Made by a program: the position numbers and the translations under genes | The notes under the pieces: generated by a model | Seen by the model: only the letters and a program-made list of their open reading frames with translations | What the model was told of the DNA's origin: nothing | Database searches by the model: none | From: Escherichia coli | GTDB lineage: Bacteria; Pseudomonadota; Gammaproteobacteria; Enterobacterales; Enterobacteriaceae | DNA length: 64,000 nucleotides | Reading direction: 5' to 3' (one strand) | NCBI RefSeq assembly: GCF_036507355.1 | Contig: NZ_AP027877.1 | Part shown: positions 1 through 64,000 of the stretch, piece after piece | Numbering within the stretch: position 1 is the first letter of the stretch | Layout: each line of letters starts with the position of its first letter

Positions 1-878
1 AGCCAGCCGTTACCGGCGTATTGTACCGGCATACTGTGCAAGCCACCTTCTGGCACCAGATGCGCACCATACTCCAGTGATTCCGTGTTTTTGATAAGCG
101 GGCGAACTGCCGGATGCGCTTTAAAGCGAGCCAGCAGCTCGCTTGCCGGAACACGCCTTTGCGTAAGGGAAGAGAGTGGGCAAACAATCCCTAACGAGAG
201 CGTTTGTTGATTAGTATAAAGAAATGCGCCGCCGGGTAAGTCATCACAGATCCCGCCGCTGAACAGCAACGCTGCGCCTTCGTTATTCTCCAGATGAAAA
301 CGTTCTTCAATAGCGGATGTTTCCAGCGACAGCACTTCTTTGATCCCCAACGCCATCGCTTCGCCAGCAGGACGAGTCACTAACCCGTGACGTTCAGCCA
401 GGACGCTGTTGGCACCTTCTGCCAGCACCACATAACGGGCGCGGAGAATATCGTCACCACAAATGACACCACACACCCTGCCGTTTTCTTCATACAGTGC
501 ATCCACCGTCGCACCAGGGATGCATTCGACACCTTCTTTTTCGGCTTCGGCAACCAGCCACGGATCGAACCGTGCACGTAATACACTCCAGGATTCACCG
601 CCGGGCTGTAAGCTGGAAAACGTCGTTGCACCATCCGGCGTTAACAGGGAAAGGCTTTCGTGAGTGATGCGTCGTTCAAGAGGCGCGGTCAGATGAAATT
701 GCGGGAGGAGTTCCGCGAGTGCATGGGTATATAACCGCCCGCCGGAAAGATTTTTGCTGCCGGGGATTTCAGCGCGTTCCAGTAACAAAACGGATAAACC
801 CGCTCGCGCGCAGCGTAACGCGCAAGCGGTGCCTGCAATACCGGCACCAATAATAATAATGTCGCAGTCGTCTTCCAT
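1..878 (-). CDS. ygcN: FAD-dependent oxidoreductase, FixC/YgcN-like (5' part only; gene continues beyond window start)
   Basis: Minus-strand frame open from ATG at 878 to the window edge; N-terminus reads MEDDCDIIIIGAGIAGTACALRCARAGL (GxGxxG FAD-binding motif); lies divergent from queD as in enterobacterial synteny. Confidence 0.75.
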   Translation of the reverse strand, partial: MEDDCDIIIIGAGIAGTACALRCARAGLSVLLLERAEIPGSKNLSGGRLYTHALAELLPQFHLTAPLERRITHESLSLLTPDGATTFSSLQPGGESWSVLRARFDPWLVAEAEKEGVECIPGATVDALYEENGRVCGVICGDDILRARYVVLAEGANSVLAERHGLVTRPAGEAMALGIKEVLSLETSAIEERFHLENNEGAALLFSGGICDDLPGGAFLYTNQQTLSLGIVCPLSSLTQRRVPASELLARFKAHPAVRPLIKNTESLEYGAHLVPEGGLHSMPVQYAGNGW

Positions 879-955
879 GTCATGCCCCAGATATCCAGAA
901 CACAACACCCTAACATAGCGTTACTTAAGGGAAATTGACCGCCGACACACTCTTA

Positions 956-1321
956 TCATTCGCCGCGATAGATACAACCAGCGGTGCAGGTTTCTTTTAC
1001 CATCACCGCACTTAACAGCGGCACAACGGGTTTAACCTGATCCCAAATCCATTTTGCTAAAACTTCGCTGGTCGGGTTTTCCAGGCCTGGAATATCATTG
1101 AGATAATGGTGATCGAGGCGCTCATAAGTTGGCTTAAACGCTGCTTTCAGTTCAGCGAAATCGATAATCCAGCCCGTATGCGGATCGACTTCCCCGGTAA
1201 TTTCCAGTCGCACCATAAAGGAATGCCCGTGCAGGCGACCACATTTATGCCCTTCCGGGACGTGTGGTAAGCGGTGAGCGGCTTCGAAGGTGAAATCTTT
1301 AAATAACGTGGTGGACATCAT
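956..1321 (-). CDS. queD: 6-carboxy-5,6,7,8-tetrahydropterin synthase (queuosine biosynthesis)
   Basis: ORF 956..1405 contains [35 protein letters not shown]; start placed at the internal MM (121 aa); Cx5HGH zinc motif. Confidence 0.9.
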
Positions 1322-1405
1322 AATTTCTCTACAGGACGATAAAACCGCCGTAGAGTACCGGAAAGGCTGTTTTTTCGCATTATCTAAAACGACTTTGTTG
1401 CGCAA

Positions 1406-1636
1406 AATCGCTGATTTATCTTAATGATTGGCTAAATTCATTTGTTTTTCATTAGGTTGGTTAATCTATTTTGTTGTTAAAGACTATTGCTAAAACAGGT
1501 TAGTCGATTTGGTTATTAGTTATCGCTATCCCGTCTTTAATCCACACCGTTCACCCCGTTAACCTTACCTTCTCTTCTGTTTTATGGGCGCTGACAGGGC
1601 GCAGAAACAGCTTTGCTTACTGGAACATAACGACGC
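1406..1636 (+). promoter_or_regulatory. AT-rich cysJIH upstream region (expected CysB-activated promoter)
   Basis: 230-bp AT-rich non-coding stretch directly upstream of cysJ; exact binding sites not resolved by eye. Confidence 0.4.
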
Positions 1637-3436
1637 ATGACGACACAGGTCCCACCTTCCGCGTTGCTTCCGTTGAACCCGGAGCAACTGGCACGCCTTC
1701 AGGCGGCCACGACCGATTTAACTCCCACCCAGCTTGCCTGGGTTTCTGGCTATTTCTGGGGCGTGCTCAATCAGCAGCCTGCTGCGCTTGCAGCGACGCC
1801 AGCGCCAGCCGCAGAAATGCCGGGTATAACTATTATCTCTGCTTCGCAAACCGGCAATGCGCGCCGGGTTGCTGAAGCATTACGCGATGATTTATTGACG
1901 GCAAAACTGAACGTTAAGCTGGTGAACGCGGGCGACTATAAATTCAAACAAATCGCCAGCGAAAAACTGCTTATCGTGGTGACGTCAACGCAAGGAGAAG
2001 GGGAACCGCCGGAAGAAGCCGTCGCGCTGCATAAGTTCCTGTTCTCCAAAAAAGCGCCGAAGCTGGAAAACACCGCGTTTGCCGTGTTTAGCCTCGGCGA
2101 TAGTTCTTATGAATTTTTCTGCCAGTCCGGGAAAGATTTTGACAGCAAGCTGGCGGAACTGGGCGGTGAACGCCTGCTCGACCGTGTCGATGCCGACGTT
2201 GAATACCAGACCGCTGCCAGCGAGTGGCGCGCCCGCGTGGTTGATGCGCTTAAATCGCGTGCGCCTGTCGCGGCACCTTCGCAATCCGTCGCTACTGGCG
2301 CGGTAAATGAAATCCACACCAGCCCGTACAGCAAAGACGCGCCGCTGGTGGCTAGCCTCTCTGTTAACCAGAAAATTACCGGGCGTAACTCTGAAAAAGA
2401 CGTTCGCCATATCGAAATTGACTTAGGTGACTCTGGCCTGCGCTATCTGCCGGGCGACGCGCTGGGCGTGTGGTATCAGAACGATCCGGCACTGGTGAAA
2501 GAACTTGTCGAACTGCTGTGGCTGAAAGGTGATGAAACTGTCACCGTTGACGGCAAAACGCTGACCCTGAGCGAAGCGCTACAGTGGCACTTCGAACTGA
2601 CGGTTAACACCACCAATATTGTTGAGAACTATGCCACGCTTACCCGCAGTGAAACGCTGCTGCCGCTGGTGGGCGATAAAGCGAAGTTGCAGCATTACGC
2701 CGCGACCACGCCGATTGTCGATATGGTGCGTTTCTCTCCGGCACAGCTTGATGCTGACGCGCTGATTAACCTGCTGCGCCCGCTGACGCCGCGCCTCTAT
2801 TCCATCGCCTCATCGCAGGCTGAAGTGGAAAGTGAAGTGCACGTCACCGTTGGTGTCGTTCGTTATGACATTGAAGGCCGCGCCCGTGCGGGTGGTGCCT
2901 CCAGCTTCCTCGCGGACCGCGTGGAAGAAGAGGGTGAAGTCCGCGTCTTTATCGAACATAACGACAACTTCCGCCTGCCCGCTAACCCGGAAACCCCGGT
3001 GATTATGATTGGCCCAGGCACCGGCATCGCGCCGTTCCGCGCCTTTATGCAGCAACGCGCCGCCGACGAAGCGCCGGGCAAAAACTGGCTGTTCTTTGGC
3101 AACCCGCACTTTACGGAAGATTTCCTCTACCAGGTGGAATGGCAGCGTTACGTCAAAGAGGGCGTGCTGACACGTATCGATCTCGCCTGGTCGCGCGATC
3201 AAAAAGAAAAAGTTTACGTACAAGACAAACTGCGCGAACAGGGCGCGGAGCTGTGGCGCTGGATCAATGACGGTGCCCACATTTATGTCTGCGGCGACGC
3301 TAATCGCATGGCGAAAGACGTTGAGCAGGCACTTCTGGAAGTGATTGCCGAATTTGGTGGCATGGACACCGAAGCGGCGGATGAATTTTTAAGTGAGCTG
3401 CGCGTAGAGCGCCGTTATCAGCGAGATGTCTACTAA
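1637..3436 (+). CDS. cysJ: sulfite reductase (NADPH) flavoprotein alpha subunit
   Basis: 599-aa ORF with flavodoxin-like and FAD/NADPH reductase regions; stop overlaps cysI start (TAATGA). Confidence 0.95.
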
Positions 3437-5148
3437 TGAGCGAAAAACATCCAGGGCCTTTAGTGGTCGAAGGAAAACTGACAGACGCCGAGCGCATGAA
3501 GCTTGAAAGCAACTACCTGCGCGGCACCATTGCGGAAGATTTAAACGACGGTCTGACCGGCGGCTTTAAGGGCGACAACTTCCTGCTGATCCGCTTCCAC
3601 GGCATGTATCAGCAGGATGACCGCGACATCCGCGCCGAACGTGCTGAACAGAAGCTGGAGCCGCGCCATGCGATGCTGTTGCGCTGCCGTCTGCCGGGTG
3701 GAGTTATCACCACCAAACAGTGGCAGGCGATCGATAAATTTGCCGGTGAAAACACCATCTATGGCAGCATTCGCCTGACCAACCGCCAGACATTCCAGTT
3801 CCACGGCATTCTGAAAAAGAACGTCAAACCGGTGCACCAGATGCTGCACTCGGTCGGTCTTGATGCGCTGGCGACCGCTAACGACATGAACCGTAACGTA
3901 CTCTGCACCTCGAACCCTTACGAGTCGCAGCTGCACGCAGAAGCGTACGAGTGGGCGAAGAAAATATCTGAACATCTGCTGCCTCGTACCCGCGCGTATG
4001 CGGAGATCTGGCTCGATCAGGAAAAAGTCGCCACCACTGATGAAGAACCGATCCTCGGCCAGACCTACCTGCCGCGTAAATTCAAAACCACGGTAGTGAT
4101 CCCGCCACAGAACGATATCGATCTGCACGCCAACGACATGAACTTCGTGGCAATCGCCGAAAACGGCAAGCTGGTGGGCTTTAACCTGCTGGTGGGCGGT
4201 GGGCTTTCCATCGAACACGGCAACAAGAAAACCTACGCCCGCACCGCGAGTGAGTTTGGCTATCTGCCGCTGGAGCATACGCTGGCAGTGGCGGAAGCCG
4301 TCGTGACAACTCAGCGTGACTGGGGTAACCGAACCGATCGTAAAAATGCCAAAACCAAATACACGCTGGAGCGCGTGGGGGTTGAGACGTTTAAAGCGGA
4401 AGTGGAGCGTCGCGCGGGGATCAAATTCGAGCCGATTCGCCCGTATGAGTTTACCGGACGCGGAGATCGTATTGGCTGGGTTAAGGGCATTGATGATAAC
4501 TGGCACCTGACGCTGTTTATCGAAAATGGTCGCATCCTTGATTATCCGGGGCGTCCGCTGAAAACCGGCCTGCTGGAGATCGCGAAGATCCACAAAGGTG
4601 ATTTCCGCATTACGGCGAACCAGAATCTGATCATCGCCGGTGTGCCGGAAAGCGAGAAAGCGAAGATCGAGAAGATCGCCAAAGAGAGCGGGTTAATGAA
4701 TGCCGTCACGCCGCAGCGTGAAAACTCAATGGCCTGCGTCTCGTTCCCGACTTGCCCGCTGGCGATGGCGGAAGCGGAGCGTTTCCTGCCGTCTTTTATC
4801 GACAACATCGATAATTTAATGGCGAAACATGGTGTCAGCGATGAGCATATCGTGATGCGTGTAACAGGCTGCCCGAACGGTTGTGGTCGCGCGATGCTGG
4901 CGGAAGTGGGCCTGGTGGGTAAAGCGCCGGATCGCTACAACCTGCATCTTGGCGGCAACCGCATTGGGACACGTATCCCACGGATGTATAAAGAAAACAT
5001 CACCGAGCCGGAAATCCTGGCGTCGCTTGATGAACTGATAGGGCGCTGGGCGAAAGAGCGCGAAGCGGGTGAAGGCTTCGGCGACTTTACGGTGCGTGCG
5101 GGCATCATTCGCCCGGTGCTCGATCCGGCGCGCGATTTGTGGGATTAA
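3436..5148 (+). CDS. cysI: sulfite reductase hemoprotein beta subunit
   Basis: 570-aa ORF with C-terminal siroheme/4Fe-4S cysteine cluster ([16 protein letters not shown] ... [10 protein letters not shown]). Confidence 0.95.
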
Positions 5149-5165
5149 CCATCAGCCCGGTCTTG

Positions 5166-5203
5166 TAGGCCTGATAAGACGTGTGAGCGTCGCATCAGGC
5201 AAG
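5166..5203. repeat. REP-like palindromic element in the cysI-cysH spacer
   Basis: Palindrome gcctgataagacgtgtgagcgtcgcatcaggc read directly from the sequence. Confidence 0.6.
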
Positions 5204-5221
5204 GCAAACAGTGAGGAATCT

Positions 5222-5956
5222 ATGTCCAAACTCGATCTAAACGCCCTGAACGAACTGCCGAAGGTAGATCGCATTCTGGCGCTGGCGGAAACTAACGCCC
5301 AACTGGAAAAATTGGACGCTGAAGGCCGCGTAGCCTGGGCGCTGGATAATCTGCCCGGTGAATATGTGCTTTCTTCCAGCTTCGGCATTCAGGCGGCGGT
5401 GAGCCTGCATCTGGTGAATCAGATTCGCCCGGATATTCCAGTGATCCTCACCGATACCGGTTACTTGTTCCCGGAAACCTACCGCTTTATTGACGAGTTA
5501 ACGGACAAACTCAAGCTCAACCTGAAAGTGTACCGTGCTACCGAAAGCGCAGCCTGGCAGGAAGCACGCTACGGCAAACTGTGGGAGCAGGGCGTTGAAG
5601 GCATTGAAAAGTACAATGACATCAACAAAGTCGAACCGATGAACCGGGCGCTGAGAGATCTGAATGCGCAAACGTGGTTTGCTGGCCTGCGCCGCGAACA
5701 ATCCGGCAGCCGCGCCAATTTACCGGTGCTGGCAATTCAGCGTGGCGTATTTAAAGTGCTGCCGATTATCGACTGGGATAACCGAACGATATATCAGTAT
5801 CTGCAAAAACATGGCCTGAAATATCACCCATTATGGGACGAAGGATATTTATCGGTGGGCGATACCCATACAACCCGTAAATGGGAACCCGGCATGGCGG
5901 AAGAAGAAACGCGTTTCTTTGGCTTAAAAAGGGAATGTGGGTTACACGAAGGGTAA
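5222..5956 (+). CDS. cysH: phosphoadenosine phosphosulfate (PAPS) reductase
   Basis: ORF 5069..5956; start at internal [14 protein letters not shown] (244 aa); C-terminal ECGLH motif. Confidence 0.93.
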
Positions 5957-5973
5957 ATATTGCCGGATAAATT

Positions 5974-6012
5974 AAACGCCTCTGTCAGAAATGATGGGGG
6001 CGTTTTTATTTT
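5974..6012 (+). terminator. rho-independent terminator downstream of cysH
   Basis: Stem aacgcc/ggcgtt (with G-rich 3' arm) followed by tttttatttt. Confidence 0.6.
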
Positions 6013-6128
6013 GCGAGCAGCATTCCTGATTTTAAACGTGAACGCCGCTGGAAGAATTATCAGGTATAGAATGGCGTCGGGTGCTTGAGGCTGTCTGGCG
6101 TTAAGCATTCGCGAGGTTCCAGATGGAC

Positions 6129-6181
6129 AAAAGCCCCAGGCGATATTTCTATCAACCTGAGGCTCGCGTTCGAACGTAGCA
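6129..6181 (-). ncRNA. candidate Sok-like antisense RNA of the hok locus
   Basis: Minus strand: -35 TTGCCT (6216..6211), 17-bp spacer, -10 TAACAT (6193..6188), then about 55 nt ending in an 8-bp hairpin (gcctcagg/cctggggc) plus UUUU; antisense to the hok leader. Confidence 0.4.
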
Positions 6182-6219
6182 ATTCGGATGTTAGTCTCTT
6201 CTTTGCAGGGAGGCAAGAC

Positions 6220-6372
6220 ATGCTAACAAAATATGCCCTTGTGGCAATCATAGTACTGTGTTGTACAGTACTGGGATTCACGCTCATGGTAGGCGACTCG
6301 TTATGTGAGTTGAATATCAGAGAGCGTGGTATGGAGTTTAAGGCAGTTCTCGCTTACGAATCGAAGAAGTAG
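6220..6372 (+). CDS. Hok/Gef-family type I toxin (small membrane peptide)
   Basis: 50-aa product [50 protein letters not shown], closely resembling chromosomal Hok peptides (HokE-like as I recall it); SD gcagggagg upstream; leader begins with the hok-type motif ggtgcttgaggctgtctggc. Confidence 0.8.
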
Positions 6373-6737
6373 CCACCACGTGGGGGTAAAACCCCGCGTA
6401 TTGAATTGTGATGGTTTGGTCTCCTGCACCCTTTTTTAAATTTATATTTTTTATGTGAATATATTGTCTCTATTTATTATTATGAATTTCAAATGAAAAT
6501 CATAAATTTATTCACAATATAAATGTTTTATTGGCTGATATATATCACAGATAATTTTTAAAATATGCGTAAATATCCTTTAAGTTTACTGAAGGATAAA
6601 AATATTGTGACTTTCTTTGATTTCTGGGGAAAAACCCGACGCGACGAGAAAGAAGGGGGTGACGACTATCACCTTCTTTGCTGGCATTCGCTGGATGTGG
6701 CCGCGATGGGCTATTTAATGGTTAAAAGAAATTGCTT

Positions 6738-6746
6738 CGGGCTGGC
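6738..6746. repeat. IS1 target-site duplication, left copy (CGGGCTGGC)
   Basis: Identical 9-mer immediately flanks both IS1 ends. Confidence 0.85.
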
Positions 6747-6761
6747 GGTAATGACTCCAAC

Positions 6762-7265
6762 TTATTGATAGTGTTTTATGTTCAGATAATGCCCGATGAC
6801 TTTGTCATGCAGCTCCACCGATTTTGAGAACGACAGCGACTTCCGTCCCAGCCGTGCCAGGTGCTGCCTCAGATTCAGGTTATGCCGCTCAATTCGCTGC
6901 GTATATCGCTTGCTGATTACGTGCAGCTTTCCCTTCAGGCGGGATTCATACAGCGGCCAGCCATCCGTCATCCATATCACCACGTCAAAGGGTGACAGCA
7001 GGCTCATAAGACGCCCCAGCGTCGCCATCGTGCGTTCACCGAATACGTGCGCAACAACCGTCTTCCGGAGCCTGTCATACGCGTAAAACAGCCAGCGCTG
7101 GCGCGATTTAGCCCCGACATAGCCCCACTGTTCGTCCATTTCCGCGCAGACGATGACGTCACTGCCCGGCTGTATGCGCGAGGTTACCGACTGCGGCCTG
7201 AGTTTTTTAAGTGACGTAAAATCGTGTTGAGGCCAACGCCCATAATGCGGGCTGTTGCCCGGCAT
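6762..7265 (-). CDS. insB: IS1 transposase InsB (InsAB' C-terminal part)
   Basis: 167-aa [30 protein letters not shown] ... NIKHYQ. Confidence 0.9.
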
Positions 7266-7459
7266 CCAACGCCATTCATGGCCATATCAATGATTTTCTG
7301 GTGCGTACCGGGTTGAGAAGCGGTGTAAGTGAACTGCAGTTGCCATGTTTTACGGCAGTGAGAGCAGAGATAGCGCTGATGTCCGGCGGTGCTTTTGCCG
7401 TTACGCACCACCCCGTCAGTAGCTGAACAGGAGGGACAGCTGATAGAAACAGAAGCCAC
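7184..7459 (-). CDS. insA: IS1 InsA (transposition repressor / InsAB' N-terminal part)
   Basis: 91-aa [43 protein letters not shown]. Confidence 0.9.
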
Positions 7460-7514
7460 TGGAGCACCTCAAAAACACCATCATACACTAAATCAGTAAG
7501 TTGGCAGCATCACC

Positions 7515-7523
7515 CGGGCTGGC
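7515..7523. repeat. IS1 target-site duplication, right copy (CGGGCTGGC)
   Basis: Identical to 6738..6746. Confidence 0.85.
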
Positions 7524-9451
7524 TGATTATTTTCGTCAATTAGGGATTTCTGACAAGGAACAGGCGGCTCAATTTTTCGCCTGGTTGTTGTGCTGGCACG
7601 ATATTGGAAAATTTGCCCGCTCATTTCAGCAACTTTACCTGCACCCACAACTCAAGGTTCCGGAAGGCGCAAGAAAGAATTACGAAAAGATCTCTCATTC
7701 AACGCTGGGCTACTGGTTGTGGCATCATTATTTAAGTGAATGCGAAGAATTGCTTCCTGCCTCTTCACTCTCTACTCGCAAACTTAAACGTGTAATAGCG
7801 ATGTGGATGCCCATGACTACCGGGCATCATGGTCGGCCCCCTGACCGTATTGATGAACTGGATAATTTTCTGCCTGAAGACAAAGTTGCCGCGCGAGATT
7901 TTCTCCTTGAAATCAAGGCACTGTGTCCGCTCATAGAGATTCCCACATTCTGGGATAATGACGAGGGAGTTGAACTTTTAAAACAACTTTCCTGGTATAT
8001 CTCTGCAACAGTCGTACTTGCAGACTGGACGGGTTCGTCAACGCGATTTTTTCCACGCGTCGCACACCCAATGGATATTAAAGATTACTGGCAGAAAACT
8101 TTAGTTCAGGCTCAAAACGCCTTAACCGTCTTTCCTCCAAAAGCAGAAACCGCACCTTTCACCGGAATTAATACGCTGTTTCCTTTTATTGAGCACCCGA
8201 CACCATTACAGCAAAAGGTGCTGGATCTGGATATCAGCCAGCCAGGGCCACAGTTATTTATTCTGGAAGACGTGACTGGCGCAGGTAAAACAGAAGCGGC
8301 GCTTATCCTGGCGCACAGGTTGATGGCTGCGAGGAAAGCACAGGGTTTGTTTTTTGGCCTGCCAACAATGGCAACGGCCAATGCCATGTACGATCGGCTG
8401 GTCAAAACCTGGCTTGCTTTCTATTCGCCAGAGTCCCGCCCCAGCCTGGTGCTGGCACACAGTGCCCGCACATTAATGGACCGCTTTAATGAATCACTCT
8501 GGTCCGGTGATTTAGTCGGGTCAGAAGAACCGGATGAACAAGCGTTCAGTCAAGGATGTGCAGCCTGGTTTGCCGACAGTAACAAGAAGGCTTTACTGGC
8601 TGAAATTGGCGTCGGCACGCTGGATCAGGCGATGATGGCGGTGATGCCGTTCAAACATAATAATCTGCGGCTTCTGGGGCTGAGTAACAAAATCCTGCTG
8701 GCTGATGAGATCCACGCCTGTGACGCTTACATGTCATGCATTCTTGAAGGGCTGATCGAGCGGCAGGCGCGTGGTGGAAACAGCGTCATTTTGCTTTCTG
8801 CTACGTTATCCCAACAGCAGCGCGACAAACTCGTCGCCGCCTTTGCGCGTGGCACAGAGGGCCAGCAAGAAGCTCCGTTCCTTGAAAAGGATGATTACCC
8901 CTGGCTGACGCATGTCACGAAATCCGATGTGAACTCACACCGGGTAGCGACGCGCAAAGACGTTGAGCGTAGCGTCAGCGTGGGTTGGCTTCATAGTGAA
9001 CAAGAGAGTATTGCGCGTATCGAATCGGCGGTAAGTCAGGGAAAATGCATCGCCTGGATCCGCAATTCTGTCGATGACGCTATTAAGGTTCATCGTCAGC
9101 TGCTTGCCCGCGGCGTCATTCCCGCTTCCAGCCTTTCACTCTTTCATAGCCGCTTTGCTTTTAGCGATCGCCAGCGAATCGAAACGGAAACGCTGGCACG
9201 CTTTGGTAAAAATTGTAATTTAAAAAGATCATCGCAAGTCATTGTTTGTACACAAGTAATTGAGCAAAGTGTGGATATTGACCTGGACGAAATGATCTCC
9301 GACCTTGCCCCCATTGATTTGCTGATCCAGCGAGCGGGGCGATTACAGCGACATATCCGCGATATTAATGGTCAGTTAAAGCGTGACGGAAAAGACGAGC
9401 GTTCCCCTCCTGAATTGCTGATTCTGGCCCCCGTCTGGGACGACGCTCCTG

Positions 9452-9781
9452 GTGACGAATGGTTCGGCAGTGCCATGCGTACGCGCCTTTACAGAGGCCG
9501 CGCTTAAAGTCTCACCAACCGGAAAACAAAACAGCTTTGCCAGCCGTGCCTACGCCTCCTGGGCGCTGGCGGAAAAAGGCACTGTTCAACCGCGTTCTCT
9601 GGCGGCGGCTTTCTATGAACCCATTAATGGTACCCGTCAGTTAGATGTGGCGGTGCAGCGTATTACAACGCTTCGCGAAAACATGAATACGGTCTACGAA
9701 CAGAAGACTGAATGCGCAAGTTTTGACGTGATGAACAAACAGGGAAGCATGAAGGACGTACTGGACTTTATCTGCGCGTAA
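9452..9781 (+). other. cas gene remnant: either the 3' end of a Cascade gene (likely cas7e/casC) or a frameshifted Cas3 C-terminal segment
   Basis: 109-codon ORF in the +1 frame relative to cas3, overlapping its end by 55 nt; its stop lies 10 nt before the casD-like start with an intervening SD (aagggg), an operon-internal spacing. Confidence 0.35.
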
Positions 9782-9791
9782 GGGGCGGCTT

Positions 9792-9870
9792 ATGAGCCAA
9801 TATCTGATTTTTCAGCTTCATGGGCCAATGGCATCCTGGGGCGTCGATGCCCCCGGCGAAGTGCGTCATA
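9792..9870 (+). pseudogene. casD: casD (cas5e) 5' remnant, about 25 codons, fused out of frame to cas1
   Basis: N-terminus MSQYLIFQLHGPMASWG matches the Cas5e N-terminus as I remember it from E. coli (MRSYLILRLAGPMQAWG); similarity is lost where the Cas1 frame begins. Confidence 0.6.
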
Positions 9871-10973
<1,103 letters not shown>

Positions 10974-11069
10974 GTTATGTGTTCTTTAAAAATAAGGAAA
11001 TGTTTGAATTTAGTTGGTAGATTGTTGATGTGGAATAAATTTGTTTAAAAACAGATATGTATGCTTAGT
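10974..11069 (+). promoter_or_regulatory. CRISPR leader (AT-rich)
   Basis: About 95 bp of AT-rich sequence between the cas2 stop and the first repeat. Confidence 0.7.
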
Positions 11070-11281
11070 GTGTTCCCGGCGCCAGCGGGGATAAACCGAC
11101 GAGGGGCTCGTTATTCGGGAAATTACAAAAGTGTTCCCCGCGCCAGCGGGGATAAACCGGCCCAGGGATTTGTTCAATCCAGCGTGCCGCTGTGTTCCCC
11201 GCATCAGCGGGGATAAACCGGGCGCACTGGATGCGATGATGGATATCACTTAGAATTCCCCGCCCCTGCGGTAGAACTCCC
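11070..11281 (+). CRISPR. type I-E CRISPR array: 3 spacers of 32 nt, three 29-bp repeats and a degenerate terminal repeat
   Basis: Repeats GTGTTCCCGGCGCCAGCGGGGATAAACCG (11070..11098), GTGTTCCCCGCGCCAGCGGGGATAAACCG (11131..11159), GTGTTCCCCGCATCAGCGGGGATAAACCG (11192..11220), degenerate gaattccccgcccctgcggtagaactccc (11253..11281); spacers at 11099..11130, 11160..11191, 11221..11252. Confidence 0.9.
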
Positions 11282-11301
11282 AGCTCCCATTTTCAAACCC
11301 A

Positions 11302-12339
11302 TCAAGACGCCTTCGCCAACTCTTTCACCAGAGGTAGCATTATCCGCATAACGTCACGGCAGCGACGTTCTATTCTTCCAGGAAGTGCCTTATCAATATG
11401 CTGTTGATTATCCAGTCTTACGTCATGCCAGCTATTTCCCGCAGGGAATGCGGCTGTTTTTGCGCGTTGCTGATAACCATCCTTATTCCCAAGATTCCAG
11501 TTAGTCGCTTCCACCGAAAGTACAGCAATGCCCGCTTTGTCGAATATTTCTGCGTCATTACAACACCCAGTGCCTTTCGGATAATTTTTATTCAAACCCG
11601 GATTGGTCGTTGCGGCAATTCCATGACTACGCGCAATTGCCAGCGCCCTGTCGCGCGTTAATTTCCTTACTGCTTCAGGTGTTTTTACGCCACTGTTGAA
11701 ATACAGCTTATCGCCAACGATCAGATTATCGAGATTAATCACCAATAAAGTATTTTTCTTTTCGGTATCACTCATGCGCTTGAGGAAATTCTCAGCGCCT
11801 AATTTCCCTTCTTCTTCGCCACTGGTTGCTACAAAACGAATGCCATATTCGGTTGGCGTATTTTTCAGGCGTTCTGCCAGCTCCAGCATGACACCTAAAC
11901 CTGCGGCATTATCATCCATTCCTTGTAACGTCAGCCCGCCGAGATTGGCATCTGCATCTGCGTCGCTCTGCGGGGCATAGGTATCCAGATGCGCCATAAT
12001 AATGATCTGCTGCGGCGCTTTGCCTTCATGAGCGGCAATCACCGTACTTCCCGTCACGTTGTGCCAGTTTTTGCGGTTATCGCGGGCGGTATAAATATAT
12101 CGGCTATTAAACGTACGAATATCACTGCGGTAACCCATTTGCTGAAACTGTTGCCGAATATAATCGGCAGATAACATTTCTGCAGGAGTTCCGGTCATGC
12201 GTCCCGGAAAGAAAGTGGCAATATGTCGCGCCTGTGTATTGGCAAAATCGCCAGGTTTAGGTGACGAGGCGTGTACGGGGAGAATAAAGCATACGCCGAG
12301 CGCCAGGGCAGCGGTACGGTGGCGCAATGCGGAAAACAT
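11302..12339 (-). CDS. iap: alkaline phosphatase isozyme conversion aminopeptidase
   Basis: 345-aa ORF with signal peptide and M28-type aminopeptidase region; adjacent to the CRISPR array as in E. coli. Confidence 0.9.
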   Translation of the reverse strand: MFSALRHRTAALALGVCFILPVHASSPKPGDFANTQARHIATFFPGRMTGTPAEMLSADYIRQQFQQMGYRSDIRTFNSRYIYTARDNRKNWHNVTGSTVIAAHEGKAPQQIIIMAHLDTYAPQSDADADANLGGLTLQGMDDNAAGLGVMLELAERLKNTPTEYGIRFVATSGEEEGKLGAENFLKRMSDTEKKNTLLVINLDNLIVGDKLYFNSGVKTPEAVRKLTRDRALAIARSHGIAATTNPGLNKNYPKGTGCCNDAEIFDKAGIAVLSVEATNWNLGNKDGYQQRAKTAAFPAGNSWHDVRLDNQQHIDKALPGRIERRCRDVMRIMLPLVKELAKAS

Positions 12340-12590
12340 AGTGAGTCCTTAAATACCATGCAAATTTTTTTACCGCCATAGTATGAAACTGCCGCTGCGC
12401 TAAAACAATTTCAAATCTTCCTAAACGCCCGAAATCCGGTGCCTTAAGCACTTTTTGATATTAGCTTTGCCAAATCGTTATTCCGTTAAGGAACTACTCA
12501 TTCTAATTGGTAATTTCATTCGTTCTCTTACGCTCCCTATAGTCGAAACATCTGATGGCAAGAAAATAGCGGTATTGCAAAGGAACGGTT

Positions 12591-13499
12591 ATGGATCAAA
12601 TACGACTTACTCACCTGCGGCAACTGGAGGCGGAAAGCATCCACATTATTCGCGAGGTGGCGGCAGAATTCTCAAATCCGGTGATGCTCTACTCTATCGG
12701 TAAAGATTCCAGCGTCATGCTGCATCTGGCGCGCAAGGCGTTTTATCCAGGTACGCTGCCTTTCCCGTTGCTGCATGTCGATACCGGCTGGAAATTCCGC
12801 GAGATGTATGAGTTCCGCGATCGTACGGCGAAAGCCTACGGCTGCGAGCTGCTGGTGCATAAAAACCCGGAAGGCGTGGCGATGGGGATTAATCCATTCG
12901 TGCACGGCAGCGCGAAACATACCGATATTATGAAGACCGAAGGCCTGAAGCAGGCGCTGAATAAATACGGTTTTGATGCCGCCTTCGGTGGTGCGCGCCG
13001 CGACGAAGAGAAATCCCGTGCTAAAGAGCGTATCTACTCTTTCCGTGATCGCTTCCATCGCTGGGACCCGAAAAATCAGCGCCCGGAGCTGTGGCACAAC
13101 TATAACGGGCAGATTAACAAAGGCGAAAGCATCCGCGTTTTCCCGCTCTCTAACTGGACCGAGCAGGATATCTGGCAATACATCTGGCTGGAAAATATCG
13201 ACATTGTTCCGTTGTATCTCGCTGCGGAACGTCCGGTTCTGGAACGCGACGGTATGTTGATGATGATTGATGACAACCGTATCGACCTGCAACCGGGCGA
13301 AGTGATTAAAAAACGGATGGTGCGTTTCCGTACGCTGGGCTGCTGGCCGCTGACCGGTGCGGTGGAGTCAAATGCACAAACGCTGCCGGAGATCATCGAA
13401 GAGATGCTGGTTTCCACCACCAGTGAACGTCAGGGGCGCGTGATTGACCGCGACCAGGCTGGTTCTATGGAGCTGAAAAAACGTCAGGGGTATTTTTAA
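12591..13499 (+). CDS. cysD: sulfate adenylyltransferase subunit 2
   Basis: 302-aa [30 protein letters not shown]; PAPS-reductase-like fold. Confidence 0.95.
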
Positions 13500-13500
13500 G

Positions 13501-14928
13501 ATGAACACCGCACTTGCACAACAAATCGCCAATGAAGGCGGCGTCGAAGCCTGGATGATTGCGCAACAACATAAAAGCCTGCTGCGTTTTCTGACCTGTG
13601 GTAGCGTCGATGACGGCAAAAGTACCCTGATTGGTCGTCTGCTGCACGATACCCGCCAAATCTATGAAGATCAGCTCTCATCGCTGCATAACGACAGCAA
13701 ACGACACGGTACCCAGGGCGAGAAACTGGATTTGGCGTTGCTGGTGGATGGCCTGCAAGCTGAACGCGAACAGGGTATTACTATCGACGTGGCTTACCGT
13801 TATTTCTCTACCGAGAAGCGTAAATTTATTATCGCCGACACCCCCGGGCACGAGCAGTATACCCGCAATATGGCGACCGGCGCCTCAACGTGTGAGCTGG
13901 CGATCTTATTGATCGACGCCCGTAAAGGCGTGCTCGATCAAACCCGTCGTCACAGTTTTATCTCCACGCTGCTGGGGATCAAACATCTGGTCGTAGCGAT
14001 CAACAAAATGGATCTGGTGGATTACAGTGAAGAGACATTCACCCGCATTCGTGAAGACTACCTGACTTTCGCCGAACAGTTACCTGGCAATCTGGATATT
14101 CGCTTTGTGCCGCTCTCTGCGCTGGAAGGCGACAACGTGGCTTCGCAAAGTGAAAGTATGCCGTGGTACAGCGGTCCGACACTGCTCGAAGTGCTGGAAA
14201 CCGTGGAGATCCAGCGAGTGGTGGATGTCCAGCCAATGCGCTTCCCGGTGCAGTACGTTAACCGCCCAAATCTCGATTTTCGTGGCTACGCCGGAACGCT
14301 GGCATCCGGTCGCGTGGAAGTCGGGCAACGTGTAAAAGTGCTGCCCTCTGGTGTGGAATCAAACGTCGCGCGGATCGTGACTTTTGATGGCGATCGCGAA
14401 GAAGCCTTTGCCGGAGAAGCGATCACCTTGGTGCTGACGGATGAGATCGATATCAGCCGTGGTGATCTGCTGCTGGCGGCAGACGAAGCGTTACCAGCTG
14501 TGCAGAGCGCGTCGGTGGATGTGGTATGGATGGCGGAACAGCCGCTTTCCCCGGGCCAGAGTTATGACATCAAAATTGCCGGTAAGAAGACGCGTGCTCG
14601 TGTTGATGGCATTCGTTATCAGGTTGATATTAATAACCTTACCCAACGCGAAGTTGAAAACCTGCCGCTGAACGGCATCGGCTTGGTGGATCTCACTTTT
14701 GACGAGCCACTGGTGTTAGATCGTTATCAGCAAAACCCGGTTACCGGTGGGCTGATTTTTATCGATCGCCTGAGCAATGTGACCGTAGGTGCCGGTATGG
14801 TGCATGAGCCAGTTAGCCAGGCAACTGCTGCGCCATCTGAATTTAGTGCATTCGAACTGGAATTGAATGCCCTGGTTCGCCGCCACTTTCCACACTGGGG
14901 CGCGCGCGATTTGCTGGGGGATAAATAA
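13501..14928 (+). CDS. cysN: sulfate adenylyltransferase subunit 1 (GTPase)
   Basis: 475-aa ORF with GTP-binding motifs GSVDDGKST and DTPGHEQY. Confidence 0.95.
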
Positions 14929-15533
14929 TGGCGCTGCATGACGAAAACGTCGTCTGGCATAGCCATCCGGTCACTGTGCAACAACGCGAGCTACACCACG
15001 GTCATCGTGGTGTAGTGCTGTGGTTTACCGGCCTCTCCGGGTCCGGTAAATCAACGGTCGCCGGGGCGCTGGAGGAGGCGTTACATAAACTCGGCGTCAG
15101 TACGTATCTGCTGGATGGCGATAATGTTCGCCACGGATTATGCAGCGATCTCGGTTTTAGCGATGCCGATCGTAAAGAGAATATCCGTCGCGTCGGTGAA
15201 GTGGCGAATTTGATGGTTGAAGCCGGACTGGTGGTGCTGACCGCATTTATCTCGCCACACCGCGCCGAACGCCAGATGGTTCGCGAACGCGTAGGAGAAG
15301 GGCGCTTTATCGAAGTGTTTGTCGATACGCCGCTGGCGATTTGCGAAGCCCGCGATCCAAAAGGCTTATATAAGAAAGCGCGTGCCGGTGAACTGCGCAA
15401 CTTTACGGGAATAGATTCCGTTTACGAAGCGCCTGAATCGGCAGAAATTCATCTCAATGGTGAACAATTAGTAACAAATTTGGTACAGCAATTATTAGAT
15501 CTGTTGAGACAGAACGATATTATCAGATCCTGA
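14928..15533 (+). CDS. cysC: adenylylsulfate (APS) kinase
   Basis: 201-aa ORF with P-loop GLSGSGKST; start overlaps cysN stop. Confidence 0.95.
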
Positions 15534-15582
15534 GACACCACCGGGTTTCCATGCCCGGTTCGTCAAAGTAACAGGATCAAAT

Positions 15583-15906
15583 ATGCGTAATAGCCATAAC
15601 ATTACACTAACAAATAACGACAGCCTTACTGAGGATGAAGAAACCACATGGTCACTGCCTGGTGCCGTGGTCGGTTTTATCTCCTGGTTATTTGCGCTGG
15701 CGATGCCGATGTTGATTTATGGCTCTAACACGCTGTTCTTCTTTATCTACACCTGGCCTTTCTTTCTTGCGCTGATGCCCGTCGCGGTAGTGGTGGGGAT
15801 TGCGCTGCATTCATTGATGGACGGAAAGCTACGCTACAGTATTGTTTTCACCCTGATGACAGTAGGCATTATGTTTGGCGCACTGTTTATGTGGCTACTG
15901 GGCTAA
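15583..15906 (+). CDS. ygbE: small inner-membrane protein YgbE (DUF3561)
   Basis: 107-aa hydrophobic ORF in conserved position between cysC and ftsB. Confidence 0.8.
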   Translation: MRNSHNITLTNNDSLTEDEETTWSLPGAVVGFISWLFALAMPMLIYGSNTLFFFIYTWPFFLALMPVAVVVGIALHSLMDGKLRYSIVFTLMTVGIMFGALFMWLLG

Positions 15907-16099
15907 TTTGTACTTTCCCGTCTCCTCTGTTCATAATTCAAACCGTAACTAATAATGAGATTATGTTCTGCACGCCCTGGGTATACGTAACAATGGACAA
16001 ATGTGGTACATTTGCCCGCGTTGTCGCGGTATCCCCAACAGAGGATGTAGAGTCGTCTTCGGATGCATGGGATGATGATGCCGTTTTTCAGGGGGCAGG

Positions 16100-16411
16100 A
16101 TGGGTAAACTAACGCTGCTGTTGCTGGCTATTCTGGTCTGGCTACAGTATTCGCTGTGGTTCGGTAAGAACGGTATACATGACTATACCCGCGTCAATGA
16201 TGATGTGGCGGCACAGCAAGCTACAAACGCGAAACTTAAAGCGCGAAACGATCAACTTTTTGCCGAAATTGACGATCTCAATGGCGGCCAGGAGGCGCTC
16301 GAAGAGCGTGCGCGTAATGAACTCAGCATGACCAGGCCGGGCGAAACGTTTTATCGTCTGGTGCCTGACGCGTCGAAGCGCGCACAGTCTGCGGGGCAAA
16401 ACAATCGATAA
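16100..16411 (+). CDS. ftsB: cell division protein FtsB
   Basis: 103-aa [28 protein letters not shown], coiled-coil divisome protein. Confidence 0.92.
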
Positions 16412-16429
16412 ATCAGCCCGGGAATTAAC

Positions 16430-17140
16430 ATGGCAACCACTCATTTGGATGTTTGCGCCGTGGTTCCGGCGGCCGGATTTGGCCGTCGAATGCAAACGGA
16501 ATGTCCTAAGCAATATCTCTCAATCGGTAATCAAACCATTCTTGAACACTCGGTGCATGCGCTGCTGGCGCATCCCCGGGTGAAACGTGTCGTCATTGCC
16601 ATAAGTCCTGGCGATAGCCGTTTTGCACAACTTCCTCTGGCGAATCATCCGCAAATCACCGTTGTAGATGGCGGTGATGAGCGTGCCGATTCCGTGCTGG
16701 CAGGTTTGAAAGCCGCTGGCGACGCGCAGTGGGTATTGGTGCATGACGCCGCTCGTCCTTGTCTGCATCAGGATGACCTCGCGCGATTGTTGGCGTTGAG
16801 CGAAACCAGCCGCACGGGAGGGATCCTAGCCGCACCAGTGCGCGATACTATGAAACGTGCCGAACCGGGCAAAAATGCCATTGCTCATACCGTTGATCGC
16901 AACGGCTTATGGCACGCGCTGACGCCGCAATTTTTCCCTCGTGAGCTGTTACATGACTGTCTGACGCGCGCTCTAAATGAAGGCGCGACTATTACCGACG
17001 AAGCCTCGGCGCTGGAATATTGCGGATTCCATCCTCAGTTGGTCGAAGGCCGTGCGGATAACATTAAAGTCACGCGCCCGGAGGATTTGGCACTGGCCGA
17101 GTTTTACCTCACCCGAACCATCCATCAGGAGAATACATAA
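16430..17140 (+). CDS. ispD: 2-C-methyl-D-erythritol 4-phosphate cytidylyltransferase
   Basis: 236-aa ORF; conserved ftsB-ispD-ispF order. Confidence 0.93.
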
Positions 17141-17619
17141 TGCGAATTGGACACGGTTTTGACGTACACGCCTTTGGCGGTGAAGGCCCAATTATCATTG
17201 GTGGCGTACGCATTCCTTACGAAAAAGGATTGCTGGCGCATTCTGATGGCGACGTGGCGCTCCATGCGTTGACCGATGCATTGCTTGGCGCGGCGGCGCT
17301 GGGGGATATCGGCAAGCTGTTCCCGGATACCGATCCGGCATTTAAAGGTGCCGATAGCCGCGAGCTGCTACGCGAAGCCTGGCGTCGTATTCAGGCGAAG
17401 GGTTATACCCTTGGCAACGTCGATGTCACTATCATCGCTCAGGCACCGAAGATGTTGCCGCACATTCCACAAATGCGCGTGTTTATTGCCGAAGATCTCG
17501 GCTGCCATATGGATGATGTTAACGTGAAAGCCACTACTACGGAAAAACTTGGATTTACCGGACGTGGGGAAGGGATTGCCTGTGAAGCGGTGGCGCTACT
17601 CATTAAGGCAACAAAATGA
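17140..17619 (+). CDS. ispF: 2-C-methyl-D-erythritol 2,4-cyclodiphosphate synthase
   Basis: 159-aa [42 protein letters not shown]. Confidence 0.95.
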
Positions 17620-18645
17620 TTGAGTTTGATAATCTCACTTACCTCCACGGTAAACCGCAAGGCACCGGGCTGCTGAAAGCCAATCCGGAAGACTTTGTGG
17701 TGGTGGAAGATTTGGGCTTTGAGCCTGATGGTGAAGGTGAGCATATTCTGGTTAGAATCCTCAAAAACGGCTGCAATACCCGTTTTGTGGCGGATGCACT
17801 GGCGAAATTCCTGAAAATTCATGCCCGTGAAGTCAGCTTTGCTGGGCAAAAAGACAAACATGCTGTTACAGAACAGTGGTTATGCGCTCGCGTGCCGGGC
17901 AAGGAAATGCCCGATCTGAGCGCCTTTCAACTGGAAGGCTGCCAGGTGCTGGAGTATGCGCGGCACAAGCGCAAGCTGCGTTTAGGGGCGCTGAAAGGTA
18001 ACGCCTTTACCCTGGTTCTGCGCGAAGTGAGCAATCGCGATGACGTTGAACAACGTCTGATCGATATTTGCGTAAAAGGTGTACCGAACTACTTCGGTGC
18101 CCAACGTTTTGGGATTGGCGGTAGCAACTTGCAGGGCGCGCTGCGCTGGGCGCAAACCAATACTCCGGTGCGCGATCGCAATAAACGGAGTTTTTGGTTG
18201 TCGGCAGCCCGCAGTGCGTTGTTTAATCAGATTGTTGCTGAGCGCCTCAAAAAAGCAGACGTTAATCAAGTTGTTGACGGCGATGCGCTACAATTAGCCG
18301 GACGTGGTAGCTGGTTTGTCGCAACCACCGAAGAACTGGCGGAATTACAGCGTCGCGTCAACGATAAAGAGCTGATGATAACCGCCGCATTGCCGGGCAG
18401 TGGCGAATGGGGAACTCAGCGTGAAGCGCTGGCATTCGAACAAGCAGCTGTCGCCGCAGAAACTGAATTACAAGCTTTACTGGTGCGCGAAAAAGTTGAA
18501 GCCGCGCGCAGAGCGATGCTGCTGTATCCGCAACAATTAAGCTGGAACTGGTGGGATGACGTCACCGTAGAGATCCGTTTCTGGCTTCCGGCGGGTAGTT
18601 TTGCAACCAGCGTTGTCAGGGAACTTATCAACACAACAGGTGATT

Positions 18646-18665
<20 letters not shown>
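17616..18665 (+). CDS. truD: tRNA pseudouridine(13) synthase
   Basis: 349-aa ORF overlapping ispF stop; conserved position. Confidence 0.92.
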
Positions 18666-20027
<1,362 letters not shown>

Positions 20028-20166
20028 AACGTGAGGAAATACCTGGATTTTTCCTGGTTATTTTGCCGCAGGTCAGCGTATCGTGAACATCTTTTCCAGT
20101 GTTCAGTATGGTGCCCTGCACGGTAATTATGTCACTGGTTATTAACCAATTTTTCCTGGGGGATAA

Positions 20167-21306
20167 ATGAGCGCGGGAAGCCCAAAATTCACCGTTCGCC
20201 GCATTGCGGCTTTGTCACTGGTTTCGCTATGGCTGGCAGGCTGTTCTGACACTTCAAATCCACCGGCACCGGTCAGTTCCGTCAATGGCAATGCGCCTGC
20301 AAATACCAATTCTGGTATGTTGATTACGCCGCCGCCGAAAATGGGGACGACGTCTACAGCGCAGCAACCGCAAATTCAGCCGGTACAGCAGCCACAAATT
20401 CAGGCTACTCAACAACCGCAAATCCAGCCAGTGCAGCCAGTAGCTCAGCAGCCGGTACAGATGGAAAACGGACGCATCGTCTATAACCGTCAGTATGGGA
20501 ACATTCCGAAAGGCAGTTATAGCGGCAGTACATACACCGTGAAAAAAGGCGACACACTTTTCTATATCGCCTGGATTACTGGCAACGATTTCCGTGACCT
20601 TGCTCAGCGCAACAATATTCAGGCACCATACGCGCTGAACGTTGGTCAGACCTTACAGGTGGGGAATGCTTCCGGTACGCCAATCACTGGCGGAAATGCC
20701 ATTACCCAGGCCGACGCAGCAGAGCAAGGAGTTGTGATCAAGCCTGCACAAAATTCCACCGTTGCTGTTGCGTCGCAACCGACAATTACGTATTCTGAGT
20801 CTTCGGGTGAACAGAGTGCTAACAAAATGTTGCCGAACAACAAGCCAACTGCGACCACGGTCACAGCGCCTGTAACGGTACCAACAGCAAGCACAACCGA
20901 GCCGACTGTCAGCAGTACATCAACCAGTACGCCTATCTCCACCTGGCGCTGGCCGACTGAGGGCAAAGTGATCGAAACCTTTGGCGCTTCTGAGGGGGGC
21001 AACAAGGGGATTGATATCGCAGGCAGCAAAGGACAGGCAATTATCGCGACCGCAGATGGCCGCGTTGTTTATGCTGGTAACGCGCTGCGCGGCTACGGTA
21101 ATCTGATTATCATCAAACATAATGATGATTACCTGAGTGCCTACGCCCATAACGACACAATGCTGGTCCGGGAACAACAAGAAGTGAAGGCGGGGCAAAA
21201 AATAGCAACCATGGGTAGCACCGGAACCAGTTCAACACGCTTGCATTTTGAAATTCGTTACAAGGGGAAATCCGTAAACCCGCTGCGTTATTTGCCGCAG
21301 CGATAA
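20167..21306 (+). CDS. nlpD: murein hydrolase activator lipoprotein NlpD (LysM + degenerate M23 domain)
   Basis: 379-aa ORF with lipoprotein signal (LAGCSD), Q/P-rich repeats, LysM and M23-like C-terminus; the rpoS promoter is expected inside this gene. Confidence 0.93.
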
Positions 21307-21368
21307 ATCGGCGGAACCAGGCTTTTGCTTGAATGTTCCGTCAAGGGATCACGGGTAGGAGCCACCTT

Positions 21369-22361
21369 ATGAGTCAGAATACGCTGAAAGTTCATGATTT
21401 AAATGAAGATGCGGAATTTGATGAGAACGGAGTTGAGGTTTTTGACGAAAAGGCCTTAGTAGAAGAGGAACCCAGTGATAACGATTTGGCCGAAGAGGAA
21501 CTGTTATCGCAGGGAGCCACACAGCGTGTGTTGGACGCGACTCAGCTTTACCTTGGTGAGATTGGTTATTCACCACTGTTAACGGCCGAAGAAGAAGTTT
21601 ATTTTGCGCGTCGCGCACTGCGTGGAGATGTCGCCTCTCGCCGCCGGATGATCGAGAGTAACTTGCGTCTGGTGGTAAAAATTGCCCGCCGTTATGGCAA
21701 TCGTGGTCTGGCGTTGCTGGACCTTATCGAAGAGGGCAACCTGGGGCTGATCCGCGCGGTAGAGAAGTTTGACCCGGAACGTGGTTTCCGCTTCTCAACA
21801 TACGCAACCTGGTGGATTCGCCAGACGATTGAACGGGCGATTATGAACCAAACCCGTACTATTCGTTTGCCGATTCACATCGTAAAGGAGCTGAACGTTT
21901 ACCTGCGAACCGCACGTGAGTTGTCCCATAAGCTGGACCATGAACCAAGTGCGGAAGAGATCGCAGAGCAACTGGATAAGCCAGTTGATGACGTCAGCCG
22001 TATGCTTCGTCTTAACGAGCGCATTACCTCGGTAGACACCCCGCTGGGTGGTGATTCCGAAAAAGCGTTGCTGGACATCCTGGCCGATGAAAAAGAGAAC
22101 GGTCCGGAAGATACCACGCAAGATGACGATATGAAGCAGAGCATCGTCAAATGGCTGTTCGAGCTGAACGCCAAACAGCGTGAAGTACTGGCACGTCGAT
22201 TCGGTTTGCTGGGGTACGAAGCGGCAACACTGGAAGATGTAGGTCGTGAAATTGGCCTCACCCGTGAACGTGTTCGCCAGATTCAGGTTGAAGGCCTGCG
22301 CCGTTTGCGCGAAATCCTGCAAACGCAGGGGCTGAATATCGAAGCGCTGTTCCGCGAATAA
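21369..22361 (+). CDS. rpoS: RNA polymerase sigma factor RpoS (sigma-38)
   Basis: ORF 21333..22361; start at internal [17 protein letters not shown] (330 aa); intact, no premature stop; residue 33 is Glu. Confidence 0.95.
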
Positions 22362-22377
22362 GTAAGCATCTGTCAGA

Positions 22378-22414
22378 AAGGCCAGTCTCAAGCGAGGCTG
22401 GCCTTTTTCTTTTG
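22378..22414 (+). terminator. rho-independent terminator of rpoS
   Basis: Hairpin ggccagtctcaagcgaggctggcc followed by tttttctttt. Confidence 0.8.
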
Positions 22415-22480
22415 TTTGGGAAGCTTGTGTTTTTGTCGCCTGGATAAGACACGTCAGCGTCCTACCCGGCAATTTGCATC

Positions 22481-22888
22481 CTATGTGTTCATCATCTTGC
22501 GCACCAGCTGCACAAACAGCTCCTGCTCTTCTGCACTCAAACGCCCCAAAAATTCCTCATCCACGCTGTCACCAATCGGTATCGCCGCAGCAAGTATCTT
22601 TTCTCCTTCGGCAGTCAGCCAGACAAAGCGACGCCGCTTGTCAGCGGCATCATGTTCACGTCTGACTAAGCCACGATTCTCCATTCTTGCCAACATTTCT
22701 GCCAACGTTGCTTTGGTGCTGACTGCTGCTTCTATCAGTGCCACCTGTTCGATACCAGGCTTATCAGCAATGGCGCGCATCACCGCATACTGTGGTTTGG
22801 TCAGGTCAGGTAACTCGTGCTGCCAGCGAGCCGTGTGCTGCTGAAAAAGCTGTCGTAACTGATGGAACGCTTTATTTCGTAACGCCAT
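22481..22888 (-). CDS. hosA: MarR/SlyA-family transcriptional regulator (HosA-like)
   Basis: 135-aa ORF with winged-helix region; divergent from the adjacent decarboxylase genes. Confidence 0.75.
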   Translation of the reverse strand: MALRNKAFHQLRQLFQQHTARWQHELPDLTKPQYAVMRAIADKPGIEQVALIEAAVSTKATLAEMLARMENRGLVRREHDAADKRRRFVWLTAEGEKILAAAIPIGDSVDEEFLGRLSAEEQELFVQLVRKMMNT

Positions 22889-23034
22889 GTAAACTCCGGG
22901 CTAATTCTCTGTCGCTATCATAGCGGTTTTTTAGTGACGAAGAAGATGTTGTTACTTTTCAATCCTTGCCGCTGTGGAAATGAAGGAGTATGTTAATAAT
23001 AACGTTCGTATACGAACAATTAAGAGAATAAGCA

Positions 23035-23628
23035 ATGAAACTGATCGTCGGGATGACAGGGGCTACCGGTGCGCCTCTTGGTGTGGCATTACTGCAAGCG
23101 CTGCGGGAGATGCCGAATGTCGAGACTCATCTGGTGATGTCGAAGTGGGCGAAAACCACCATTGAACTGGAAACGCCTTACAGCGCCCGCGATGTTGCTG
23201 CCCTCGCTGACTTCAGCCATAACCCGGCGGATCAGGCGGCGACCATCTCCTCAGGTTCCTTTCGTACCGACGGCATGATCGTTATTCCGTGCAGTATGAA
23301 AACGCTCGCCGGTATCCGCGCTGGTTACGCCGATGGCCTGGTAGGGCGCGCGGCGGACGTCGTGCTCAAAGAAGGCCGCAAACTGGTGCTGGTGCCGCGT
23401 GAAATGCCGCTTAGCACCATCCATCTCGAAAATATGCTCGCACTTTCACGCATGGGCGTGGCGATGGTGCCGCCGATGCCTGCCTTTTATAACCATCCCG
23501 AAACGGTAGATGACATTGTCCACCATGTAGTAGCCCGCGTGCTGGATCAATTTGGCCTCGAACATCCCCACGCCAGGCGCTGGCAAGGATTGCCGCAGGC
23601 CCGGAATTTTTCTCAGGAGAATGAATAA
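23035..23628 (+). CDS. ecdB: UbiX/Pad1-family flavin prenyltransferase (decarboxylase accessory subunit B)
   Basis: 197-aa ORF MKLIVGMTGATGAPLGVALLQALREMPNVETHLVMSKWA, typical UbiX N-terminus. Confidence 0.8.
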   Translation: MKLIVGMTGATGAPLGVALLQALREMPNVETHLVMSKWAKTTIELETPYSARDVAALADFSHNPADQAATISSGSFRTDGMIVIPCSMKTLAGIRAGYADGLVGRAADVVLKEGRKLVLVPREMPLSTIHLENMLALSRMGVAMVPPMPAFYNHPETVDDIVHHVVARVLDQFGLEHPHARRWQGLPQARNFSQENE

Positions 23629-25055
23629 TGGCATTTGATGATTTACGCAGCTTTTTACAGGCGCTTGATGACCACGGCCAGTTACTGAAAATCAGCGAAG
23701 AGGTGAACGCGGAACCGGATCTGGCAGCAGCAGCTAACGCCACCGGGCGTATCGGTGACGGCGCGCCCGCGCTGTGGTTTGATAATATTCGCGGCTTTAC
23801 CGATGCCCGCGTGGCAATGAACACCATCGGTTCCTGGCAGAACCACGCGATTTCCCTCGGCCTGTCGCCAAACACCCCGGTCAAAAAGCAGATTGATGAG
23901 TTTATCCGCCGCTGGGATAACTTCCCGATTGCCCCGGAGCGCCGCGCCAATCCAGCCTGGGCGCAGAACACCGTCGATGGCGACGAGATCAACCTGTTCG
24001 ATATCCTGCCGCTGTTTCGTTTAAACGATGGCGATGGCGGTTTCTATCTCGACAAAGCGTGCGTGGTTTCCCGCGATCCGCTCGACCCGGATAACTTCGG
24101 CAAGCAGAACGTCGGCATCTACCGCATGGAAGTGAAGGGCAAGCGTAAGCTCGGCCTGCAACCGGTGCCGATGCACGATATCGCCCTGCATCTGCATAAA
24201 GCGGAAGAGCGCGGTGAAGATCTGCCGATTGCGATCACGCTCGGTAACGATCCGATCATCACGCTGATGGGGGCCACGCCGCTGAAATACGAACAGTCTG
24301 AGTATGAAATGGCAGGTGCGCTGCGTGAAAGCCCGTACCCGATCGCCACCGCCCCGCTGACCGGTTTTGATGTGCCGTGGGGTTCAGAAGTGATCCTCGA
24401 AGGGGTCATCGAAAGCCGTAAACGCGAAATCGAAGGGCCGTTCGGTGAGTTTACCGGACACTACTCCGGCGGGCGTAACATGACCGTGGTGCGCATCGAT
24501 AAAGTCTCTTACCGCACCAGGCCGATTTTCGAATCGCTGTACCTCGGCATGCCGTGGACCGAAATCGACTACCTGATGGGGCCAGCCACCTGTGTGCCGC
24601 TGTATCAGCAACTTAAAGCCGAGTTCCCGGAAGTACAGGCGGTGAACGCCATGTACAACCACGGCCTGCTGGCGATTATCTCCACCAAAAAACGCTACGG
24701 CGGCTTTGCCCGCGCGGTGGGCCTGCGTGCGATGACCACGCCGCACGGTCTGGGCTACGTAAAGATGGTGATTATGGTCGATGAAGACGTTGACCCGTTC
24801 AACCTGCCGCAGGTGATGTGGGCGCTCTCCTCGAAAGTAAATCCGGCAGGGGATTTGGTGCAGTTGCCGAATATGTCCGTGCTGGAACTCGACCCTGGCT
24901 CAAGCCCGGCGGGGATCACCGACAAGCTGATTATCGACGCCACCACGCCTGTCGCCCCGGACAACCGTGGTCACTACAGCCAGCCGGTGGTGGATTTGCC
25001 GGAAACCAAAGCCTGGGCTGAAAAACTGACCGCTATGCTGGCCGCACGTAAATAA
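23628..25055 (+). CDS. ecdC: UbiD-family non-oxidative aromatic acid decarboxylase (subunit C)
   Basis: 475-aa ORF overlapping ecdB stop; UbiD-like N-terminus MAFDDLRSFLQALDDHGQLLKISEEV. Confidence 0.8.
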   Translation: MAFDDLRSFLQALDDHGQLLKISEEVNAEPDLAAAANATGRIGDGAPALWFDNIRGFTDARVAMNTIGSWQNHAISLGLSPNTPVKKQIDEFIRRWDNFPIAPERRANPAWAQNTVDGDEINLFDILPLFRLNDGDGGFYLDKACVVSRDPLDPDNFGKQNVGIYRMEVKGKRKLGLQPVPMHDIALHLHKAEERGEDLPIAITLGNDPIITLMGATPLKYEQSEYEMAGALRESPYPIATAPLTGFDVPWGSEVILEGVIESRKREIEGPFGEFTGHYSGGRNMTVVRIDKVSYRTRPIFESLYLGMPWTEIDYLMGPATCVPLYQQLKAEFPEVQAVNAMYNHGLLAIISTKKRYGGFARAVGLRAMTTPHGLGYVKMVIMVDEDVDPFNLPQVMWALSSKVNPAGDLVQLPNMSVLELDPGSSPAGITDKLIIDATTPVAPDNRGHYSQPVVDLPETKAWAEKLTAMLAARK

Positions 25056-25065
25056 GGAGAACAAG

Positions 25066-25302
25066 ATGATTTGTCCACGTTGTGCCGATGAACAGATTGA
25101 AGTGATGGCGAAATCGCCGGTGAAAGATGTCTGGACGGTATATCAGTGCCAGCATTGCCTTTATACCTGGCGCGATACCGAACCGCTACGTCGCATCAGC
25201 CGCGAACATTATCCCGAAGCGTTCCGCATGACGCAGAAAGATATTGATGACGCGCCAATGGTGCCGAGCATTCCGCCGCTGCTGGCGGCAGATAAGCGCT
25301 AA
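25066..25302 (+). CDS. ecdD: small decarboxylase subunit D (zinc-ribbon-like, CxxC ... CxxC)
   Basis: 78-aa ORF MICPRCADEQIEVMAKSPVKDVWTVYQCQHCLYTWRD. Confidence 0.7.
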   Translation: MICPRCADEQIEVMAKSPVKDVWTVYQCQHCLYTWRDTEPLRRISREHYPEAFRMTQKDIDDAPMVPSIPPLLAADKR

Positions 25303-25303
25303 T

Positions 25304-25338
25304 AAAAAGTGCCGGGTAGTGGCTTTGCTTTACCCGGC
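25304..25338. terminator. bidirectional terminator between ecdD and pphB
   Basis: Hairpin gccgggta ... tacccggc with a T-run on the plus side and an A-run on the other. Confidence 0.6.
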
Positions 25339-25342
25339 CTCA

Positions 25343-25999
25343 TTACTTTATTTTATAAAATGACAGCCGCCCGCTTTTCGGCGATCCGGTATCAATATAA
25401 ATCTGGTTAGCGAACGTCTGAATGTTATCAAGCATCATATGTCCAAATATAAAATAATCAGCGCCGTTTATTTGTTGTAACTCGCCATTAAGAGATTTCT
25501 GCACACGATCAACAGGCCAAAGTAATTCGCTCTCCGCTATTTGTTTGCCAAAGAGATATTCATTGCCCGGATAATCCGCATGTGCGATGACATATTTTAT
25601 AATGTCGTTGGTAATTTCAATAATATGTGGAAGTTGATGAAATTTCAGCAATAGACCTATAGCTTCTTTTTGTTCCATATCATTTAACTCAAAGAACCAG
25701 TCACCACCGCTGGCAAGCCACATATTGCCATCGCCGGTCGCGAACGCATCCAGCGCCATTGCTTCGTGGTTGCCTTTAACGGAGATAAACCAGGGCTGGT
25801 TTAGCAGGCGCAGGACGTCAAGACTCTCCGGCCCACGATCAATATTATCGCCGACAGAAATAAGTAAGTCGGTTTCGGGGAAAAAAGAGAGTTGATGTAA
25901 GCGGGATTGTAATAACTGATATTCACCATGAATATCACCAACGACCCATATATGGCGATAGTGATGGGCATTGATTTTTTGATAGCGTGTAGATGGCAT
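25343..25999 (-). CDS. pphB: serine/threonine protein phosphatase 2
   Basis: 218-aa ORF with metallophosphatase motifs GDIHGE and GDNIDRG. Confidence 0.9.
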   Translation of the reverse strand: MPSTRYQKINAHHYRHIWVVGDIHGEYQLLQSRLHQLSFFPETDLLISVGDNIDRGPESLDVLRLLNQPWFISVKGNHEAMALDAFATGDGNMWLASGGDWFFELNDMEQKEAIGLLLKFHQLPHIIEITNDIIKYVIAHADYPGNEYLFGKQIAESELLWPVDRVQKSLNGELQQINGADYFIFGHMMLDNIQTFANQIYIDTGSPKSGRLSFYKIK

Positions 26000-26104
26000 G
26001 GTTTTACCCTGTAAAATAAGCTTTCCTATTATACAGGGTATTTTTATTTGATTCGTCAGCTGTAGATAATATTCCCGATAGTATTTTTCTACCGGGAATT
26101 ATAA

Positions 26105-28666
26105 TTACACCAGACTCTTCAAGCGATAAATCCACTCCAGCGCCTGACGCGGGGTGAGTGAATCCGGATCGAGGTTTTCCAGTGCCTCGACCGCAGGCGA
26201 GGTTTCTTCTGGCACTGACAGCAAAGACATTTGCGTACCATCCACTTGCGTAGCGGCGGCGTTCGGCGAAATGCTTTCCAGCTCACGCAGTTTTTGCCGT
26301 GCGCGCTTAATAACCTCTTTTGGCACGCCGGCCAGAGCTGCAACCGCCAGGCCGTAGCTTTTGCTCGCCGCGCCATCCTGCACGCTATGCATAAAGGCAA
26401 TGGTGTCGCCGTGCTCCAGTGCATCGAGATGCACGTTGGCGACGCCTTCCATTTTCTCCGGTAACTGGGTCAGCTCGAAATAGTGGGTAGCAAACAGCGT
26501 CAATGCCTTAATCTTATTCGCCAGATTTTCCGCGCACGCCCATGCCAGTGACAGACCATCGTAAGTGGACGTTCCACGCCCGATCTCATCCATTAACACC
26601 AGACTGTATTCGGTGGCGTTATGTAAAATATTGGCGGTTTCAGTCATCTCCACCATAAAGGTTGAGCGCCCGGAAGCCAGGTCATCTGCCGCGCCTACGC
26701 GGGTAAAGATGCGATCGATAGGTCCAATCTCGACTTTTTGTGCCGGTACATAGCTGCCGATGTAGGCCATCAGCGCAATCAGTGCGGTCTGGCGCATATA
26801 GGTACTTTTACCGCCCATGTTCGGGCCGGTAATAATCAACATCCGGCGCTGCGGTGACAGATTCAGCGGGTTGGCGATAAATGGCTCGTTCAGCACCTGT
26901 TCAACCACCGGATGGCGGCCTTCGGTAATGCGAATGCCCGGTTTATCAATAAAGGTCGGGCAGGTGTAGTTCAGGGTATAGGCCCGTTCCGCCAGGTTCA
27001 CCAGCACGTCGAGTTCCGCCAGCGCGCTCGCGCTCTGTTGCAACGCTTCCAGATGCGGCAACAGCAGGTCGAACAGCTCTTCATAAAGCTGTTTTTCCAG
27101 AGCCAGTGCTTTGCCTTTTGAAGTGAGGACTTTATCTTCGTACTCTTTTAGCTCTGGAATGATGTAGCGCTCGGCGTTTTTCAGCGTCTGGCGACGCATA
27201 TAGTTGATAGGTGCCAGATGGCTTTGCCCACGGCTGATTTGAATGTAGTAGCCGTGCACCGCATTAAAGCCAACTTTTAGCGTGTCCAGGCCGGTACGTT
27301 CACGCTCGCGGACTTCCAGACGCTCCAGATAATCGGTCGCGCCGTCAGCCAGCGCGCGCCACTCATCCAGCTCTTCGTTATAGCCCGATGCGATAACACC
27401 ACCGTCGCGTACCAGCACCGGCGGTGTGTCGATGATTGCTCGCTCCAGCAGATCGCGCAGCTCGGCAAACTCGCCCATCTTCTCACGCAGCGCCTGTACC
27501 GGTGCACTATCGACAGTTTCTAACTGCGCACGCAGCTCCGGCAGTTGCTGGAAAGCGTGGCGCATACGGGCCAGATCGCGTGGGCGAGCGGTACGCAACG
27601 CCAGACGCGCCAGAATACGTTCCAGGTCGCCGACCTGACGCAGTACCGGCTGTAGCTCGGCGGTGAAATCCTGCAATGCGCCAATAGTTTGCTGGCGCTC
27701 AAGCAACACGCGGGTATCGCGCACTGGCATATGCAGCCAGCGTTTCAGCATACGGCTGCCCATCGGCGTGACGGTGCAGTCGAGCACAGAAGCCAGCGTA
27801 TTTTCCGCACCACCCGCCAGGTTCTGGGTGATTTCCAGATTACGACGCGTCGCGGCATCCATAATGATGCTGTCCTGCTCACGTTCCATGGTGATGGAAC
27901 GAATATGCGGCAGAGTCGTACGTTGGGTATCTTTCGCATACTGCAACAGACAACCGGCAGCACAAAGTCCGCGCGGCGCGTTCTCGACGCCAAAACCGAC
28001 CAGATCGCGAGTGCCAAATTGCAGATTCAACTGCTGGCGCGCGGTGTCGATTTCAAACTCCCACAGCGGGCGACGGCGCAGGCCGCGACGGCCTTCAATT
28101 AACGACATTTCAGCAAAATCTTCTGCATACAGCAATTCCGCAGGATTAGTGCGTTGCAGTTCTGCCGCCATCGTTTCCCGGTCAGCCGGTTCGCTCAGGC
28201 GAAAACGCCCGGAGCTGATATCCAGCGTCGCGTAGCCGAAACCTTTGCTGTCCTGCCAGATAGCCGCCAGCAGGTTGTCCTGACGCTCCTGCAACAGGGC
28301 TTCATCGCTGATGGTGCCTGGCGTAACGATACGCACAACTTTGCGCTCAACCGGACCTTTGCTGGTCGCCGGATCGCCAATTTGTTCGCAGATGGCAACG
28401 GACTCGCCCTGATTCACCAGTTTGGCGAGGTAGTTTTCCACCGCATGGTAGGGAATCCCCGCCATCGGGATCGGCTCTCCCGCCGAAGCACCGCGTTTGG
28501 TCAGTGAAATATCCAGCAGTTGCGACGCGCGTTTTGCGTCGTCATAAAACAGTTCATAAAAATCACCCATCCGGTAAAACAGCAGGATCTCGGGATGCTG
28601 GGCTTTCAGCTTGAGATACTGCTGCATCATGGGCGTATGGGCGTCGAAATTTTCTATTGCACTCAT
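26105..28666 (-). CDS. mutS: DNA mismatch repair protein MutS
   Basis: 853-aa [43 protein letters not shown] with Walker [10 protein letters not shown]. Confidence 0.97.
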
Positions 28667-28912
28667 GGGGTTATGTCCGGTTCCCTGATATTAAATGGGG
28701 TGTGATGGTTTTTATTTTCGTTGTAATCACATAAGGCGCACATGATACCGGAGTTAATCATTTCAGGGGAAGAAGCGAACGGCGAGTTCTTGATGCTGGT
28801 TCCGGGAAAGATGCTGTTTTGCAGCTTTTGCGTGATGCTTATGAAGCAAGTACGCAAAATTGCGTCGGTTGAATAAACCTCCTCCTTCAGAGCCATAGTC
28901 CCCTTTCAAATT

Positions 28913-28935
28913 AAGTTGTAGTATAAATACACCTT
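28913..28935 (+). promoter_or_regulatory. candidate NsrR operator in the ygbA promoter
   Basis: AAGTTGTAGTATAAATACACCTT resembles the NsrR inverted-repeat consensus; about 20 bp upstream of ygbA. Confidence 0.45.
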
Positions 28936-28952
28936 AAGAGTATGGAGGCAGC

Positions 28953-29297
28953 ATGTCCGGCAAGCGTATCTCTCGTGAAAAACTGACGATTAAAAAAATG
29001 ATCGATCTTTATCAAGCGAAATGCCCGCAGGCGTCAGCGGAGCCGGAGCATTACGAGGCGTTGTTTGTTTACGCGCAAAAGCGGCTGGATAAATGTGTGT
29101 TCGGCGAAGAGAAGCCAGCCTGTAAGCAGTGTCCGGTGCACTGTTACCAGCCTGCAAAGCGTGAGGAGATGAAACAGATTATGCGTTGGGCCGGGCCGAG
29201 AATGCTGTGGCGTCATCCGATCTTAACCGTGCGTCATCTCATCGATGACAAGCGTCCGGTGCCAGAGTTGCCAGAAAAATATCGTCCAAAGAAATAA
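28953..29297 (+). CDS. ygbA: cysteine-rich small protein YgbA
   Basis: 114-aa ORF with CxxC pairs; between mutS and fhlA. Confidence 0.8.
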   Translation: MSGKRISREKLTIKKMIDLYQAKCPQASAEPEHYEALFVYAQKRLDKCVFGEEKPACKQCPVHCYQPAKREEMKQIMRWAGPRMLWRHPILTVRHLIDDKRPVPELPEKYRPKK

Positions 29298-29335
29298 ATC
29301 TGCCGGAGAGCCATACTCTCCGGCAAATAAGGCGC

Positions 29336-29764
29336 TTACGTTTTGGTAGCAATCAGGATTGCTGATGCTTTGATCAACGCAATAACGCGTGAGCCAGTGG
29401 TAAGTTTCATTTCATCCTGACTTTCATTTGTTACCACTGCCACAATTTCAAAACCCGCATCCGTTTTGATATGGACAGTGGCGTTCACTGCGCCTTCGGT
29501 GATTGTCGACACGCTGCCAGCAAACTGGTTGCGAGCAGAGAATTTCAGTCCACAGTCTTCCGTGGCCAGCGTTACCCACGGGGCTTTAATCAGGGCAATC
29601 GCTTCTTTCCCTTTTGCCAGCCCCAGAGCCTGTTGGCTGCTGTGTGTAACAATCGCCACCAGTTTTGCACCACCTGCCAGCGTCAGTTCTACTTCGTCAT
29701 TCACCGCGCCCATTGCTACTGCGCTAACTGTTCCGGTTAATTGATTTCTTGCTGAAACTGCCAT
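29336..29764 (-). CDS. molybdate/tungstate-binding protein with tandem TOBE (Mop) domains
   Basis: ORF 29336..29803; start at internal MAVSARNQLTGTV preceded by an AGGAGG SD; two repeats of about 70 aa, each with SARNQ ... G-V ... V-hydrophobic-K pattern. Confidence 0.7.
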   Translation of the reverse strand: MAVSARNQLTGTVSAVAMGAVNDEVELTLAGGAKLVAIVTHSSQQALGLAKGKEAIALIKAPWVTLATEDCGLKFSARNQFAGSVSTITEGAVNATVHIKTDAGFEIVAVVTNESQDEMKLTTGSRVIALIKASAILIATKT

Positions 29765-29808
29765 ACTGCCTCCTTTCATTGAATGTTGATCGAGTATAAC
29801 CACATCTG

Positions 29809-31887
29809 TTAAATCAATGCCGATTTATCAATTCCCAGTCGCTTCATCCGTGACAGCAGGGTCGTGCGTTTCAGCCCCAGACGTTGCGCAGCGCCTTTAG
29901 GCCCGGCAACCACGCCGTTAGTTTCTTTCAGCACGCGAACAATCAACTGATATTCATCTTCGCCCTCCTGAGCGACAACCGTTGCGGCAGGCGGCGTTTC
30001 AGGCTCCGGTAAAGCAATATCTGGCAATGACAGCTGCAGCACGTTGCCGCGTGTTAGCAATACCGCGCGCTCAATGACGTTTTCCAGTTCGCGTACGTTA
30101 CCCGGCCACTCCATATTGCTCAAGGTGCGCAACGTCTCGGCAGGAATGCTGTCGATATTGCGCCCCAGACGACGGGCAATTTTGAAGGTAAAGGCTTTCG
30201 CCAGCAGCGGAATATCTTCCGGACGCTCGCGTAGTGGCGGAAGGTGAATCGGGAATACGTTCAGGCGGTAATAGAGATCGCTACGGAACTCACGGTCGGC
30301 GACCATTTTTTTCAGATCGCGGTTAGTCGCGGCGATTAGACGCACGTCCGTCTGAATGATTTTGTTGCTGCCGAGGCGTTCAAACTCCTGTTCCTGCAAT
30401 ACACGCAGCAACTTCGGCTGTAACTCCAGTGGCATATCGCCCACTTCGTCGAGGAACAGGGAGCTTTTATCCGCCAGTTCAAAACGACCGATACGCTGGG
30501 CGCTGGCACCGGTAAAAGCCCCACGCTCATGACCAAACAGATCGCTCTCCAGCAATCCGGCAGGCATCGCCGCGCAGTTCATTTTGACCATGCGGCGATT
30601 ATTACGCCCACTGAGATTATGGATAGCACGGGCAATCAGCTCTTTACCCGTGCCAGTTTCACCGAGGATCAGCACGGTACTGTCACTTTGCGCCACCATT
30701 TCAACTTGTTTAAGCACGCTGTACATGGCTTCGCTGCGGCCAATAATCTCGCCAAATTCACTATCAACATTGTTGAGCTGCTCGGTCAGGGCGAGGTTTT
30801 CATCAACCAGCCGTTCTTTCAGACGATGGATTTCCTGATAGGCGAGGGCGTTATCGACAGCGATTGCCACACGTTCGGCAATCTGGCGCAGTAAATTCAG
30901 ATTGGTAGTGGTAAACACTTTCTCTTCACATTGCGCCAGTTTCAGCACGCCCAGCATGGTGTCGCCAGACATCAGCGGTAACAGGCACAAGGTTTGAATC
31001 TGGTTGCCCCAGGTGTCGAACAACATGCGTTCATAGGGGGCTAAATCATCCCGCTCGTGGAGATTAATCAGCAGCATCTCTTTACTTTTGAACACGCGTT
31101 CGGTGAGGGTTCCGGCTTCATCGACTTCGCTCTGTTCGTGGGCGGGATGCTGTTTATCAAGATAGTGAGTGGAGTAGATGTTGAGTTTGTTTTTACGGTG
31201 GCTGCGTAAGACGATACTGATATCGTCAATATCGAAATAGTAATGGATTTCTTTGGCGACTTCGCTGACCAGTTCGTCCATATCCAGGCGGGAAAGCACC
31301 GCGTTGGTGATGGCGACCAGGATGCGGAAGTTATCGCGTTCCCGGCATAACAACTCATAGTCGACATTGTTAACGACGCGACTCTGGATTTGTTCGGTGA
31401 CGACAGAAACGATCTGCGTAAATGTTTGCAGACGATTGAACTCTTTTTCGCTCCAGGGGCGATCGTCATAACGAATAAATTCACAGCCACCAAAAATATG
31501 CCCTTCCGCCGCCAGTGGCATCAGGCAATAGTGAGCAAATTTTGGGTATAGCCCACCTGCGGCCAGCTGCGGCCAGGTTTCACAAAATTCTTCGTAACTG
31601 CAATGCAGCGTATCAGGGCGCGACAAAATGCTGCGTACCGGACCGTGTGCCAGAACAGTTTCGTCTTCATATTTAATGGGGGTGTCTTTTTCACGCGATG
31701 CGTAATAAGACGCACGTTGAGTCTGCGCTTGCCACAACACAATAGCCGCGTTGTCGGCGAGCGCAGAACGCTTTACCAGTTGCGAAAGAGCCTCACACAG
31801 CGAGGCCAGATCGGGCTGCTGCAATAGTGTCCGAGTGATGTCGAACAACCCTTGCTGTCCGAGATCACTCATCGGTGTATATGACAT
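29809..31887 (-). CDS. fhlA: formate hydrogenlyase transcriptional activator (sigma-54 dependent)
   Basis: ORF 29809..31923; start at internal MSYTPMSDLGQQGLFDITR (692 aa); AAA+ motifs GETGTGKE and GAFTGA; C-terminal HTH. Confidence 0.95.
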   Translation of the reverse strand: MSYTPMSDLGQQGLFDITRTLLQQPDLASLCEALSQLVKRSALADNAAIVLWQAQTQRASYYASREKDTPIKYEDETVLAHGPVRSILSRPDTLHCSYEEFCETWPQLAAGGLYPKFAHYCLMPLAAEGHIFGGCEFIRYDDRPWSEKEFNRLQTFTQIVSVVTEQIQSRVVNNVDYELLCRERDNFRILVAITNAVLSRLDMDELVSEVAKEIHYYFDIDDISIVLRSHRKNKLNIYSTHYLDKQHPAHEQSEVDEAGTLTERVFKSKEMLLINLHERDDLAPYERMLFDTWGNQIQTLCLLPLMSGDTMLGVLKLAQCEEKVFTTTNLNLLRQIAERVAIAVDNALAYQEIHRLKERLVDENLALTEQLNNVDSEFGEIIGRSEAMYSVLKQVEMVAQSDSTVLILGETGTGKELIARAIHNLSGRNNRRMVKMNCAAMPAGLLESDLFGHERGAFTGASAQRIGRFELADKSSLFLDEVGDMPLELQPKLLRVLQEQEFERLGSNKIIQTDVRLIAATNRDLKKMVADREFRSDLYYRLNVFPIHLPPLRERPEDIPLLAKAFTFKIARRLGRNIDSIPAETLRTLSNMEWPGNVRELENVIERAVLLTRGNVLQLSLPDIALPEPETPPAATVVAQEGEDEYQLIVRVLKETNGVVAGPKGAAQRLGLKRTTLLSRMKRLGIDKSALI

Positions 31888-31960
31888 TTTGTTCTTCCAG
31901 GAAAGCACCGCAAAGCGGTGCAAAAGGTCATTGACTAACTATAGGAGATTTAGAATTTTA

Positions 31961-32971
31961 TTAGCATATACGCGGAAGCGGTTCGGCGTGTGGTAAATCG
32001 AGGGTTCGTTTCACGCCATACAGACCGGCAAGACGAACACCTTTACGTTCCACCACTTCACCAATCAGCGCCGCGTCTTTCCCCAGTGGATGGGAATGTA
32101 ACGCTGCCAGCACTTGCTCTGCCGCGTTGCGTTCAACGGCGATCACCAGTTTGCCTTCGTTGGCAAAGTTCAGGGCGTCCAGTCCCAGCAGTTCGCAAAC
32201 GCCGCGCACGGCAGGTTTAACCGGCAGTGCCGCTTCTGAAATTTCAATACCACAACCGCAGGCTGCCGCGAACTCATGTACCACCGCGTTTACACCACCA
32301 CGGGTGGCATCACGCAGCGCTTTCACGCCGGGAATGTCATGCAGCGTCTGAATAAGCGGCGTTAGTACCGCGCAGTCGCTGACCAGTTCGCCATCCAGCC
32401 CCAGCTGCTCACGCAGGTTAAGGATAGTCGCCCCGTGGTCGCCGAGTGTACCGCTAACCAGCAATACATCGCCTGCGGTTAGCGTCTGTGCGCCCCAGTG
32501 AATATTCGCCGGAATTGCGCCCATGCCCGCGGTGTTGATAAACAGTTTATCTGCCGCGCCGCGCTGCACCACTTTAGTATCGCCAGTAACGATGGCAATG
32601 CCTGCCGTGCGGGCGGTTTCTGCCATGCTGGTCACTACGGCTTTCAGTGTCTCCATCGGCAATCCTTCTTCGAGGATAAAGCCACAGGAGAGATAGCGCG
32701 GAATAGCGCCACTGACCGCAACGTCATTGGCGGTGCCGCAAATCGCCAGCTTGCCGATATTACCGCCAGGGAAGAACAGCGGGTCAATAACGTAACTGTC
32801 GGTGGAGAACGCCAGACGGTCGCCTTCCGCTACCAGTTGCGCCAGATCAAGACGTGCCTGATCTTCCTGCTCTGCCAGCCACGGGTTGGCAAAGGCTTCC
32901 ATAAACAGGCTGTTGATTAATTGCTGCATCGCCTGGCCGCCGCTGCCGTGGGCGAGTTGGATATTATTCAC
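31961..32971 (-). CDS. hypE: hydrogenase maturation carbamoyl dehydratase
   Basis: 336-aa ORF MNNIQLAHGSGGQAMQQLI; ends in the PRIC motif. Confidence 0.93.
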   Translation of the reverse strand: MNNIQLAHGSGGQAMQQLINSLFMEAFANPWLAEQEDQARLDLAQLVAEGDRLAFSTDSYVIDPLFFPGGNIGKLAICGTANDVAVSGAIPRYLSCGFILEEGLPMETLKAVVTSMAETARTAGIAIVTGDTKVVQRGAADKLFINTAGMGAIPANIHWGAQTLTAGDVLLVSGTLGDHGATILNLREQLGLDGELVSDCAVLTPLIQTLHDIPGVKALRDATRGGVNAVVHEFAAACGCGIEISEAALPVKPAVRGVCELLGLDALNFANEGKLVIAVERNAAEQVLAALHSHPLGKDAALIGEVVERKGVRLAGLYGVKRTLDLPHAEPLPRIC

Positions 32972-34089
32972 GCTTCACTCTCCTGCTGACGATACTGATA
33001 CCACGCGGCGCACGCTCCTTCGGAGGAAACCATCAGCGCACCAAACGCGGTTTGAGGATTACAGGTGTTACCAAACAGCGGGCATTGATGCGGCTTACAT
33101 TTGCCCGTTAATACTTCACCACAACGCGCACGCGGGTCATCGCAGACCTGCTGCGGTGCCGGGCGGAAATGTGCTTCGGCATCGAATCGTTGATAATCCG
33201 GCGTCAGGTGCACGCCAGAAGATTCAATCACGCCTAAGCCGCGCCATTCGCTGTCGCCGTTGACACAGAACACATCGGCAATCGCCTGTTGCGCCAGCAG
33301 GTTACCGGCATCCGGTACCACCCGACGATACTGATTCTCAACCTTGCTGTGGGCCGCTATTTTCTGCTCCACCAGCATCACCACGCCTTGCAGTAGATCA
33401 AGGGGTTCGAAACCAGCGACCACCAGCGGACGATGAAAATCGCTGGCGATAAAATTATAGGCATCAGTGCCGATAACCATACTAACGTGGCCCGGCGCGA
33501 GGAACGCGTCGATACCGTTATCCGGCTGTTCCAGCAAACTGCGAAGCGTCGGGATAAGCGTAATGTGCTGGCAGAAGAAGTAAAAATTCTGCACATCACG
33601 CGCTTTCGCCTGTTGCAGAGTGATAGCGGTGGTCGGCATGGTGGTTTCAAAACCTAAGCCGAAGAACACCACTTTGCGGGTTGGATTCTCCTGCGCCAGT
33701 TTCAACGCATCCATCGGCGAGTAAACGATGCGCACATCGGCACCGCGTGCTTTTGCCTGCAACAGCGATCCCTGTTTCCCCGGCACGCGCATGGCGTCGC
33801 CAAAGGTACAGAAGATGACTTCCGGATGGCTGGCAATCTCCACGCAGGTGTCGATTCTGTCCATCGGCAGTACGCACACCGGGCAACCCGGACCGTGGAT
33901 AAACTCAACGTTTTCAGGCAGTAACTGGTCGAGGCCGAATTTAAAAATGGCGTGGGTATGACCACCGCACACTTCCATAATCCGCAGAGGGCGTTCGGCT
34001 GTGTAAGAGAGATGTGAAGCACGTTCGCGCAGATGCTCAATTAACTGCATCACCTGTTCCGGCGCGCGATATTCATCAACAAAACGCAT
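32968..34089 (-). CDS. hypD: hydrogenase maturation factor HypD
   Basis: 373-aa ORF with CGxH and GPGCPVC motifs. Confidence 0.93.
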   Translation of the reverse strand: MRFVDEYRAPEQVMQLIEHLRERASHLSYTAERPLRIMEVCGGHTHAIFKFGLDQLLPENVEFIHGPGCPVCVLPMDRIDTCVEIASHPEVIFCTFGDAMRVPGKQGSLLQAKARGADVRIVYSPMDALKLAQENPTRKVVFFGLGFETTMPTTAITLQQAKARDVQNFYFFCQHITLIPTLRSLLEQPDNGIDAFLAPGHVSMVIGTDAYNFIASDFHRPLVVAGFEPLDLLQGVVMLVEQKIAAHSKVENQYRRVVPDAGNLLAQQAIADVFCVNGDSEWRGLGVIESSGVHLTPDYQRFDAEAHFRPAPQQVCDDPRARCGEVLTGKCKPHQCPLFGNTCNPQTAFGALMVSSEGACAAWYQYRQQESEA

Positions 34090-34361
34090 TATTTTTCCTC
34101 GCCATACAACAGCGCGCCGACATCCGGCTCAACGTCAAACATGTTTTGTAAGGCGTCGAGAGTGTCGCGTGCTTCGGCTTCATTAATTACGCTCATGGCA
34201 AAGCCAACGTGAACCAGTACCCACTGGCCCACGCGCGGCTGACCGTTTTCATCGCAGCTGCCGACTAACGTTAAATCGACATCGCGCTGAATGCCGCAGA
34301 CGTCGACTTTCGCCTGGTTGCCGTCAATGGTGCGGATCTGGCCGGGAACGCCTATGCACAT
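34089..34361 (-). CDS. hypC: hydrogenase maturation chaperone HypC
   Basis: ORF 34089..34388; start at internal MCIGVPGQ (90 aa). Confidence 0.9.
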
Positions 34362-35224
34362 CGCTGTGTCTCCAGCCAGTTCAGCCACTGATCCATCCCT
34401 TCGCCGCTAGTGGCGGAAATAAGGATGATTTCAATTTCTGGATTGACTTCGCGGGCGCAGGCGATGCACTTCTCAACGTCAAAGTTGAGATACGGCAACA
34501 GGTCAACTTTGTTGAGCAGCATCAGCGAGGCGGCGGCAAACATATGCGGATATTTCAGCGGTTTGTCTTCACCTTCGGTAACGGAAAGCACCGCCACTTT
34601 GTGTTTTTCACCGAGATCGAAGCTGGCCGGGCATACGAGGTTGCCAACGTTTTCGATAAACAGAATACCGTTATCGTCCAGTGGCAGGCGCGGTGCGGCG
34701 TCAGCAATCATCTGTGCGTCAAGATGGCAGCCTTTACCGGTATTCACCTGAATCGCTGGTGTGCCGGTAGCGCGAATGCGTGCGGCATCGTTCACGGTTT
34801 GCTGGTCACCTTCAATAACCGCGCACGGAACACTGTCTTTCAGGCGCATTAAGGTTTCCGTCAGCAGGGTGGTTTTACCGGAACCAGGGCTGGAAACCAG
34901 GTTGAGCACCAGTTGCTTGCGGGCAGCAAAGCGCGCGCGGTTGCGTTCAGCCAGACGGTTGTTTTTGTCCAGCACGTCAATTTCGACTTCCAGCATCCGG
35001 CGCTGGCTCATGCCCGGTGCGTGAGTGCCCGCTTCGCCATGACCGTAATGCAGGTCGCCTTCTTCAGTCTGGCTGGGGGTAAATTCAGGCGCTTTAATGC
35101 CGGTGATTTTCATCTTCGGGCGTGCCGCCGGGGCAAATGGCGCGCTACGAAACGCGGAATGAGGGTTATGTTCATCACCCTCGATATACAGGTTGCCTTC
35201 ACCGCAACCGCATGTTGTACACAT
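34352..35224 (-). CDS. hypB: hydrogenase nickel incorporation GTPase HypB
   Basis: 290-aa ORF with N-terminal metal-binding [10 protein letters not shown] and P-loop GSPGSGKTT. Confidence 0.95.
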
Positions 35225-35227
35225 CGC

Positions 35228-35578
35228 TCACTCCTGGTCTATTTCTATCCGCCGAATCTGTAAACCGTCGTCTGCCACAATCTGTAGCATGTCACCATGA
35301 CACTGTGGACAGCGGCGGACGCGCTGGGTCAGTAGCGTCACATACTGTTGGCATGTTTCACACCAGCATTCGGCCTCTTGTTCTTCGAGGTGCAGTTTAC
35401 AACCTTCCGCCACGCTGCCGCGGCAAACCAGATCAAAACAAAAGGCAAGAGAGCTGGTTTCGACACAAGAAAATGCGCCAATTTTGAGCCAGACCCCAGT
35501 TACGCGTTTTGCGCCGTGTTTTGCGGCCTGCTGTTCGATCAATTCCAGTGCCCGTTGGCAGAGGGTTATTTCGTGCAT
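35228..35578 (-). CDS. hypA: hydrogenase nickel insertion protein HypA
   Basis: ORF 35228..35590; start at internal MHEITLCQRA (116 aa); zinc CxxC pairs. Confidence 0.93.
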   Translation of the reverse strand: MHEITLCQRALELIEQQAAKHGAKRVTGVWLKIGAFSCVETSSLAFCFDLVCRGSVAEGCKLHLEEQEAECWCETCQQYVTLLTQRVRRCPQCHGDMLQIVADDGLQIRRIEIDQE

Positions 35579-35609
35579 ATCGCCTCCCATTAACTATTGC
35601 CAGCTACAA

Positions 35610-35625
35610 GCAATAATTGTGCCAG
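35610..35625 (-). promoter_or_regulatory. sigma-54 (-24/-12) promoter for the hyp operon
   Basis: Minus strand reads CTGGCAC-AATTA-TTGC, about 30 nt upstream of hypA. Confidence 0.6.
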
Positions 35626-35737
35626 TGTTGATTATCCCTGCAGTGAATAATGTCGATGATGTCGAAATGACACGTCGACACGGCGACGAAATTCACCAAA
35701 ATCTTAAAAATCGCTTTAATAACAATAAATTGAAAGT

Positions 35738-35752
35738 TGGCACAAAAAATGC
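35738..35752 (+). promoter_or_regulatory. sigma-54 (-24/-12) promoter for the hyc operon
   Basis: TGGCAC-N5-aTGC (GG-N10-GC) about 40 nt upstream of hycA. Confidence 0.6.
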
Positions 35753-35789
35753 TTAAAGCTGGCATCTCTGTTAAACGGGTAACCTGACA

Positions 35790-36251
35790 ATGACTATTTG
35801 GGAAATAAGCGAGAAAGCCGATTACATCGCACAGCGGCATCGTCGCCTACAGGACCAGTGGCACATCTACTGCAATTCGCTGGTTCAGGGGATCACGTTA
35901 TCGAAAGCGCGCCTGCATCACGCCATGAGCTGCGCGCCGGACAAAGAACTCTGTTTCGTCCTTTTTGAACATTTTCGTATTTACGTCACCCTTGCGGATG
36001 GCTTTAACAGCCACACCATCGAGTATTACGTCGAAACAAAAGAGGGCGAAGACAAACAGCGGATTGCGCAGGCGCAACTGAGCATTGACGGCATGATTGA
36101 TGGCAAGGTCAACATCCGCGATCGCGAACAGGTTCTGGAACACTATCTCGAAAAAATCGCTGGTGTTTACGACAGCTTATACACCGCCATTGAAAACAAT
36201 GTGCCGGTGAATTTAAGCCAACTGGTAAAGGGACAAAGCCCGGCAGCATGA
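35790..36251 (+). CDS. hycA: formate hydrogenlyase regulatory protein HycA
   Basis: 153-aa ORF at the head of the hyc operon. Confidence 0.9.
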   Translation: MTIWEISEKADYIAQRHRRLQDQWHIYCNSLVQGITLSKARLHHAMSCAPDKELCFVLFEHFRIYVTLADGFNSHTIEYYVETKEGEDKQRIAQAQLSIDGMIDGKVNIRDREQVLEHYLEKIAGVYDSLYTAIENNVPVNLSQLVKGQSPAA

Positions 36252-36375
36252 GCTGAGGCTTTGCCCGTTTTGCAGGCGTTACGCCTGTTTGGGGATGGGC
36301 GTGTCGATGAGTGTCGAAAATGACATTTCATCTGCATGTTTTCGTCAAAAATGACAATCACCTGAGGAATGCCTG

Positions 36376-36987
36376 GTGAATCGTTTTGTAATTGCTGACT
36401 CCACGCTCTGTATCGGCTGCCACACTTGTGAGGCCGCCTGTTCAGAGACGCATCGCCAGCACGGCCTGCAATCAATGCCGCGCCTGAGAGTGATGCTAAA
36501 TGAAAAAGAATCTGCACCGCAGCTCTGTCACCACTGTGAAGATGCACCCTGCGCGGTGGTCTGCCCGGTTAACGCCATCACCCGCGTTGATGGGGCCGTG
36601 CAGTTGAATGAAAGCCTGTGCGTAAGCTGCAAGCTGTGCGGCATCGCCTGCCCGTTTGGCGCAATTGAATTTTCCGGCAGCCGTCCGCTGGATATTCCTG
36701 CAAATGCCAATACCCCGAAAGCGCCACCGGCACCGCCTGCTCCGGCGCGTATCAGTACGCTGCTTGACTGGGTGCCGGGTATTCGCGCGATCGCCGTCAA
36801 ATGTGACCTTTGCAGTTTTGATGAACAAGGTCCGGCCTGCGTGCGGATGTGCCCGACTAAAGCCCTGCATCTGGTGGATAACACCGATATCGCCCGCGTC
36901 AGCAAACGTAAGCGTGAGCTGACCTTTAACACGGACTTTGGCGATCTCACCTTGTTTCAGCAGGCTCAAAGTGGAGAGGCTAAATGA
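36376..36987 (+). CDS. hycB: formate hydrogenlyase subunit 2 (4Fe-4S ferredoxin-type)
   Basis: 203-aa ORF with multiple CxxCxxCxxxCP motifs. Confidence 0.93.
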   Translation: MNRFVIADSTLCIGCHTCEAACSETHRQHGLQSMPRLRVMLNEKESAPQLCHHCEDAPCAVVCPVNAITRVDGAVQLNESLCVSCKLCGIACPFGAIEFSGSRPLDIPANANTPKAPPAPPAPARISTLLDWVPGIRAIAVKCDLCSFDEQGPACVRMCPTKALHLVDNTDIARVSKRKRELTFNTDFGDLTLFQQAQSGEAK

Positions 36988-38810
36988 GCGCAATTTCCCT
37001 GATCAATAGCGGCGTGGCGTGGTTTGTCGCCGCCGCTGTTCTGGCATTTCTCTTTTCTTTTCAAAAGGCGCTAAGCGGCTGGATAGCCGGAATTGGCGGC
37101 GCGGTTGGTAGTCTGTATACGGCAGCCGCGGGCTTCACTGTACTGACTGGCGCGGTTGGCGTGAGCGGTGCGCTGTCGCTGGTAAGCTACGATGTGCAAA
37201 TCTCTCCGCTTAACGCGATTTGGCTGATTACGCTCGGTCTGTGCGGTCTGTTTGTCAGCCTCTACAACATTGACTGGCATCGCCACGCGCAGGTGAAGTG
37301 CAACGGCTTGCAGATCAATATGTTGATGGCTGCCGCCGTCTGCGCCGTCATCGCCAGCAACCTCGGCATGTTCGTGGTAATGGCCGAAGTCATGGCCTTG
37401 TGCGCGGTGTTCCTCACCAGCAACAGCAAAGAGGGCAAGCTGTGGTTTGCGCTGGGGCGTTTTGGCACTCTGCTGCTGGTGATTGCTTGCTGGCTGCTGT
37501 GGCAGCGTTATGGCACGCTGGATCTGCGCCTGCTGGATATGCGTATGCAACAGCTGCCGCTCGGTTCCGATATCTGGCTGCTCGGTGTGATTGGCTTTGG
37601 CCTGCTGGCCGGGATTATTCCGCTACATGGCTGGGTGCCGCAGGCACATGCTAACGCCTCTGCGCCAGCTGCCGCGTTGTTTTCTACGGTAGTCATGAAA
37701 ATTGGCCTGCTGGGCATTTTAACCCTGTCACTGCTGGGCGGTAATGCACCGCTGTGGTGGGGGATCGCGCTGCTGGTGCTCGGTATGATCACCGCGTTTG
37801 TCGGCGGTCTGTATGCGTTGATGGAACATAATATCCAGCGTCTACTGGCTTACCACACCCTGGAAAATATCGGCATTATCCTGCTGGGGCTGGGCGCTGG
37901 CGTAACGGGTATCGCGCTCGAACAACCGGCGCTGATTGCTCTTGGCCTGGTCGGTGGTCTGTACCATCTGCTTAACCACAGCCTGTTCAAAAGCGTACTG
38001 TTCCTCGGGGCGGGGAGCGTCTGGTTCCGTACCGGTCATCGCGATATCGAAAAACTCGGTGGTATTGGCAAGAAAATGCCGGTTATCTCCATCGCCATGT
38101 TAGTCGGGTTGATGGCAATGGCTGCGCTGCCGCCGCTGAACGGGTTTGCCGGGGAATGGGTTATCTATCAATCCTTTTTCAAACTGAGCAATAGTGGCGC
38201 GTTTGTTGCCCGTCTGCTGGGGCCGCTGCTCGCTGTGGGGCTGGCAATTACCGGTGCGCTGGCGGTGATGTGTATGGCGAAAGTCTATGGCGTCACGTTC
38301 CTCGGCGCGCCGCGTACCAAAGAAGCCGAAAACGCTACCTGTGCACCGCTCCTGATGAGCGTAAGCGTAGTGGCACTGGCGATTTGCTGCGTAATTGGCG
38401 GTGTTGCTGCGCCGTGGCTACTGCCGATGCTCTCTGCTGCTGTACCTCTGCCGCTGGAGCCTGCTAACACCACCGTTTCTCAACCGATGATCACGTTGCT
38501 GCTGATTGCCTGCCCGCTGCTGCCATTCATCATTATGGCGATTTGCAAAGGCGATCGTTTGCCATCGCGTTCCCGCGGTGCGGCCTGGGTGTGCGGTTAC
38601 GACCACGAAAAATCAATGGTGATTACCGCTCACGGTTTTGCCATGCCGGTGAAACAGGCGTTTGCGCCGGTGCTGAAACTGCGCAAATGGCTGAATCCGG
38701 TGTCGCTGGTGCCGGGCTGGCAGTGCGAGGGGAGTGCGTTGCTGTTCCGCCGGATGGCGCTGGTTGAACTGGCGGTACTGGTGGTGATTATTGTTTCACG
38801 AGGAGCCTGA
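36984..38810 (+). CDS. hycC: formate hydrogenlyase subunit 3 (membrane antiporter-like)
   Basis: 608-aa polytopic membrane ORF. Confidence 0.93.
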   Translation: MSAISLINSGVAWFVAAAVLAFLFSFQKALSGWIAGIGGAVGSLYTAAAGFTVLTGAVGVSGALSLVSYDVQISPLNAIWLITLGLCGLFVSLYNIDWHRHAQVKCNGLQINMLMAAAVCAVIASNLGMFVVMAEVMALCAVFLTSNSKEGKLWFALGRFGTLLLVIACWLLWQRYGTLDLRLLDMRMQQLPLGSDIWLLGVIGFGLLAGIIPLHGWVPQAHANASAPAAALFSTVVMKIGLLGILTLSLLGGNAPLWWGIALLVLGMITAFVGGLYALMEHNIQRLLAYHTLENIGIILLGLGAGVTGIALEQPALIALGLVGGLYHLLNHSLFKSVLFLGAGSVWFRTGHRDIEKLGGIGKKMPVISIAMLVGLMAMAALPPLNGFAGEWVIYQSFFKLSNSGAFVARLLGPLLAVGLAITGALAVMCMAKVYGVTFLGAPRTKEAENATCAPLLMSVSVVALAICCVIGGVAAPWLLPMLSAAVPLPLEPANTTVSQPMITLLLIACPLLPFIIMAICKGDRLPSRSRGAAWVCGYDHEKSMVITAHGFAMPVKQAFAPVLKLRKWLNPVSLVPGWQCEGSALLFRRMALVELAVLVVIIVSRGA

Positions 38811-38812
38811 GA

Positions 38813-39736
38813 ATGAGTGTTTTATATCCGTTAATTCAGGCGCTGGTGTTATTTGCCGTTGCGCCGCTGCTCTCCGGTATAACCCGCGTGGCGCGCGCCC
38901 GCTTGCATAACCGTCGCGGGCCGGGCGTGTTGCAGGAGTATCGCGACATTATCAAACTGCTGGGGCGTCAGAGCGTTGGCCCGGATGCCTCCGGCTGGGT
39001 GTTCCGCCTGACGCCGTATGTGATGGTGGGCGTCATGCTGACTATCGCTACTGCGCTGCCGGTGGTGACCGTTGGTTCTCCGCTGCCGCAACTGGGCGAT
39101 TTGATCACCTTACTGTATCTCTTTGCCATCGCGCGTTTCTTCTTTGCCATTTCCGGTCTGGATACCGGTAGCCCGTTTACTGCTATCGGCGCGAGCCGTG
39201 AAGCGATGCTTGGCGTGCTGGTCGAACCGATGCTGCTGCTTGGTCTGTGGGTTGCCGCACAGGTTGCCGGTTCCACCAACATCAGCAACATCACCGACAC
39301 CGTTTATCACTGGCCGCTGAGCCAGAGCATCCCGCTGGTACTGGCGCTTTGTGCCTGTGCGTTCGCCACCTTTATCGAAATGGGCAAACTGCCGTTCGAC
39401 CTGGCGGAAGCCGAGCAGGAGCTGCAGGAAGGTCCGCTCTCTGAGTACAGCGGCAGCGGCTTTGGCGTCATGAAATGGGGTATCAGCCTGAAACAGCTGG
39501 TGGTGCTGCAGATGTTCGTCGGCGTATTTATCCCGTGGGGACAGATGGAAACCTTCACCGCCGGTGGGCTGCTGCTGGCGCTGGTGATTGCCATCGTCAA
39601 ACTGGTGGTCGGCGTCCTGGTTATCGCGCTGTTCGAAAACAGCATGGCCCGTCTGCGTCTTGATATTACTCCGCGCATTACCTGGGCTGGGTTTGGCTTT
39701 GCATTTTTAGCGTTCGTCTCCTTGCTGGCGGCGTGA
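38813..39736 (+). CDS. hycD: formate hydrogenlyase subunit 4 (membrane)
   Basis: 307-aa polytopic membrane ORF. Confidence 0.93.
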   Translation: MSVLYPLIQALVLFAVAPLLSGITRVARARLHNRRGPGVLQEYRDIIKLLGRQSVGPDASGWVFRLTPYVMVGVMLTIATALPVVTVGSPLPQLGDLITLLYLFAIARFFFAISGLDTGSPFTAIGASREAMLGVLVEPMLLLGLWVAAQVAGSTNISNITDTVYHWPLSQSIPLVLALCACAFATFIEMGKLPFDLAEAEQELQEGPLSEYSGSGFGVMKWGISLKQLVVLQMFVGVFIPWGQMETFTAGGLLLALVIAIVKLVVGVLVIALFENSMARLRLDITPRITWAGFGFAFLAFVSLLAA

Positions 39737-39753
39737 TTAAAGAGAGTTTGAGC

Positions 39754-41463
39754 ATGTCTGAAGAAAAATTAGGTCAACATTATCTCGCCGCGCTGAATGA
39801 GGCATTTCCGGGCGTCGTGCTGGACCACGCCTGGCAGACCAAAGATCAGCTGACTGTCACCGTAAAGGTGAACTACCTGCCGGAAGTGGTGGAGTTTCTT
39901 TACTACAAACAGGGTGGCTGGCTGTCGGTGCTGTTTGGTAACGACGAACGCAAACTGAATGGTCATTACGCCGTTTACTACGTGCTGTCGATGGAGAAGG
40001 GTACTAAGTGCTGGGTAACGGTGCGCGTCGAAGTTGACGCCAACAAACCGGAATATCCGTCCGTGACACCGCGCGTTCCGGCGGCGGTATGGGGCGAGCG
40101 TGAAGTGCGCGATATGTACGGTTTGATTCCGGTAGGGCTGCCGGATGAACGCCGTCTGGTGCTGCCGGATGACTGGCCGGATGAACTTTATCCGCTGCGT
40201 AAAGACAGCATGGATTATCGTCAACGTCCGGCACCGACCACCGATGCTGAAACCTACGAGTTCATCAACGAACTGGGCGACAAGAAAAACAATGTCGTGC
40301 CGATTGGTCCGCTGCACGTCACTTCTGACGAACCGGGTCACTTCCGTCTGTTCGTCGATGGCGAAAACATTATCGACGCCGACTACCGTCTGTTCTATGT
40401 CCATCGCGGTATGGAAAAACTGGCAGAAACCCGCATGGGTTACAACGAAGTGACCTTCCTCTCTGACCGTGTGTGCGGGATCTGCGGCTTTGCCCACAGC
40501 ACCGCCTACACCACGTCGGTGGAAAACGCGATGGGTATCCAGGTACCAGAACGCGCGCAGATGATCCGCGCCATTCTGCTGGAGGTAGAACGCCTGCACT
40601 CGCATCTGCTCAACCTCGGCCTCGCCTGCCACTTTACCGGCTTCGACTCCGGCTTTATGCAGTTCTTCCGCGTGCGTGAAACCTCCATGAAAATGGCAGA
40701 GATCCTTACCGGTGCGCGTAAAACCTACGGCCTGAACCTGATCGGCGGGATTCGTCGCGATCTGCTGAAAGATGACATGATCCAGACCCGTCAACTGGCG
40801 CAACAGATGCGTCGTGAAGTGCAGGAGCTGGTGGATGTGCTGCTGAGTACGCCGAACATGGAACAGCGCACTGTCGGCATTGGTCGTCTGGACCCGGAAA
40901 TCGCTCGCGACTTCAGTAACGTTGGCCCGATGGTCCGCGCCAGCGGTCACGCCCGCGATACCCGCGCCGATCACCCATTTGTCGGCTATGGCCTGCTGCC
41001 AATGGAAGTCCACAGCGAGCAGGGCTGCGACGTTATTTCCCGTCTGAAAGTACGTATCAACGAAGTCTATACCGCGCTGAACATGATCGACTACGGTCTG
41101 GATAACCTGCCGGGTGGCCCACTGATGGTGGAAGGCTTTACCTACATTCCGCACCGCTTTGCGCTGGGCTTTGCCGAAGCGCCGCGCGGCGATGATATCC
41201 ACTGGAGCATGACCGGCGACAACCAGAAGCTGTACCGCTGGCGCTGCCGTGCCGCGACCTACGCGAACTGGCCGACCCTGCGCTACATGCTGCGCGGCAA
41301 CACCGTTTCCGATGCGCCGCTGATTATCGGTAGCCTGGACCCTTGCTACTCCTGTACCGACCGCATGACCGTAGTCGATGTGCGTAAGAAGAAGAGCAAA
41401 GTGGTGCCGTACAAAGAACTCGAGCGCTACAGCATTGAGCGTAAAAACTCGCCGCTGAAATAA
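39754..41463 (+). CDS. hycE: hydrogenase 3 large subunit
   Basis: ORF 39733..41463; start at internal MSEEKLGQHY (569 aa); NiFe-binding RVCGICGFAHS and C-terminal DPCYSC. Confidence 0.95.
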   Translation: MSEEKLGQHYLAALNEAFPGVVLDHAWQTKDQLTVTVKVNYLPEVVEFLYYKQGGWLSVLFGNDERKLNGHYAVYYVLSMEKGTKCWVTVRVEVDANKPEYPSVTPRVPAAVWGEREVRDMYGLIPVGLPDERRLVLPDDWPDELYPLRKDSMDYRQRPAPTTDAETYEFINELGDKKNNVVPIGPLHVTSDEPGHFRLFVDGENIIDADYRLFYVHRGMEKLAETRMGYNEVTFLSDRVCGICGFAHSTAYTTSVENAMGIQVPERAQMIRAILLEVERLHSHLLNLGLACHFTGFDSGFMQFFRVRETSMKMAEILTGARKTYGLNLIGGIRRDLLKDDMIQTRQLAQQMRREVQELVDVLLSTPNMEQRTVGIGRLDPEIARDFSNVGPMVRASGHARDTRADHPFVGYGLLPMEVHSEQGCDVISRLKVRINEVYTALNMIDYGLDNLPGGPLMVEGFTYIPHRFALGFAEAPRGDDIHWSMTGDNQKLYRWRCRAATYANWPTLRYMLRGNTVSDAPLIIGSLDPCYSCTDRMTVVDVRKKKSKVVPYKELERYSIERKNSPLK

Positions 41464-41472
41464 GGAATCGCC

Positions 41473-42015
41473 ATGTTTACCTTTATCAAAAAAGTCATCA
41501 AAACCGGCACGGCGACCTCGTCTTATCCGCTGGAGCCGATTGCGGTTGATAAAAACTTCCGTGGTAAGCCAGAGCAGAACCCGCAGCAGTGCATCGGCTG
41601 CGCGGCCTGCGTCAATGCCTGCCCGTCAAACGCCTTAACGGTTGAAACTGACCTCGCCACAGGAGAGCTTGCGTGGGAGTTTAATCTCGGGCGTTGCATC
41701 TTCTGTGGACGCTGCGAAGAAGTTTGCCCGACGGCGGCGATCAAACTGTCGCAAGAGTACGAACTGGCGGTGTGGAAGAAAGAAGACTTCCTGCAACAGT
41801 CCCGCTTCGCGCTGTGTAACTGCCGCGTCTGCAATCGTCCTTTCGCCGTTCAGAAAGAGATCGACTACGCCATTGCGCTGCTTAAGCACAACGGCGACAG
41901 CCGCGCGGAAAACCACCGCGAAAGCTTTGAGACTTGCCCGGAATGTAAGCGCCAGAAATGCCTGGTGCCGTCCGACCGTATTGAACTGACTCGCCATATG
42001 AAAGAGGCCATCTGA
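41473..42015 (+). CDS. hycF: formate hydrogenlyase subunit 6 (ferredoxin-type)
   Basis: 180-aa ORF with two 4Fe-4S motifs. Confidence 0.93.
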
Positions 42016-42782
42016 TGAGCAATTTATTAGGCCCCCGTGACGCCAACGGCATTCCGGTCCCGATGACGGTGGATGAATCCATCGCCAGTATGAAGGCGTC
42101 GTTACTGAAAAAAATCAAACGCTCTGCCTACGTTTACCGCGTGGACTGCGGCGGCTGCAACGGCTGCGAAATCGAAATTTTCGCCACGCTTTCGCCGCTG
42201 TTTGATGCAGAACGCTTCGGCATTAAAGTCGTTCCTTCACCGCGTCATGCGGATATTTTACTGTTTACCGGCGCGGTCACCCGTGCAATGCGATCCCCTG
42301 CGCTGCGAGCGTGGCAGTCCGCGCCGGACCCGAAAATTTGTATCTCCTACGGTGCCTGCGGTAACAGCGGCGGGATCTTCCACGATCTCTACTGCGTGTG
42401 GGGCGGTACGGATAAAATCGTCCCGGTGGATGTTTATATCCCTGGCTGCCCGCCAACGCCTGCCGCCACGCTGTACGGCTTTGCAATGGCGCTCGGCCTG
42501 CTGGAGCAGAAAATTCACGCCCGTGGGCCGGGTGAGCAGGATGAACAACCGGCGGAGATCCTGCATGGCGATATGGTGCAGCCGCTGCGTGTGAAAGTGG
42601 ATCGCGAAGCACGTCGACTGGCGGGTTATCGTTACGGTCGTCAGATTGCCGATGATTACCTTACACAGTTAGGGCAGGGCGAAGAACAGGTTGCACGCTG
42701 GCTGGAAGCGGAAAACGATCCGCGTCTGAACGAGATTGTCAGCCATCTGAATCATGTTGTTGAAGAGGCGCGTATCCGATGA
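42015..42782 (+). CDS. hycG: hydrogenase 3 small subunit
   Basis: 255-aa ORF with CGGCNGCE and GCPP motifs. Confidence 0.93.
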
Positions 42783-43189
42783 GTGAAAAGGTGGTGTTCA
42801 GTCAACTGAGCCGTAAATTTATTGATGAGAACGATGCCACGCCCGCCGAGGCGCAGCAGGTGGTCTATTACAGCCTGGCGATTGGTCACCACCTTGGGGT
42901 TATCGATTGCCTGGAAGCGGCGCTCACCTGCCCGTGGGATGAATATCTGGCATGGATTGCCACTCTGGAGGCGGGCAGCGAAGCCCGCCGCAAAATGGAA
43001 GGTGTGCCGAAATATGGTGAGATCGTCATCGACATTAACCATGTGCCGATGCTGGCCAATGCATTCGATAAAGCCCGGGCAGCGCAAACTTCGCAGCAGC
43101 AGGAATGGAGTACAATGCTGTTAAGTATGCTGCATGATATTCATCAGGAAAACGCCATCTATTTGATGGTGAGGAGACTGCGTGACTGA
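42779..43189 (+). CDS. hycH: formate hydrogenlyase maturation protein HycH
   Basis: 136-aa ORF in conserved position. Confidence 0.9.
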
Positions 43190-43652
43190 CGTTTTACTCT
43201 GTGTTGGCAATAGCATGATGGGCGATGATGGCGCAGGTCCGCTGCTGGCGGAAAAGTGCGCCGCCGCGCCGAAAGGTAACTGGGTGGTGATTGACGGCGG
43301 TAGCGCACCGGAAAACGACATCGTCGCTATCCGTGAACTGCGCCCTACACGACTGCTGATTGTCGACGCCACGGATATGGGGCTAAACCCCGGCGAGATC
43401 CGCATCATCGACCCGGATGACATCGCCGAGATGTTTATGATGACTACCCATAACATGCCGTTGAACTACCTTATCGACCAGTTAAAAGAAGACATTGGCG
43501 AAGTGATTTTCCTCGGCATCCAGCCGGATATCGTCGGCTTTTACTACCCGATGACCCAGCCGATTAAAGATGCGGTAGAAACGGTTTATCAACGACTGGA
43601 AGGCTGGGAAGGGAATGGCGGCTTCGCGCAGTTAGCGGTAGAAGAAGAATAA
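43182..43652 (+). CDS. hycI: hydrogenase 3 maturation endopeptidase
   Basis: 156-aa [27 protein letters not shown]. Confidence 0.93.
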   Translation: MTDVLLCVGNSMMGDDGAGPLLAEKCAAAPKGNWVVIDGGSAPENDIVAIRELRPTRLLIVDATDMGLNPGEIRIIDPDDIAEMFMMTTHNMPLNYLIDQLKEDIGEVIFLGIQPDIVGFYYPMTQPIKDAVETVYQRLEGWEGNGGFAQLAVEEE

Positions 43653-43676
43653 TTCTTCATCAGGGAATTCAGGGAA

Positions 43677-44450
43677 TTGAACATCAGAACAGGGATGTGC
43701 GCTTTTTTATTGAGCTTAGTGCAGTCTGCACAGGCCACCAGCTTTACCGAATATCTGCCAATGAGTGGCAGCGAATATGCGCAAAAGCGGGCGCTGAAAC
43801 CTCTCCTGACCATGCCTTATTATACCGAGCAAACTTGGCATTTTAGAAAAATCGGCGTTGCTGGCGTGACGCTTGAGAAGATGCCAAATGAAGAGGATTA
43901 CTGGCAATTAACCGCTAAAGACCGCGCGGGTAAATCCTGGACGGTGCCAGTGGGGTTGCTGGCAAATATGGCGGGCAAAGGGCAGCTCTATCGCGCCGAT
44001 CTGGATCGTAACGGCATTCAGGATCTGGTTATCTGGTTGCCAAGTGCCGGTAATGGTCTGGCGCCCTATGCACATTTAATCCTCATGACGTTCACGCACG
44101 AAGGCCGTCCCTGTGTCTTTGAACCCTGGGGATTCTACACTGCAAGCAAAACTGGCGTAGATGATTTGCTGGATTTACAAGGCAATGGTCACACGCAATT
44201 GCTGGATATGCAGTTTAATTCTGGTTACTGGATAACCAGTCTGTATCAGGTAAAAGACGCCAAATGGCAGCGTGTTCACGGCTGGTTTGGCAAGTTAAGC
44301 TATCCCGCGCTCACGCGTTTTACTTATACCCCCAACCGTAAACTCGTCCTCAAACCCATCGCCGGGCGCGACACACAAACGGAAGATCTGTCGCTGACGC
44401 AGCGTTGCTTGATAAAGGGGGATATGCTTGATGGGGTGAATCAGAACTGA
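43677..44450 (+). CDS. secreted protein of unknown function with two FG-GAP-like D-x-D-x-N-G-x-x-D loops
   Basis: 257-aa ORF starting 24 nt after the hycI stop; N-terminal signal peptide (CAFLLSLVQSAQA|TS); motifs ADLDRNGIQDLVIW and DLLDLQGNGHTQLLD. Confidence 0.6.
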   Translation: MNIRTGMCAFLLSLVQSAQATSFTEYLPMSGSEYAQKRALKPLLTMPYYTEQTWHFRKIGVAGVTLEKMPNEEDYWQLTAKDRAGKSWTVPVGLLANMAGKGQLYRADLDRNGIQDLVIWLPSAGNGLAPYAHLILMTFTHEGRPCVFEPWGFYTASKTGVDDLLDLQGNGHTQLLDMQFNSGYWITSLYQVKDAKWQRVHGWFGKLSYPALTRFTYTPNRKLVLKPIAGRDTQTEDLSLTQRCLIKGDMLDGVNQN

Positions 44451-44611
44451 CTTTTTGCAGAGTGGTTATGAGGATTTTGGGGGTAATTATATCACGCGCA
44501 AGTGTTTACATATTGTGAACTTGGATTTGATGAGCTATAGTTTCCGAACACATGAGGATAGAACTCGCAGATGTGGCTGTTTACTTACTATAAGGAAGTT
44601 AAAACTTAAAA

Positions 44612-44923
44612 ATGCACATCATTTCTAAAGCGCCATTTGAAGAGTCTGCGCGTAAATATCCTAACGACGCTCTGGCTCTTCAGGCATTGTATCGGGTTAT
44701 TAAGGAAACGGATTTTTCTACGCCAGAAGAAATGCGAACGGCTTTTCCCAACCTCGACAATTTTAAATATCGCAACAAATGGTACGTTCTGGATGTCGGC
44801 GGGAACAATCTTAGGGTTATTGCCTACATAAACTTTGTTAATAAGCGGTTCTTTGTGAAGCACATAACGAATCACGCAGAGTATGACAAACTGACACGTT
44901 ACTACAGAGAGAACAAAGAATGA
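44612..44923 (+). CDS. HigB-like type II toxin (RelE/ParE superfamily)
   Basis: 103-aa ORF MHIISKAPFEESARKYPND ... FPNLDNFKYRNKWYVLDVGGNNLRVIAYINF, collinear with E. coli HigB as recalled; toxin gene precedes and overlaps the antitoxin gene (ATGA), the inverted order typical of higBA. Confidence 0.75.
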   Translation: MHIISKAPFEESARKYPNDALALQALYRVIKETDFSTPEEMRTAFPNLDNFKYRNKWYVLDVGGNNLRVIAYINFVNKRFFVKHITNHAEYDKLTRYYRENKE

Positions 44924-45339
44924 CTGCTAATGCTGCACGCGCTGTTAAAGCAACAAGAGAACTGGTCAATGCAGTCCCCTTTCTGGGAGGCAGTGACTCA
45001 GAAGATGATTATCGTGAAGCACTGGAACTGGTCGAATATTTGATTGAAGAAGATGACACCAATCCACTTATCGACTTTCTGGCGAGCCGCATTGCAGAGT
45101 ATGAAAACAACAACGAAAAGTTTGCAGAGTTCGACAAAGCCGTTGCGGCAATGCCGGTTGGCGTGGCGTTACTTCGCACGTTGATTGATCAACATAATCT
45201 GACCTATGCGGATTTGAAGAACGAAATCGGCTCTAAATCCCTGGTCAGTCAGATTTTGTCTGGACAACGATCCCTGACAATATCCCACATTAAGGCACTT
45301 TCAGCCCGATTTGGCGTTAAGCCGGAATGGTTTCTTTGA
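44920..45339 (+). CDS. HigA-like antitoxin (C-terminal XRE-type HTH)
   Basis: 139-aa ORF with C-terminal HTH region GSKSLVSQILSGQRSLTISHIKALSARFGV. Confidence 0.75.
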   Translation: MTANAARAVKATRELVNAVPFLGGSDSEDDYREALELVEYLIEEDDTNPLIDFLASRIAEYENNNEKFAEFDKAVAAMPVGVALLRTLIDQHNLTYADLKNEIGSKSLVSQILSGQRSLTISHIKALSARFGVKPEWFL

Positions 45340-45365
45340 TTTTGACTGATGCCAAACTCCAGATT

Positions 45366-45444
45366 GCCCGATGCGCAGTGCTTATCGGGCCTGCATAGTT
45401 CGTGCGACATGTAGGCCGGATAAGGCGTTCACGCCGCATCCGGC
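45366..45444. repeat. BIME-like pair of REP palindromes
   Basis: gcccgatgcgcagtgcttatcgggc and ggccggataaggcgttcacgccgcatccggc. Confidence 0.65.
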
Positions 45445-45452
45445 ACGGTTGC

Positions 45453-48343
<2,891 letters not shown>

Positions 48344-48602
48344 CGGATTTTATCCTGTTATCAGTAGGGTAGATGTAGTTGTTATCAGTCGACGTGACGG
48401 AAAAATGCCGATGCTGAAACGGAATTAGGAAACCGGTTTCATAAAATCATGAACAGTTGTCACTAAATAAGCAAGAGAGTGAATTGTTCATTTTTTATAT
48501 TTGTGAAACCGGTCACCTGAATATTTTTCCCGCCGATTGCGCAAGGACAATCGGTAAACGGTGCAGTACACTGCGTTGATTGCGTGTAAAGGGATGAAAA
48601 TG

Positions 48603-49613
48603 ATGACGACGATGCTGGAAGTGGCGAAGCGCGCCGGGGTTTCAAAAGCGACCGTTTCCCGCGTGCTTTCAGGTAATGGCTACGTCAGCCAGGAGACTAA
48701 AGATCGCGTGTTTCAGGCGGTAGAAGAGAGCGGTTACCGCCCAAACTTGCTGGCGCGCAATCTGTCGGCGAAGAGTACTCAGACGCTGGGGCTGGTAGTG
48801 ACCAACACGCTTTACCACGGCATTTATTTTAGTGAATTACTCTTTCATGCCGCGCGAATGGCGGAAGAGAAAGGGCGGCAGTTGCTATTGGCAGATGGTA
48901 AACACAGCGCCGAAGAAGAGCGCCAGGCGATTCAGTATCTGCTGGATTTGCGCTGCGACGCCATTATGATTTACCCGCGTTTTTTAAGCGTGGATGAGAT
49001 CGATGACATCATTGACGCGCACAGTCAGCCGATAATGGTGCTTAATCGCCGCCTGCGCAAAAACAGCAGCCATAGCGTCTGGTGCGATCATAAACAGACC
49101 AGTTTTAACGCCGTGGCAGAGTTGATAAACGCCGGGCATCAGGAGATTGCTTTCCTTACCGGCTCGATGGATTCCCCCACCAGCATTGAACGTCTTGCCG
49201 GGTATAAAGACGCGCTGGCGCAGCATGGTATTGCGCTCAATGAAAAACTTATCGCTAACGGTAAATGGACGCCCGCCAGCGGGGCCGAAGGGGTAGAAAC
49301 GTTGCTCGAACGTGGGGCTAAATTTAGCGCGTTAGTTGCCAGTAACGACGATATGGCGATAGGTGCGATGAAAGCGTTACACGAGCGCGGCGTAGCGGTG
49401 CCAGAGCAGGTGTCAGTTATCGGATTCGATGATATCGCAATTGCCCCCTATATCGTTCCAGCGCTCTCCAGCGTAAAAATTCCGGTGACTGAGATGATTC
49501 AGGAAATTATTGGACGGCTGATTTTTATGCTCGATGGCGGGGATTTCTCACCGCCGAAAACCTTCAGCGGAAAACTGATCTGCCGCGACTCACTCATTGC
49601 TCTTTCGCGATAA
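48603..49613 (+). CDS. ascG: LacI-family repressor of the asc operon
   Basis: ORF 48561..49613; start at internal MTTMLEVAKRAGVSKATVSRVL (336 aa). Confidence 0.92.
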   Translation: MTTMLEVAKRAGVSKATVSRVLSGNGYVSQETKDRVFQAVEESGYRPNLLARNLSAKSTQTLGLVVTNTLYHGIYFSELLFHAARMAEEKGRQLLLADGKHSAEEERQAIQYLLDLRCDAIMIYPRFLSVDEIDDIIDAHSQPIMVLNRRLRKNSSHSVWCDHKQTSFNAVAELINAGHQEIAFLTGSMDSPTSIERLAGYKDALAQHGIALNEKLIANGKWTPASGAEGVETLLERGAKFSALVASNDDMAIGAMKALHERGVAVPEQVSVIGFDDIAIAPYIVPALSSVKIPVTEMIQEIIGRLIFMLDGGDFSPPKTFSGKLICRDSLIALSR

Positions 49614-49761
49614 ACATTGTCATCACATGTCATCGTCACTAGTGTCGATGACATCTTTTTTCCTGCATTACAGAAATTAATTTCCTTAAATAACAGTGAA
49701 TTAAAAACTGGCATGATTTGTGAGTGTATCGGCGCATTAACTGTCATTGCTGGAGAATTTG

Positions 49762-50289
49762 ATGAACCGTTTCATCATTGCTGACGCGAGTAAATGTATT
49801 GGTTGCCGTACCTGTGAAGTGGCGTGCGTGGTTTCTCATCAGGAAAATCAGGACTGTGCATCGCTGACCCCGGAAACATTTTTACCGCGTATCCATGTCA
49901 TTAAAGGTGTGAACATTTCCACGGCGACAGTTTGCCGTCAGTGTGAAGATGCACCGTGCGCTAACGTCTGCCCGAATGGTGCTATCAGCCGTGATAAAGG
50001 GTTTGTTCATGTGATGCAGGAACGTTGCATTGGTTGCAAAACCTGCGTTGTGGCTTGCCCGTATGGCGCGATGGAAGTGGTGGTACGTCCGGTGATTCGC
50101 AACAGCGGCGCAGGGCTGAATGTACGGGCTGACAAAGCCGAAGCCAATAAATGCGACCTGTGCAACCATCGTGAAGACGGTCCGGCGTGTATGGCGGCTT
50201 GCCCGACTCATGCGCTGATTTGTGTCGATCGTAATAAACTTGAACAACTGAGCGCAGAAAAACGCCGCCGTACGGCGCTGATGTTCTAA
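49762..50289 (+). CDS. hydN: 4Fe-4S ferredoxin-type electron transport protein HydN
   Basis: ORF 49747..50289; start at internal [22 protein letters not shown] (175 aa). Confidence 0.92.
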
Positions 50290-50441
50290 AAATCTTACAG
50301 AACTGTTCTGGCATCAAAGGAATTCCCGGAAATATTCGTAGAATACGGAGCGGGCGGTATCGCCGACCTGAGACTGCCGGATACGACGCTGTCGTGTCCG
50401 GCAGGGCGGGTTACGCAATTCATGATGGCGGGAATAACTCA

Positions 50442-52694
50442 ATGGCAAAAAACACATCTTGCGGTGTCCAACTGCGTATTCGTGGCAAAGTGCAGGGCGT
50501 CGGTTTTCGTCCGTTTGTCTGGCAACTGGCACAGCAATTAAATCTTCACGGCGATGTCTGTAATGACGGCGATGGCGTAGAAGTCCGGCTGCTGGAAGAC
50601 CCGGAAACGTTTCTTGTTCAATTGCATCAGCACTGTCCGCCACTGGCGCGTATTGATAGCGTCGAGCGTGAGCCGTTTATCTGGTCACAACTGCCCACCG
50701 AGTTCACTATCCGCCAGAGCGCGGGAGGTGCCATGAATACGCAAATTGTCCCGGATGCCGCTACTTGCCCTGCTTGCCTTGCCGAAATGAATACCCCAGG
50801 CGAACGGCGTTATCGTTATCCGTTTATCAACTGTACCCACTGCGGCCCGCGTTTCACCATTATTCGCGCCATGCCTTACGACCGCCCGTTTACCGTAATG
50901 GCGGCGTTTCCGCTGTGTCCAGCCTGTGATAAAGAGTACCGCGACCCGCTCGATCGTCGCTTCCACGCCCAGCCGGTGGCCTGCCCGGAGTGTGGCCCAC
51001 ATCTTGAATGGGTAAGTCATGGTGAACATGCGGAACAAGAGGCGGCATTACAGGCGGCTATCGCACAGTTAAAAATGGGCAACATTGTCGCCATCAAAGG
51101 GATTGGCGGATTTCATCTTGCCTGCGATGCACGTAACAGTAACGCGGTGGCGACACTTCGGGCGCGCAAACATCGCCCGGCGAAACCGCTGGCGGTCATG
51201 TTGCCAGTGGCTGACGGTTTACCAGACGCTGCGCGCCAGTTGCTTACCACGCCCGCCGCGCCGATTGTGCTGGTGGATAAAAAATACGTTCCTGAGCTTT
51301 GTGATGATATCGCCCCTGGCCTTAACGAAGTCGGGGTAATGTTGCCTGCGAACCCGCTCCAGCATTTGCTGTTACAGGAACTGCAATGCCCGCTGGTGAT
51401 GACCTCTGGCAACCTGAGCGGTAAACCACCGGCTATCAGCAACGAACAGGCGCTGGCGGATTTGCAGGGCATTGCCGACGGATTCTTGCTACATAACCGC
51501 GACATCGTGCAGCGGATGGATGATTCAGTGGTGCGCGAAAGCGGCGAAATGCTGCGCCGTTCGCGAGGGTATGTACCGGACGCGCTGTCTTTGCCTCCGG
51601 GCTTTAAAAATGTTCCGCCTGTGCTGTGTCTCGGCGCGGATCTGAAAAATACCTTCTGCCTGGTGCGCGGTGAACAAGCGGTGTTGAGCCAGCATCTGGG
51701 CGATTTAAGTGACGATGGCATCCAGATGCAGTGGCGCGAAGCGTTACGCCTGATGCAAAACATCTACGATTTCACCCCGCAATACGTTGTGCATGACGCA
51801 CATCCTGGCTATGTCTCCAGCCAGTGGGCGCGCGAAATGAATCTGCCGACGCAAACGGTACTGCATCATCATGCCCATGCAGCGGCGTGTCTGGCAGAGC
51901 ATCAGTGGCCGCTGGATGGCGGTGATGTCATTGCTTTGACGCTCGACGGTATCGGTATGGGGGAGAACGGCGCTTTGTGGGGCGGCGAGTGCCTGCGGGT
52001 GAACTATCGCGAATGTGAGCACCTGGGCGGCTTGCCTGCAGTGGCGCTTCCGGGTGGCGATTTGGCGGCGAAGCAGCCGTGGCGTAACCTGCTGGCGCAG
52101 TGCCTGCGCTTTGTGCCGGAGTGGCAGAATTACCCTGAAACGGCAAGTGTGCAACAGCAAAACTGGAGCGTACTGGCGCGGGCCATTGAGCGTGGAATTA
52201 ACGCGCCGCTGGCGTCATCGTGTGGGCGGGTGTTCGATGCAGTGGCGGCGGCACTGGGCTGTGCGCCAGCCACGTTAAGTTATGAAGGTGAAGCGGCTTG
52301 TGCTCTGGAGGCGCTCGCAGCCTCATGCCACGGAGTGACGCATCCGGTGACAATGCCGCTGGTGGACAATCAACTGGATCTCGCCACTTTCTGGCAGCAG
52401 TGGCTGAACTGGCAGGCACCGGTTAATCAACGCGCGTGGGCGTTTCATGATGCGCTGGCGCAGGGTTTTGCCGCGTTGATGCGTGAGCAGGCCACGATGC
52501 GTGGTATCACTACGCTGGTATTTAGCGGCGGGGTTATTCATAACCGTTTGCTGCGTGCACGTCTGGCGCATTATCTCGCTGATTTCACATTGCTCTTTCC
52601 ACAGAGTTTACCGGCGGGTGATGGCGGTTTGTCTCTGGGGCAGGGGGGTATTGCTGCGGCGCGTTGGTTAGCGGGTGAAGTCCAGAACGGATAA
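50442..52694 (+). CDS. hypF: carbamoyltransferase HypF (hydrogenase maturation)
   Basis: ORF 50394..52694; start at internal [25 protein letters not shown] (750 aa); acylphosphatase, two zinc-finger and YrdC/Kae1-like regions. Confidence 0.95.
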
Positions 52695-52718
52695 AGCGTG
52701 TTGCATTTGGACACCATT

Positions 52719-52799
52719 GCCGGATGCGGCGTAAATGCCTTATCCGGCTTACATATGCGCTCCGCGTAGATCGGATAAGACGCGCCAGCGTCGCATCCG
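52719..52799. repeat. BIME-like pair of REP palindromes between hypF and norW
   Basis: gccggatgcggcgtaaatgccttatccggc and cggataagacgcgccagcgtcgcatccg. Confidence 0.65.
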
Positions 52800-52822
52800 A
52801 CATTTTAGGCACAGTAGCCCAC

Positions 52823-53956
52823 CTACATCGGCAATGTTTTCAACAATCCAAATGCCTCTTTCATCCGATCCTCACTGACCACAAAGGCGCGAAGCTGGTC
52901 AGCATCGTCAACGCCGCGCGCCACCATTCCCTGGCGTTCGGTATTAATTTGCCAGCGTAAATCCTGACGCTGGGTTTCGCCTGCCAGATGCAGCGGTAAT
53001 TCCGGCGTTTTGATTTTCACCAGCATCGCCGGTAGTTTCAGTGGCGTGTTATTGCCGAGAAGATTTTTTGCCAGCACCATCGCGCTAAGTTGAATCGGCT
53101 GCAGGAACGGCAGTACCTGACCGTTAATTTCCGCGCAATCGCCCAGCGCGTAAATATCGGCATTACTGGTTTGCAGATAACTATCGGCGCAAACGCCGCG
53201 ATTAATCGTCAGCCCGGCGCGTCGTGCCAGGGCGGTTTCCGGGCGCAGTCCGGTGGCGGCAATTACCGCATCCACTTCGATACTGCGCTGGCGGTCCAGC
53301 GTTGCCAGAATGCCAGAATCCGTTTTTTCTAGCCCCTGCAACTGAGATTTCAACAGCAGATGAACGCCCATCTCCGTCAACCGATGCTGCAAGCGGCTGC
53401 TTACTTCCGGTGGCATTAACGACGCCAGAATACTGGCAGCGTTGTCGATTAGCGTAACCATTTTGCCTGCACGACAAAAATCCATCGCCAGTTCGCTACC
53501 AATCAAACCACCGCCAACAATCAACACGCGTCGGGCATCCCGCAGTTGCGTTTCACAGGCGCGATACTCTTGCTGACTATTTAACGTCAGCATTAACTCA
53601 CGCCCAGGCACAGGCGGGACAAAGGCACTGGCACCGGTTGCCAGTACTAGCTTGTCGTATTGCCACTGATTATTCTGGCTTTTCACCACACGGGCTTCGG
53701 CATCGATATCCGTCACCCAGGTTTGTGGAAACAGGCGCAGATTAAACTGCTCGGCAAATTCACCCGCCGTCTGGCGGGTAAGGTCATCGGCACGTTGCCC
53801 CTGACTGATAACATGGCTGAGATCAGGTTTGTTGTACTCATCCATGCTGTCGGCGGCAATCAGGGTTAATGGAATAGTTGCGTCCTGTTTGCGAATATTT
53901 TTCACCAGTTGGCGGGCGGCGAAGCCCGAACCAATGATCACAATGCCGTTACTCAT
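52823..53956 (-). CDS. norW: NADH:flavorubredoxin reductase
   Basis: 377-aa [28 protein letters not shown], pyridine nucleotide-disulfide oxidoreductase fold. Confidence 0.95.
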
Positions 53957-55392
53957 TTTGCCTCCGATGCCAGTTCTTCAAAGACGTCTTTGCCGAGGGA
54001 GCATTCCGGGCAGAGGAAGTTATCCGGGACTTCACTCCACGGCGTTCTTGGCGCAACGTCCTGCATTGGCTCGCCTTTTGCCGGATCGTAAATCCACTGG
54101 CAGACGCTGCACTGCATCCGTGGGCCGAGGTCAGCCGTCGTGGTGGCAGAGGTTTCTTCTTTAACTACCGCATTCACCGTGCTCTGCGGCAGCGGCGCGA
54201 GCGCCCACTGACGGGCGATTTCGCGACCGTGTTCACGGCATAACTCCAGAGCGTCCTGGTCTGGTCGCCATTTCGCTTTCAGGCTAAGCGACATTTCGAA
54301 ACCCGCATCCTGCAGGCGCGTGGAAAGACGATCCACCGCACCGCCGCTCCAGCCGTGAGATCCGAAAGCACTGGCGCGTTTGTTACGGAAGCGTAATCCG
54401 GTCATCTCCTCCACCAGCCCGGCGATTTTCGGCATCATCACATTATTCATCGTAGAAGTGCCGACCAGCACGCCTTTTGAGCGGAAGACATTGGTCAGGA
54501 TTTCGTTTTTATCGCTTCGGGCGACGTTGAAAATTTTCACCGCCACGCGTGGGTCGGTTTCCGCAATCCCCTGGGCGATAGCGTCAGCCATCATGCGGGT
54601 GTTATTCGACATGGTGTCGTAGAAAATGGTGATTCTGTCTTCCTGATAATCAGCCGCCCATTTCAGGTACAGCTCGACGATTTGCGTCGGGTTATCGCGC
54701 CATACCACGCCGTGAGAGGTCGCTATCATATCGACTGGTAAGTTAAAGCCCAGGATCTCGGTAATTTTCGGCGTTACCAGGCGGCTGAACGGCGTAAGGA
54801 TATTGGCGTAGTAACGCTGGCACTGCTCAAAAAGCTCCGTCTGATCCACTTCATCGTTGAACAGATGCTCGTCGCAGTAGTGCTGACCGAAAGCATCGTT
54901 ACTGAACAGCACCGCGTCGCCTGTCAGGTAAGTCATCATGCTGTCCGGCCAGTGCAGCATTGGTGTTTCGACAAAAATGAGCTGTTTGCCGTTGCCGATA
55001 TCCAGCGTGTCGCCAGTTTTCACCACATTAAAATTCCACTCCGGATGATGGTGATGACCATTTATCGAGTCGATAGCGTTGGCTGTACAGTAGATCGGCG
55101 TATCGGGAATTTGCGCCATCAGTTCGGTCAGCGCCCCGGCGTGGTCCTCTTCAGCATGGTTAATCACGATGTAATCGATATCCGCCAGATCGATTTCATT
55201 ACGCAGGTTCTGCACAAATTCGCGGCTGAATTTATGGTCGACGGTGTCGATCAGCACGTTTTTTTCTTCGCGGATGAGGTAGCTGTTGTAGCTGCTGCCG
55301 CGCAGCGTTTTATATTCCGTGCCGTGAAAATCACGCACTTCCCAGTCACGTTGACCCACCCAATGAATGTTATTTTTCACCACAATAGACAT
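53953..55392 (-). CDS. norV: anaerobic nitric oxide reductase flavorubredoxin
   Basis: 479-aa ORF with metallo-beta-lactamase-like, flavodoxin and C-terminal rubredoxin (CSVCQWIYD ... CPECS) regions. Confidence 0.95.
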
Positions 55393-55440
55393 AGCAACCT
55401 CAATTTATTCAGCGTGTTCTAAAAAGATGTCTTGCTAATT

Positions 55441-55456
55441 GCAGATTGCGTGCCAG
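55441..55456 (-). promoter_or_regulatory. sigma-54 (-24/-12) promoter of norVW
   Basis: Minus strand reads CTGGCAC-GCAAT-CTGC, about 50 nt upstream of norV. Confidence 0.65.
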
Positions 55457-55510
55457 TTTTTTATCTGATTGTTTTTACTCTATAAATAAAATTATGCTCA
55501 TTAATGAGTA

Positions 55511-55566
55511 GTCAAAATGACTATCAATCAAATGGTCGATATGACAATATCTATAGTCAAATTGAC
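55511..55566. promoter_or_regulatory. three NorR enhancer boxes (GT-N7-AC)
   Basis: gtcaaaatgac (55511..55521), gtcgatatgac (55535..55545), gtcaaattgac (55556..55566) in the norR-norV spacer. Confidence 0.7.
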
Positions 55567-55578
55567 AGTGAGGCAAAG

Positions 55579-57093
55579 ATGAGTTTTTCCGTTGATGTGC
55601 TGGCGAATATCGCCATCGAATTGCAGCGTGGGATTGGTCATCAGGATCGTTTTCAGCGCCTGATCACCACGCTGCGTCAGGTGCTGGAGTGCGATGCGTC
55701 TGCGTTGCTACGTTACGACTCGCGGCAGTTTATTCCGCTTGCCATCGACGGGCTGGCGAAGGATGTACTCGGTAGACGCTTTGCGCTGGAAGGTCATCCA
55801 CGGCTGGAAGCGATTGCCCGCGCGGGTGATGTGGTGCGCTTTCCCGCAGACAGCGAATTGCCCGATCCCTATGACGGTTTGATTCCAGGGCAGGAGAGTC
55901 TGAAGGTTCACGCCTGCGTTGGTCTGCCGCTGTTTGCCGGGCAAAACCTGATCGGCGCATTGACGCTCGACGGAATGCAGCCCGATCAGTTCGATGTTTT
56001 CAGCGATGAAGAGTTACGCCTGATTGCCGCGCTGGCGGCGGGAGCGTTAAGCAATGCGTTGCTGATTGAGCAACTGGAAAGCCAGAATATTCTGCCGGGC
56101 GATGCCGCTCCATTTGAAGCGGTGAAACAGACGCAGATGATCGGTCTGTCGCCAGGCATGACGCAACTGAAAAAAGAGATTGAGATTGTGGCGGCGTCCG
56201 ATCTCAACGTCCTGATCAGCGGTGAGACGGGAACCGGTAAGGAGCTGGTGGCGAAAGCGATTCATGAGGCCTCGCCACGGGCGGTGAATCCGCTGGTCTA
56301 TCTCAACTGTGCCGCACTGCCGGAAAGTGTGGCGGAAAGTGAGTTGTTCGGGCATGTGAAAGGAGCGTTTACTGGCGCTATCAGTAACCGCAGTGGGAAG
56401 TTTGAAATGGCGGATAACGGCACGCTGTTTCTCGATGAGATCGGCGAGTTGTCGTTGGCATTGCAGGCCAAGCTGCTGCGGGTGTTGCAGTATGGCGATA
56501 TTCAGCGCGTTGGCGATGACCGCAGTTTGCGGGTCGATGTGCGCGTGCTGGCGGCGACTAACCGCGACTTACGCGAAGAGGTGCTGGCAGGGCGATTTCG
56601 CGCTGACTTGTTCCACCGCCTGAGCGTGTTTCCACTTTCGGTGCCGCCGCTGCGTGAGCGGGGCGATGATGTCATTCTGCTGGCGGGGTATTTCTGCGAG
56701 CAGTGTCGTTTGCGGCTGGGGCTCTCCCGCGTGGTATTAAGTGCCGGAGCGCGAAATTTACTGCAACACTATCGTTTTCCGGGGAACGTGCGCGAACTGG
56801 AACATGCTATTCATCGGGCGGTAGTGCTGGCGAGAGCCACCCGCAACGGCGATGAAGTGATTCTTGAGGCGCAACATTTTGCTTTTCCTGAGGTGACGTT
56901 ACCGCCGCCAGAAGCGGCGGCGGTGCCCGTTGTTAAGCAAAACCTGCGTGAAGCGACAGAAGCGTTCCAGCGTGAAACTATTCGTCAGGCACTGGCACAA
57001 AATCATCACAACTGGGCAGCCTGCGCGCGAATGCTGGAAACCGACGTCGCCAACCTGCATCGGCTGGCGAAACGTCTGGGATTGAAGGATTAA
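55579..57093 (+). CDS. norR: sigma-54-dependent nitric oxide-responsive activator NorR
   Basis: ORF 55504..57093; start at internal [18 protein letters not shown] (504 aa); GAF, AAA+ ([14 protein letters not shown]) and HTH regions. Confidence 0.95.
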
Positions 57094-58055
57094 ATAATCC
57101 CGGCCTGATAGAAATCCTGCAGGTTAATTGCGCCGACGAGTTTGCCGTTTTCATCTACCACCGGTGCGGCAGTGATTTTGCGCTTCATCAGGATCTCTTT
57201 GGCGTCGATGGCGCGGCTTTGTGCCTGTAATGTGGTACCGCCTGTCGTCATCGCTTCATTAACTGGCGTGGTGAGTGCGCCGCCGCCAACCAGCCAGCGA
57301 CGTAAATCGCCGTCGGTAAAGACGCCTTGTGCCTGTTGTTGAGCGTCACATACCGCCACCAGCCCCAGACCGGTGCGGCTGAGTTCCAGCATCGCATCCA
57401 TCACGCTGGCGGTTAACGCTACCTGTGGGATAGCGTCATCACGACGCATCAGATGATGCACTTTATTCAGCAAGCGAGCGCCCAGTGCCCCGGCTGGGTG
57501 GGAGCGGGCAAAATCTTCTTCATTAAATCCGCGCGCCTGCATGACCGCCATCGCCAGCGCGTCACCCATCATCAGGGTATTGACGGTGCTGGAGGTCGGC
57601 GCAAGGTGCATCGGACAGGCTTCGCGTTCTACCGAAATATCCAGCACCGCTTTCGCCGCCAGGCCCAGCGGTGACGTCGGTTTGCCGGTCATCGCCAGCA
57701 GCGCGATAGATTTATCTTCCAGACGCGGAATAATCAGATCCAGTTCCTTCGCGCCACCGGAGTAAGAGATAAACAGCATCACATCGCGGCTTTCAATCAT
57801 CCCCAGATCGCCGTGCAGTGCTTCTGCCGGATGGACAAAAAAAGCCGGTGTGCCGGTACTGGCAAGCGTTGCGGCGATTTTCTTACCAATGTGGCCCGAT
57901 TTGCCAATTCCCGAAACCACCACTTTGCCTTCGCAGTGCAGGATGATATTGGCGGCGCGAACAAAATCATCGCCCAGACGTTCCGGTAAACGGCTTGCTT
58001 CCTGCAATTCCAGCATTAACGTCTGACGTCCCGCGTTCAGTAGTGCTTCACTCAT
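57090..58055 (-). CDS. gutQ: D-arabinose 5-phosphate isomerase
   Basis: 321-aa ORF with SIS and tandem CBS regions. Confidence 0.93.
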
Positions 58056-58821
58056 TGCTCTCTCCGGTTATGATCACATCGATCCCTTTCTCTTCCAGCG
58101 CCTGACGAAACGCCGGATCGATACCTGCGTCGGTAATCAGCTTATCGACGCTTTCAAGACTGCAAACTACATTGGGGCTTTTACGGCCAAACTTTGATGA
58201 GTCAGCCATCAAAATCACTTCGCGCGCGGCATTACACATCGCCTTACTGACGGTATAGACCTCGTTGAAGGTGGTTACGCCCGCATTGAGATCGATGCCG
58301 TCAGTACCCATAAACAATTTATCGAAGGTGAAATGCTCGAAGGCATTCTCTGCCAGCTGCCCGTGAAATGAGGCCGATTTTTTACGAAACGTTCCGCCTG
58401 GCATCAGGATAGTTTGTTCGTTATCCAGTTCAGATAGCGCATTGACGATATGCAGACTGTTGGTCATCACCGTGATGTTATTAAAGTGCGAGAGCAGAGG
58501 CACCATCTGCAAAACGGTGCTGCCAGCATCAAGAATGATCGAATCGCCATCATGGATAAAACTAACGGCAGCTTCTGCAATCAGCTCTTTCTTGTGGGTG
58601 TTGATGAGTGTTTTATGATCGATAGGCGGATCGGATTCCTCTTTATTCAACACCACTCCGCCATAAGTACGAATGACGGTTCCGGCATGTTCCAGAATGA
58701 CCAGATCTTTGCGAATGGTTGTGCCTGTGGTGTCAAAATATTGCGCCAATTCTTCAACCGAGCATTTTCCCTGCTTTTGCAGATACTCCAGAATGGCGGC
58801 TTGACGCTGACGAGGTTTCAT
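58048..58821 (-). CDS. srlR: DeoR-family glucitol operon repressor
   Basis: 257-aa [32 protein letters not shown]. Confidence 0.93.
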
Positions 58822-58887
58822 GGGCGTGATTACCTGATTTAGGTTTCAAAATGATAACTTCGCAAGCAAGTAACATTCACAACGAAA

Positions 58888-59247
58888 TTATCCACGTTTC
58901 AGTTTAAGCGCCAATGATAGAGCATTCTGTGATAGTGGATCATGGGGAAAGATCACATCGGGCTGTAAATCACCCGCATGCATACCGGTAATTGCGGGAA
59001 TTTTTTGCGGTCGGGCGAAGACGGTCAGTCCTTTCATAAACAAGGTGTCGACGATGCGCTGCTGATCGTCCAGGGCGATGGCGACCACGACCCGCGGTTT
59101 AAAGCGCCCGCTGGAACGGCCCACGCCAACCCGCCCTTGCTGGCATAGTGTGTCGAAGGCACGGTTAAAACGAGAAATTTGCCAGCCGCCTAAGGCCAGT
59201 TGCGCACACCAGGCGATAACGGCGACAGTGATGAGTGCGGATACCAT
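58888..59247 (-). CDS. gutM: glucitol operon activator
   Basis: 119-aa ORF in conserved position. Confidence 0.9.
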   Translation of the reverse strand: MVSALITVAVIAWCAQLALGGWQISRFNRAFDTLCQQGRVGVGRSSGRFKPRVVVAIALDDQQRIVDTLFMKGLTVFARPQKIPAITGMHAGDLQPDVIFPHDPLSQNALSLALKLKRG

Positions 59248-59281
59248 AACTTTTCCTTAATGTAGTGGCGGAAGTCCTGTA

Positions 59282-59308
59282 TGCCTGATGAGCGTAGCGC
59301 ATCAGGCA
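59282..59308. repeat. REP-like palindrome between gutM and srlD
   Basis: tgcctgatgagcgtagcgcatcaggca. Confidence 0.55.
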
Positions 59309-59352
59309 TTCTATTAGTCTCACGGAGATCCTTAACGGATCTCCGCTGTTGA

Positions 59353-60507
<1,155 letters not shown>

Positions 60508-60517
60508 GTTTCAGCCT

Positions 60518-62055
<1,538 letters not shown>

Positions 62056-62292
62056 TTATTGTTTTATTACCAAACGGCAACCTAATCTAATCAGATTGAA
62101 AGATTTAAAAGTGTTATTTTGATCGCAAAATGAAATATAAATATTTTAATTTGAAAGTTTGAGTAAAAGGATAGCGAGGAGAATGAGTTGAGTTATGTAA
62201 AGTCCGTATCGGGCAGTGACTACCGCTTCCTTGTGCGGGGCGTGATGCTTTACCATACTTGCCCCTGGTTGAATCTGTTAAATGGACCCCTC

Positions 62293-63378
62293 ATGTTCAA
62301 GCGTCGTTATGTAACATTGCTTCCCCTTTTTGTGTTGCTTGCCGCCTGTAGCAGCAAGCCAAAACCTACTGAGACTGAAACGACCACCGGAACGCCGTCT
62401 GGCGGCTTCCTGCTTGAGCCGCAGCACAATGTGATGCAGATGGGCGGCGATTTCGCTAATAACCCGAATGCCCAGCAGTTCATCGACAGAATGGTGAACA
62501 AACACGGTTTCGATCGTCAGCAGTTGCAGGAAATTCTCTCCCAGGCGAAGCGTCTGGATTCGGTACTGCGGCTGATGGATAACCAGGCACCAACCACATC
62601 GGTGAAATCGCCATCAGGTCCGAACGGCGCATGGCTGCGTTATCGCAAAAAATTTATTACGCCGGACAACGTGCAGAACGGTGTGGTTTTCTGGAATCAG
62701 TATGAAGATGCGTTGAATCGCGCGTGGCAGGTGTATGGCGTACCGCCGGAAATTATCGTCGGGATTATCGGCGTTGAAACCCGCTGGGGGCGCGTGATGG
62801 GGAAAACTCGCATCCTCGATGCGCTGGCAACGCTGTCATTTAACTACCCACGCCGCGCGGAGTATTTCTCTGGCGAGCTGGAAACCTTCCTGTTGATGGC
62901 GCGCGACGAGCAGGACGATCCGCTCAATCTGAAAGGTTCCTTTGCCGGGGCGATGGGCTACGGACAGTTTATGCCGTCGTCTTACAAACAATATGCAGTG
63001 GATTTCAGCGGCGATGGGCATATCAACCTGTGGGATCCGGTTGATGCGATCGGTAGCGTGGCGAACTATTTCAAAGCGCACGGCTGGGTGAAAGGCGATC
63101 AGGTCGCGGTAATGGCAAACGGTCAGGCTCCAGGCTTGCCAAATGGCTTCAAAACCAGGTACAGCATTTCGCAGCTTGCCGCGGCAGGTTTAACGCCACA
63201 GCAGCCGCTGGGCAACCATCAACAAGCCAGCCTGCTGCGTCTGGATGTCGGTACCGGTTACCAGTACTGGTACGGTCTGCCGAACTTCTACACCATTACC
63301 CGTTATAACCACAGCACCCATTACGCAATGGCGGTCTGGCAGTTAGGACAAGCCGTGGCGCTGGCGCGCGTGCAGTAA
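62293..63378 (+). CDS. mltB: membrane-bound lytic murein transglycosylase B
   Basis: ORF 62188..63378; start at internal MFKRRYVTLLPLFVLLAACSS (lipoprotein signal, 361 aa). Confidence 0.93.
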   Translation: MFKRRYVTLLPLFVLLAACSSKPKPTETETTTGTPSGGFLLEPQHNVMQMGGDFANNPNAQQFIDRMVNKHGFDRQQLQEILSQAKRLDSVLRLMDNQAPTTSVKSPSGPNGAWLRYRKKFITPDNVQNGVVFWNQYEDALNRAWQVYGVPPEIIVGIIGVETRWGRVMGKTRILDALATLSFNYPRRAEYFSGELETFLLMARDEQDDPLNLKGSFAGAMGYGQFMPSSYKQYAVDFSGDGHINLWDPVDAIGSVANYFKAHGWVKGDQVAVMANGQAPGLPNGFKTRYSISQLAAAGLTPQQPLGNHQQASLLRLDVGTGYQYWYGLPNFYTITRYNHSTHYAMAVWQLGQAVALARVQ

Positions 63379-63522
63379 CTATTTGCAAGAGGGGGGCGTG
63401 AGCTTCCCTCTGGCTAATCAGCTTTTTTCTGAATCCTCCTCGTAAAATTGCAACGCCAACACCATCTTCCTGACGAAAGTGCTATCTTGTCCGGCATAAA
63501 TTTTTGACTGACAGAGGTTGTG

Positions 63523-64000
63523 ATGACTGACAGTGAACTGATGCAGTTAAGCGAACAGGTTGGGCAGGCGCTGAAAGCCCGTGGCGCAACCGTAACAACT
63601 GCTGAGTCTTGTACCGGCGGTTGGGTAGCGAAAGTGATTACCGATATTGCCGGTAGCTCCGCCTGGTTTGAACGCGGATTTGTCACCTACAGTAACGAAG
63701 CCAAAGCGCAGATGATCGGCGTACGTGAAGAGACGCTGGCGCAGCATGGCGCGGTGAGTGAACCCGTCGTGGTGGAAATGGCGATAGGTGCACTGAAAGC
63801 GGCTCGTGCTGATTATGCCGTGTCTATTAGTGGTATCGCCGGGCCGGATGGCGGCAGTGAAGAGAAGCCTGTCGGCACCGTCTGGTTTGCTTTTGCCACT
63901 GCCCGCGGTGAAGGCATTACCCGGCGGGAATGCTTCAGCGGCGACCGTGATGCGGTGCGTCGTCAGGCTACTGCGTATGCATTGCAGACCTTGTGGCAAC
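63523..64000 (+). CDS. pncC: NMN amidohydrolase PncC (CinA-like C-terminal domain); 3' end beyond window
   Basis: Open frame from ATG 63523 to the window edge: MTDSELMQLSEQVGQALKARGATVTTAESCTGGWVAKVITDIAGSS. Confidence 0.85.
   Translation, partial: MTDSELMQLSEQVGQALKARGATVTTAESCTGGWVAKVITDIAGSSAWFERGFVTYSNEAKAQMIGVREETLAQHGAVSEPVVVEMAIGALKAARADYAVSISGIAGPDGGSEEKPVGTVWFAFATARGEGITRRECFSGDRDAVRRQATAYALQTLWQ

Follow-up and report, generated by a model that had tools for sequence, protein, structure and literature searches.

In the type I toxin-antitoxin system hok/sok of R1, the hok mRNA has been described as alternating between two mutually exclusive folds, the conservation of which is the signature of the hok family switch. 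The frame mok begins 8 nt downstream of a GAGG box that alternates between the elements ucb and dcb, and translation of hok requires translation of mok, though only up to the hok Shine-Dalgarno (SD) sequence (PMC9841398). Regarding recoding, the TadA of E. coli edits UACG in hok mRNAs and thereby converts Tyr to Cys, at position 29 for hokB and at position 46 for hokC, hokD and hokE, with an editing level of 40% for hokE. On the chromosome, a member of the family has been named hokX/sokX, with both hokX and sokX beside cysH in 90% of uropathogenic strains and sokX alone in the rest (PMC12736100; PMC7232551), and the same locus is also called hokG (PMC13017025). For orthologues at this site, transcription has been reported on both strands, as the hok leader is transcribed in O157:H7 EDL933 (PMC5331693), the hok coding sequence (CDS) reaches a coverage of up to 1270 reads in uropathogenic isolates (PMC13017025, supplement) and SokX was detected under all growth conditions by RNA-seq in K-12 (bioRxiv 10.1101/2024.06.20.599902). 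Besides, the CFT073-type orthologue is edited (Y46C) at 10-37% in clinical isolates (PMC13017025).

The locus considered here lies in a stretch of 64,000 nucleotides of Escherichia coli DNA, hereafter the window, and is this known chromosomal hokX/sokX type I toxin-antitoxin, with all expected parts present and nothing unusual about it; a hokX/sokX module for which an R1-like mechanism can be proposed is, with little room for doubt, the best explanation of the sequence. It stands immediately downstream of cysH, the end of this gene being at 5956, its terminator at 5974-6005 and the hok start codon at 6220. This position after cysH and the high nucleotide identity to annotated members place it in the hokX/sokX orthologous group, the identity reaching 99.2% with TUM13936, 99.3% with an O157:H7 strain and 96% over 406 nt with the orthologue of CFT073 (C_RS15775/WP_000956458.1), which itself directly follows cysH. 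Among the 5426 complete E. coli genomes, 5425 matched at least part of the locus with a query of 601 nt, and 4182 have no less than 80% of 6150-6440 downstream of cysH, all E. coli matches being chromosomal and carrying the RefSeq label 'Hok/Gef family protein'. In K-12-like genomes, the leader up to the hok ATG is kept together with sokX (b4701) and the hok CDS is absent, the annotation of K-12 MG1655 placing sokX between cas3 and cysH. A plasmid or phage origin was rejected, as all E. coli matches are chromosomal and no true plasmid carries the full locus: the full-length 'plasmid' matches are records of 4.8-5.4 Mb, i.e. mislabelled chromosomes, and the smaller plasmid records gave only hokE-like or partial matches with a coverage of at most 68%.

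From the raw letters, a first-pass annotation had proposed an uninterrupted hok/sok-type type I toxin-antitoxin between cysH and cas3; family and leader matches, sokX orthology, RNA folds and selection all bear this out, and every feature it listed was recovered in place or at most 1-2 bases away. No insertion sequence (IS) is found within 6067-6437, and the IS1 that splits the adjoining cas3 (6747..7514, with the 9-bp duplication CGGGCTGGC) lies outside the hok transcript; the window shows a decayed cas operon beside an intact hok. As roughly three in four complete E. coli genomes carry the locus, which is already named and annotated, the value of the present work is mainly one of correct annotation; it also provides a useful positive control, since reading the bare sequence was enough to retrieve a genuine type I toxin-antitoxin and nearly every part of it.

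The comparisons below draw on 25 loci with the Sok terminator sequence in common, collected from one-genome-per-species contigs and belonging to eight genera (Escherichia, Kluyvera, Pseudocitrobacter, Atlantibacter, Pseudescherichia, Klebsiella, Pluralibacter and Enterobacter), of which the 25 complete mRNAs were aligned. All coordinates of hok and its mRNA refer to the + strand and those of Sok to the - strand. The hokX CDS (6220..6372, from ATG 6220 to TAG 6372) encodes 50 aa and is preceded, 6 nt before the ATG, by a Shine-Dalgarno sequence GGGAGG (6208-6213) read from the sequence, where GGAGGCAA is invariant across all related loci. This 50-codon Hok/Gef frame and its SD had been called at the outset, and the family alignment then advised gave a match to the Pfam profile HOK_GEF (PF01848) over the full model (positions 1-42 of 42; E=3.7e-10, 39.7 bits). 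The peptide has the traits of the family, in which a toxin of about 50 aa combines a hydrophobic helix at the N-terminus with a polar C-terminal part bearing the conserved Cys and an (A)Y/C-E motif: it counts 50 aa, its residues 5-24 are hydrophobic, and its Cys14, Cys29 and Tyr46 (in LAYE) agree with the positions described earlier (PMC5630033; PMC12214031). The exact protein is recorded at NCBI as an E. coli Hok family toxin and its closest K-12 paralogue is HokE (78% peptide identity). As the curated cut-offs of NCBIfam are reached neither for the HokA equivalog NF007290 (53.6 bits for a cut-off of 89) nor for the Hok subfamily NF007279 (40.1 bits for a cut-off of 73), the protein is neither HokA nor a member of that curated subfamily. 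When other loci were compared with the hok of the window, dN/dS lay between 0.04 and 0.25 for 22 of the 24 pairs (dS reaching about 1.4), and the remaining two concern relatives so close that they hold too few changes to be informative; such values point to a peptide that is under purifying selection. Upon expression, 42 of 45 tested Hok homologues proved toxic, HokE among them, according to a preprint (bioRxiv 10.1101/2025.08.07.668861), and the present toxin may behave likewise.

Within the AYESKK tail, the TadA A-to-I motif UACG occupies 6355..6358, and editing of A6356 would recode Tyr46 (TAC) to Cys. The arrangement is that of the edited hok genes, in which a TAC codon in UACG stands at position 29 or 46 and Cys is hard-coded at the other; here it is Cys29 that is hard-coded, and TAC specifies Tyr46. 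All of the 25 loci have TACGAA at this site, and its 21-nt context is identical to that of the edited site of the CFT073 orthologue C_RS15775 (p.Y46C). In the predicted local fold, which is the same in hokE, the editing site lies in a 9-nt loop; since this fold is no more stable than that of shuffled sequence (z = 0.36), the evidence is limited to the motif and its identity to that of the edited orthologue. Given that the Tyr46 codon is the same editable one as in the edited clinical isolates, the activity of Hok from the window allele is probably tuned by TadA. As a side observation, the first-pass annotation had recognised neither that the locus was already named nor that its AYE motif is an RNA-editing site.

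Opposite the hok leader, alignment to the annotated sokX of K-12 (b4701, 59 nt) delineates a SokX homologue of 58 nt running from 6180 to 6123 on the - strand, made of a 5' tail of ~15 nt, a hairpin (6165-6156/6140-6131) and a U run (6132..6129). It is predicted to fold into a single-stranded 5' tail followed by a 12-bp terminator hairpin and UUUU (-22.1 kcal/mol, z = -3.6). The promoter (6188..6216) combines a -35 box TTGCCT (6216..6211), a spacer of 17 nt and a -10 box TAACAT (6193..6188); it matches 8 of 12 consensus bases, which is below the threshold of the promoter scan, and the 30 promoter-carrying bases are identical in the window and in the region upstream of K-12 sokX, both hexamers being conserved across all related loci. 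The homology to K-12 sokX, the identical promoter and the terminator fold together make the initial reading of a Sok-like antisense transcript of ~55 nt with promoter and terminator hairpin the right one, and the homology to SokX argues for an RNA encoded in cis, complementary to the hok leader and provided with its own promoter and terminator. The Rfam match named 'sok' was rejected as antisense evidence, as RF01794 matches the + strand and hence models the hok leader and not Sok. A second promoter-like site on the - strand, within hok (TTGCCA, 16 nt, TAGCAT; 6247..6220), was treated as due to chance: it is not conserved in hokE-type loci and is deleted in K-12, where SokX is still made. As for hok itself, the probable -10 box is TAGAAT (6067..6072), 6 nt before the 5' end of the mRNA, and this box (TAAGAT in hokE-type loci) stands at a constant distance from GGGTGC in all related loci. 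The consensus promoter scan did not call this hok -10. There is no good -35, because of which the hok promoter is probably weak.

The full-length hok mRNA would measure ~359 nt (6079..6437), its 5' end being placed by homology and its 3' end presumably falling at a run of six U. The hok-type leader start noticed at first reading is indeed there, with GGGTGCTTGAGGCTGTCTGGC at 6079 and a match to RF01794 over 6079..6235 (105.3 bits for a gathering score of 59, E=3.4e-24). In the minimum free energy structure (MFE) of 6079..6438 (-136.7 kcal/mol, z = -5.0), hereafter the closed form, the two ends of the mRNA are paired, GGGUGC/GAGGCU (6079-6092) with GGUCUC/GCACCC (6418-6431), which answers favourably the question of fold-back pairing raised at the outset. 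In other words, the element tac (GGGUGC-UU-GAGGCU, 6079..6092), whose partner is fbi in the closed form and ucb in the open one, is predicted to lie on fbi (GGUCUC-CU-GCACCC, 6418-6431), itself followed by U6 (6432-6437) as the presumed 3' end. The tac/fbi duplex amounts to -21.8 kcal/mol, a value equalled in only 3 of 2000 shuffles, and stays between -18 and -26 kcal/mol in all 25 loci though the fbi sequences differ, the core end helix (helix 1) being 100% paired in the 25 sequences. No separate terminator hairpin follows fbi here, whereas the Klebsiella and Enterobacter relatives have one.

Between the ends, several segments have alternative partners. In the closed form, the element ucb (AAAAGCCCC, 6129..6137) is predicted to pair with the GGCU within GAGGCU (6132-6135 with 6161-6164 in the MFE). 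When the mRNA is open or nascent, its predicted partner is tac, and it meets 6079-6086 in both the 62-nt nascent fold and the Rfam consensus (97% of alignment cells paired). In the closed full-length MFE, a hairpin at 6188..6221 sequesters the SD and start codon of hok through AUGUU/GACAU and GUCUCUU/GGGAGGC (helices 5 and 6, with 94% and 89% of cells paired), and the 3'-tail segment GAAUUGU (6403..6409) pairs with the loop of the Sok target at 6179-6185 (84.7% of cells, with compensatory changes at 3 of 7 pairs). In the open form, the Sok-target hairpin (6159..6198) joins GAGGCU 6159-6164, the homologue of the R1 mok SD, to the dcb-like AGUCUC 6193-6198, and 6166-6174 to 6183-6191; it forms in the MFE of the 3'-truncated mRNA, with 84.8% of cells paired and compensatory changes at 4 pairs. 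Beyond the hok stop codon, a stem-loop ACGUGGGG-GUAAAA-CCCCGCGU (6378..6399; 98.5% of cells paired, one compensatory pair) is expected to be the protective 3' end of the processed, active mRNA, as in the R1 model (PMC9841398). Of the 3' exonucleolytic activation and the RNase III cleavage of the Sok duplex that belong to hok/sok-type loci, the putative substrates are visible in the sequence, namely this 3' hairpin and a removable tail of ~38 nt.

Over the alignment of the 25 mRNAs, the closed fold had 91.8% of cells paired, against 35-50% in controls with slid partners, and the open fold (tac/ucb, the GAGGCU/AGUCUC target and the 3' hairpin), which is also the Rfam consensus structure, had 92.8% against 30-55%, with compensatory changes at 10 pairs. 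Covariation thus indicates that the two mRNA folds of the R1 hok model, each of which excludes the other, have been retained across 25 loci and eight genera. Thermodynamic accessibility was set aside as a test of the switch: the accessibility of the hok SD changes little upon predicted truncation (0.33 to 0.43) and, in the MFE of the truncated mRNA, the 5' end pairs with 6100-6110 and not with ucb, which is why covariation was relied on instead. Two weak Rfam matches, far below their gathering scores, were also discarded, ctRNA_p42d (5972-6014) being the cysH terminator and naRNA4 (5169-5201) a REP-like element.

Following the R1 paradigm, a weak promoter would yield the hok mRNA of ~359 nt, which would at first be locked shut, with its 5' tac on its 3' fbi and ucb over the GAGGCU box, a local hairpin covering the SD and AUG of hok and the 3' tail covering the loop contacted by Sok. 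Slow trimming of the 3' end, down to the hairpin at 6378-6399, would remove fbi and the tail; tac could then pair with ucb, the GAGGCU/AGUCUC hairpin would form and the mRNA would become open to both ribosomes and Sok. The constitutive Sok of ~55 nt would pair with 6123-6180, block expression and trigger decay of the mRNA. Upon loss of Sok, the 50-aa Hok would insert in the inner membrane and depolarise the cell. Editing of A6356 by TadA (Tyr46 to Cys) could act as a further level of control by allowing a Cys29-Cys46 disulfide. For this locus, the processing, the decay induced by Sok, the toxicity and the way in which leader and hok translation are coupled are thus proposed by analogy.

The main competing explanation, which is improbable yet deserves consideration, holds that the locus is structurally complete and physiologically silent, being kept by drift or hitch-hiking, with a Hok that is never harmful and no killing. 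It draws on earlier work in which hokA, hokB and hokC on the chromosome gave neither post-segregational killing nor activation by rifampicin (cited in bioRxiv 10.1101/2025.08.07.668861), on the lack of an R1-type mok start in the window and on the fact that ~23% of complete E. coli genomes, K-12 included, have lost the hok CDS without obvious cost. A silent locus nevertheless accords poorly with dN/dS values of 0.04-0.25 across eight genera, with two alternative folds preserved by compensatory changes, with an editable TAC codon that is invariant and with an orthologue that is transcribed and edited, as well as with the toxicity of 42/45 Hok homologues mentioned above.

The mok question calls for more caution. 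An 18-codon frame on the + strand (6123..6179, from ATG 6123 to TAG 6179, with GAGG 6113-6116 lying 6 nt upstream) had been presented in the first pass as mok-like and as a sign that translational coupling may be lost; the frame does exist, but neither the role nor the loss was supported by the comparison, the ATG being present in only 9 of 25 loci and located in a helix. Taken at its strongest, this idea makes ATG 6123 the mok start and has the stop at 6177 uncouple hok, leaving a toxin that can no longer be translated, in line with the R1 hok needing mok translation up to the hok SD (PMC9841398) and with the GAGG suitably placed upstream. It is very improbable, as the ATG is missing from 16/25 otherwise intact related loci, is clade-specific and is predicted to be paired in both folds (P(unpaired) 0.07-0.08), its U belonging to a covarying pair of the inner tac helix (columns 15/50, with G-U in 11 sequences and U-A in 11). 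Besides, the position of the R1 mok start is 7-8 nt after GAGG 6159-6162, i.e. ATG 6123 is ~50 nt upstream of it relative to this conserved box, and the same arrangement recurs in thousands of genomes with a peptide under purifying selection. The frame from ATG 6123 is thus real and probably non-functional as mok, and its early stop is uninformative on the loss of coupling because the hok family manages without this frame.

No start codon follows the homologous GAGG (6159-6162) in the window and in most of the 25 loci, four relatives (two Kluyvera, Pluralibacter and K. michiganensis) having an ATG 7 nt after it. A better candidate mok analogue than ATG 6123, although on weak evidence, is a + strand frame of 12 codons (6188..6226), which starts at ATG 6188 and the stop of which (TAA 6224-6226) overlaps hok codons 2-3. 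ATG 6188 is invariant (29/29 loci), its frame is open to or past the hok ATG in 24/25 loci and its equivalent in hokE-type loci is in frame with hok; moreover, a frame ending at the hok start fits the R1 finding that mok is translated only to the hok SD. On the other hand, ATG 6188 has no SD, an open frame of 12 codons is not unlikely by chance and the three bases are under further constraint, since they serve in the Sok -10 box and pair with the hok start, so that coupling through this frame is something that we infer. It is conceivable, as a tentative proposal, that in the hokE/hokX branch the R1-type mok is missing and hok translation is controlled differently via AUG 6188, either as a leader frame or as an anti-start hairpin. 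In a first form, AUG 6188 may be the start of a 12-codon leader that terminates over the hok AUG, with coupling by termination-reinitiation, and in hokE-type loci the same AUG, being in frame, may give an N-terminally extended Hok. In a second form, AUG 6188 may act only within an anti-start/anti-SD hairpin, the pyrimidine box AGUCUCUU toggling between the hok SD and GAGGCU, and Sok may then silence hok by capturing GAGGCU; if true, this would amount to a mok-independent version of hok control. The Mok element of the subfamily is a small point of some value, as a recent Hok catalogue explicitly describes Mok as hard to predict; our literature search found no named mokE.

In some archaea, toxin/antitoxin RNA pairs safeguard cas genes. 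That hok, which is directly upstream of cas3, might likewise be an addiction module stabilising the adjacent type I-E CRISPR-Cas is scarcely credible and was rejected on co-occurrence counts, as only 2239 of the ~4182 genomes with hok also have the cas3-proximal flank, the hok of CFT073 adjoins iap with no cas genes, K-12 has cas genes and no hok, uropathogenic strains have hok in 90% and type I-E cas in 46% of cases (PMC12736100), the cas operon of the window is decayed next to an intact hok, and hok is not enriched near defence systems according to a section heading of bioRxiv 10.1101/2025.08.07.668861.

Compared with the other hokX/sokX loci, the hokX/sokX locus of the window is found at the same site after cysH, shares 96-99% nucleotide identity over the whole locus, and has the same Sok promoter and an identical 21-nt editing context. 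The differences from other alleles are limited to Asn32 in Hok, which is Ser in most of them, a single pair of the 3' hairpin that is G-U in place of G-C, and a small number of changes affecting the 5' tail of Sok and the target of Sok. In K-12, by contrast, the hok CDS is wholly absent, and the window differs further by the IS1 in the adjoining cas3.

With hokE/sokE of K-12 (b4415/b4835), the locus has in common the Sok terminator hairpin, the invariant ATG, the SD, the TACGAA editing site and the 3' architecture. In hokE-type loci, hok and the upstream ATG share one frame (12 codons, MVVPSSHGGNIN-Hok), whereas the ATG of the window is out of frame and its reading stops on the hok start. The tac and fbi elements of hokE differ from those of the window in a compensating way (GGGUGCCU with AGGCACCU), and in K-12 an IS186 cuts hokE 19 nt beyond its stop codon, unlike the uninterrupted locus described here.

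Regarding R1 hok/sok, the likeness extends to a Hok-family peptide, a cis-antisense Sok with a promoter overlapping the hok SD region, the tac/fbi pairing of the ends, for which tac/ucb is the alternative, the switching of a GAGG box between ucb and dcb, and a 3' hairpin with a tail beyond it that can be removed (model in PMC9841398). Peptide identity with R1 Hok is only ~41%. Whereas mok of R1 has 70 codons and starts 8 nt after GAGG, the window has no such frame; it likewise has no separate terminator after fbi. Unlike R1, the locus of the window is chromosomal and absent from true plasmids, and its Hok carries an editable Tyr46 codon.

Between the hokX locus of the window and its counterparts in K-12 (L003) and CFT073 (L030), the allelic differences are concentrated in the 5′ tail of Sok and the target loop (6164..6180), where the window carries GGCTCGCGTTCGAACGT-AGC, CFT073 GGCCTACGTTCGAACCTAAGC and K-12 GGCCAGCGTTCGAACCCAAAC. 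It is this region that is expected to determine Sok/hok specificity. A second sigma-70-like site lies on the minus strand within the hok coding sequence (6247..6220), with TTGCCA, a 16-nt spacer and a TG-extended TAGCAT; if used, it would yield a longer antisense RNA covering the SD and start codon of hok. Since hokE-type loci do not conserve this site and K-12 has lost it by deletion, its resemblance to a promoter is probably due to chance.

Regarding the hokE-type loci themselves, the invariant upstream ATG lies in frame with hok, 11-12 codons 5′ of it (e.g. MVVPSSHGGNIN-MLTKY...), in K-12 hokE (L004), L005, L010 and L023, as well as in L006, L007, L012 and L028; translation from this start could conceivably yield a Hok of 61-62 aa with an N-terminal extension, and no description of such a form in hokE-type loci was found in the literature. 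Besides, in two Escherichia genomes (L010, 3876-4749; L023, 8349-9221) hokE-type loci are duplicated in tandem at a distance of about 500 nt, and every copy has a leader, a Sok region and an fbi of its own. Elsewhere, a truncated sokX leader of the K-12 type, fused to the cas3 upstream region, was met on a 3294-bp contig (L027, JAEWTL010000007.1) labelled 'MAG: Bacillota bacterium'; the contig has the appearance of DNA from E. coli K-12 that was mis-binned into a Bacillota MAG or contaminates it.

In the window, the type I-E CRISPR-Cas operon adjoining hok (6565..10683) is decayed. An IS1 element (6747..7514), flanked by a 9-bp target duplication (CGGGCTGGC), splits cas3, the reading frame of which stops at 9507, i.e. 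at profile position 665 of 878. 3′ of cas3 come a casC remnant restricted to its last ~78 residues (9452-9781), a casD-like start (9792) and a cas1 devoid of its first ~35 residues (9820-10683). On the other side of hok, two Rfam matches remained below threshold: the naRNA4 match on the minus strand (5169..5201; 27.9 bits vs. 59.5) is a REP-like palindrome in the intergenic region of cysI and cysH, and ctRNA_p42d was rejected as the identity of 5972..6014 (plus strand), this site being the cysH intrinsic terminator.

As for the presumed 3′ end of the hok transcript, no separate terminator hairpin is present 3′ of fbi in the E. coli-type hokX loci (6418..6445 in the window), where a U6 run directly follows the long-range helix formed by tac and fbi. 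In contrast, the Klebsiella and Enterobacter relatives exhibit a normal hairpin terminator after fbi.

Follow-up and report, generated by a model that had tools for sequence, protein, structure and literature searches.

The cas-E genes of Escherichia coli exist in two variants, E2 found in K-12 and the prevalent E1 found in O157:H7; hok/sok goes with strains not carrying E2, and insertion sequences and deletions have given rise to many minor cas-E arrangements (Almendros et al. 2014, mBio, PMC3903273). In K-12 derivatives with cas-E2, the cas genes are repressed by H-NS (PMC3903273, PMC10359306). Destruction by insertions and deletions was described for the cluster of E. coli B in the E. coli W genome paper (Archer et al. 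2011, PMC3032704). Furthermore, natural IS insertions in cas genes have been catalogued, and IS1 and IS10 inactivate cas genes experimentally (Sheng et al. 2023, Nat Commun, PMC10359306); the duplications made by IS1 in cas genes are predominantly 9 bp long (PMC10359306). Both the insertion of IS elements into cas genes and the decay of the cas locus in E. coli are already well documented; only the strain-specific site of the insertion described here is new.

This insertion was found in a 64,000-nucleotide stretch of E. coli DNA, which is referred to as the window. It has in common with the cases of Sheng et al. (PMC10359306) an IS1 in a type I-E cas gene, a 9-bp duplication and a reading frame that can be restored by removal of the element. 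In those cases the IS switches off an otherwise working system, whereas in the window 4.9 kb of cas DNA had already been lost, and IS1 is secondary and probably inconsequential. With the degenerate CRISPR-I loci of E. coli and Shigella (PMC3903273) and of E. coli B (PMC3032704) the window shares the arrangement cysH-hok/sok-cas-E1-CRISPR2.1-iap and the erosion by IS and deletion; a truncated cas3 and a short residual array are common to the window and these loci. The combination present in the window, two microhomology deletions away from any IS together with IS1 at cas3 nt 182, occurred in none of 5,426 complete E. coli genomes.

Results

A complete IS1 element splits cas3

The coordinates of all features are compiled in Table 1. 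The element in cas3 agreed with the IS1 family in its length, its ends, the insA/insB' arrangement with the A6C motif, the 9-bp duplication and its sequence identity. Its ends read GGTAATGACTCCAACTTATTGAT and, reverse-complemented, GGTGATGCTGCCAACTTACTGAT, with agreement as inverted repeats at 18 of 23 positions. The NCBIfam model NF033558 (transpos_IS1) matched insA at profile positions 1-81 and insB at 75-199, and the window IS1 was 100% identical over 768 bp to many annotated copies of the IS1A family in E. coli, both chromosomal and plasmid-borne. A sequence-only reading of this DNA had proposed a complete IS1 with both terminal repeats, insA and insB, and these results bear it out. The element is the single IS of the 64 kb, which probably speaks against a Shigella origin of the DNA; matches to IS1 were found at a median of 11 places per E. 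coli genome. As judged from its intact open reading frames and ends and from its recent insertion, it is presumably transposition-competent.

Table 1. Positions of the cas locus features and of IS1 in the window, and of IS1 copies in cas3 of other E. coli strains (the latter in the coordinates of the respective record).
Feature	Position	Strand or orientation	Remarks
hok/sok type I toxin-antitoxin	6079..6372	+	between cysH and cas3; sok RNA 6079..6235, hok ORF ~6220..6372
cas3 5' fragment, nt 1-182	6565..6746	+	carries HD motif I (HSLD)
Target-site duplication, left copy	6738..6746		CGGGCTGGC, 9 bp
Complete IS1, IS1A type	6747..7514	minus, antisense to cas3	768 bp; 100% identity to annotated IS1A-family copies
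IS1 terminal inverted repeats	6747..6769 and 7492..7514
insB	7265..6762	minus	167 aa, open
insA	7459..7184	minus	91 aa, open
A6C -1 frameshift motif AAAAAAC	7202..7208 (IS1 position 307)		within the insA/insB overlap
Target-site duplication, right copy	7515..7523		CGGGCTGGC, 9 bp
cas3 middle part, nt 183-2140	7524..9481	+	HD motif II onward, Walker A (GAGKT), DEIH, motif VI (QRAGRLQRH)
Deletion junction 1	9480..9482		3,523-bp deletion relative to the intact operon of L012; 2-bp microhomology (TA)
cas7e 3' remnant, last 300 bp	9482..9781	+	NCBIfam casC_Cse4 profile positions 248-325 of 325
cas5e 5' remnant, first 86 bp	9792..9877	+	ends at deletion junction 2
Deletion junction 2	9876..9877		1,405-bp deletion relative to L012; 2-bp microhomology (GA)
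cas1e without first 116 nt	9876..10683	+	NCBIfam cas1_ECOLI profile positions 36-268
cas2e	10680..10973	+	intact, 97 aa
AT-rich leader of CRISPR array	10974..11069
Residual CRISPR array	11070..11281	+	three 29-bp repeats, 61 bp spacing, and degenerate terminal repeat
IS1 in L009, E. coli VREC0864	1129..1896	opposite to window	cas3 nt 165; own duplication GTTAAAAGA
IS1 in L010, E. coli S171-1/EC20-72C-1	6139..6906		cas3 nt 170; adjacent deletion reaching cas2
IS1 in L001, E. coli NRZ99027-2			cas3 ~nt 597
IS1 in L011, E. coli ES4			cas3 nt 710

The perfect 9-bp duplication noted earlier was likewise found. Identity of two 9-mers at one fixed position pair has a chance of 4^-9 (~4e-6), and the 9-mer was single-copy at the homologous site in every relative examined. 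The element lies after nt 182 of cas3, that is codon 60 plus 2 nt, in accordance with the proposed position after codon 60, and thereby parts HD motif I (HSLD), which precedes it, from motif II (the HD in WHDIGK), which follows. Removal of IS1 and one 9-mer yielded an open frame of 2166 nt coding for 721 aa, with the Cas3 HD domain at residues 38-233 and the Cas3 helicase core at residues 306-676 as located by NCBIfam profile search. All 2166 nt of this frame agreed with the uninterrupted open reading frame of a near-clonal relative (L003). The anticipated continuous cas3 frame with HD and helicase parts does exist; the frame is open, but what it restores is not a complete gene, as intact Cas3 of the cas-E1 variant has 899 aa and only residues 1-717 of the restored product match this reference.

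In the window, the cas3 5' fragment runs on into IS1, forming a chimeric open reading frame of 67 aa that ends at 6768. On the other side, a TTG at 7501 inside the IS1 terminal repeat opens a frame of 668 aa (7501..9507), which is in frame with the downstream cas3 fragment. Expression of this fragment driven by IS1 via TTG 7501 was considered and found to be unsupported; the product would be devoid of HD motif I and of the C-terminal domain. Both the 67-aa and the 668-aa frames were looked up for other carriers of the insertion, and neither was on record.

The cas locus carries two deletions besides IS1

Upstream of cas3, sok was identified as Rfam RF01794 with 105 bits, which was the sole match above the Rfam gathering threshold in the 64-kb window. 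The Hok ORF comprises 50 aa and matches the NCBIfam Hok models; three other E. coli loci (L001, L002, L012) have an annotated Hok/Gef CDS in the corresponding position. A hok/sok between cysH and cas3 is a context typical of the cas-E1 arrangement. Furthermore, the cas fragments of the window are 93-98% identical to an operon type that 2,685 of 5,426 complete E. coli genomes carry. Since hok/sok is present together with this non-K-12 operon type, the locus can be classified, by the published description of the variants, as a degraded cas-E1.

Deletions were mapped and sized against E. coli D8 (L012), whose operon is complete. At the first deletion, cas3 nt 2140 is followed directly by the final 300 bp of cas7e; the 3' end of cas3, casA and casB in full, and 756 bp from the start of cas7e were lost. 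As a result cas3 ends at this junction, with its last 560 nt missing. The second deletion joined cas5e nt 86 to cas1e nt 117; it took the remainder of cas5e, the whole of cas6e and the initial 116 nt of cas1e. The remaining cas1e is read from an ATG at 9820, giving 19 foreign residues followed by Cas1 minus approximately its first 39 residues. An origin of these deletions as IS1-mediated adjacent deletions was rejected; the junctions at 9481 and 9877 do not abut IS1, and IS1-free relatives have both of them.

The HD domain and helicase core of Cas3 are present, in a gene that IS1 interrupts and that breaks off at codon 713 of 899. Alignment of the reference with the solved Cas3 structures 4q2c, 4qqw and 6c66 extends through approximately residue 763-787; the break at codon 713 thus falls just after helicase motif VI, and the C-terminal region is lost. 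Of the Cascade genes, casA, casB and cas6e are gone, and stretches of 300 bp (cas7e) and 86 bp (cas5e) are left. Among the adaptation genes cas2e is intact and cas1e lacks its first 116 nt. The array consists of 29-bp type-2 repeats and has retained its leader. Its leader-proximal (first) repeat shows a C-to-G change (GTGTTCCCGGCG...), and the third repeat shows a GC-to-AT change. Judging from the missing domains and partner genes, the locus must be regarded as non-functional already before IS1 arrived, with interference and crRNA processing lost; adaptation had probably been lost as well.

Near-clonal relatives carry the deletions without IS1

Near-clonal contigs in NCBI assemblies were found via the exact Iap protein adjoining the locus; the relatives comprise GCA_905398585.1, GCA_047852605.1, GCA_016660925.1 and SRR31122001. 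Two of them (L003, L004) are 99.95-99.99% identical to the window over ~21 kb and have an empty cas3 site; the site is also empty, with a single 9-mer, in the near-clonal L013, L014 and L015. In L002 and L012, in which cas3 is uninterrupted, the flanks likewise meet across a single 9-mer. The comparison of related genomes that had been suggested for the empty site therefore gave a uniform result, with IS1 missing from L002, L012, L003, L004, L013, L014 and L015. The exact uninterrupted 721-aa product was present on six contigs.

Both deletions were found without IS1 in the near-clones L003/L013, L004, L014 and L015, and L007 shows deletion 2. In the IS1-free relatives with both deletions, cas3 breaks off at codon 713 of 899 and continues into the cas7e fragment. 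As the IS1-free near-clones share both deletions, the deletions preceded IS1. The statement that cas3 was inactivated by IS1, put forward from the sequence alone, consequently had to be abandoned: relatives free of the element already carry the truncated cas3 and both deletions. Its assumption of a recent event held, with near-clonal relatives that differ by 1-4 SNPs per 5-21 kb having the empty site. Additionally, the window has a private derived T at position 6381, where ten other loci have the ancestral C, and this SNP places IS1 on the window's own branch. Insertion on that branch is supported by parsimony and by the private SNP; the relationship of window, L003 and L004 is star-like.

The IS1 junction was found in none of 5,426 complete E. 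coli genomes, and the exact 31-nt left junction was found neither in species-representative genomes nor in metagenome contigs. The double-deletion allele was likewise present in none of the 5,426 complete genomes. The closest complete RefSeq genome was 99.1% identical over 24 kb, and the window is collinear with E. coli. The insertion is thus genuine and recent and, as far as these comparisons reach, confined to the source strain.

Decay of the locus in other strains and further features of the window

Damaged cas-E1 operons were observed in most of the best-matching complete E. coli genomes (L001, L002, L009, L010, L011, L012). Among the lesions were fusions of casA with cas7e, a frameshift in cas2e of L012, an IS421 upstream of cas3, and an ISEcp1 within cas3 in hit H15. 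Decay of the cas-E1 locus is widespread in E. coli.

Comparison of 7515..11101 with L005 and L006 gave an identity of ~93% for the cas3 part and of 99.7% for cas1-cas2 and the leader; the Iap protein is identical in all three. This mosaic identity suggests recombination within the cas locus.

Two regions outside the cas locus were also recorded. At 43674..45345, between hycI and ascB, lies a 1.67-kb island coding for a HigB/HigA-like toxin-antitoxin pair and for a hypothetical protein of 257 aa; the island is missing from L012, the closest complete genome, and is present in full in 747 complete E. coli genomes. The rpoS-mutS intergenic region (22400..25100) resembles that of L012 in containing the hydroxyarylic acid decarboxylase BCD genes and a gene for a MarR-type regulator. 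The rpoS-mutS segment is polymorphic in E. coli.

IS1 has entered cas3 in other lineages

Independent IS1 insertions in cas3 of the cas-E1 type were found in four other complete E. coli lineages, all with additional cas lesions. Element and gene are the same as in the window and the sites differ (nt 165, 170, ~597 and 710 vs nt 182), two of the four (L009, L010) lying within 17 bp of the window site. No duplication was found in L010 and L011, because of adjacent deletion or rearrangement. Three of the five sites (nt 165, 170, 182) thus fall within 18 bp; P is ~0.013 under uniformity over the ~800 bp surveyed, a value to be read with the scope of the survey, which was limited by join distance and used one query centred on the window site, with at least 40 pieces in 380 IS1-rich records. 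The promoter region just upstream of cas3 nt 157-182 has a G+C content of 21-23%. The clustering is a weak hint at a local IS1 hotspot at the cas3 5' end; that nt 157-182 of cas-E1 cas3 (GTTAAAAGAAATTGCTTCGGGCTGGC; window 6721..6746) form a genuine regional hotspot appears rather unlikely at present.

Discussion

The window locus is, with high confidence, explained by a very recent transposition of a standard IS1 (IS1A type) into a type I-E (cas-E1) cas3 remnant that was already defunct, on a chromosome of the E. coli/Shigella group. Starting from an intact cysH-hok/sok-cas3-casABCDE-cas1-cas2-CRISPR-iap locus, two illegitimate deletions, each at a 2-bp microhomology, removed 4.9 kb and left a cas3 cut at codon 713 of 899, no Cse1, Cse2 or Cas6e, scraps of cas7e and cas5e, and a 5'-truncated cas1. 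The IS1 transposase InsAB' makes 9-bp staggered cuts in its target, and gap repair then gives the duplication. In one descendant of the deleted locus, InsAB', produced by -1 frameshifting at A6C, would later have cut CGGGCTGGC at cas3 nt 174-182 with a 9-bp stagger; the 768-bp element would have entered antisense to cas3, and gap repair would have produced the direct 9-bp duplication. This chemistry at the window site is deduced from established IS1 biology and from the anatomy of the element. IS1 presumably had no added effect on CRISPR immunity, and a phenotype would be absent: by then the locus had lost interference and crRNA processing, and probably adaptation too.

It could be argued that IS1 was the primary lesion of a working cas3 and that the deletions came later or are irrelevant. 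Cas3 is indeed interrupted at codon 61, the frame is restored on excision, and IS insertion is a documented route of CRISPR-Cas inactivation (PMC10359306). However, at least five near-identical assemblies or contigs have both deletions without IS1, so that this order of events needs a later precise loss of IS1 and one 9-mer in the ancestor of the relatives, an extra and rare event; it also conflicts with the private SNP at 6381, which puts IS1 on the window's own branch. We therefore consider it highly improbable. Still harder to credit is an assembly artefact, by which a copy of IS1 was misplaced into cas3. Repeats often cause misassembly, and IS1 is multicopy in most E. coli genomes, but the boundaries in the window coincide exactly with the canonical IS1 ends and are flanked by perfect 9-bp copies of a sequence occurring once at the empty site; a misjoin would create no target-site duplication.

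Accepting insertion into the defunct remnant, one may ask whether it was selected, namely if an orphan Cas3 remnant with HD and helicase parts and without the C-terminal domain was mildly harmful after the loss of Cascade. All four other complete E. coli lineages with IS1 in cas3 bear further cas lesions, and three of five independent insertions lie near the 5' end, at nt 165-182. Co-occurrence of lesions is, however, equally expected from neutral decay, and several IS1-free assemblies keep the same remnant, which argues that it is tolerated. Furthermore, expression of the cas genes is probably low, if the repression by H-NS known from K-12 derivatives with cas-E2 can serve as a guide; cas-E1 may differ in this respect. 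Selection for the insertion thus seems very unlikely, and we regard insertion of IS1 into the dead cas locus as an ordinary and inconsequential second event.

The type I-E locus of the window should be annotated as a remnant degraded several times, by two deletions and by IS1, and not as an IS-inactivated system that can be restored: excision of IS1 would not bring back immunity. The insertion itself provides a clean strain-private marker, which could serve the typing of the clone. If the 5' end of cas3 should prove to be a true hotspot, IS1 would be a repeated and preferred means by which cas3 is disabled, or its decay completed, in different E. coli lineages, and the cause could be a target preference of IS1 or selection against orphan Cas3 after the loss of Cascade. 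As it stands, the locus adds one more case to the documented erosion of cas-E in E. coli by insertion sequences and deletions.

Follow-up and report, generated by a model that had tools for sequence, protein, structure and literature searches.

Intact E. coli type I-E CRISPR-Cas loci of the cas-E1 variant, such as those of O157:H7 PV15-279, 13TMH22 and 2017-02-2CC, run in the order cysH, hok/sok, cas3, casA, casB, cas7e, cas5e, cas6e, cas1e, cas2e, CRISPR, iap, and the hok/sok locus is known to go with the E1 variant of the cas locus (Almendros et al. 2014, PMC3903273). The same study described “minor arrangements” in E. coli and Shigella, in which cas genes are partial or interrupted and insertion sequence (IS) elements are found. 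More recently, a 2025 survey of 237 urological isolates reported seven incomplete I-E operons with cas1, cas2 and cas3, which were ascribed to recombination (PMC12736100). Orphan CRISPR arrays that have no cas genes are also found at the E. coli iap locus, mostly in phylogroup B2 (PMC3903273, PMC12736100).

Here we analyzed a 64-kb stretch of E. coli chromosome (the window) in which the gene order cysJ, cysI, cysH, hok/sok, cas3 to cas2, CRISPR, iap, cysD, cysN, cysC is the same as in annotated E. coli genomes. The hok/sok type I toxin-antitoxin lies on the plus strand at positions 6079 to 6372, where sok matches Rfam RF01794 (105 bits, positions 6079 to 6235) and the Hok ORF matches the NCBIfam Hok family toxin model; hok is also annotated in all of the reference loci. 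Because hok/sok is present between cysH and cas3, we assign the locus to the cas-E1 arrangement, and its degenerate type I-E genes at the cysH-iap site are collinear with those of intact E1 loci at high nucleotide identity. The retained sequences of cas3, cas7e, cas5e, cas1e and cas2e are 92 to 100% identical at the nucleotide level to annotated genes in ~2,700 complete E. coli genomes, and so the Cas5e-like and Cas1-like matches on which the original prediction for this DNA was built are not spurious. With high confidence, we interpret these genes as the far-decayed remains of the E. coli chromosomal type I-E CRISPR-Cas locus (cas-E1 variant), which has undergone three separate mutational events and is predicted to be nonfunctional now.

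Breakpoints were mapped against three loci whose relevant parts are intact, those of 13TMH22 (L003), 2017-02-2CC (L015) and O157:H7 (L021). Aligned with these references, the locus falls into five collinear blocks, namely, the upstream region with cas3 nucleotides (nt) 1 to 183 (positions 6383 to 6746), an IS1 element (6747 to 7514) that parts the first two cas3-side blocks, cas3 nt 175 to 2141 (7515 to 9481), cas7e nt 755 through cas5e nt 86 (9480 to 9877), and cas1 nt 117 through cas2, the leader and the array (9876 to 11220). The breakpoints lie at 9480/9481 and 9876/9877, and ~4.93 to 4.95 kb of DNA is missing in all, in two blocks. The original prediction had been that the Cascade genes were deleted with the loss of roughly 4 to 5 kb, leaving chimeric junctions of cas3, the start of cas5e and cas1, and the mapping bore this out. 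Among the genes that it listed as missing, cse1, cse2, cas6e, most of cas5e and cas1 codons 1 to 39 are indeed gone, but the last 100 codons of cas7e remain. When the 64-kb window was searched by tblastn with intact Cas proteins, we found no match to CasA, CasB or Cas6e and no full-length homolog of any Cascade gene; of the products of cse1/casA, cse2/casB, cas7e, cas5e and cas6e, only Cas7e amino acids (aa) 258 to 357 and Cas5e aa 1 to 28 are present. The cas7e remnant (9481 to 9781), the IS1 in cas3, the loss of the native cas1 start and the probable loss of adaptation had all been overlooked earlier.

At joint 1 (9480..9481), cas3 nt 2141 is fused to cas7e nt 755, and a three-way alignment revealed a 2-bp microhomology (TA). 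The deletion amounts to 3,538 bp in the coordinates of 13TMH22 and to 3,522 bp in those of 2017-02-2CC. It takes in the whole of casA and casB and the intergenic region between cas3 and casA, and it cuts 186 codons from the end of cas3 and 754 nt (72%) from the start of cas7e. What is left of cas7e (casC) is a 3′ remnant of ~300 bp on the plus strand, comprising the last 100 codons and the native stop (9779 to 9781). It matches positions 248 to 325 of the 325 in the NCBIfam model casC_Cse4 and is 98% identical to Cas7e aa 258 to 357 (tblastn), and an annotated cas7e gene underlies the match to this remnant in >2,600 genomes. The native 10-bp spacer between cas7e and cas5e is also kept.

Downstream of this spacer, cas5e (casD) is reduced to a 5′ stub on the plus strand, with its native ribosome-binding region and 28 codons (9792 to 9877; L003 8313 to 8398 by blastn). 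An ATG at 9792 opens the stub MSQYLIFQLHGPMASWG, which matches positions 1 to 38 only of the NCBIfam model casD_Cas5e; the native cas5e sequence stops after 86 nt, and the ORF then reads on out of frame in cas1 DNA to position 9998. Joint 2 (9876..9877) fuses cas5e nt 86 to cas1 nt 117, again with a 2-bp microhomology in the three-way alignment (GA), and the 1,407 bp deleted here include cas5e from nt 87, the whole of cas6e and cas1 codons 1 to 39. Both joints are out of frame. The cas1e remnant (codons 40 to 306 and the stop; 9877 to 10683, plus strand) lies in a frame different from that of cas5e and starts exactly at I40, in the motif IRTHIPVGS, so that the short Cas5e-like reading frame from 9792 and the switch of frame into Cas1 are both as originally described. 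The remnant aligns with residues 40 to 304 of the solved E. coli Cas1 (PDB 3NKD), matches positions 36 to 268 of the NCBIfam model cas1_ECOLI (345 bits against a cutoff of 215.6 bits) and is 98.9% identical to intact Cas1e over residues 40 to 306, with no stops; from 9877 to 10400 the nucleotide sequence is 100% identical to O157:H7 cas1e. The cas1 frame is open upstream to an ATG at 9820 within the cas5e stub, giving a 287-aa chimeric ORF, and a second in-frame ATG (9874 to 9876) directly precedes Ile40. GenBank lists the chimeric ORF proteins (BED21181.1 and BED21182.1, from a 4.64-Mb E. coli chromosome) as “hypothetical proteins.”

It had been suggested that the junctions would show whether one or two deletions had occurred. 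The 396-bp block that survives between the joints runs from the 3′ end of cas7e across the intergenic spacer into the 5′ end of cas5e, all in native order and orientation, and we therefore conclude that there were two separate deletions, not one.

No full-length Cas3, with its HD nuclease, SF2 helicase and C-terminal domain, is encoded in the window. A 5′ fragment of cas3 (6565 to 6746, plus strand) with codons 1 to 61, corresponding to the start of the HD domain, is severed by the IS1; it is 96.7% identical to Cas3 aa 1 to 61 (tblastn) and matches positions 4 to 38 of the NCBIfam model PRK09694. The 768-bp IS1 (6747 to 7514, with insA and insB on the minus strand, both matching NCBIfam transpos_IS1) is canonical, with terminal inverted repeats seen in the sequence and a 9-bp target duplication, CGGGCTGGC, at 6738 to 6746 and 7515 to 7523, and it splits cas3 at codon 61; the corresponding empty site is present in a sister assembly (L004). 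The middle fragment of cas3 (7515 to 9480, plus strand; nt 175 to 2141 of 2,700) encodes the remainder of the HD domain and the helicase core as far as motif VI. It is 92 to 95% identical to the three reference loci (blastn), covers aa 59 to 717 of 899 (tblastn), and matches NCBIfam cas3_HD and cas3_core as well as positions 52 to 665 of the 878 in PRK09694; positions 666 to 878 are absent, as are the C-terminal 186 codons, and the score of 367 bits falls below the 569-bit cutoff. The reading frame (7501..9507) runs through joint 1 into an out-of-frame tail (9481 to 9507, plus strand) of eight foreign codons from cas7e DNA (TRLYRGRA), followed by TAA at 9505 to 9507. The stop at 9507 had been correctly placed, but it lies 51 codons past the helicase motif QRAGRLQR and not ~55 as had been estimated.

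The 3′ part of the locus is better preserved. On the plus strand, cas2e (10680 to 10973) is intact, encodes 97 aa and matches NCBIfam cas_CT1978 over its full length, and the exact protein is common in E. coli (>1,000 contigs). Of the Cas1e-Cas2e pair, then, Cas2e is full length and above the cutoff, whereas Cas1e is without residues 1 to 39 and its native start. The CRISPR leader extends from the cas2 stop to the first repeat (10974 to 11069, plus strand), collinear with the reference loci, and is followed by a short array (11070 to 11281, plus strand) with three 29-nt type I-E repeats at 11070, 11131 and 11192, a 61-nt spacing and 32-nt spacers. The third spacer (11221 to 11252) is followed by a degenerate terminal repeat (~11253 to 11281; ~62% identity, judged by eye). 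In the repeat nearest the leader, the stem has a C-to-G change. We found no protospacers for the three spacers in phage or plasmid collections, where all matches were repeat driven and to other CRISPR arrays, and none within the 64-kb window. On the evidence of these collections and the window, self-targeting and known spacer targets were set aside as a possible reason for the loss of Cascade.

Exact-protein look-ups identified the same joints in independent assemblies, namely, GCA_905398585.1, GCA_016660925.1 (placed by gene spacing only), ERR3330519 and SRR31122001. An ENA metagenome contig of 529 bp (L010) has them as well. The aligned joint-bearing assemblies have both joints and are 99.9 to 100% identical to the window. 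Neither joint is found in 5,426 complete E. coli genomes (a set that evidently does not include the window's own genome), and scans of JGI metagenomes with 26-mers across joint 1 and joint 2 gave 0 matches each. A 100-aa Cas7e remnant found on 83 contigs (P0018) was considered as a carrier of joint 1 and rejected, its sequence being incompatible with joint 1 and that of a different allele. The survey of related strains thus yielded five joint-bearing sequences and one possible intermediate, the contig L009 considered below, which may be a chimera.

The remnants differ from intact alleles almost entirely at synonymous positions, with synonymous-to-nonsynonymous ratios of 15:1 in cas7e, 3:0 in cas5e and 31:4 in cas1. 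This implies that the divergence is allelic variation that was under purifying selection until recently, not decay after inactivation, and that the deletions are recent. The locus is also a mosaic. From 9805 to ~10276, across joint 2, it does not differ from the O157:H7 allele, whereas for the cas7e remnant and cas3 the identity to complete genomes is only 92 to 97%, with a maximum of ~96 to 97%. The divergence of cas3 is patchy, ranging from 1 to 37 differences per 200 bp. Since recombination within the E. coli Cascade region is documented (PMC3903273), these features could mean that homologous recombination brought in the deleted configuration, wholly or partly, from a different E. coli lineage, which would make the locus a mosaic of donor alleles. 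However, no donor with either joint was found in the 5,426 complete genomes or the JGI metagenomes, and the pattern is accounted for just as well if the parental allele was already a mosaic when the deletions occurred. We regard import as unlikely, though worth keeping in view, and it would alter only the place where the deletions occurred, not the identity of the locus.

Under the reading that we prefer, that of three separate events, the first would have been an illegitimate-recombination deletion of ~3.5 kb, with no insertion sequence taking part, that brought cas3 nt 2141 up against cas7e nt 755. Lost with it would have been casA and casB, the intergenic region between cas3 and casA, the sequence for the Cas3 C-terminal domain and the greater part of cas7e. 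The second, a deletion of 1,407 bp at a 2-bp microhomology, would have joined cas5e nt 86 to cas1 nt 117 and removed cas5e, cas6e and the first 39 cas1 codons. In the third, IS1 would have entered cas3 at codon 61, in the window strain only. The fact that only 2 bp are shared at each joint, with no IS remnants, indicates that both are, to judge from the junction sequences, illegitimate-recombination deletions and not IS-mediated ones. IS-mediated deletion was rejected because no IS sequence or IS end is present at either joint and because a self-BLAST found no second IS copy in the window. The joint-bearing contigs that span the cas3 5′ end have no IS1; in two sister assemblies (L004 and L005) the insertion site is intact and cas3 encodes a 721-aa truncated Cas3. 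The uninterrupted cas3 5′ end in these assemblies implies that the IS1 insertion was the latest event and is private to the window genome.

We infer that deletion 1 preceded deletion 2 from one 574-bp ENA metagenome contig (L009), which has joint 1 base for base and then normal cas5e sequence to 53 bp beyond the position of joint 2. At face value, L009 might be an intermediate with deletion 1 only. Its left 365 bp are the window allele (364/365), its last 86 bp match a different and common cas5e allele, that of the L015 type, at 100% identity, and the switch lies inside an 84-bp stretch common to both alleles; the contig could be a chimera assembled from two strains present together, or it could represent a recombinant or ancestral lineage. 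L009 does not have the derived T at 9709 that is common to all of the double-deletion assemblies but shares their derived base at 9760, a pattern that would favor a real lineage, not simply the window strain. In look-ups with the exact truncated Cas3, Cas7e remnant and chimeric Cas1 proteins, only double-deletion assemblies and the ambiguous L009 were recovered, with no clean joint-1-only intermediate.

It is conceivable that a single complex event produced both joints, for example, through two template switches within one replication or repair episode. The joints occur together wherever both positions could be examined (five assemblies), they have a like signature (2-bp microhomology and no insertion sequence), and neither is found alone in any complete genome, the sole joint-1-only sequence being one that may be a chimera. 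We nevertheless consider a single event quite improbable, as L009 combines joint 1 with cas5e sequence past joint 2 and is without the derived T at 9709, as two simple deletions are more parsimonious, and as single internal deletions of both types occur independently in other E. coli genomes.

Among the complete E. coli genomes sampled, we found at least seven other independent internal cas deletions, whose breakpoints all differ and which have no IS at the joint. Five begin in cas3 (cas3+1766 to cas7e+173, cas3+2248 to cas7e+512, cas3+2286 to cas7e+937, cas3+2157 to cas6e+27 and cas3+2038 to cas6e+531), one joins casA+226 to cas7e+768, and one joins cas5e+377 to cas6e+551. In the 3′ third of cas3, left breakpoints seemed to form a hotspot, but this was dismissed as an ascertainment effect, because the query began at cas3 nt ~1660 and deletions starting upstream of it were undetectable as joined pieces. 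The recurrent loss of Cascade genes (at least eight alleles, including that of the window) might reflect selection against interference, such as relief from self-targeting or removal of a barrier to plasmids and prophages, in which case the retained module of truncated cas1 and cas2 would be tolerated or even useful; we give this idea little credence, the alternative being neutral decay of an H-NS-silenced locus.

Type I-E interference needs Cascade (Cse1, Cse2, Cas7, Cas5 and Cas6e), crRNA processing by Cas6e, and Cas3. All of these are missing or broken here: Cascade is absent, crRNA would go unprocessed for want of Cas6e, and Cas3 is not usable. Interference from this locus would thus be impossible, as originally predicted. 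The analysis covered 64 kb, and the genome may have a second CRISPR-Cas system (for example, I-F) at another site. The start of cas1 normally overlaps the stop of cas6e, and the promoter of the Cascade operon presumably, from the K-12 locus, sits in the deleted cas3-casA intergenic region. With Cas1 deprived of residues 1 to 39 (the first strands of the N-terminal domain), of translational coupling to cas6e and of the operon promoter, spacer acquisition has very probably been lost too. A crude scan, which is weak evidence, found no plus-strand promoter-like site in 9300 to 11100. In principle, Cas1 without residues 1 to 39 could be translated from the ATG at 9874 or that at 9820. In the reading that we prefer, cas2, the leader and the three-spacer array persist as fossils.

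The possibility that truncated cas1, cas2, the leader and the array have been kept for use, whether for adaptation only or for a nonimmune role of Cas1 and Cas2, has in its favor that cas2 is intact, that the catalytic domain of Cas1 is undamaged, that an in-frame ATG stands directly before Ile40, and that published incomplete operons tend to keep cas1, cas2 and cas3 (PMC12736100). However, the deletions are recent, the sister assemblies being at least 99.9% identical, and intactness is thus uninformative about selection; furthermore, the native start, the cas6e coupling and the operon promoter region are gone, the scan found no promoter-like site, and the array holds only three old spacers whose targets were not detected in phages, plasmids or the window. 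We therefore think it very unlikely that the module was kept for use.

That the joints are artefacts of assembly or sequencing, in a strain whose locus is really intact, is next to impossible, given that the joints recur unchanged in the ENA metagenome contig and in four further assemblies from separate projects and that GenBank annotates the chimeric ORFs on the 4.64-Mb chromosome.

The locus is an ordinary, already-known kind of E. coli CRISPR-Cas decay, and its importance beyond annotation is slight. In annotations, the cas3, cas7e, cas5e and cas1 ORFs ought to be called pseudogene fragments and not “hypothetical proteins,” and the exact joints and the IS1 site provide clean clonal markers for a small lineage. 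It is one more case in which the E. coli I-E system has proved dispensable and been eroded, not through IS activity alone but also through small illegitimate deletions.

The locus resembles intact cas-E1 loci in its site, gene order, leader and repeat type, with 92 to 100% nucleotide identity in each retained segment, but it differs from them in having lost ~4.9 kb in two blocks and acquired an IS1 in cas3, with cas3 and cas1 truncated and five other genes lost or reduced to stubs. With the incomplete type I-E operons described previously (PMC3903273, PMC12736100), it has in common the internal loss of Cascade genes, the retention of cas3, cas1, cas2 and a short array, and the interruption of cas genes by IS elements. 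However, most of the minor arrangements of Almendros et al. (PMC3903273) were ascribed to IS elements, whereas the joints here are IS free with 2-bp microhomology; the truncated operons of the 2025 survey were described as including cas1 (PMC12736100), whereas cas1 is truncated here; and this pair of joints is absent from the 5,426 complete genomes. The cas-less orphan arrays at iap, which likewise consist of an array and its flanks without working cas genes, are likely to be the end point of the same decay, from which the present locus is distinguished by the substantial cas3, cas1 and cas2 sequence and the leader that it still has.

Between 9805 and 10276, an interval that takes in the initial ~400 bp of the cas1 remnant, the cas locus of the window matches the O157:H7 allele (L021) without a difference. 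Directly upstream of 9805, in cas7e, the two sequences diverge by 5%, and in cas3 their divergence is patchy, ranging from 0.5 to 18%. Relatedness to O157:H7 thus shifts abruptly, and the allele has a mosaic structure that is consistent with past recombination.

A 574-bp metagenome contig (L009; ENA ERZ926208) carries the window-lineage fusion of cas3 to cas7e and the cas7e remnant, followed by cas5e of the type found in strain 2017-02-2CC (L015), with the allele switch falling inside an 84-bp stretch that is common to the window-lineage and L015-type alleles. The contig represents either a genuine lineage that has undergone only the first deletion or a chimeric metagenome assembly. The Logan assembly of SRR31122001 splits the cas locus over two contigs (L014 and L006) that overlap by ~30 bp within the cas7e remnant (window ~9621-9650). 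The sequence at this break is nonrepetitive; the sample may have been mixed, or a second cas7e allele may have made the assembly graph branch there.

Complete E. coli genomes (L001, L002, and L016-L020) contain at least seven more independent internal deletions of the type I-E cas operon, all with different breakpoints and none with an IS element at the deletion joint; all but one have lost casA and casB while retaining cas1-cas2. In VREC0864 (L019), where a Cascade deletion from casA+226 to cas7e+768 differs from those of the window, the 5' end of cas3 has also been hit by an IS1 (L019 1731-2498). This insertion is independent of the window IS1 (6747-7514), lying 17 bp upstream of the window site in the opposite orientation and being flanked by a 9-bp duplication of its own, GTTAAAAGA. 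Strain 13TMH22 (L003) carries IS1203 within cas3, and L002 and L015 carry IS421 immediately upstream of it; IS elements appear to insert often at the start of cas3.

In the leader-proximal CRISPR repeat (window 11070-11098; GTGTTCCCGGCG...), which is the template copied at every spacer acquisition, position 9 is G instead of C, a substitution that would cost the crRNA hairpin stem one base pair. The sister contigs (other assemblies with both deletion joints) that extend to this repeat are 100% identical to the window there.

At the other end of the locus, a hok/sok-type toxin-antitoxin locus (6079-6372; Rfam sok, 105 bits, and a 50-amino-acid Hok) lies between cysH and cas3, the same position that hok/sok occupies in other cas-E1 strains.

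Follow-up and report, generated by a model that had tools for sequence, protein, structure and literature searches.

The window analysed here, a stretch of 64,000 nucleotides whose position numbers are used throughout, is part of an Escherichia coli chromosome. Its gene order, read from the ORF list, an annotated reference locus and an Rfam sok match, is cysJ-cysI-cysH, hok/sok, cas genes, CRISPR array, iap and cysD-cysN. The cas operon is a damaged type I-E operon of the 'cas-E1' variant, to which hok/sok is linked according to Almendros et al. (2014, PMC3903273). Employing blastn, we aligned positions 5900-11400 of the window with an intact cas-E1 locus (L001, E. coli Res13-Sevr-PER07-33), and the junctions were viewed base by base. 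The damaged locus is laid out as follows.

5900-6746: end of cysH, hok/sok and first 182 nt of cas3; L001 674-1521
6565-6746, + strand: 5' fragment of cas3, 182 nt; L001 1340-1521; matches the N-terminus of Cas3 HD
6747-7514, - strand: IS1, 768 bp, within cas3; the blastn alignment with L001 breaks here with a 9-nt overlap
7515-9481, + strand: body of cas3, to codon 713 of 899; L001 1513-3479, 1,967 nt ungapped, 95.7% identity
9452-9479, + strand: artefactual head of the 109-codon ORF; GTG and nine codons, cas3 DNA in the +1 frame
9480-9481: junction 1, TA microhomology; window 9481 = L001 3479, window 9480 = L001 7001
9480-9877: island of truncated cas7e, spacer and truncated cas5e; L001 7001-7398, 98.0% identity
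9480-9781, + strand: 3' remnant of cas7e (casC), 302 nt; residues 252-351 and stop codon
9782-9791, + strand: native cas7e-cas5e spacer, 10 nt, AAGGGG
9792-9877, + strand: 5' remnant of cas5e (casD), 86 nt; L001 7313-7398; TIGR01868 positions 1-38, E=1.7e-6
9876-9877: junction 2, GA microhomology; window 9877 = L001 7398, window 9876 = L001 8804
9876-11219: cas1e from nt 117, cas2e, leader and CRISPR; L001 8804-10148
9876-10683, + strand: cas1e without its first 39 codons; positions 36-268 of 269 of TIGR03638
10680-10973, + strand: cas2e, apparently intact, 97 aa; same length as cas2e of L001
11070-11220, + strand: CRISPR array, three repeats and two spacers; repeats match those of the L001 array

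Based on profile searches, the cas3 body contains the HD and helicase domains of Cas3 but lacks the C-terminal domain, and its match to NF007248 (type I-E Cas3) ends at profile position 665 of 878. The cas5e stub had been called a casD remnant in the first-pass annotation, which the match to TIGR01868 bears out; its frame enters cas1 DNA out of frame and runs to a stop codon at 9996-9998, giving a 68-aa ORF (9792-9998). The cas1 remnant is read as a 287-aa ORF (9820-10683) from an ATG at 9820, starting in out-of-frame cas5e DNA. Pfam Cas_Cas2CT1978 is present in relatives, and the first and last repeats of the array are slightly degenerate. Between cysH and cas3 lies a hok/sok toxin-antitoxin, typical of the cas-E1 arrangement, with a match to Rfam sok (RF01794, 6079-6235, 105 bits) and a 50-aa Hok/Gef ORF (6220-6372).

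Identity of the 109-codon reading frame

The program-made list of ORFs contains a frame of 109 aa with a GTG start at 9452-9781 (+). It is in phase 2 and the cas3 frame (ORF 7501-9507) in phase 1, which places it at +1 relative to cas3, as the first-pass annotation had it. The overlap of the two frames, given there as 55 nt, is real; its exact length (9452-9507) is 56 nt if the stop codon of the cas3 frame is counted and 53 nt if it is left out, so that the earlier count was near enough. The last nucleotide of the ORF's TAA is 9781, and the cas5e-like ATG follows at 9792; in the sequence, a Shine-Dalgarno-like run, AAGGGG, lies in the gap and overlaps the stop codon of the ORF. The 10-nt spacing (9782-9791) and the ribosome-binding site claimed earlier are therefore both there, and in the intact locus L001 the cas7e-cas5e gap is also 10 nt (7302/7313).

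The ORF matches the family profiles of Cas7e, and it does so in their last third: TIGR01869 (NCBIfam, Cas7/Cse4/CasC) with E=9.6e-21 at profile positions 248-325 of 325, and PF09344 (Pfam) with E=1.1e-14 at positions 244-333 of 361, 55.2 bits versus a cut-off of 26. When compared by BLASTP with an intact E. coli Cas7e of 351 aa (WP_001625774.1, locus L001), residues 10-109 of the ORF correspond to Cas7e residues 252-351 with 98 of 100 identical (E=1e-72), and residues 250-351 of Cse4 in the PDB entry 9uer (chain E) match the ORF with E=2.3e-51. The first-pass annotation had favoured a retained 3' end of cas7e, and these matches agree with it. Since the Cas7e models match, the open frame has a biological origin and is no chance occurrence. 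The score against TIGR01869, 75 bits versus a 178-bit cut-off, falls short of full-length Cas7e (about 351 aa), and the operon setting of Cas7e is lacking: casA, casB and cas6e are absent, and cas5e is reduced to its first 86 nt. The ORF is a fragment derived from the Cas7e family, not a functional member of it.

The beginning of the ORF is of another origin. In the nucleotide alignment with the intact locus, the window follows cas3 up to 9481 and cas7e from 9480 onwards. Upstream of the joint, the cas7e frame remains open through cas3 DNA back to a TGA at 9419-9421, and the GTG at 9452 is the earliest start codon between that TGA and the joint. Within the ORF, authentic cas7e DNA is confined to 9480-9781; positions 9452-9479, with the GTG, are out-of-frame cas3 DNA, which supplies codons 1-9, and codon 10 spans junction 1. 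The start codon and the first nine codons are thus not cas7e but a fortuitous extension of the frame, upstream of the joint, through cas3 DNA.

The remnant has changed little. Relative to L001, it carries seven synonymous third-position differences, all within 9485-9532, the 48 nt past junction 1, and these look like inherited allelic variation. The other 345 nt of the island at 9480-9877 show one difference, a D to V substitution at 9584 (codon 9584-9586), which is the single non-synonymous change; all intact alleles compared have aspartate or glutamate there. The substitution is compatible with relaxed constraint, as a single observation. Over the island, 98.0% is the highest identity reached by any complete E. 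coli genome, so that its parental allele is either unsampled or mosaic.

Two deletions and an IS1 insertion

Deletion 1 comprises 3,521 bp (L001 3480-7000) and took away the 3' 560 nt of cas3, the cas3-casA spacer, casA, casB and the 5' 754 nt of cas7e. It joined codon position 3 of cas3 to codon position 2 of cas7e; past the joint, the cas3 frame reads eight wrong codons (TRLYRGRA) and then meets a TAA at 9505-9507. Deletion 2 comprises 1,405 bp (L001 7399-8803), with loss of the remainder of cas5e, the whole of cas6e and 116 nt at the start of cas1e. Both junctions are out of frame. No IS sequence is found at junction 1 or junction 2, and for this reason, with TA and GA shared at the respective joints, both deletions look like microhomology-mediated illegitimate recombination.

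A 9-mer, GGTGACGAA, is common to cas3 (window 9451-9459) and cas7e (L001 6973-6981), about 21 nt upstream of junction 1, its two copies being one base out of register. As the crossover point it is ruled out, in that the window retains cas3 sequence to 9481. It may have aided the pairing of the two sites, or it may be a coincidence.

The third lesion is the insertion at 6747-7514, located 182 nt into cas3. The element has the features of the IS1 family: a length of about 768 bp, terminal inverted repeats, insA/insB (InsA- and InsB-like ORFs on the minus strand of 6747-7514) and a 9-bp target duplication, CGGGCTGGC, which flanks it at 6738-6746 and 7515-7523. Its ends read GGTAATGACTCCAACTTATTGATAGTG and ...CAGTAAGTTGGCAGCATCACC, which we take to be the IS1 terminal repeats. 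Another E. coli isolate (L008, NZ_LR536431.1) has an independent IS1 at about 1631-2400, likewise near the cas3 start. According to annotated feature ends, the two insertion sites are some 17 nt apart, and the elements are oppositely oriented; this part of cas3 may be a hot spot for insertion. A weak sigma-70-like match (TTGGCA, 18 nt, GATTAT; 9/12) is formed at window 7501-7530 by the right end of IS1 and cas3. It points into the downstream cas3 fragment, in a region where the count of such sites is not above that of shuffled sequence.

GenBank holds a protein identical to the 109-aa translation, BED21181.1 ('hypothetical protein VEE46_09490 [Escherichia coli]'), encoded on a contig of 4.64 Mb. 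Contigs encoding the 109-aa ORF or the 721-aa truncated Cas3 were found in several independent samples, GCA_905398585.1, GCA_016660925.1, ERR3330519, SRR31122001 and ERZ1310673. Both junctions, where the contigs reach them, are present at 99.9-100% identity in GCA_905398585.1, GCA_016660925.1, ERR3330519 and ERZ1310673; in SRR31122001 junction 1 is seen, and then the contig ends. In the carriers that cover the 5' end of cas3, this gene is unbroken, the 9-bp target is single-copy and IS1 is absent, as it is from loci L002, L003 and L014-L017. Since at least four samples have both deletions without IS1, the insertion of IS1 is the latest of the lesions.

For the order of the two deletions, one contig is of interest. 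L004 (ENA ERZ926208), a 574-bp metagenome contig corresponding to window 9357-9877 and beyond, contains junction 1 and has cas5e intact across the site of junction 2, which is suggestive of deletion 1 having preceded deletion 2. The positions at which it departs from the window are all on the right-hand side (9709, 9845, 9851, 9857 and 9860), and its cas5e allele is unlike all others compared. The invariant stretch between 9709 and 9845, at 135 nt, exceeds the k-mer length of 127 that the contig name implies; L004 either represents a genuine intermediate strain or is a chimeric assembly of a mixed sample. The evidence is suggestive only, because a chimera would fit the mismatches at the right end, and we do not accept L004 as proof that deletion 1 came first. 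A scan of JGI metagenomes with a 23-nt probe for junction 1 gave no hits and added no intermediates.

Coding capacity and predicted loss of function

Taken together, these data assign the ORF, at a probability of about 0.95, to a non-functional 3' remnant of cas7e that keeps its native frame and stop codon and was made by an out-of-frame deletion joining it to cas3. By this account, illegitimate recombination via TA removed the 3,521 bp and fused the cas7e tail out of frame to codon 713 of cas3, whose frame ends eight codons past junction 1. By chance the cas7e frame is open for 28 nt into cas3, and a GTG located there mimics the start of a 109-codon gene. The other deletion, of 1,405 bp via GA, fused what is left of cas5e to cas1, again out of frame, and IS1 split cas3 afterwards.

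Some facts speak against the remnant reading. The frame is intact with only one amino-acid change relative to the reference (D to V), and GenBank has the ORF as a called protein. Because of that intact frame and single change, loss of function is not proved by sequence decay alone. Other evidence concerns expression. In a scan of 7400-10100 for promoters and terminators, counts were not above those of shuffled sequence, and no sigma-70-like site was found upstream of the ORF on the + strand; nor does the sequence contain a Shine-Dalgarno motif before the GTG at 9452. In E. coli K-12, the cas3-casA spacer carries the promoter of the Cascade operon. No Cascade complex is possible in the window, since this spacer has been lost together with casA, casB and cas7e codons 1-251. 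We infer that both expression and function of the ORF are lacking. Given its overlap with the end of the cas3 frame, read-through transcription and low-level translation from the GTG would be possible.

Alternatively, the fragment might be a small stand-alone protein made of the Cas7e C-terminus, with a new regulatory or dominant-negative role and with GTG 9452 coupled to the truncated cas3. An intact frame with a start codon, an operon-style overlap with the upstream ORF and a sequence conserved in at least five samples would be in keeping with such a protein. However, the conservation extends at 99.9-100% nucleotide identity over the whole locus, and this near-identity among carriers indicates recent common descent rather than selection. 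The GTG, moreover, has neither a ribosome-binding site nor a promoter-like site nearby, the cas3 upstream of it is broken by IS1 in the window, and the one amino-acid change hits a position held by an acidic residue in every intact allele compared. The fragment is also without the first 251 of the 351 residues of Cas7e, and the independent tails found elsewhere measure 123, 288 and 552 nt, so that no particular length has been kept. We consider a new role of this kind very improbable. Equally slight is the chance that the island or its peptide has been retained for function, whether as a small protein coupled to Cas3 or as a cis element for transcription of the truncated cas1, cas2 and the CRISPR.

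The first-pass annotation had offered another possibility, namely that a frameshift mutation has moved the C-terminal domain of Cas3 into the +1 frame and that the ORF encodes this domain. Its location directly after the Cas3 helicase motifs, the 56-nt overlap with the cas3 frame and the loss of the C-terminal domain from the truncated Cas3 all suit this idea. Nevertheless, BLASTP of the ORF against the 199 C-terminal residues of intact Cas3 gave a best E of 5.9 over 16 residues, and the NCBIfam profile search returned no Cas3 hit, to the C-terminal domain or otherwise, for the 109-aa ORF. The DNA 3' of 9481 aligns to cas7e, not to cas3, and the protein itself matches Cas7e far better. BLASTP and the DNA alignment rule out a Cas3 identity, and the probability left to it is negligible. 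It is just as hard to credit that the junctions are assembly artefacts in a strain whose cas operon is truly intact. The absence of the configuration from all 5,426 complete RefSeq genomes of E. coli would suit that view, but several assemblies made independently, in different projects and with different assemblers (NCBI, Logan and ENA), contain both junctions with 100% identity.

With the ORF taken as a cas7e remnant, the entry for BED21181.1 ought to read cas7e pseudogene fragment instead of 'hypothetical protein'. The cas5e remnant (BED21182.1) is also named 'hypothetical protein', and public collections list the 287-aa cas1 fragment as a protein; the 68-aa and 287-aa ORFs are cas5e and cas1 pseudogene fragments with out-of-frame extensions. 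Despite its cas2 and two-spacer array, the strain should be scored as predicted to be incapable of CRISPR interference, and it is probably incapable of adaptation as well. The locus offers a clean, datable case of stepwise loss of type I-E in E. coli, by two microhomology deletions and then IS1, and the two junctions and the IS1 site are possible lineage markers. Beyond annotation correction and lineage marking, the importance of the finding is small.

Comparison with other eroded type I-E loci

In PMC3903273, the I-E locus of E. coli and Shigella is described as dispensable and eroded by IS elements and deletions, with 'a variety of intermediate situations'. The backbone of CRISPR-I (cas-E1) given there, namely cysH, hok/sok, cas-E1 genes, CRISPR2.1 and iap, is that of the window. 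The minor arrangements described there are associated with IS elements, whereas the two deletion junctions of the window are free of them, and the exact arrangement of the window is not among the arrangements in the text available.

Cas7e is also divided in other loci. A 100-aa protein (P0003, MRAFTEAALK..., 119 collection blocks) was considered as the product of the same junction and rejected; it comes from cas7e split in otherwise complete operons. In L009-L013, cas7e is divided into an ORF of 205 or 238 aa and a following one of 100 aa, in otherwise complete cas-E1 operons; directly 5' of the 100-aa tail, L013 has Mu-like genes (transposase, MuB-like ATPase, Gam, GemA and Mor). Independent internal cas deletions are present in further complete genomes of E. 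coli (hits H43-H49), from cas5e to cas1e and from cas3 to cas6e/cas1e.

Compared to intact Cas7e (WP_001625774.1; 9uer chain E), to which it is 98% identical over residues 252-351, the product of the window lacks the first 251 residues, and the Cascade partners that accompany intact Cas7e are missing: casA, casB, cas6e and most of cas5e. Closer parallels are found in three E. coli strains. In strain 41 (NZ_CP076285), a truncated cas3 is joined to a 552-nt cas7e tail, and strain WL164 (NZ_CP128642) has a tail of 123 nt, versus 302 nt in the window; in isolate VREC0864 (NZ_LR536431), IS1 is inserted in the 5' end of cas3 and a truncated casA is joined to a 288-nt cas7e tail. As in the window, each of these tails lies just 5' of cas5e, after a truncated cas3 or casA, and each is annotated by NCBI PGAP as a pseudogene, 'incomplete; missing N-terminus'. 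In these three strains cas5e, cas6e, cas1 and cas2 are intact, whereas in the window the second deletion hits cas5e, cas6e and cas1. Erosion of the effector genes is recurrent in E. coli, and the ORF at 9452-9781 is one more case of the already known decay of cas-E, an ordinary pseudogene fragment.

Follow-up and report, generated by a model that had tools for sequence, protein, structure and literature searches.

Touchon & Rocha 2010 (PMC2886076) reported that partial deletions and insertion sequences (IS) often affect cas loci, that arrays hold few repeats where only cas relics are left, and that the spacers at the trailer end are the most conserved. Almost without exception such arrays end in a degenerate repeat, and E. 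coli normally has one type I-E locus (PMC2886076). Almendros et al. 2014 (PMC3903273) described the locus treated here with its hok/sok element, the variants of its 96-nt leader and an anchor formed by a degenerate repeat and a spacer, and distinguished 'minor arrangements' that resulted from IS elements and further deletions. Where the K-12-type cas variant was absent, the hok/sok element belonged to the locus as a standard part (PMC3903273). One variant of the 96-nt leader is tied to E1-type cas genes; the definition of the leader followed here is that of PMC3903273.

The window, i.e., the whole 64-kb stretch of DNA that was analysed, had the gene order cysJ, cysI, cysH, hok, cas remnants, cas2, array, iap (- strand), cysDNC. 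The flanking 23.5 kb matched every E. coli genome, the best complete RefSeq genome at only 99.1%, and by this measure the lineage is poorly represented among complete E. coli genomes. The hok gene (6220-6372, + strand), located between cysH and cas3, encoded a 50-aa type I toxin of the Hok/Gef family one residue off the O157:H7 copy. Elsewhere in the window, an islet of 1.7 kb between hycI and ascB (43674-45345) was absent from D8, the closest complete genome, but occurred in 747 other complete genomes of E. coli, whose annotation of the islet lists a HigB-family toxin, an HTH protein and a hypothetical protein.

The A+T-rich leader (96 nt; 10974-11069, + strand) began directly after the stop codon of cas2, and the array plus its terminal repeat occupied 11070-11281 with a repeat period of 61 nt (61, 61). 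All array elements are given on the + strand. The leader-proximal Repeat 1 (29 nt, GTGTTCCCgGCGCCAGCGGGGATAAACCG; 11070-11098) read CCCGGCG, with C9G in the hairpin stem, and was followed by Spacer 1 (32 nt; 11099-11130), a one-base variant (position 9, C for A) of a spacer that is old and internal in related arrays. Repeat 2 (29 nt; 11131-11159) had the consensus sequence, and Spacer 2 (32 nt; 11160-11191) was common to O157:H7 and O55:H7 arrays. Repeat 3 (29 nt, ...CCCCGCatCAG...; 11192-11220) read GCATCAG, with an inherited GC>AT change in the tetraloop, and Spacer 3 (32 nt; 11221-11252) was the trailer-end 'anchor' spacer, which is widespread in arrays (PMC3903273). The terminal or 'anchor' repeat (11253-11281) was degenerate (PMC2886076), its best register being at offset 0 relative to the consensus with 18 of 29 positions identical. 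The conserved gene iap (11302-12339, - strand; NF007568 match, 6.5e-213) bounded the array. The three spacers and the two variant motifs thus stand where the original prediction had them. Its span for the array, 10974-11281, was right at the end, which takes in the terminal repeat that its text left unmentioned, but not at the start, as 10974-11069 is leader and not array.

Allowing up to 3 mismatches, the consensus repeat had 3 matches in the window and 0 in 100 dinucleotide-preserving shuffles. The repeats were of the 29-nt 'type 2' kind (G[A/T]GTTCCCCGCGCCAGCGGGGATAAACCG), in 3 copies with 0-2 mismatches and separated by 32-nt spacers; no further copy of the consensus repeat occurred in the 64 kb, which places the second E. 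coli array (CRISPR-II) outside the window. The array was situated between iap and the cas2 end of a cas-E operon, inside the iap-cysH interval, and the gene order was the same in every compared genome. Its leader had 0 mismatches against those of O157:H7, O55:H7, D8, L008 and L009, five strains with E1-type cas genes, and a degenerate terminal repeat with the conserved anchor spacer was present at the iap end in all compared genomes. Judged on these features, the array is an E. coli type I-E CRISPR-I (CRISPR2.1) array between cas2 and iap, of the O157-like 'E1' cas variant. Tandem Repeats Finder did not detect the array, as expected with unique spacers, and an Rfam search returned no match. 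A crude scan of the leader for a sigma-70 consensus promoter found none, a result of little weight in either direction.

The state of the cas operon was established by aligning the window to the intact locus of O157:H7 F6667 and by tblastn with the eight Cas proteins of that locus. The 5' fragment of cas3 (codons 1-61; 6565-6746, + strand) matched residues 1-61 of O157:H7 Cas3 with 96.7% identity, and its N-terminus agreed with the reference. It was interrupted by a complete IS1 of 768 bp (6747-7514, - strand; IS1 family transposase match, 1.8e-42; terminal inverted repeats), with a target duplication of 9 bp, CGGGCTGGC, at 6738-6746 and 7515-7523; this was the sole IS copy in the window. The middle fragment of cas3 (7515-9481, + strand) matched Cas3 residues 59-717 with 94.7% identity. 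With IS1 removed in silico, the joined cas3 pieces gave 713 open codons, 95% identical to O157 Cas3, with residues 714-899 missing, and the NCBIfam Cas3 profile was covered only at positions 52-665 of 878.

Two deletions followed downstream. The first, of 3,520 bp (junction 9481/9482), took Cas3 residues 714-899, cse1, cse2 and codons 1-251 of cas7, and left the last 100 codons of cas7 (9482-9781, + strand; Cas7 residues 252-351, 98% identity); the 109-aa Cas7 fragment was an exact match to the E. coli protein BED21181.1. The second, of approximately 1.4 kb (junction at approximately 9876/9877), took the rest of cas5 after its first 28 codons (9792-9875, + strand; recognised in the alignment to O157:H7 and by tblastn), the whole of cas6e and codons 1-39 of cas1. 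The remainder of cas1 (9877-10683, + strand; Cas1 residues 40-307, 99.3% identity) stayed in an open reading frame from a chance ATG at 9820, within the cas5 fragment and in a different frame, which gives a chimeric Cas1 of 287 aa. Only cas2 (10680-10973, + strand) was intact, with 100% amino-acid identity to O157:H7 Cas2e and a TIGR01873 match of 1.8e-39. There was no tblastn match to cse1, cse2 or cas6e anywhere in the window. Compared with O157:H7, cas1 differed at 4 synonymous and 2 non-synonymous codons, and cas2 at 1 and 0. As the remaining frames of cas3, cas1 and cas2 were without stops and had few non-synonymous changes, the damage may be recent. The allele that combines these lesions with the 3-spacer array was rare, being present in only a few public contigs.

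The locus had the repeats, spacers, leader, position and trailer end of a CRISPR2.1 array and failed as a functional type I-E system, with an incomplete Cascade set, a cas3 that is not intact and a cas1 that is truncated even though cas2 is intact. It is best understood, with a probability of about 0.9, as the vestigial CRISPR-I (CRISPR2.1) array of an O157-like 'E1' type I-E system, contracted and not working as immunity. Following the established type I-E pathway, the array transcript would not be cut into crRNAs without Cas6e, there would be no interference without Cascade and a whole Cas3, and the addition of new spacers would be unlikely with a Cas1 truncated at its N-terminus.

The repeat variants were evaluated by folding. 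In the predicted fold, repeat positions 5-11 paired with positions 16-22 in a stem of 7 pairs closed by a GCCA tetraloop, and the consensus Repeat 2 reached -15.2 kcal/mol (7-pair stem; z-score -3.2). In Repeat 1, C9G disrupted one stem pair, and the fold fell to -10.9 kcal/mol, a cost of 4.3, with a z-score of -1.2 (vs. -3.2). In Repeat 3 the GC>AT change at positions 12-13 was in the tetraloop; all 7 pairs were retained at -14.4 kcal/mol, a cost of 0.8. The predicted fold of the terminal repeat was weak (-6.4 kcal/mol). The stem-loop result, which concerns the repeat as a Cas6e substrate, is a folding prediction. The original statement on the hairpin is accordingly reversed: the Repeat 3 change, being in the loop, barely affects the fold, and it is the Repeat 1 change that breaks a stem pair. 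A reading from sequence alone calls for caution on this point, as whether a variant is in the stem or in the loop must be checked by folding.

The arrays of related strains were compared, as had been proposed, and this revealed an inherited trailer end, a lost unit and a private change in Repeat 1. Spacers 2 and 3 and the GCATCAG form of Repeat 3 were identical in O157:H7 F6667, O55:H7 CB9615 and FDAARGOS_946, and the terminal repeat differed from that of each of the three by one base (trailer plus terminal repeat, 1-2 bases against O157:H7 and O55:H7). In FDAARGOS_946 the same trailer end closed an array of 14 spacers adjoining intact cas genes. Of 5,426 complete E. coli genomes, 328 carried Spacer 2, each at a single place, and the matches listed fit the CRISPR-I site. 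Spacer 3 was found in 41 JGI metagenome contigs, always in array context. In 39 of these 41 arrays it was followed by a terminal repeat of the same family, in three one-base variants, and the other 2 contigs ended after 7 bases. The repeat preceding Spacer 3 in the metagenome arrays (n = 41) read GCGCCAG in 29, GCATCAG in 10 and GCGTCAG in 2. This allelic series before the anchor spacer (GCGCCAG/GCGTCAG/GCATCAG) occurred on both GAGTT- and GTGTT-type repeats, and Spacer 2 was absent from all 41 contigs. Being shared with O157:H7 and O55:H7 and polymorphic across metagenome arrays, the Repeat 3 variant is, on the sequence comparisons, an allele of the anchor end that is old and was inherited.

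The relatives used for a finer comparison, L008 and L009 among them, were assemblies encoding an identical Iap protein. Against L008 the leader had 0 differences in 96 nt, and the stretch from Repeat 2 through the trailer 0 in 171; over leader, array and trailer there were 2 differences in 328 compared positions, one in Repeat 1 and one in Spacer 1. The background was 0.3% for the neighbouring cas1-cas2 region and 1.3% for the flanks, and the array was not in excess of it. Repeat 1 C9G was private to the lineage: none of the 849 complete genomes that share the leader carried it, and all of them matched at 48 of 49 positions. The two private changes, Repeat 1 C9G and Spacer 1 A9C, were in the same 61-nt unit (11070-11130), each at position 9. 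This observation was made post hoc, and their co-location may be due to chance or may have arisen as a side effect of the deletions that affected the unit.

These results bear on the explanation first offered, which was that both repeat variants reflect recent decay in place of a short array after selection for immunity had lapsed. The destruction of the cas operon would agree with it, as would the private stem change that destabilises the hairpin of Repeat 1 by 4.3 kcal/mol and the private base change in Spacer 1. For Repeat 3, however, the comparisons already refute it: strains that have a whole cas operon and a long array carry the variant base for base, 10 of the 41 metagenome arrays have it too, and, being in the loop, it barely alters the fold. 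The degeneracy of the terminal repeat is normal for such arrays, and 2 changes in 328 positions, none of them in the leader, do not exceed the 0.3-1.3% background. As an account of both variants, decay in place is thus quite improbable. The original prediction concluded that selection for immunity no longer acts on the locus. This is very probably correct because the cas operon is wrecked, but the decaying repeats on which the conclusion was based do not carry it. On the evidence of the alignments, the locus was disabled by structural events and not by slow decay through point mutation.

The targets of the spacers were searched in several collections. No credible protospacer for any of the three spacers was found among GenBank phages and PLSDB plasmids, where the strong hits were only CRISPR arrays. 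Matches in Klebsiella (query 52-73) were discarded, as they spanned the artificial junction of Spacers 2 and 3 in a concatenated query, and E. coli 'plasmid' matches were CRISPR arrays and not protospacers. The scans of large collections, whose patterns carried N at every sixth position, gave no match to any of the three spacers in IMG/VR, no match to Spacers 1 and 2 in GTDB genomes, and, in JGI metagenomes, no match to Spacer 1 and only the 41 array matches to Spacer 3. In 5,426 complete E. coli genomes (sensitive mode), Spacer 1 matched only the array of GF131 and Spacer 2 had, among the matches listed, none outside arrays; none of the spacers had a second match with up to 8 mismatches in the window, and a text search of papers for the sequence of Spacer 3 returned nothing. 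The spacers, which it had been suggested could show past exposure or self-targeting, gave no information on either, with no protospacer in the phage, plasmid and host collections searched. Such an outcome is common with old spacers of E. coli.

A near-match to Spacer 3 was present in an array on pIOMTU792 (NZ_LC542972.1, 242939-250967), a conjugative IncHI2 plasmid on which a segment of chromosomal type, with cas7-cas5-cas6e-cas1-cas2, the array and iap, was located within a few kb of blaCTX-M-15. A type I-E module has apparently moved onto this resistance plasmid.

The functional verdict covers 64 kb of the genome; a second type I-E set elsewhere is improbable, as E. coli normally has one such locus. 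With such a set the array could still be in use, its transcript being processed by cas genes located elsewhere, and its perfectly conserved leader and the intact cas2 would fit such use, as would the restriction of the sequence to 64 kb. Against this, E. coli type I-E genes are found only beside the CRISPR1 array, and the other E. coli system (I-F) employs a different repeat of 28 nt (PMC2886076). Cas6e, cse1 and cse2 were also missing from the window, and no target was found for any spacer in the collections searched. Continued use is therefore very unlikely. Of similarly low probability is that the remnant has been kept for a non-immune role, or that its contraction was selected because it removed harmful spacers. 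The conserved leader, the intact cas2, the cas1 that is truncated yet still open, and the anchor unit (repeat, Spacer 3, degenerate repeat), which is kept throughout, could reflect a residual role of this kind, and Touchon & Rocha 2010 (PMC2886076) speculated on an unknown function for persistent old spacers.

The vestigial array was once longer. In L008 (14 spacers) and L009 (10 spacers) the trailer end read ...ACGAGGGGaTCGTTATTCGGGAAATTACAAAA - CCGTCGTTCATTCAGTTAACGCACCAGTCGTA - spacer 2 - spacer 3, in the order S1'(A9)-CCGTCGTT...-S2-S3, with S1' internal and fourth from the trailer. Spacer 1 of the window was this internal spacer of L008 and L009 with A9C. The unit between Spacer 1 and Spacer 2 in the relatives was absent from the window, which indicates the deletion of at least one repeat-spacer unit of 61 bp. 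From these alignments the array is a contracted remnant from which whole repeat-spacer units were lost. The direct inference extends only to the one unit that stood between Spacers 1 and 2; the leader-proximal spacers, 6-10 in L008 and L009, may either have been lost or never have been acquired. Identical repeats can recombine or slip against each other, which would remove whole 61-bp units; a degenerate terminal repeat would be unable to join such events, and this would explain the persistence of the last spacer. Another relative, L011 (17 spacers), was without Spacer 1 and retained the CCGTCGTT unit, a pattern which indicates that losses at the level of units are common in this group.

The A form of Spacer 1 occurred in one complete genome, GF131, in a sensitive-mode search of the 5,426 complete E. 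coli genomes. With A in L008, L009 and GF131, parsimony favours an A-to-C change in the lineage of the window. In GF131 (NZ_CP172134.1, 7314-10122) the ancestral form of Spacer 1 preceded a different trailer end, which held two other spacers and had three changes in its last repeat. The presence of the same spacer in two array contexts (GF131 vs. L008 and L009) points to recombination between arrays or to independent acquisition.

A young short array, in which Spacer 1 was recently acquired at the leader end from a recent encounter, is hardly credible. Spacer 1 is leader-proximal, and its exact sequence was absent from the 5,426 complete E. coli genomes by megablast, but its one-base variant was internal, fourth from the trailer, in relatives with 10 and 14 spacers, and was present in GF131 too. 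The single mismatch explains why megablast missed the related spacer, and no protospacer was found in the collections searched.

In the long-array relatives the cas7 region was colinear with the reference at the DNA level, and the cas7 call was shortened (216 aa) in L008 (12626-13692) and missing in L009 (12382-13460); frameshifts in cas7 may mean that their operons are also partly disabled. D8 had eight cas genes and a 15-spacer array, with cas2 (10448-10742) annotated as frameshifted.

Three assemblies, GCA_905398585.1, GCA_047852605.1 and SRR31122001, were 99.95-100% identical to the window over 10-17 kb and had both cas deletions and an identical array, Repeat 1 C9G and the base in Spacer 1 included. 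That the repeat variants are sequencing or assembly errors, the case in which the original prediction would have lost its meaning, was rejected as barely conceivable, since the identical array with both variants recurred in these three independent assemblies and the Repeat 3 variant was also present in O157:H7 and O55:H7 genomes and in metagenomes. GCA_905398585.1 and GCA_047852605.1 spanned the cas3 site and had no IS1 there; SRR31122001 stopped short of the site. With the deletions and the array shared by all three assemblies and IS1 missing from the two that cover its site, the deletions, the contraction and the point changes are older than the divergence from these assemblies, and the insertion of IS1 is younger.

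The locus is thus a clean and datable example of the death of a type I-E system, in which deletions and unit loss came first and IS1 next, and point changes contributed almost nothing. Repeat variants at the trailer end are usually inherited polymorphisms, and the neighbouring cas genes are far more telling about function. A precise marker for typing this rare lineage is available in the private C9G and A9C changes combined with the junctions of both deletions.

The type of locus is already known, and the window adds one more arrangement derived from IS and deletions. It resembled arrangement A (cas-E1, L1 leader, hok/sok; PMC3903273) in its position between iap and cysH, in hok next to cas3 and in the 96-nt leader, and arrangement A with its minor arrangements in the 29-nt repeats, the anchor repeat and spacer at the iap end and the erosion by IS and deletion. 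No named sub-arrangement of PMC3903273 was matched to the combination of IS1 at cas3 codon 61, the cas3-cas7 and cas5-cas1 junctions and a 3-spacer array. The CRISPR1 locus of O157:H7 and O55:H7 had an identical leader, Spacers 2-3 and Repeat 3 GCATCAG and a near-identical terminal repeat, and the array of O157:H7 F6667 also had exactly three spacers. Unlike the window, O157:H7 and O55:H7 kept all eight cas genes, had other leader-proximal spacers and were without Repeat 1 C9G. GF131 was similar in its truncated cas3, its lack of Cascade genes and its ancestral form of Spacer 1, but its deletion was independent: cas3 ran approximately 27 bp past the junction of the window and was fused to a repeat, without leader, cas1 or cas2, and its array had 11 spacers and a different trailer end. 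The Shigella, Salmonella and E. coli B/BL21 loci (PMC2886076) showed the same partial cas operons, truncations and IS, and few repeats beside relics. A Shigella origin of the window was weighed and dropped, given its single IS in 64 kb and the record of the exact Cas7 fragment in an E. coli chromosome. The window differed from Shigella in having a single IS in 64 kb, as opposed to an IS-laden genome, and from BL21, in which all cas genes were lost and a long array was kept, in retaining fragments of five cas genes beside a short array.

Follow-up and report, generated by a model that had tools for sequence, protein, structure and literature searches.

Does the rpoS gene carried by the Escherichia coli contig NZ_AP027877.1 encode a full-length σS, and does its codon 33 say anything about the lineage of the source? 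These questions arise from the 64,000-nucleotide stretch of DNA analysed here (the window), for which the initial annotation described an unbroken rpoS frame of 330 amino acids with Glu at residue 33 and, given that K-12 lineages have an amber codon or Gln at this position, judged the allele to be of non-K-12 appearance. We have addressed them by comparison of the gene with reference rpoS alleles, of codon 33 with the complete E. coli genomes, and of the regions on both sides of the gene with K-12 and O157:H7.

The rpoS frame

A 993-nt open reading frame occupies positions 21369–22361 of the plus strand, with its ATG at 21369 and a TAA stop at 22359–22361; according to the ORF listing and its translation, it comprises 330 codons plus the stop and contains no internal stops. 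The gene is thus full-length, as had been claimed, and its coordinates agree with the 993-nt rpoS CDS of the K-12 MG1655 annotation and of RefSeq annotations for E. coli. The ORF listing also includes an upstream in-frame ATG at 21333, which would give an alternative product of 342 aa; the annotated start is the ATG at 21369, just 5' of which a Shine-Dalgarno-like TAGGAG is found. The product matches two RpoS equivalog models of NCBIfam well above their cut-offs, namely NF004207 (604.6 bits over residues 1–329; cut-off 394) and TIGR02394 (480.7 bits; cut-off 378.7). Chance is not a concern for this assignment, since many E. coli genomes have an annotated rpoS that matches the gene from end to end with 100% identity.

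The domain organization of the protein is complete. The sigma-70 regions 1.2 (residues 56–88, 21534–21632; PF00140, 46.1 bits), 2 (residues 94–163, 21648–21857; PF04542, 81.6 bits), 3 (residues 174–248, 21888–22112; PF04539, 79.1 bits) and 4 (residues 262–315, 22152–22313; PF04545, 61.4 bits) are all present and uninterrupted, and each exceeds its Pfam gathering threshold. They are preceded by an acidic N-terminal segment (residues 1–55, 21369–21533), which has no Pfam domain, lies upstream of region 1.2 and includes residue 33. The genes leading into rpoS are pcm (19401–20027) and nlpD (20167–21306), in the same order as in K-12.

Codon 33 and the comparison with K-12

Codon 33 (21465–21467) reads GAG, which confirms Glu as the residue at this position. 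Direct comparison with rpoS of K-12 MG1655 (NC_000913) gives three nucleotide differences and no gaps, and no premature stop or frameshift was found in this alignment. The first difference, at nt 97, is the one that converts the CAG of MG1655 into the GAG of the window (Gln to Glu at codon 33), whereas the other two, A in the window vs G in MG1655 at nt 819 (codon 273) and again at nt 990 (codon 330), are synonymous. The two proteins are therefore identical at 329 of 330 residues (NP_417221.1 for MG1655), E33 vs Q33 being the sole amino-acid change, and the two loci are alike in gene length, start, terminator stem and pcm-nlpD-rpoS order. The σS of PDB entry 6kj6 also has Gln at the position of residue 33 in the single PDB alignment obtained.

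The distribution of the codon was surveyed with 81-nt probes centred on codon 33, one for each of three codons, against 5,426 complete E. coli genomes; at this length one mismatch brings the identity below 99%. The GAG (Glu) probe has an exact match in 4,809 of the 5,414 genomes with any match, among them O157:H7 PV15-279 and other natural isolates, the CAG (Gln) probe in 173 genomes and the TAG (amber) probe in 121, where only exact 81-mer matches are counted, some 310 genomes fall outside the three classes owing to further SNPs inside the probe, and end-trimming by megablast may misplace a few genomes. The carriers listed for CAG and TAG are for the most part K-12 or laboratory strains known by name: MG1655 substrains are among those listed for CAG, and W3110, J53, HMS174, ER2796 and AG100, together with O16:H48 isolates of 4.6–4.7 Mb, among those listed for TAG. 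What the initial annotation had stated about K-12 is in keeping with these data, MG1655 having CAG and W3110 and other named K-12 derivatives matching the TAG probe exactly. Glu33 is thus the norm of the species, Gln and amber at codon 33 are marks of K-12 laboratory lineages, and the K-12 reference holds a minority allele.

One strain outside K-12 also appeared with the amber codon: BLR(DE3) (NZ_CP020368.1), a B-strain derivative, matches the K-12 TAG probe exactly. It is plausible that this allele came with K-12 DNA imported along with the nearby srl/recA region when the strain was constructed.

At the level of the whole gene, all 993 nt of the window rpoS are 100% identical to those of many natural isolates from human, animal and food sources, including the O157:H7 strain TR01. 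The protein shows no detected difference from the natural E33 RpoS (WP_000081550.1) of O157:H7 and of many commensal and pathogenic isolates, and at least 1,000 public contigs encode the identical sequence, under the entry name 'MULTISPECIES RpoS [Enterobacteriaceae]'.

These findings agree with published surveys of the locus. In K-12 strains, codon 33 has been reported as TAG, CAG, TAT or GAG, while GAG is common among natural non-K-12 isolates and was found in every VTEC strain tested (PMC2700278). Of the 22 ECOR strains that were sequenced, 18 have the Q33E change relative to K-12, and its functional activity is described as similar (PMC3074542). The rpoS(Am) allele of W3110, J53, HMS174 and other K-12 strains is the same gene with the same polymorphic codon, but there the stop TAG makes σS dependent on suppression or downstream re-initiation, whereas here codon 33 is a sense codon and the product is full-length. 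In the amber strains, a downstream restart of translation can yield a partly active Δ1–53 σS (PMC2763269).

The region between rpoS and mutS

Beyond the gene itself, the window is collinear with K-12 from 16920 to 22407, with 99.4% identity and 33 SNPs over about 5.5 kb. The homology breaks at 22407, inside the T-run of the rpoS terminator, and resumes only at pphB (25344), which is 91.8% identical to its K-12 counterpart. The K-12 segment from ygbI to ygbN is missing and a 2.9-kb segment (22408–25343) stands in its place, so that the neighbour downstream of rpoS, which is ygbN (o454) in MG1655 and a trait of the K-12 lineage, is here a slyA-like regulator gene of the MarR family (22481–22888, minus strand; NCBIfam and the RefSeq annotation of a collinear genome). 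It is followed by vdcB (23035–23628; NCBIfam VdcB), vdcC (23628–25055; NCBIfam VdcC) and vdcD (25066–25302; translation and the RefSeq annotation of the collinear genome), the genes for subunits B, C and D of a non-oxidative hydroxyarylic acid decarboxylase. Further on, MutS (853 aa, 26105–28666, minus strand) is identical to that of O157:H7 (MUTS_ECO57).

This arrangement has a known counterpart. The polymorphic mutS-rpoS region occurs in a 'pattern I', the O157:H7 or EHEC-1 type, in which rpoS is followed by a slyA-like MarR gene, kpd/vdc B, C and D, pphB and mutS, without o454/ygbN (PMC4209514), and the gene content of the window shows no difference from it. Over 27.7 kb, the window is fully collinear with its best match among the complete RefSeq E. 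coli genomes, at 98.7% identity. The divergence between the two is uneven along the segment, which suggests recombination in the region. This modest identity and the presence of an IS1 had raised the suspicion of a Shigella origin, which is rejected because exact matches of the encoded proteins (BED21180.1, BED21201.1, BED21215.1) lie on a 4,643,937-bp E. coli chromosome with the locus tag VEE46_.

The rpoS leader and terminator

Upstream of rpoS, nlpD (20167–21306, plus strand; NCBIfam NlpD, 679 bits) encodes a protein identical to K-12 NlpD. From what is established about the locus, its 3' part would be the site of the main rpoS promoter and of most of the long rpoS leader. Within the last ~700 nt before the rpoS ATG, the window differs from K-12 only at 21186 and 21207 (−183 and −162 from the start), both changes being synonymous in nlpD, and the 161 nt directly 5' of the ATG are identical. 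The part of the leader that includes the sRNA-pairing sequence and the inhibitory stem, which we take to extend from about −130 to the ATG, would lie downstream of both SNPs. A sigma-70 consensus scan around rpoS returned no promoter matches on the plus strand, a result to which we attach no weight given the crude consensus method, and an Rfam scan of the whole window matched no rpoS-related RNA family, its only match being sok. After the gene, the terminator scan located an intrinsic terminator on the plus strand (22375–22418), with a 15-bp stem followed by the T-run and a fold energy of −27.3 kcal/mol (z = −5.4).

Interpretation of the allele

All together, these results make it almost certain that the window carries the standard wild-type rpoS of a natural, non-K-12 E. 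coli, encoding a full-length σS with the Glu33 typical of the species. The allele is ordinary and already known. The protein would act as the sigma factor of stationary phase and of the general stress response, attached to core RNA polymerase by its regions 1.2 to 4 and guiding the enzyme to the genes of the RpoS regulon. Residue 33 lies outside the conserved sigma domains, in the acidic tail at the N terminus. Judging from the sequence, RpoS is probably expressed and active at a normal level.

Codon 33 alone, however, is not diagnostic of lineage, because some K-12 stocks have been reported with GAG at this codon (PMC2700278, PMC5491219). If the window came from such a stock, whose GAG had arisen by reversion or was ancestral in K-12, Glu33 would be uninformative about its origin. 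It is the flanking structure that provides the decisive evidence here and refutes this explanation, whose probability we regard as negligible: K-12 collinearity stops at 22407, the MarR gene and vdcBCD replace ygbI-ygbN, pphB is just 91.8% identical to K-12, 33 SNPs lie in the 5.5-kb collinear stretch, the exact proteins map to the E. coli genome with the VEE46_ locus tag, and MutS has the O157:H7 sequence. Thus, the suspicion of a non-K-12 allele proves well founded, although on broader grounds than codon 33, including the two synonymous differences within rpoS and the different intergenic structure between rpoS and mutS.

A different objection concerns the amount of σS rather than the origin of the gene. 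An intact rpoS does not establish high σS activity, since RpoS levels are reported to vary widely among ECOR strains whose RpoS proteins are the same in sequence (PMC3074542). The gene could in this way be intact and yet attenuated, with low σS caused by non-coding changes such as SNPs in the leader or by trans-acting regulators, and the two SNPs at −183 and −162 do fall in the leader region. We nevertheless consider attenuation unlikely: both SNPs are synonymous in nlpD and presumably precede the stretch with the sRNA-pairing sequence and the inhibitory stem, the 161 nt before the ATG are the same as in K-12, and the coding sequence is that of the allele that predominates in nature. A related proposal, that either the leader SNPs (21186, 21207) or the neighbouring O157-type MarR/vdcBCD segment might alter the expression or the termination of rpoS with respect to K-12, and thereby set a strain-specific level of σS, appears to us more improbable still.

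From a practical point of view, the reading of the locus as the common natural rpoS is of use for annotation quality control and for strain typing, as it marks the source as not being a K-12 derivative and as having an apparently functional rpoS. When MG1655 serves as the reference, a Q33E call stems from a particular feature of that strain and is not to be taken for a mutation.

Other loci in the window

Between cysH and iap, the window also contains a decayed CRISPR-Cas locus of type I-E (6565–11220). Its cas3 gene is split by a 768-bp IS1 (6747–7514) flanked by a 9-bp target-site duplication, CGGGCTGGC, and extends to about 9479. A first deletion, which removes the 3' end of cas3 through most of casC, then joins cas3 to a remnant (9480–9877) made up of the last part of casC and the opening ~29 codons of casD, and a second one takes away most of casD through the 5' end of cas1, which resumes from about nt 117 (9876–10683); both deletions were mapped against intact reference loci. 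The cas2 gene (10680–10973) is intact and is followed by an array of three repeats and two spacers (11070–11220). Its protein, present in more than 50,000 index blocks, is too widespread to be informative about the source, but the loci with this protein provided the intact references for the deletions. Among the complete E. coli genomes of the collection, none matched this decayed structure as one contiguous match.

Between cysH and cas3, the sok antitoxin RNA (6079–6235, plus strand; RF01794, 105 bits; gathering score 59) points to a toxin-antitoxin locus of the hok/sok type. Three ORFs occupy the interval between hycI and ascB (43677–45339), namely a hypothetical one (at most 257 aa), a HigB-like toxin (44612–44923) and an HTH, HigA-like antitoxin (44920–45339); a collinear E. 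coli genome in RefSeq has the same three genes in its annotation.

Follow-up and report, generated by a model that had tools for sequence, protein, structure and literature searches.

Decarboxylases that act non-oxidatively and reversibly on hydroxyarylic acids are known from Firmicutes and from enterobacteria. In Sedimentibacter hydroxybenzoicus VdcCD (ShdCD; PDB 7AE4) and Bacillus subtilis BsdBCD, a UbiD-type C subunit carrying the ERE motif is paired with a Cys4 zinc-ribbon D subunit, and the substrates are 4-hydroxybenzoate (4-HBA) and vanillate. Klebsiella pneumoniae KpdBCD and the enzyme from Enterobacter cloacae P240 that decarboxylates 4-hydroxybenzoate, both encoded in B-C-D operons, belong to the same family and are active on 4-HBA. 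UbiX and UbiD of ubiquinone biosynthesis have the same protein folds and the same prFMN cofactor chemistry, but the substrate in that pathway is prenylated.

In Escherichia coli O157:H7 the mutS–rpoS region contains what has been called a "2.9-kb insert" (PMC4209514, citing LeClerc 1999). For the O157:H7 enzyme, EcdCD, Table 2 of PMC6644310 (citing Lupa 2005) ranks 4-hydroxybenzoate as the best substrate and shows that vanillate is accepted too. The regulator HosA from strain UMN026 leaves its DNA when 4-HBA is added (Kd 4.7 µM; PMC6261655), and repression of the decarboxylase operon by HosA and its induction by 4-HBA are attributed to Roy and Ranjan 2016 in bioRxiv 10.1101/2024.04.24.590444.

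We describe the corresponding locus of another E. coli strain, and put at about 0.93 the probability that its hosA and vdcBCD genes constitute a HosA-regulated module for non-oxidative, reversible decarboxylation of hydroxyarylic acids, located in an O157:H7-type 2.9-kb variant of the mutS–rpoS region. The module is real, intact, and ordinary; its biology is already established, both in published work and in the routine annotation of RefSeq.

Organization of the rpoS–pphB interval

The window, by which we mean the whole 64,000-nucleotide stretch of DNA that was analysed (NCBI RefSeq assembly GCF_036507355.1, contig NZ_AP027877.1), contains four open reading frames between rpoS and pphB, one on the minus strand and three on the plus strand, transcribed divergently (Table 1). 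Their coordinates are exactly those given in a first-pass annotation of the sequence. The product of rpoS reaches 605 bits with the NCBIfam RpoS equivalog model (cut-off 394) and is identical at 330 of 330 residues in three other E. coli strains. No RNA genes were found in or beside the interval with Rfam and ARAGORN. The G+C content is 57–58% in vdcB and vdcC, 52% in rpoS and hosA, and 42% in pphB, which shows the region to be a compositional mosaic. Elsewhere in the window, the cas operon carries an IS1 insertion and internal deletions.

Table 1. Features between rpoS and mutS, in window coordinates (a dot marks features listed with no strand)
Feature	Position	Strand	Description
rpoS	21369..22361	+	330 aa, Glu at codon 33; left conserved flank
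rpoS intrinsic terminator	22375..22408	+	terminator-like hairpin; left junction of the variable segment
REP-like palindromic hairpin	22436..22472	-	predicted in the minus-strand fold; shortly after the hosA stop codon
hosA	22481..22888	-	135 aa; MarR-family repressor; 4-hydroxybenzoate-responsive, as judged from published near-identical proteins
second conserved palindrome CGCTATCATAGCG	22913..22925	.	hosA–vdcB intergenic region
putative sigma-70 promoter of vdcBCD	22966..22994	+	TTGCCG, 17 nt, TATGTT; located by eye
HosA operator, perfect 14-bp palindrome GTTCGTATACGAAC	23004..23017	.	direct pattern search
vdcB (ecdB, kpdB, 'pad1')	23035..23628	+	197 aa; UbiX-type flavin prenyltransferase making prFMN
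vdcC (ecdC, kpdC, 'yclC')	23628..25055	+	475 aa; UbiD-family catalytic subunit
vdcD (ecdD, kpdD)	25066..25302	+	78 aa; zinc-ribbon activator subunit
hairpin between convergent vdcD and pphB	25311..25338	.	fold energy -18 to -20 kcal/mol, either strand
pphB	25343..25999	-	NCBIfam PRK09968, 464 bits; right junction
mutS	26105..28666	-	ORF call and RefSeq annotation of colinear genomes; right conserved flank

Comparison with K-12 defines the limits of the variable segment. Alignment and direct comparison of the junction sequences show that K-12 homology stops at 22407 and starts again at 25344. In a BLAST comparison of the window with the K-12 pphB–rpoS stretch, the matches were confined to the flanks (18920–22407 and 25344–29326), with none inside 22408–25343. 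The K-12 counterpart of this 2,936-bp segment is 6,097 bp long and, as seen in MG1655, carries ygbI–ygbN between pphB and rpoS, as the first-pass annotation had stated; the identity to the K-12 ygb genes that it had named as refuting evidence is absent. Because a segment of 2,936 bp replaces 6,097 bp of K-12, we equate 22408–25343 with the 2.9-kb insert of O157:H7. The locus had been regarded as one form of a known polymorphic region and as a sign of non-K-12 origin. Both views are upheld: the module is missing from K-12, and comparison with described variants identifies the arrangement as the O157:H7 type.

The O157:H7 segment ('slyA'/hosA, pad1/ecdB, yclC/ecdC, ecdD) matches the window in gene content, order, and orientation. 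It is colinear and has the same junctions: on the left the rpoS terminator, on the right pphB, which the segment abuts directly. The four proteins are 96–99.5% identical and the operator is unchanged; at the DNA level identity is ~97%, leaving a few amino-acid differences. The window also has a gene for a TOBE-domain protein between ygbA and fhlA, which O157:H7 lacks.

The EPEC E2348/69-type arrangement ('pattern IV', hosA-kpdBCD plus ygbN–ygbI; PMC4209514) has the same module, also adjoining rpoS. There the ygbN terminator and the complete ygb cluster come after the module, whereas in the window a private hairpin and then pphB come after vdcD. A simple deletion of ygbN–ygbI from the module-plus-ygb arrangement was considered as the origin of the window arrangement and rejected: vdcD is followed by 38 bp, with a hairpin among them, that resemble neither the terminator of ygbN nor the ygbI–pphB spacer. 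In RefSeq annotation the same four genes occur in ~44% of complete E. coli genomes (2,379 of 5,426), and the vdcD–pphB junction is found in 805 of the 5,426 (~15%).

HosA and its operator

The MarR-type regulator recognized in the first-pass annotation is supported by the Pfam MarR model (E = 6e-12; 45.7 bits, cut-off 24.6), and its gene is indeed divergent from the plus-strand cluster. The link to SlyA, a historical name of the gene, does not hold at the level of orthology, with the SlyA equivalog model NF002926 giving 30.2 bits against a cut-off of 120. The protein is identical at 133 of 135 residues to PDB 8AGA ('Transcriptional regulator HosA') and at 134 of 135 to the O157:H7 orthologue. 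By sequence the regulator is HosA, a member of the same family as SlyA but separate from it. The hairpin that follows hosA presumably resembles the E. coli REP consensus.

A single copy of the operator palindrome, GTTCGTATACGAAC, was found by pattern search in the whole window; it precedes the vdcB start codon by 17 nt and follows the putative -10 element by 10 nt. It is identical to the published HosA binding-site oligonucleotides (supplementary table S1, PMC6261655) and is kept in two further strains besides O157:H7. All that the inverted-repeat tool gave was an 11-nt palindrome, offset to 22996–23011, that overlaps the first 8 bp of the operator; it was the pattern search that gave the full 14-bp site. 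The second intergenic palindrome, CGCTATCATAGCG, does not vary among the four E. coli loci compared. The promoter drawn by eye upstream of vdcB agrees with the consensus at 8 of 12 positions, and a consensus scan of the hosA–vdcB intergenic region with a threshold of 9/12 found no site; the assignment of 22966–22994 as the vdcBCD promoter is putative.

A HosA dimer, as in the MarR family, would bind the palindrome at 23004–23017 and block transcription of vdcBCD; this site is present here and agrees with the published sequence. The operator would lie just downstream of the likely transcription start, a position that we infer. Binding of 4-hydroxybenzoate to HosA would then release it from the DNA, as published for near-identical proteins.

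The decarboxylase genes

The three co-oriented, adjacent genes encode the UbiX-like, UbiD-like, and zinc-ribbon proteins proposed in the first-pass annotation as a reversible, non-oxidative hydroxyarylic acid decarboxylase set, and all three scores exceed the NCBIfam cut-offs: 312 bits for VdcB (cut-off 290), 785 bits for VdcC (E = 1e-236; cut-off 650), and 121 bits for VdcD (cut-off 30). VdcB is identical at 196 of 197 residues to PDB 1SBZ, the solved "Pad1" of O157:H7. VdcC aligns over residues 3–471 with chain A of PDB 7AE4 (E = 1e-159), and VdcD matches chain a, ShdD (E = 3e-11).

The residues expected of an active enzyme are in place. VdcC has the ERE motif, formed by Arg166 (GIYR, 163–166) and by Glu269 and Glu274 (EGPFGE, 269–274), and Glu274 aligns with the catalytic Glu278 of ShVdcC (PMC8379154). 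VdcD has two CXXC knuckles, Cys3/Cys6 and Cys28/Cys31, numbered exactly as the zinc ligands of ShVdcD. The C-terminal tail of the D subunit diverges from those of the Sedimentibacter and Bacillus proteins, and these Firmicutes homologues lack both a HosA regulator and the mutS–rpoS context.

The proposal that all three genes are translationally coupled stands for the first pair: vdcB and vdcC overlap by one base (TAATG, 23626–23630), with CAGGAG 8 nt upstream. It is weaker for the second, since vdcC and vdcD are 10 nt apart; here AAGGAG (25054–25059) overlaps the last two bases of the vdcC stop codon. The folded hairpin at 25311–25338 is probably a bidirectional terminator common to vdcD and pphB. 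It belongs only to the arrangement with vdcD directly abutting pphB: neither K-12 nor a strain carrying the module together with the ygb genes has it.

VdcC differs from three E. coli orthologues at Glu222 and Asn344 (Asp and Thr, respectively, in all three) and at Ser80 (Pro in two of the three), and VdcD has a few private substitutions. ShVdcC has Thr at the position matching Asn344. Comparison gave no support for a location of Asn344 within a universally conserved UbiD motif: in the loop around this residue the sequence of E. coli UbiD cannot be aligned.

Substrate and direction of the reaction

By family function and by the near-identity to 1SBZ, VdcB would prenylate reduced FMN to give the prFMN cofactor. 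VdcC loaded with prFMN would reversibly decarboxylate 4-hydroxybenzoate to phenol and CO2 through Glu269, Arg166, and Glu274, and would convert vanillate to guaiacol less efficiently. Both activities are taken by analogy from the published O157:H7 enzyme, which is 99% identical. VdcD, a zinc-ribbon allosteric activator needed for activity (PMC8379154), may bind VdcC and keep the catalytic loops in place, as published for the Sedimentibacter and Bacillus homologues; the zinc-binding cysteines are conserved here. Activity in aerobic E. coli cells is uncertain, since homologues of VdcCD are sensitive to oxygen and difficult to obtain in the cofactor-bound form (PMC8379154). Substrate and regulation are nevertheless less open than the first-pass annotation had claimed: in published work 4-hydroxybenzoate is both HosA's effector and the substrate that the O157:H7 enzyme, which also accepts vanillate, uses best. 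In the cell the module probably serves to remove or detoxify phenolic acids, yielding phenol, the physiological direction and the benefit to the cell being those that we infer.

The family reaction is reversible in vitro (PMC5779730; table of PMC6644310), and the enzyme might therefore serve in vivo mainly as a phenol carboxylase, fixing CO2 onto phenol in the anaerobic gut. This is very unlikely. It is the acid, 4-HBA, and not phenol that induces the operon; intestinal bacteria with these genes have been scored as phenol producers from 4-hydroxybenzoate (PMC6424909); and the carboxylation has been called technically feasible but inefficient (PMC5779730).

Still less probable is a preference for some other phenolic acid, such as protocatechuate (AroY-like) or gallate (LpdC-like). 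Substrate ranges in the family do overlap, with Klebsiella KpdBCD taking several hydroxybenzoates (PMC6644310), and the window-specific substitutions in VdcC could be read in the same sense. AroY structures are, however, much weaker matches (5O3M, 1e-27; 5NY5, 1e-25) than the 4-HBA/vanillate decarboxylase ShVdcC (1e-159), the 99%-identical O157:H7 enzyme prefers 4-HBA (PMC6644310), and the cognate repressor responds to 4-HBA.

The decay of the cas operon and the few private substitutions in VdcC and VdcD might suggest a non-functional remnant in this strain, but each of the four reading frames is full length and aligns with its family model from end to end, and the catalytic and zinc-binding residues, ribosome-binding sites, operator, and terminator are all intact, so that a remnant is an even poorer explanation. 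Least credible of all is that the UbiX-like and UbiD-like genes are spare ubiquinone-pathway copies acting on 3-octaprenyl-4-hydroxybenzoate: the protein families are the same, with matches to E. coli UbiD (2IDB, 5M1C; E = 1e-47) and to UbiX structures (~1e-36), but the UbiD equivalog model PRK10922 (NF008175) gives only 174 bits against a cut-off of 788 where the VdcC cut-off is exceeded, the window enzyme would act on a free phenolic acid with the help of a D subunit that UbiD does not use, HosA senses free 4-HBA in published work, and the module is wholly absent from K-12.

Implications

The main value of the HosA-regulated decarboxylase module is as a lineage marker, identifying a non-K-12 E. 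coli with an O157:H7-type rpoS–pphB junction. By analogy with the published proteins, the strain would sense 4-hydroxybenzoate and decarboxylate 4-hydroxybenzoate and vanillate to phenols, functions of relevance to phenolic-acid tolerance, gut phenol production, and biocatalysis.

A broader proposal is that carriage of the module acts at strain level as a determinant of how E. coli produces phenol in the gut, and is predictable from the mutS–rpoS haplotype, with HosA linking the signal to other traits such as motility. We regard this as speculative and rather doubtful. The genes and their enzymology are known, and only the ecological or host consequence would be new. If the proposal is true, carriers would take 4-hydroxybenzoate that stems from diet, parabens, or tyrosine and make phenol from it, and phenol is the precursor of phenyl sulfate, a uraemic toxin.

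An alternative gene set between rpoS and mutS

The interval between rpoS and pphB–mutS is occupied by hosA, which encodes a MarR-family regulator, and by the divergent vdcBCD genes for the B, C, and D subunits of a decarboxylase; truD, surE/umpG, pcm, nlpD, and rpoS lie upstream. The six-frame ORF list returns all four genes, complete, at exactly the positions proposed in the first-pass annotation. The translational coupling also proposed there is literal for vdcB and vdcC, because these overlap within TAATG (ribosome-binding site CAGGAG, 8 nt upstream). It is no more than plausible for vdcC and vdcD, where 10 nt separate the two genes and AAGGAG takes in the final two bases of the vdcC stop codon. 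The G+C content is mosaic: 57–58% in vdcB and vdcC, 52% in rpoS and hosA, and 42% in pphB.

Features of the window, in order of position
Feature	Position	Strand	Remarks
sok antitoxin RNA	6079-6235	+	full-length Rfam match
Insert of 768 bp	6747-7514		between hok/sok locus and cas3
IS1 transposase ORF	6762-7265	−	within the 768-bp insert
Type I-E cas operon	7501-11219		apparently decayed
nlpD tandem repeat	20365-20429		24-bp unit, 2.7 copies
rpoS	21369-22361		upstream flank
Variable segment	22408-25343		2,936 bp
hosA	22481-22888	−	135 aa, complete
Second palindrome	22913-22925		13 bp
Putative vdcBCD promoter	22966-22994		TTGCCG-17 nt-TATGTT
HosA operator	23004-23017		14 bp
vdcB	23035-23628	+	197 aa, complete
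vdcC	23628-25055	+	475 aa, complete
vdcD	25066-25302	+	78 aa, complete
Strong hairpin	25311-25338		between convergent vdcD and pphB
pphB	25343-25999	−	downstream flank
mutS	26105-28666	−	downstream flank
TOBE-domain gene	29336-29803	−	between ygbA and fhlA
Segment of ~1.67 kb	43674-45345		between hycI and ascB
Gene for 257-aa protein	43677-44450		no Pfam match
HigB-like toxin and HTH antitoxin	44612-44923 and 44920-45339

K-12 (MG1655) has ygbI, ygbJ, ygbK, ygbL, ygbM, and ygbN between pphB and rpoS. When the window was compared with this K-12 stretch by BLAST, the flanks aligned (18920-22407 at 99.4%, 25344-29326 at 96.3%) and nothing aligned between 22407 and 25344, so that no identity to the ygb genes was found. 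The variable segment is therefore the one listed in the table, in place of 6,097 bp of K-12. It starts directly past the rpoS terminator and ends at the final base of the pphB stop codon. It matches the "2.9-kb insertion" whose initial discovery PMC4209514 places in O157:H7 and Shigella dysenteriae, and also the mosaic "patterns" of the o454–nlpD region reviewed there, where the genes are called kpdB, kpdC, kpdD, and slyA/kpdR.

The flanks differ in their identity to K-12, 96.3% on the pphB–mutS–ygbA side (25343-29326) versus 99.4% on the rpoS side. Compared with three other E. coli strains, PphB has 9–11 differences in 218 residues; RpoS, with Glu at codon 33, is identical in all. Such divergence fits reports that mutS alleles are exchanged horizontally. 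The nlpD repeat encodes a Pro/Gln-rich linker.

Distribution among E. coli genomes

Among 5,426 complete RefSeq E. coli genomes, 2,379 carry the module at a coverage of at least 80%, always on the chromosome. The direct vdcD–pphB junction of the window recurs in 805, and the whole 10-kb neighbourhood is colinear in 809. In a strain that has both module and ygb genes, the ygbN terminator comes after vdcD, whereas the 38 bp that follow vdcD in the window are different; derivation of the window by clean deletion of the ygb genes from such an arrangement was therefore rejected. The best identity to any of the genomes is ~98.7%, both across 20000-30000 and across the module (22362-25342), and the source lineage is thus not closely represented in this set.

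The TOBE-domain gene (molybdate-binding type), the counterpart of "c3292" of CFT073, is present in 1,889 of the 5,426 genomes; K-12 has no match across 29327-29807, and the gene is also absent from O157:H7. The window therefore joins an O157-type rpoS–pphB junction with a CFT073/E2348-type fhlA–ygbA junction.

Two further segments, the 768-bp insert and the ~1.67-kb segment, are missing from the closest complete genome. The insert encodes an IS1 transposase (Pfam DDE_Tnp_IS1, E = 2e-78), the ~1.67-kb segment the 257-aa protein and the HigB-like toxin with its HTH antitoxin. Relative to E. coli Res13-Sevr-PER07-33, the cas operon has two internal deletions, of ~3.5 kb and ~1.4 kb, that take out casA, casB, and cas6e, the greater part of cas7e and of cas5e, the cas3 3′ end, and the beginning of cas1e; fragments of cas3 and cas1 remain, together with cas2. 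The sok RNA (105 bits; gathering score 59), the sole Rfam match in the window, adjoins a chromosomal hok/gef family gene.

Identity of the encoded proteins

The reading of the cluster as a MarR-type regulator with a UbiX/UbiD/small-subunit decarboxylase is borne out by Pfam domains (MarR; Flavoprotein, with the UbiX fold; three UbiD domains) and by NCBIfam, in which the B, C, and D subunits of the non-oxidative hydroxyarylic acid decarboxylase all exceed their curated cut-offs (312/290, 785/650, and 121/30). The regulator clearly fails the SlyA equivalog (30 versus 120) and is identical at 133 of 135 residues to PDB 8AGA, "Transcriptional regulator HosA." VdcB shares 196 of 197 residues with PDB 1SBZ, the O157:H7 "Pad1" structure. 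VdcC matches chain A of PDB 7AE4, the Sedimentibacter hydroxybenzoicus vanillate/4-hydroxybenzoate decarboxylase VdcCD, over residues 3–471 (E = 1e-159), and VdcD matches its partner chain, ShdD. The catalytic Glu-Arg-Glu residues of VdcC are kept (E269, R166, E274), E274 aligning with catalytic E278 of ShVdcC, as are four zinc-binding cysteines of VdcD (C3, C6, C28, and C31, numbered as in ShVdcD). All four proteins are 96–99.5% identical to their O157:H7 orthologues.

Some substitutions are particular to the window. E222 and N344 of VdcC occur in none of three E. coli orthologues compared, the Sedimentibacter enzyme too having Thr at the latter position; at S80, two of the three have Pro. 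I44, A75, and D76 of VdcD are private among the strains compared. The Glu-Arg-Glu motif and the zinc-binding cysteines are untouched.

Regulation and proposed function

The 146-bp region between hosA and vdcB contains a perfect 14-bp palindrome, GTTCGTATACGAAC, which occurs once in the 64-kb window in a pattern search allowing two mismatches. With its flanks it is the same sequence as in the HosA binding-site oligonucleotides of the PMC6261655 supplement; that study describes a 14-bp palindromic site from which 4-hydroxybenzoate (Kd = 4.7 uM) releases HosA. A putative sigma-70-like promoter for vdcBCD (8/12 consensus match) precedes it, a site for which the consensus promoter scan made no call. 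If this promoter is used, the operator would fall at about +3 to +16, in agreement with bioRxiv 10.1101/2024.04.24.590444, which places the HosA site downstream of the transcription start, with roadblock action. The hosA start codon is preceded, at a distance of 25 nt, by a second palindrome, CGCTATCATAGCG, with a T-run after it. Four E. coli loci share this palindrome unchanged, and it does not resemble the HosA operator. It may act as an additional site of regulation or, with TATGAT on its minus strand, belong to the hosA promoter.

The sequence itself establishes the genes and their intactness, the catalytic and metal-binding residues, the operator, and the junctions; the ligand response, substrates, and subunit roles are taken from work on near-identical proteins. 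HosA on its operator would repress vdcBCD and 4-hydroxybenzoate would release it, as reported for the operon (the same bioRxiv paper; PMC6261655 for release). VdcB would supply prenylated FMN, with which VdcC would decarboxylate 4-hydroxybenzoate in a reversible reaction that yields phenol, and would turn vanillate into guaiacol; PMC6644310 ranks these substrates first and second for the O157:H7 enzyme. VdcD would be an obligatory zinc-ribbon activator that steadies the loops bearing the catalytic triad, by analogy with the D subunit that is required for activity and stabilises these loops (PMC8379154). Gut bacteria bearing these genes have been scored as phenol producers from 4-hydroxybenzoate (PMC6424909). 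We infer which way the reaction runs under physiological conditions and how the cell benefits from it.

A net carboxylation of phenol could in principle take place in vivo, but since it is the acid that induces the operon, this reading is not preferred. An AroY-like or gallate specificity is unlikely: AroY structures give far weaker matches (1e-25 to 1e-27 versus 1e-159), and the regulator responds to 4-hydroxybenzoate. Decay of the module is not supported, since every element is intact. A spare ubiquinone-pathway UbiX/UbiD pair is excluded by the clear failure of VdcC at the NCBIfam UbiD equivalog (174 versus a cut-off of 788), by the accompanying D subunit, and by the fact that K-12 lacks the module. 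The gene arrangement is confirmed, and its interpretation as a MarR-type regulator with a hydroxyarylic acid decarboxylase cluster is supported.

The module is already known: for E. coli, the regulator and subunit B have crystal structures, homologous C and D subunits have been solved, the HosA operator is mapped, and RefSeq assigns the product names routinely. Its use here is confined to that of a lineage marker and to correct functional annotation.

Follow-up and report, generated by a model that had tools for sequence, protein, structure and literature searches.

The 23-mer AAGTTGTAGTATAAATACACCTT, found on the plus strand at positions 28913-28935 of the window (the whole 64,000-nucleotide stretch of Escherichia coli DNA that was analysed), is very probably the operator by which the NO-sensing Rrf2-family repressor NsrR controls ygbA, presumably via promoter occlusion that is relieved by NO. 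NsrR is an Rrf2-family Fe-S protein that loses DNA binding when its cluster is nitrosylated. In the scenario that we favour, a dimer of cluster-containing NsrR would bind the 11-1-11 inverted repeat and keep RNA polymerase off the ygbA promoter, whose -10 element would lie in the left half-site and whose predicted start would lie in the right one. Nitrosylation of the NsrR cluster by NO would then abolish DNA binding and derepress ygbA. This assignment draws on the motif match, position and conservation of the site, together with published NsrR- and NO/nitrate-dependent expression of ygbA and published K-12 ChIP-chip, to which we add predicted -10 and -35 elements, a predicted transcription start and promoter occlusion as the likely mode of repression.

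The site is this strain's allele of the ygbA NsrR operator known from earlier work on E. coli K-12 and CFT073, and the membership of ygbA in the NsrR (nitrosative stress) regulon is long established. Beyond correct annotation, its significance is slight, and the function of YgbA, which the operator does not address, is the more interesting question. What is added here is that the operator is held at a fixed position in at least 80 enterobacterial species, that its left half-site would double as the -10 hexamer, which would explain the departure of that half from the NsrR consensus, and that the E. coli alleles are nearly equal in predicted affinity despite strong local polymorphism.

The site in its locus and in the literature

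The operator lies within the 286-bp mutS-ygbA intergenic region of E. coli, with its 3' edge 17 bp ahead of the ygbA ATG (28953). It was delimited, as an unstranded feature, by matrix score and orthologue conservation, and reads as an 11-1-11 imperfect inverted repeat, AAGTTGTAGTA-T-AAATACACCTT. The left, promoter-distal half-site AAGTTGTAGTA (28913-28923) is the weaker, scoring 9.0 bits of a maximum of 16.4 on the NsrR matrix described below, and the right half-site AAATACACCTT (28925-28935) is the stronger, with 14.3 bits of 16.4. The regulated gene, ygbA (28953-29297, plus strand), encodes a 114-aa protein of the YgbA_NO family, as attested by its open reading frame, by a Pfam match (PF11756, E=1.1e-40) and by the RefSeq annotation. 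Its Shine-Dalgarno sequence, GGAGG (28944-28948, plus strand), can be read directly, and a G-rich stretch before the ATG is kept in orthologues. The site is preceded by mutS (26105-28666, minus strand), while a TOBE-domain gene (29336-29803, minus strand) is found 3' of ygbA and fhlA (29809-31923, minus strand) beyond it. In K-12, the gene order around ygbA is the same, minus the TOBE gene. The 674 bases around the site match 5,419 of 5,426 complete E. coli genomes with 90-99% identity, and the nsrR gene lies outside the 64-kb window.

That ygbA is part of the nitrosative stress regulon, as an earlier note on this DNA had supposed, is published for K-12, CFT073 and Salmonella (PMC5320621, PMC2884951, PMC1274295). 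The NsrR motif was defined as gATGyAT-N5-ATrCATc in a study that already named ygbA as a target (PMC1274295). Regulation of K-12 ygbA by NsrR is attributed to Bodenmiller and Spiro (2006), as cited in PMC5320621 and PMC2884951, and NsrR was located at ygbA by ChIP-chip in the same strain (Partridge 2009, as cited in PMC5320621). In a Salmonella nsrR mutant, ygbA mRNA is up 31.8-fold (PMC2884951). In CFT073, the ygbA site is listed above the PatSer threshold (ln P = -16.65), and ygbA is among the genes that are induced by nitrate/NO in RNA-seq of nitrate respiration; NsrR ChIP-seq in this strain gave no peak at ygbA, which the authors deem a false negative (PMC5320621).

Motif score, symmetry and conservation

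The site was scored with a symmetrised position weight matrix built from 16 distinct ChIP-seq-positive NsrR 23-mers of CFT073 (Table 4 of Mehta et al., 2015; PMC5320621), a training set from which ygbA and one duplicated site were left out. It reaches 23.1 bits, ranks first among the 63,978 positions of the window and would place fourth among the training sites themselves, which range from 13.7 to 32.2 bits. None of 200 first-order-Markov random 64-kb sequences attains this score, their mean maximum being 13.2 bits, and an alternative matrix, made from all 25 published non-ygbA sites, gives 22.9 bits and again the first rank. The likeness to the NsrR consensus that the earlier note had pointed out, together with the matrix scan that it had called for, is therefore borne out far beyond chance. 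Among the features that mark an NsrR operator of the enterobacterial 11-1-11 type, motif match, location in the probable promoter region, inverted-repeat halves and conservation upstream of orthologous genes are seen here.

Symmetry is a different matter. The earlier note had described an imperfect inverted repeat at 28913-28935, directly upstream of ygbA, and both sequence and position are confirmed, with 8 of the 11 positions of AAGTTGTAGTA and AAATACACCTT complementary. Repeats of 11-1-11 architecture with at least 8/11 complementarity occur 91 times in the window, compared with 77.7 +/- 8.3 times in shuffled sequence, which means that this level of complementarity is expected by chance and that symmetry by itself is no evidence. 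The site is also absent from the output of a generic inverted-repeat search of the intergenic region.

Comparison with known NsrR operators places the site well within the family. Its K-12 equivalent, AAGATGTAATATAAATACATCTT, occupies the same locus and the same position relative to the ATG, has the same 11-1-11 architecture and is identical at 20 of 23 bases. The two scores are essentially equal (22.8 bits in K-12, 23.1 bits in the window), and each of the three substitutions that lead from K-12 to the window (A4T, A9G and T20C) affects a position that also varies between species. The CFT073 site, AAGTTGTAATATAAATGCACCTT (given on the ygbA strand; Table 4, PMC5320621), has T4 and C20 in common with the window and differs from it at position 9 (A rather than G) and at position 17 (G rather than A). 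The operators of ytfE, hmp and hcp, which belong to the core NsrR regulon, display the same 23-bp inverted-repeat motif and are bound by the same repressor. Among these, ygbA compares with hmp (22.5 bits) and falls somewhat below hcp (26.8 bits), whereas the ytfE site, at 32.2 bits, is almost perfectly symmetric, unlike ygbA with its degenerate left half of 9.0 bits.

Conservation was assessed by scanning one genome per species, which yielded 464 ygbA relatives, of which the best 80 loci were examined. These come from Escherichia, Citrobacter, Salmonella, Klebsiella, Raoultella, Enterobacter, Kluyvera, Lelliottia, Leclercia, Pluralibacter, Phytobacter, Rahnella and other genera. In each of these 80 loci (the best 80 of 464), the top matrix match within 250 bp upstream is found 12-25 bp (for the most part 15-20 bp) ahead of the start codon. 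The orthologue sites score a median of 20.3 bits, with 73 of 80 at or above the random ceiling of 13.2 bits, while the median for the runner-up matches of these 250-bp regions is 1.9 bits.

Ungapped sequences anchored on the site (n=81) provide a footprint at single-base resolution. A2, T7, A8, T12, C18, T22 and T23 are found in 81 of 81 sequences, A1, G6 and A11 in 80 of 81, and exceptions are few at A15, T16, G/A17, A19 (77 of 81) and C21; positions 9 and 10 vary. Outside the 23 bp, upstream DNA has approximately zero information content, except for a -35-like yTG. The conserved positions are mirror-symmetric (AA...GTA / T[G/A]CA...TT), and the pattern that they form, AA...GTA..AT..AT[G/A]CA.CTT, is that of the gATGyAT-N5-ATrCATc motif of Rodionov et al. 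(PMC1274295).

Other matrix matches in the window deserve brief mention. The second best (21.9 bits), AAATGACATTTCATCTGCATGTT at 36318-36340, is located in the hycA-hycB intergenic region (hycA, 35790-36251; hycB, 36376-36987) and is one base off the ChIP-seq-positive 'hycB' site of CFT073, although its score is partly circular since that CFT073 site is in the training set. All the remaining matches score at most 15.5 bits, near the random ceiling of 13.2 bits, and are not considered to be sites. This applies also to a match at 55436-55458 in the norV-norR intergenic region, which at 12.0 bits falls under the chance ceiling. The genes that flank it, norV (53953-55392, minus strand) and norR (about 55504-57093, plus strand), form with norW (52823-53956, minus strand) the NorR/sigma-54 NO-reductase system, a second NO-responsive circuit encoded in the same window ~24 kb from ygbA.

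Predicted promoter geometry and rival explanations

A sigma-70 consensus scan of 28600-29400 returned no promoter, which is consistent with a weak -35, and the promoter was deduced from conservation instead. The likely -10 hexamer is TAGTAT (28919-28924, plus strand), inside the left half-site, where orthologues display a TAnnAT pattern (T7, A8 and T12 in 81 of 81 sequences, A11 in 80 of 81). By lineage, this hexamer is TAGTAT here, TAATAT in K-12 and TATTAT in most genera. A putative weak -35 hexamer, TAGTCC (28896-28901, plus strand), is separated from it by a 17-bp spacer and coincides with the yTG at 28896-28898, the sole conserved element upstream of the operator (28896 is T/C in 79 of 81 sequences, 28897 is T in 46 and 28898 is G in 75). 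Against the sigma-70 consensus, the TAGTCC-17 bp-TAGTAT arrangement matches at 3/6 positions in the -35 (TTGACA) and at 4/6 in the -10. Transcription is predicted, from the position of the -10 only, to start at an A 7 nt past this hexamer (28931, plus strand), inside the right half-site, and the predicted leader would be 22 nt long and carry the GGAGG. No experimental ygbA transcription start emerged from the literature that we searched: in the supplementary data of Kim et al. (2012; PMC3415461), b2732 appears only as an entry of an orthologue table, and the K-12 site string had no full-text match. Together with the empty sigma-70 scan, this means that the promoter geometry proposed here is derived entirely from conservation.

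The overlap with the -10 region that the earlier note had suggested finds support in this phylogenetic footprinting, through the invariant TAnnAT and the yTG at a 17-bp spacer, and can be refined to the probable hexamer TAGTAT at 28919-28924. T7 and A11 are fixed at ygbA although the favoured bases of the NsrR consensus are C/T (position 7) and T (position 11), and the weakness of the left half-site (its 9.0 bits and its deviation from the NsrR consensus) could be explained by its doubling as the -10 hexamer. As judged from the sequence, the operator would reach from about -18 to about +5 relative to the predicted start, which suggests repression by promoter occlusion.

The same observations invite the question of whether the conserved block could merely be the ygbA core promoter (-10, discriminator and start site), its NsrR likeness being incidental. 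The promoter does contribute to the conservation, as T7, A8, A11 and T12 give the -10-like TAnnAT and the yTG is found 17 bp upstream. A -10 accounts for positions 7-12 only, however, whereas positions 1, 2, 6, 15-19 and 21-23 likewise have few or no exceptions and are mirror-symmetric. Moreover, the right half takes no part in the -10 element, and its 14.3 bits (maximum 16.4) come from an NsrR matrix whose training sites belong to other genes, and derepression of ygbA in nsrR mutants has been published (PMC2884951; Bodenmiller and Spiro 2006, as cited in PMC5320621). A promoter with an incidental NsrR likeness thus seems very unlikely. As for a functionless, chance AT-rich imperfect palindrome, it may invoke the chance-level frequency of 8/11 inverted repeats (91 observed for about 78 expected), and yet it would have to produce the top matrix score of the window, one that 0 of 200 random sequences reach. 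It is ruled out by the conservation of both position and sequence in 80 of 80 loci (the best 80 of 464) amid unconserved DNA, which leaves it with a negligible probability.

It could also be argued that the main binder is another regulator rather than NsrR, for example the Rrf2-family protein IscR, since Rrf2 proteins recognise AT-rich palindromes of like length. The type 1 and type 2 IscR motifs, which contain CC...GG, are not known to resemble AAGTTGTAGTATAAATACACCTT, and this counts against IscR. The lack of a ygbA peak in CFT073 NsrR ChIP-seq (PMC5320621) would be in accord with a different binder, whereas the fit of the site to a ChIP-seq-derived NsrR matrix, which is as good as that of genuine targets, and the K-12 ChIP-chip experiments that placed NsrR at ygbA (as cited in PMC5320621) are difficult to reconcile with it. 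We consider a main binder other than NsrR highly improbable, and no result of this analysis speaks for one. Finally, a permissive Rfam scan of 28600-29400 detected no RNA family, and therefore offers no riboswitch or sRNA alternative to control by NsrR.

Variation of the operator within E. coli

Across mutS, ygbA and fhlA, the window differs from K-12 at ~1 base per 100. In the ~80-bp patch that comprises the ygbA promoter (28863-28943), there are 21 differences, i.e. ~26% of positions. In a census of a 101-bp version of this patch in 5,413 E. coli genomes, identity classes proved to be multimodal, with 1,316 genomes at 99% or more, 655 at 95-99%, 594 at 90-95% and 2,849 at 80-90%, this last class including K-12 and O157 types. 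The window-type patch is thereby found in ~24% of complete E. coli genomes. Six operator alleles are seen among representatives, and these are mosaics at site positions 4 (T/A), 9 (G/A), 17 (A/G) and 20 (C/T), the allele of the window being T4, G9, A17 and C20. These four positions are degenerate across species.

All six alleles score between 22.6 and 23.8 bits. By comparison, variants of the K-12 site with three substitutions have a mean score of 14.5 bits, and only 2.2% of them score as high as the window allele. That the scores of the six alleles are held in such a rapidly varying patch argues that the predicted affinity of the operator has been preserved. The distribution of differences between the window and K-12 (3 of 23 positions in the operator, about 18 of 57 in the flanks) is suggestive, not significant alone, and the score that is kept across alleles is stronger evidence than these difference counts.

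The ygbA promoter-operator patch is a polymorphism hot-spot, and its alleles are mosaic and recombinant. A bolder proposal is that these alleles, of which at least six are at high frequency, might together with their differing flanks (-35 and 5'UTR) set lineage-specific basal expression or NO thresholds for ygbA. We regard this as improbable. If it were true, natural variation in NsrR repression would be kept by selection, rather than arising by neutral drift.

A few minor features lie in the vicinity of the operator. The TOBE-domain gene between ygbA and fhlA is a 155-aa ORF (29336-29803, minus strand) with two TOBE (molybdate-binding-type) domains, which is annotated in many other E. coli and absent from K-12; beside it, ygbA departs from its K-12 counterpart at the 3' end (114 aa in the window vs 117 aa). 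Between mutS and ygbA, RefSeq annotates a 44-aa 'hypothetical protein' (28742-28876, plus strand) that is without a Pfam match and whose annotated length becomes 59 aa in K-12-like alleles; it is unlikely to be a genuine gene. Upstream of the ygbA promoter, 28810-28866 contains two nested inverted repeats, TTTTGCGT / ACGCAAAA (8 nt, perfect) and GATGCTGTTTTGC / GCAAAATTGCGTC, as well as a terminator-like hairpin with a T-run at 28813-28825, and these structures, which have no Rfam match, are kept in most E. coli. Patch haplotypes similar to those of E. coli are found in E. albertii and other Escherichia lineages (loci L012-L016).
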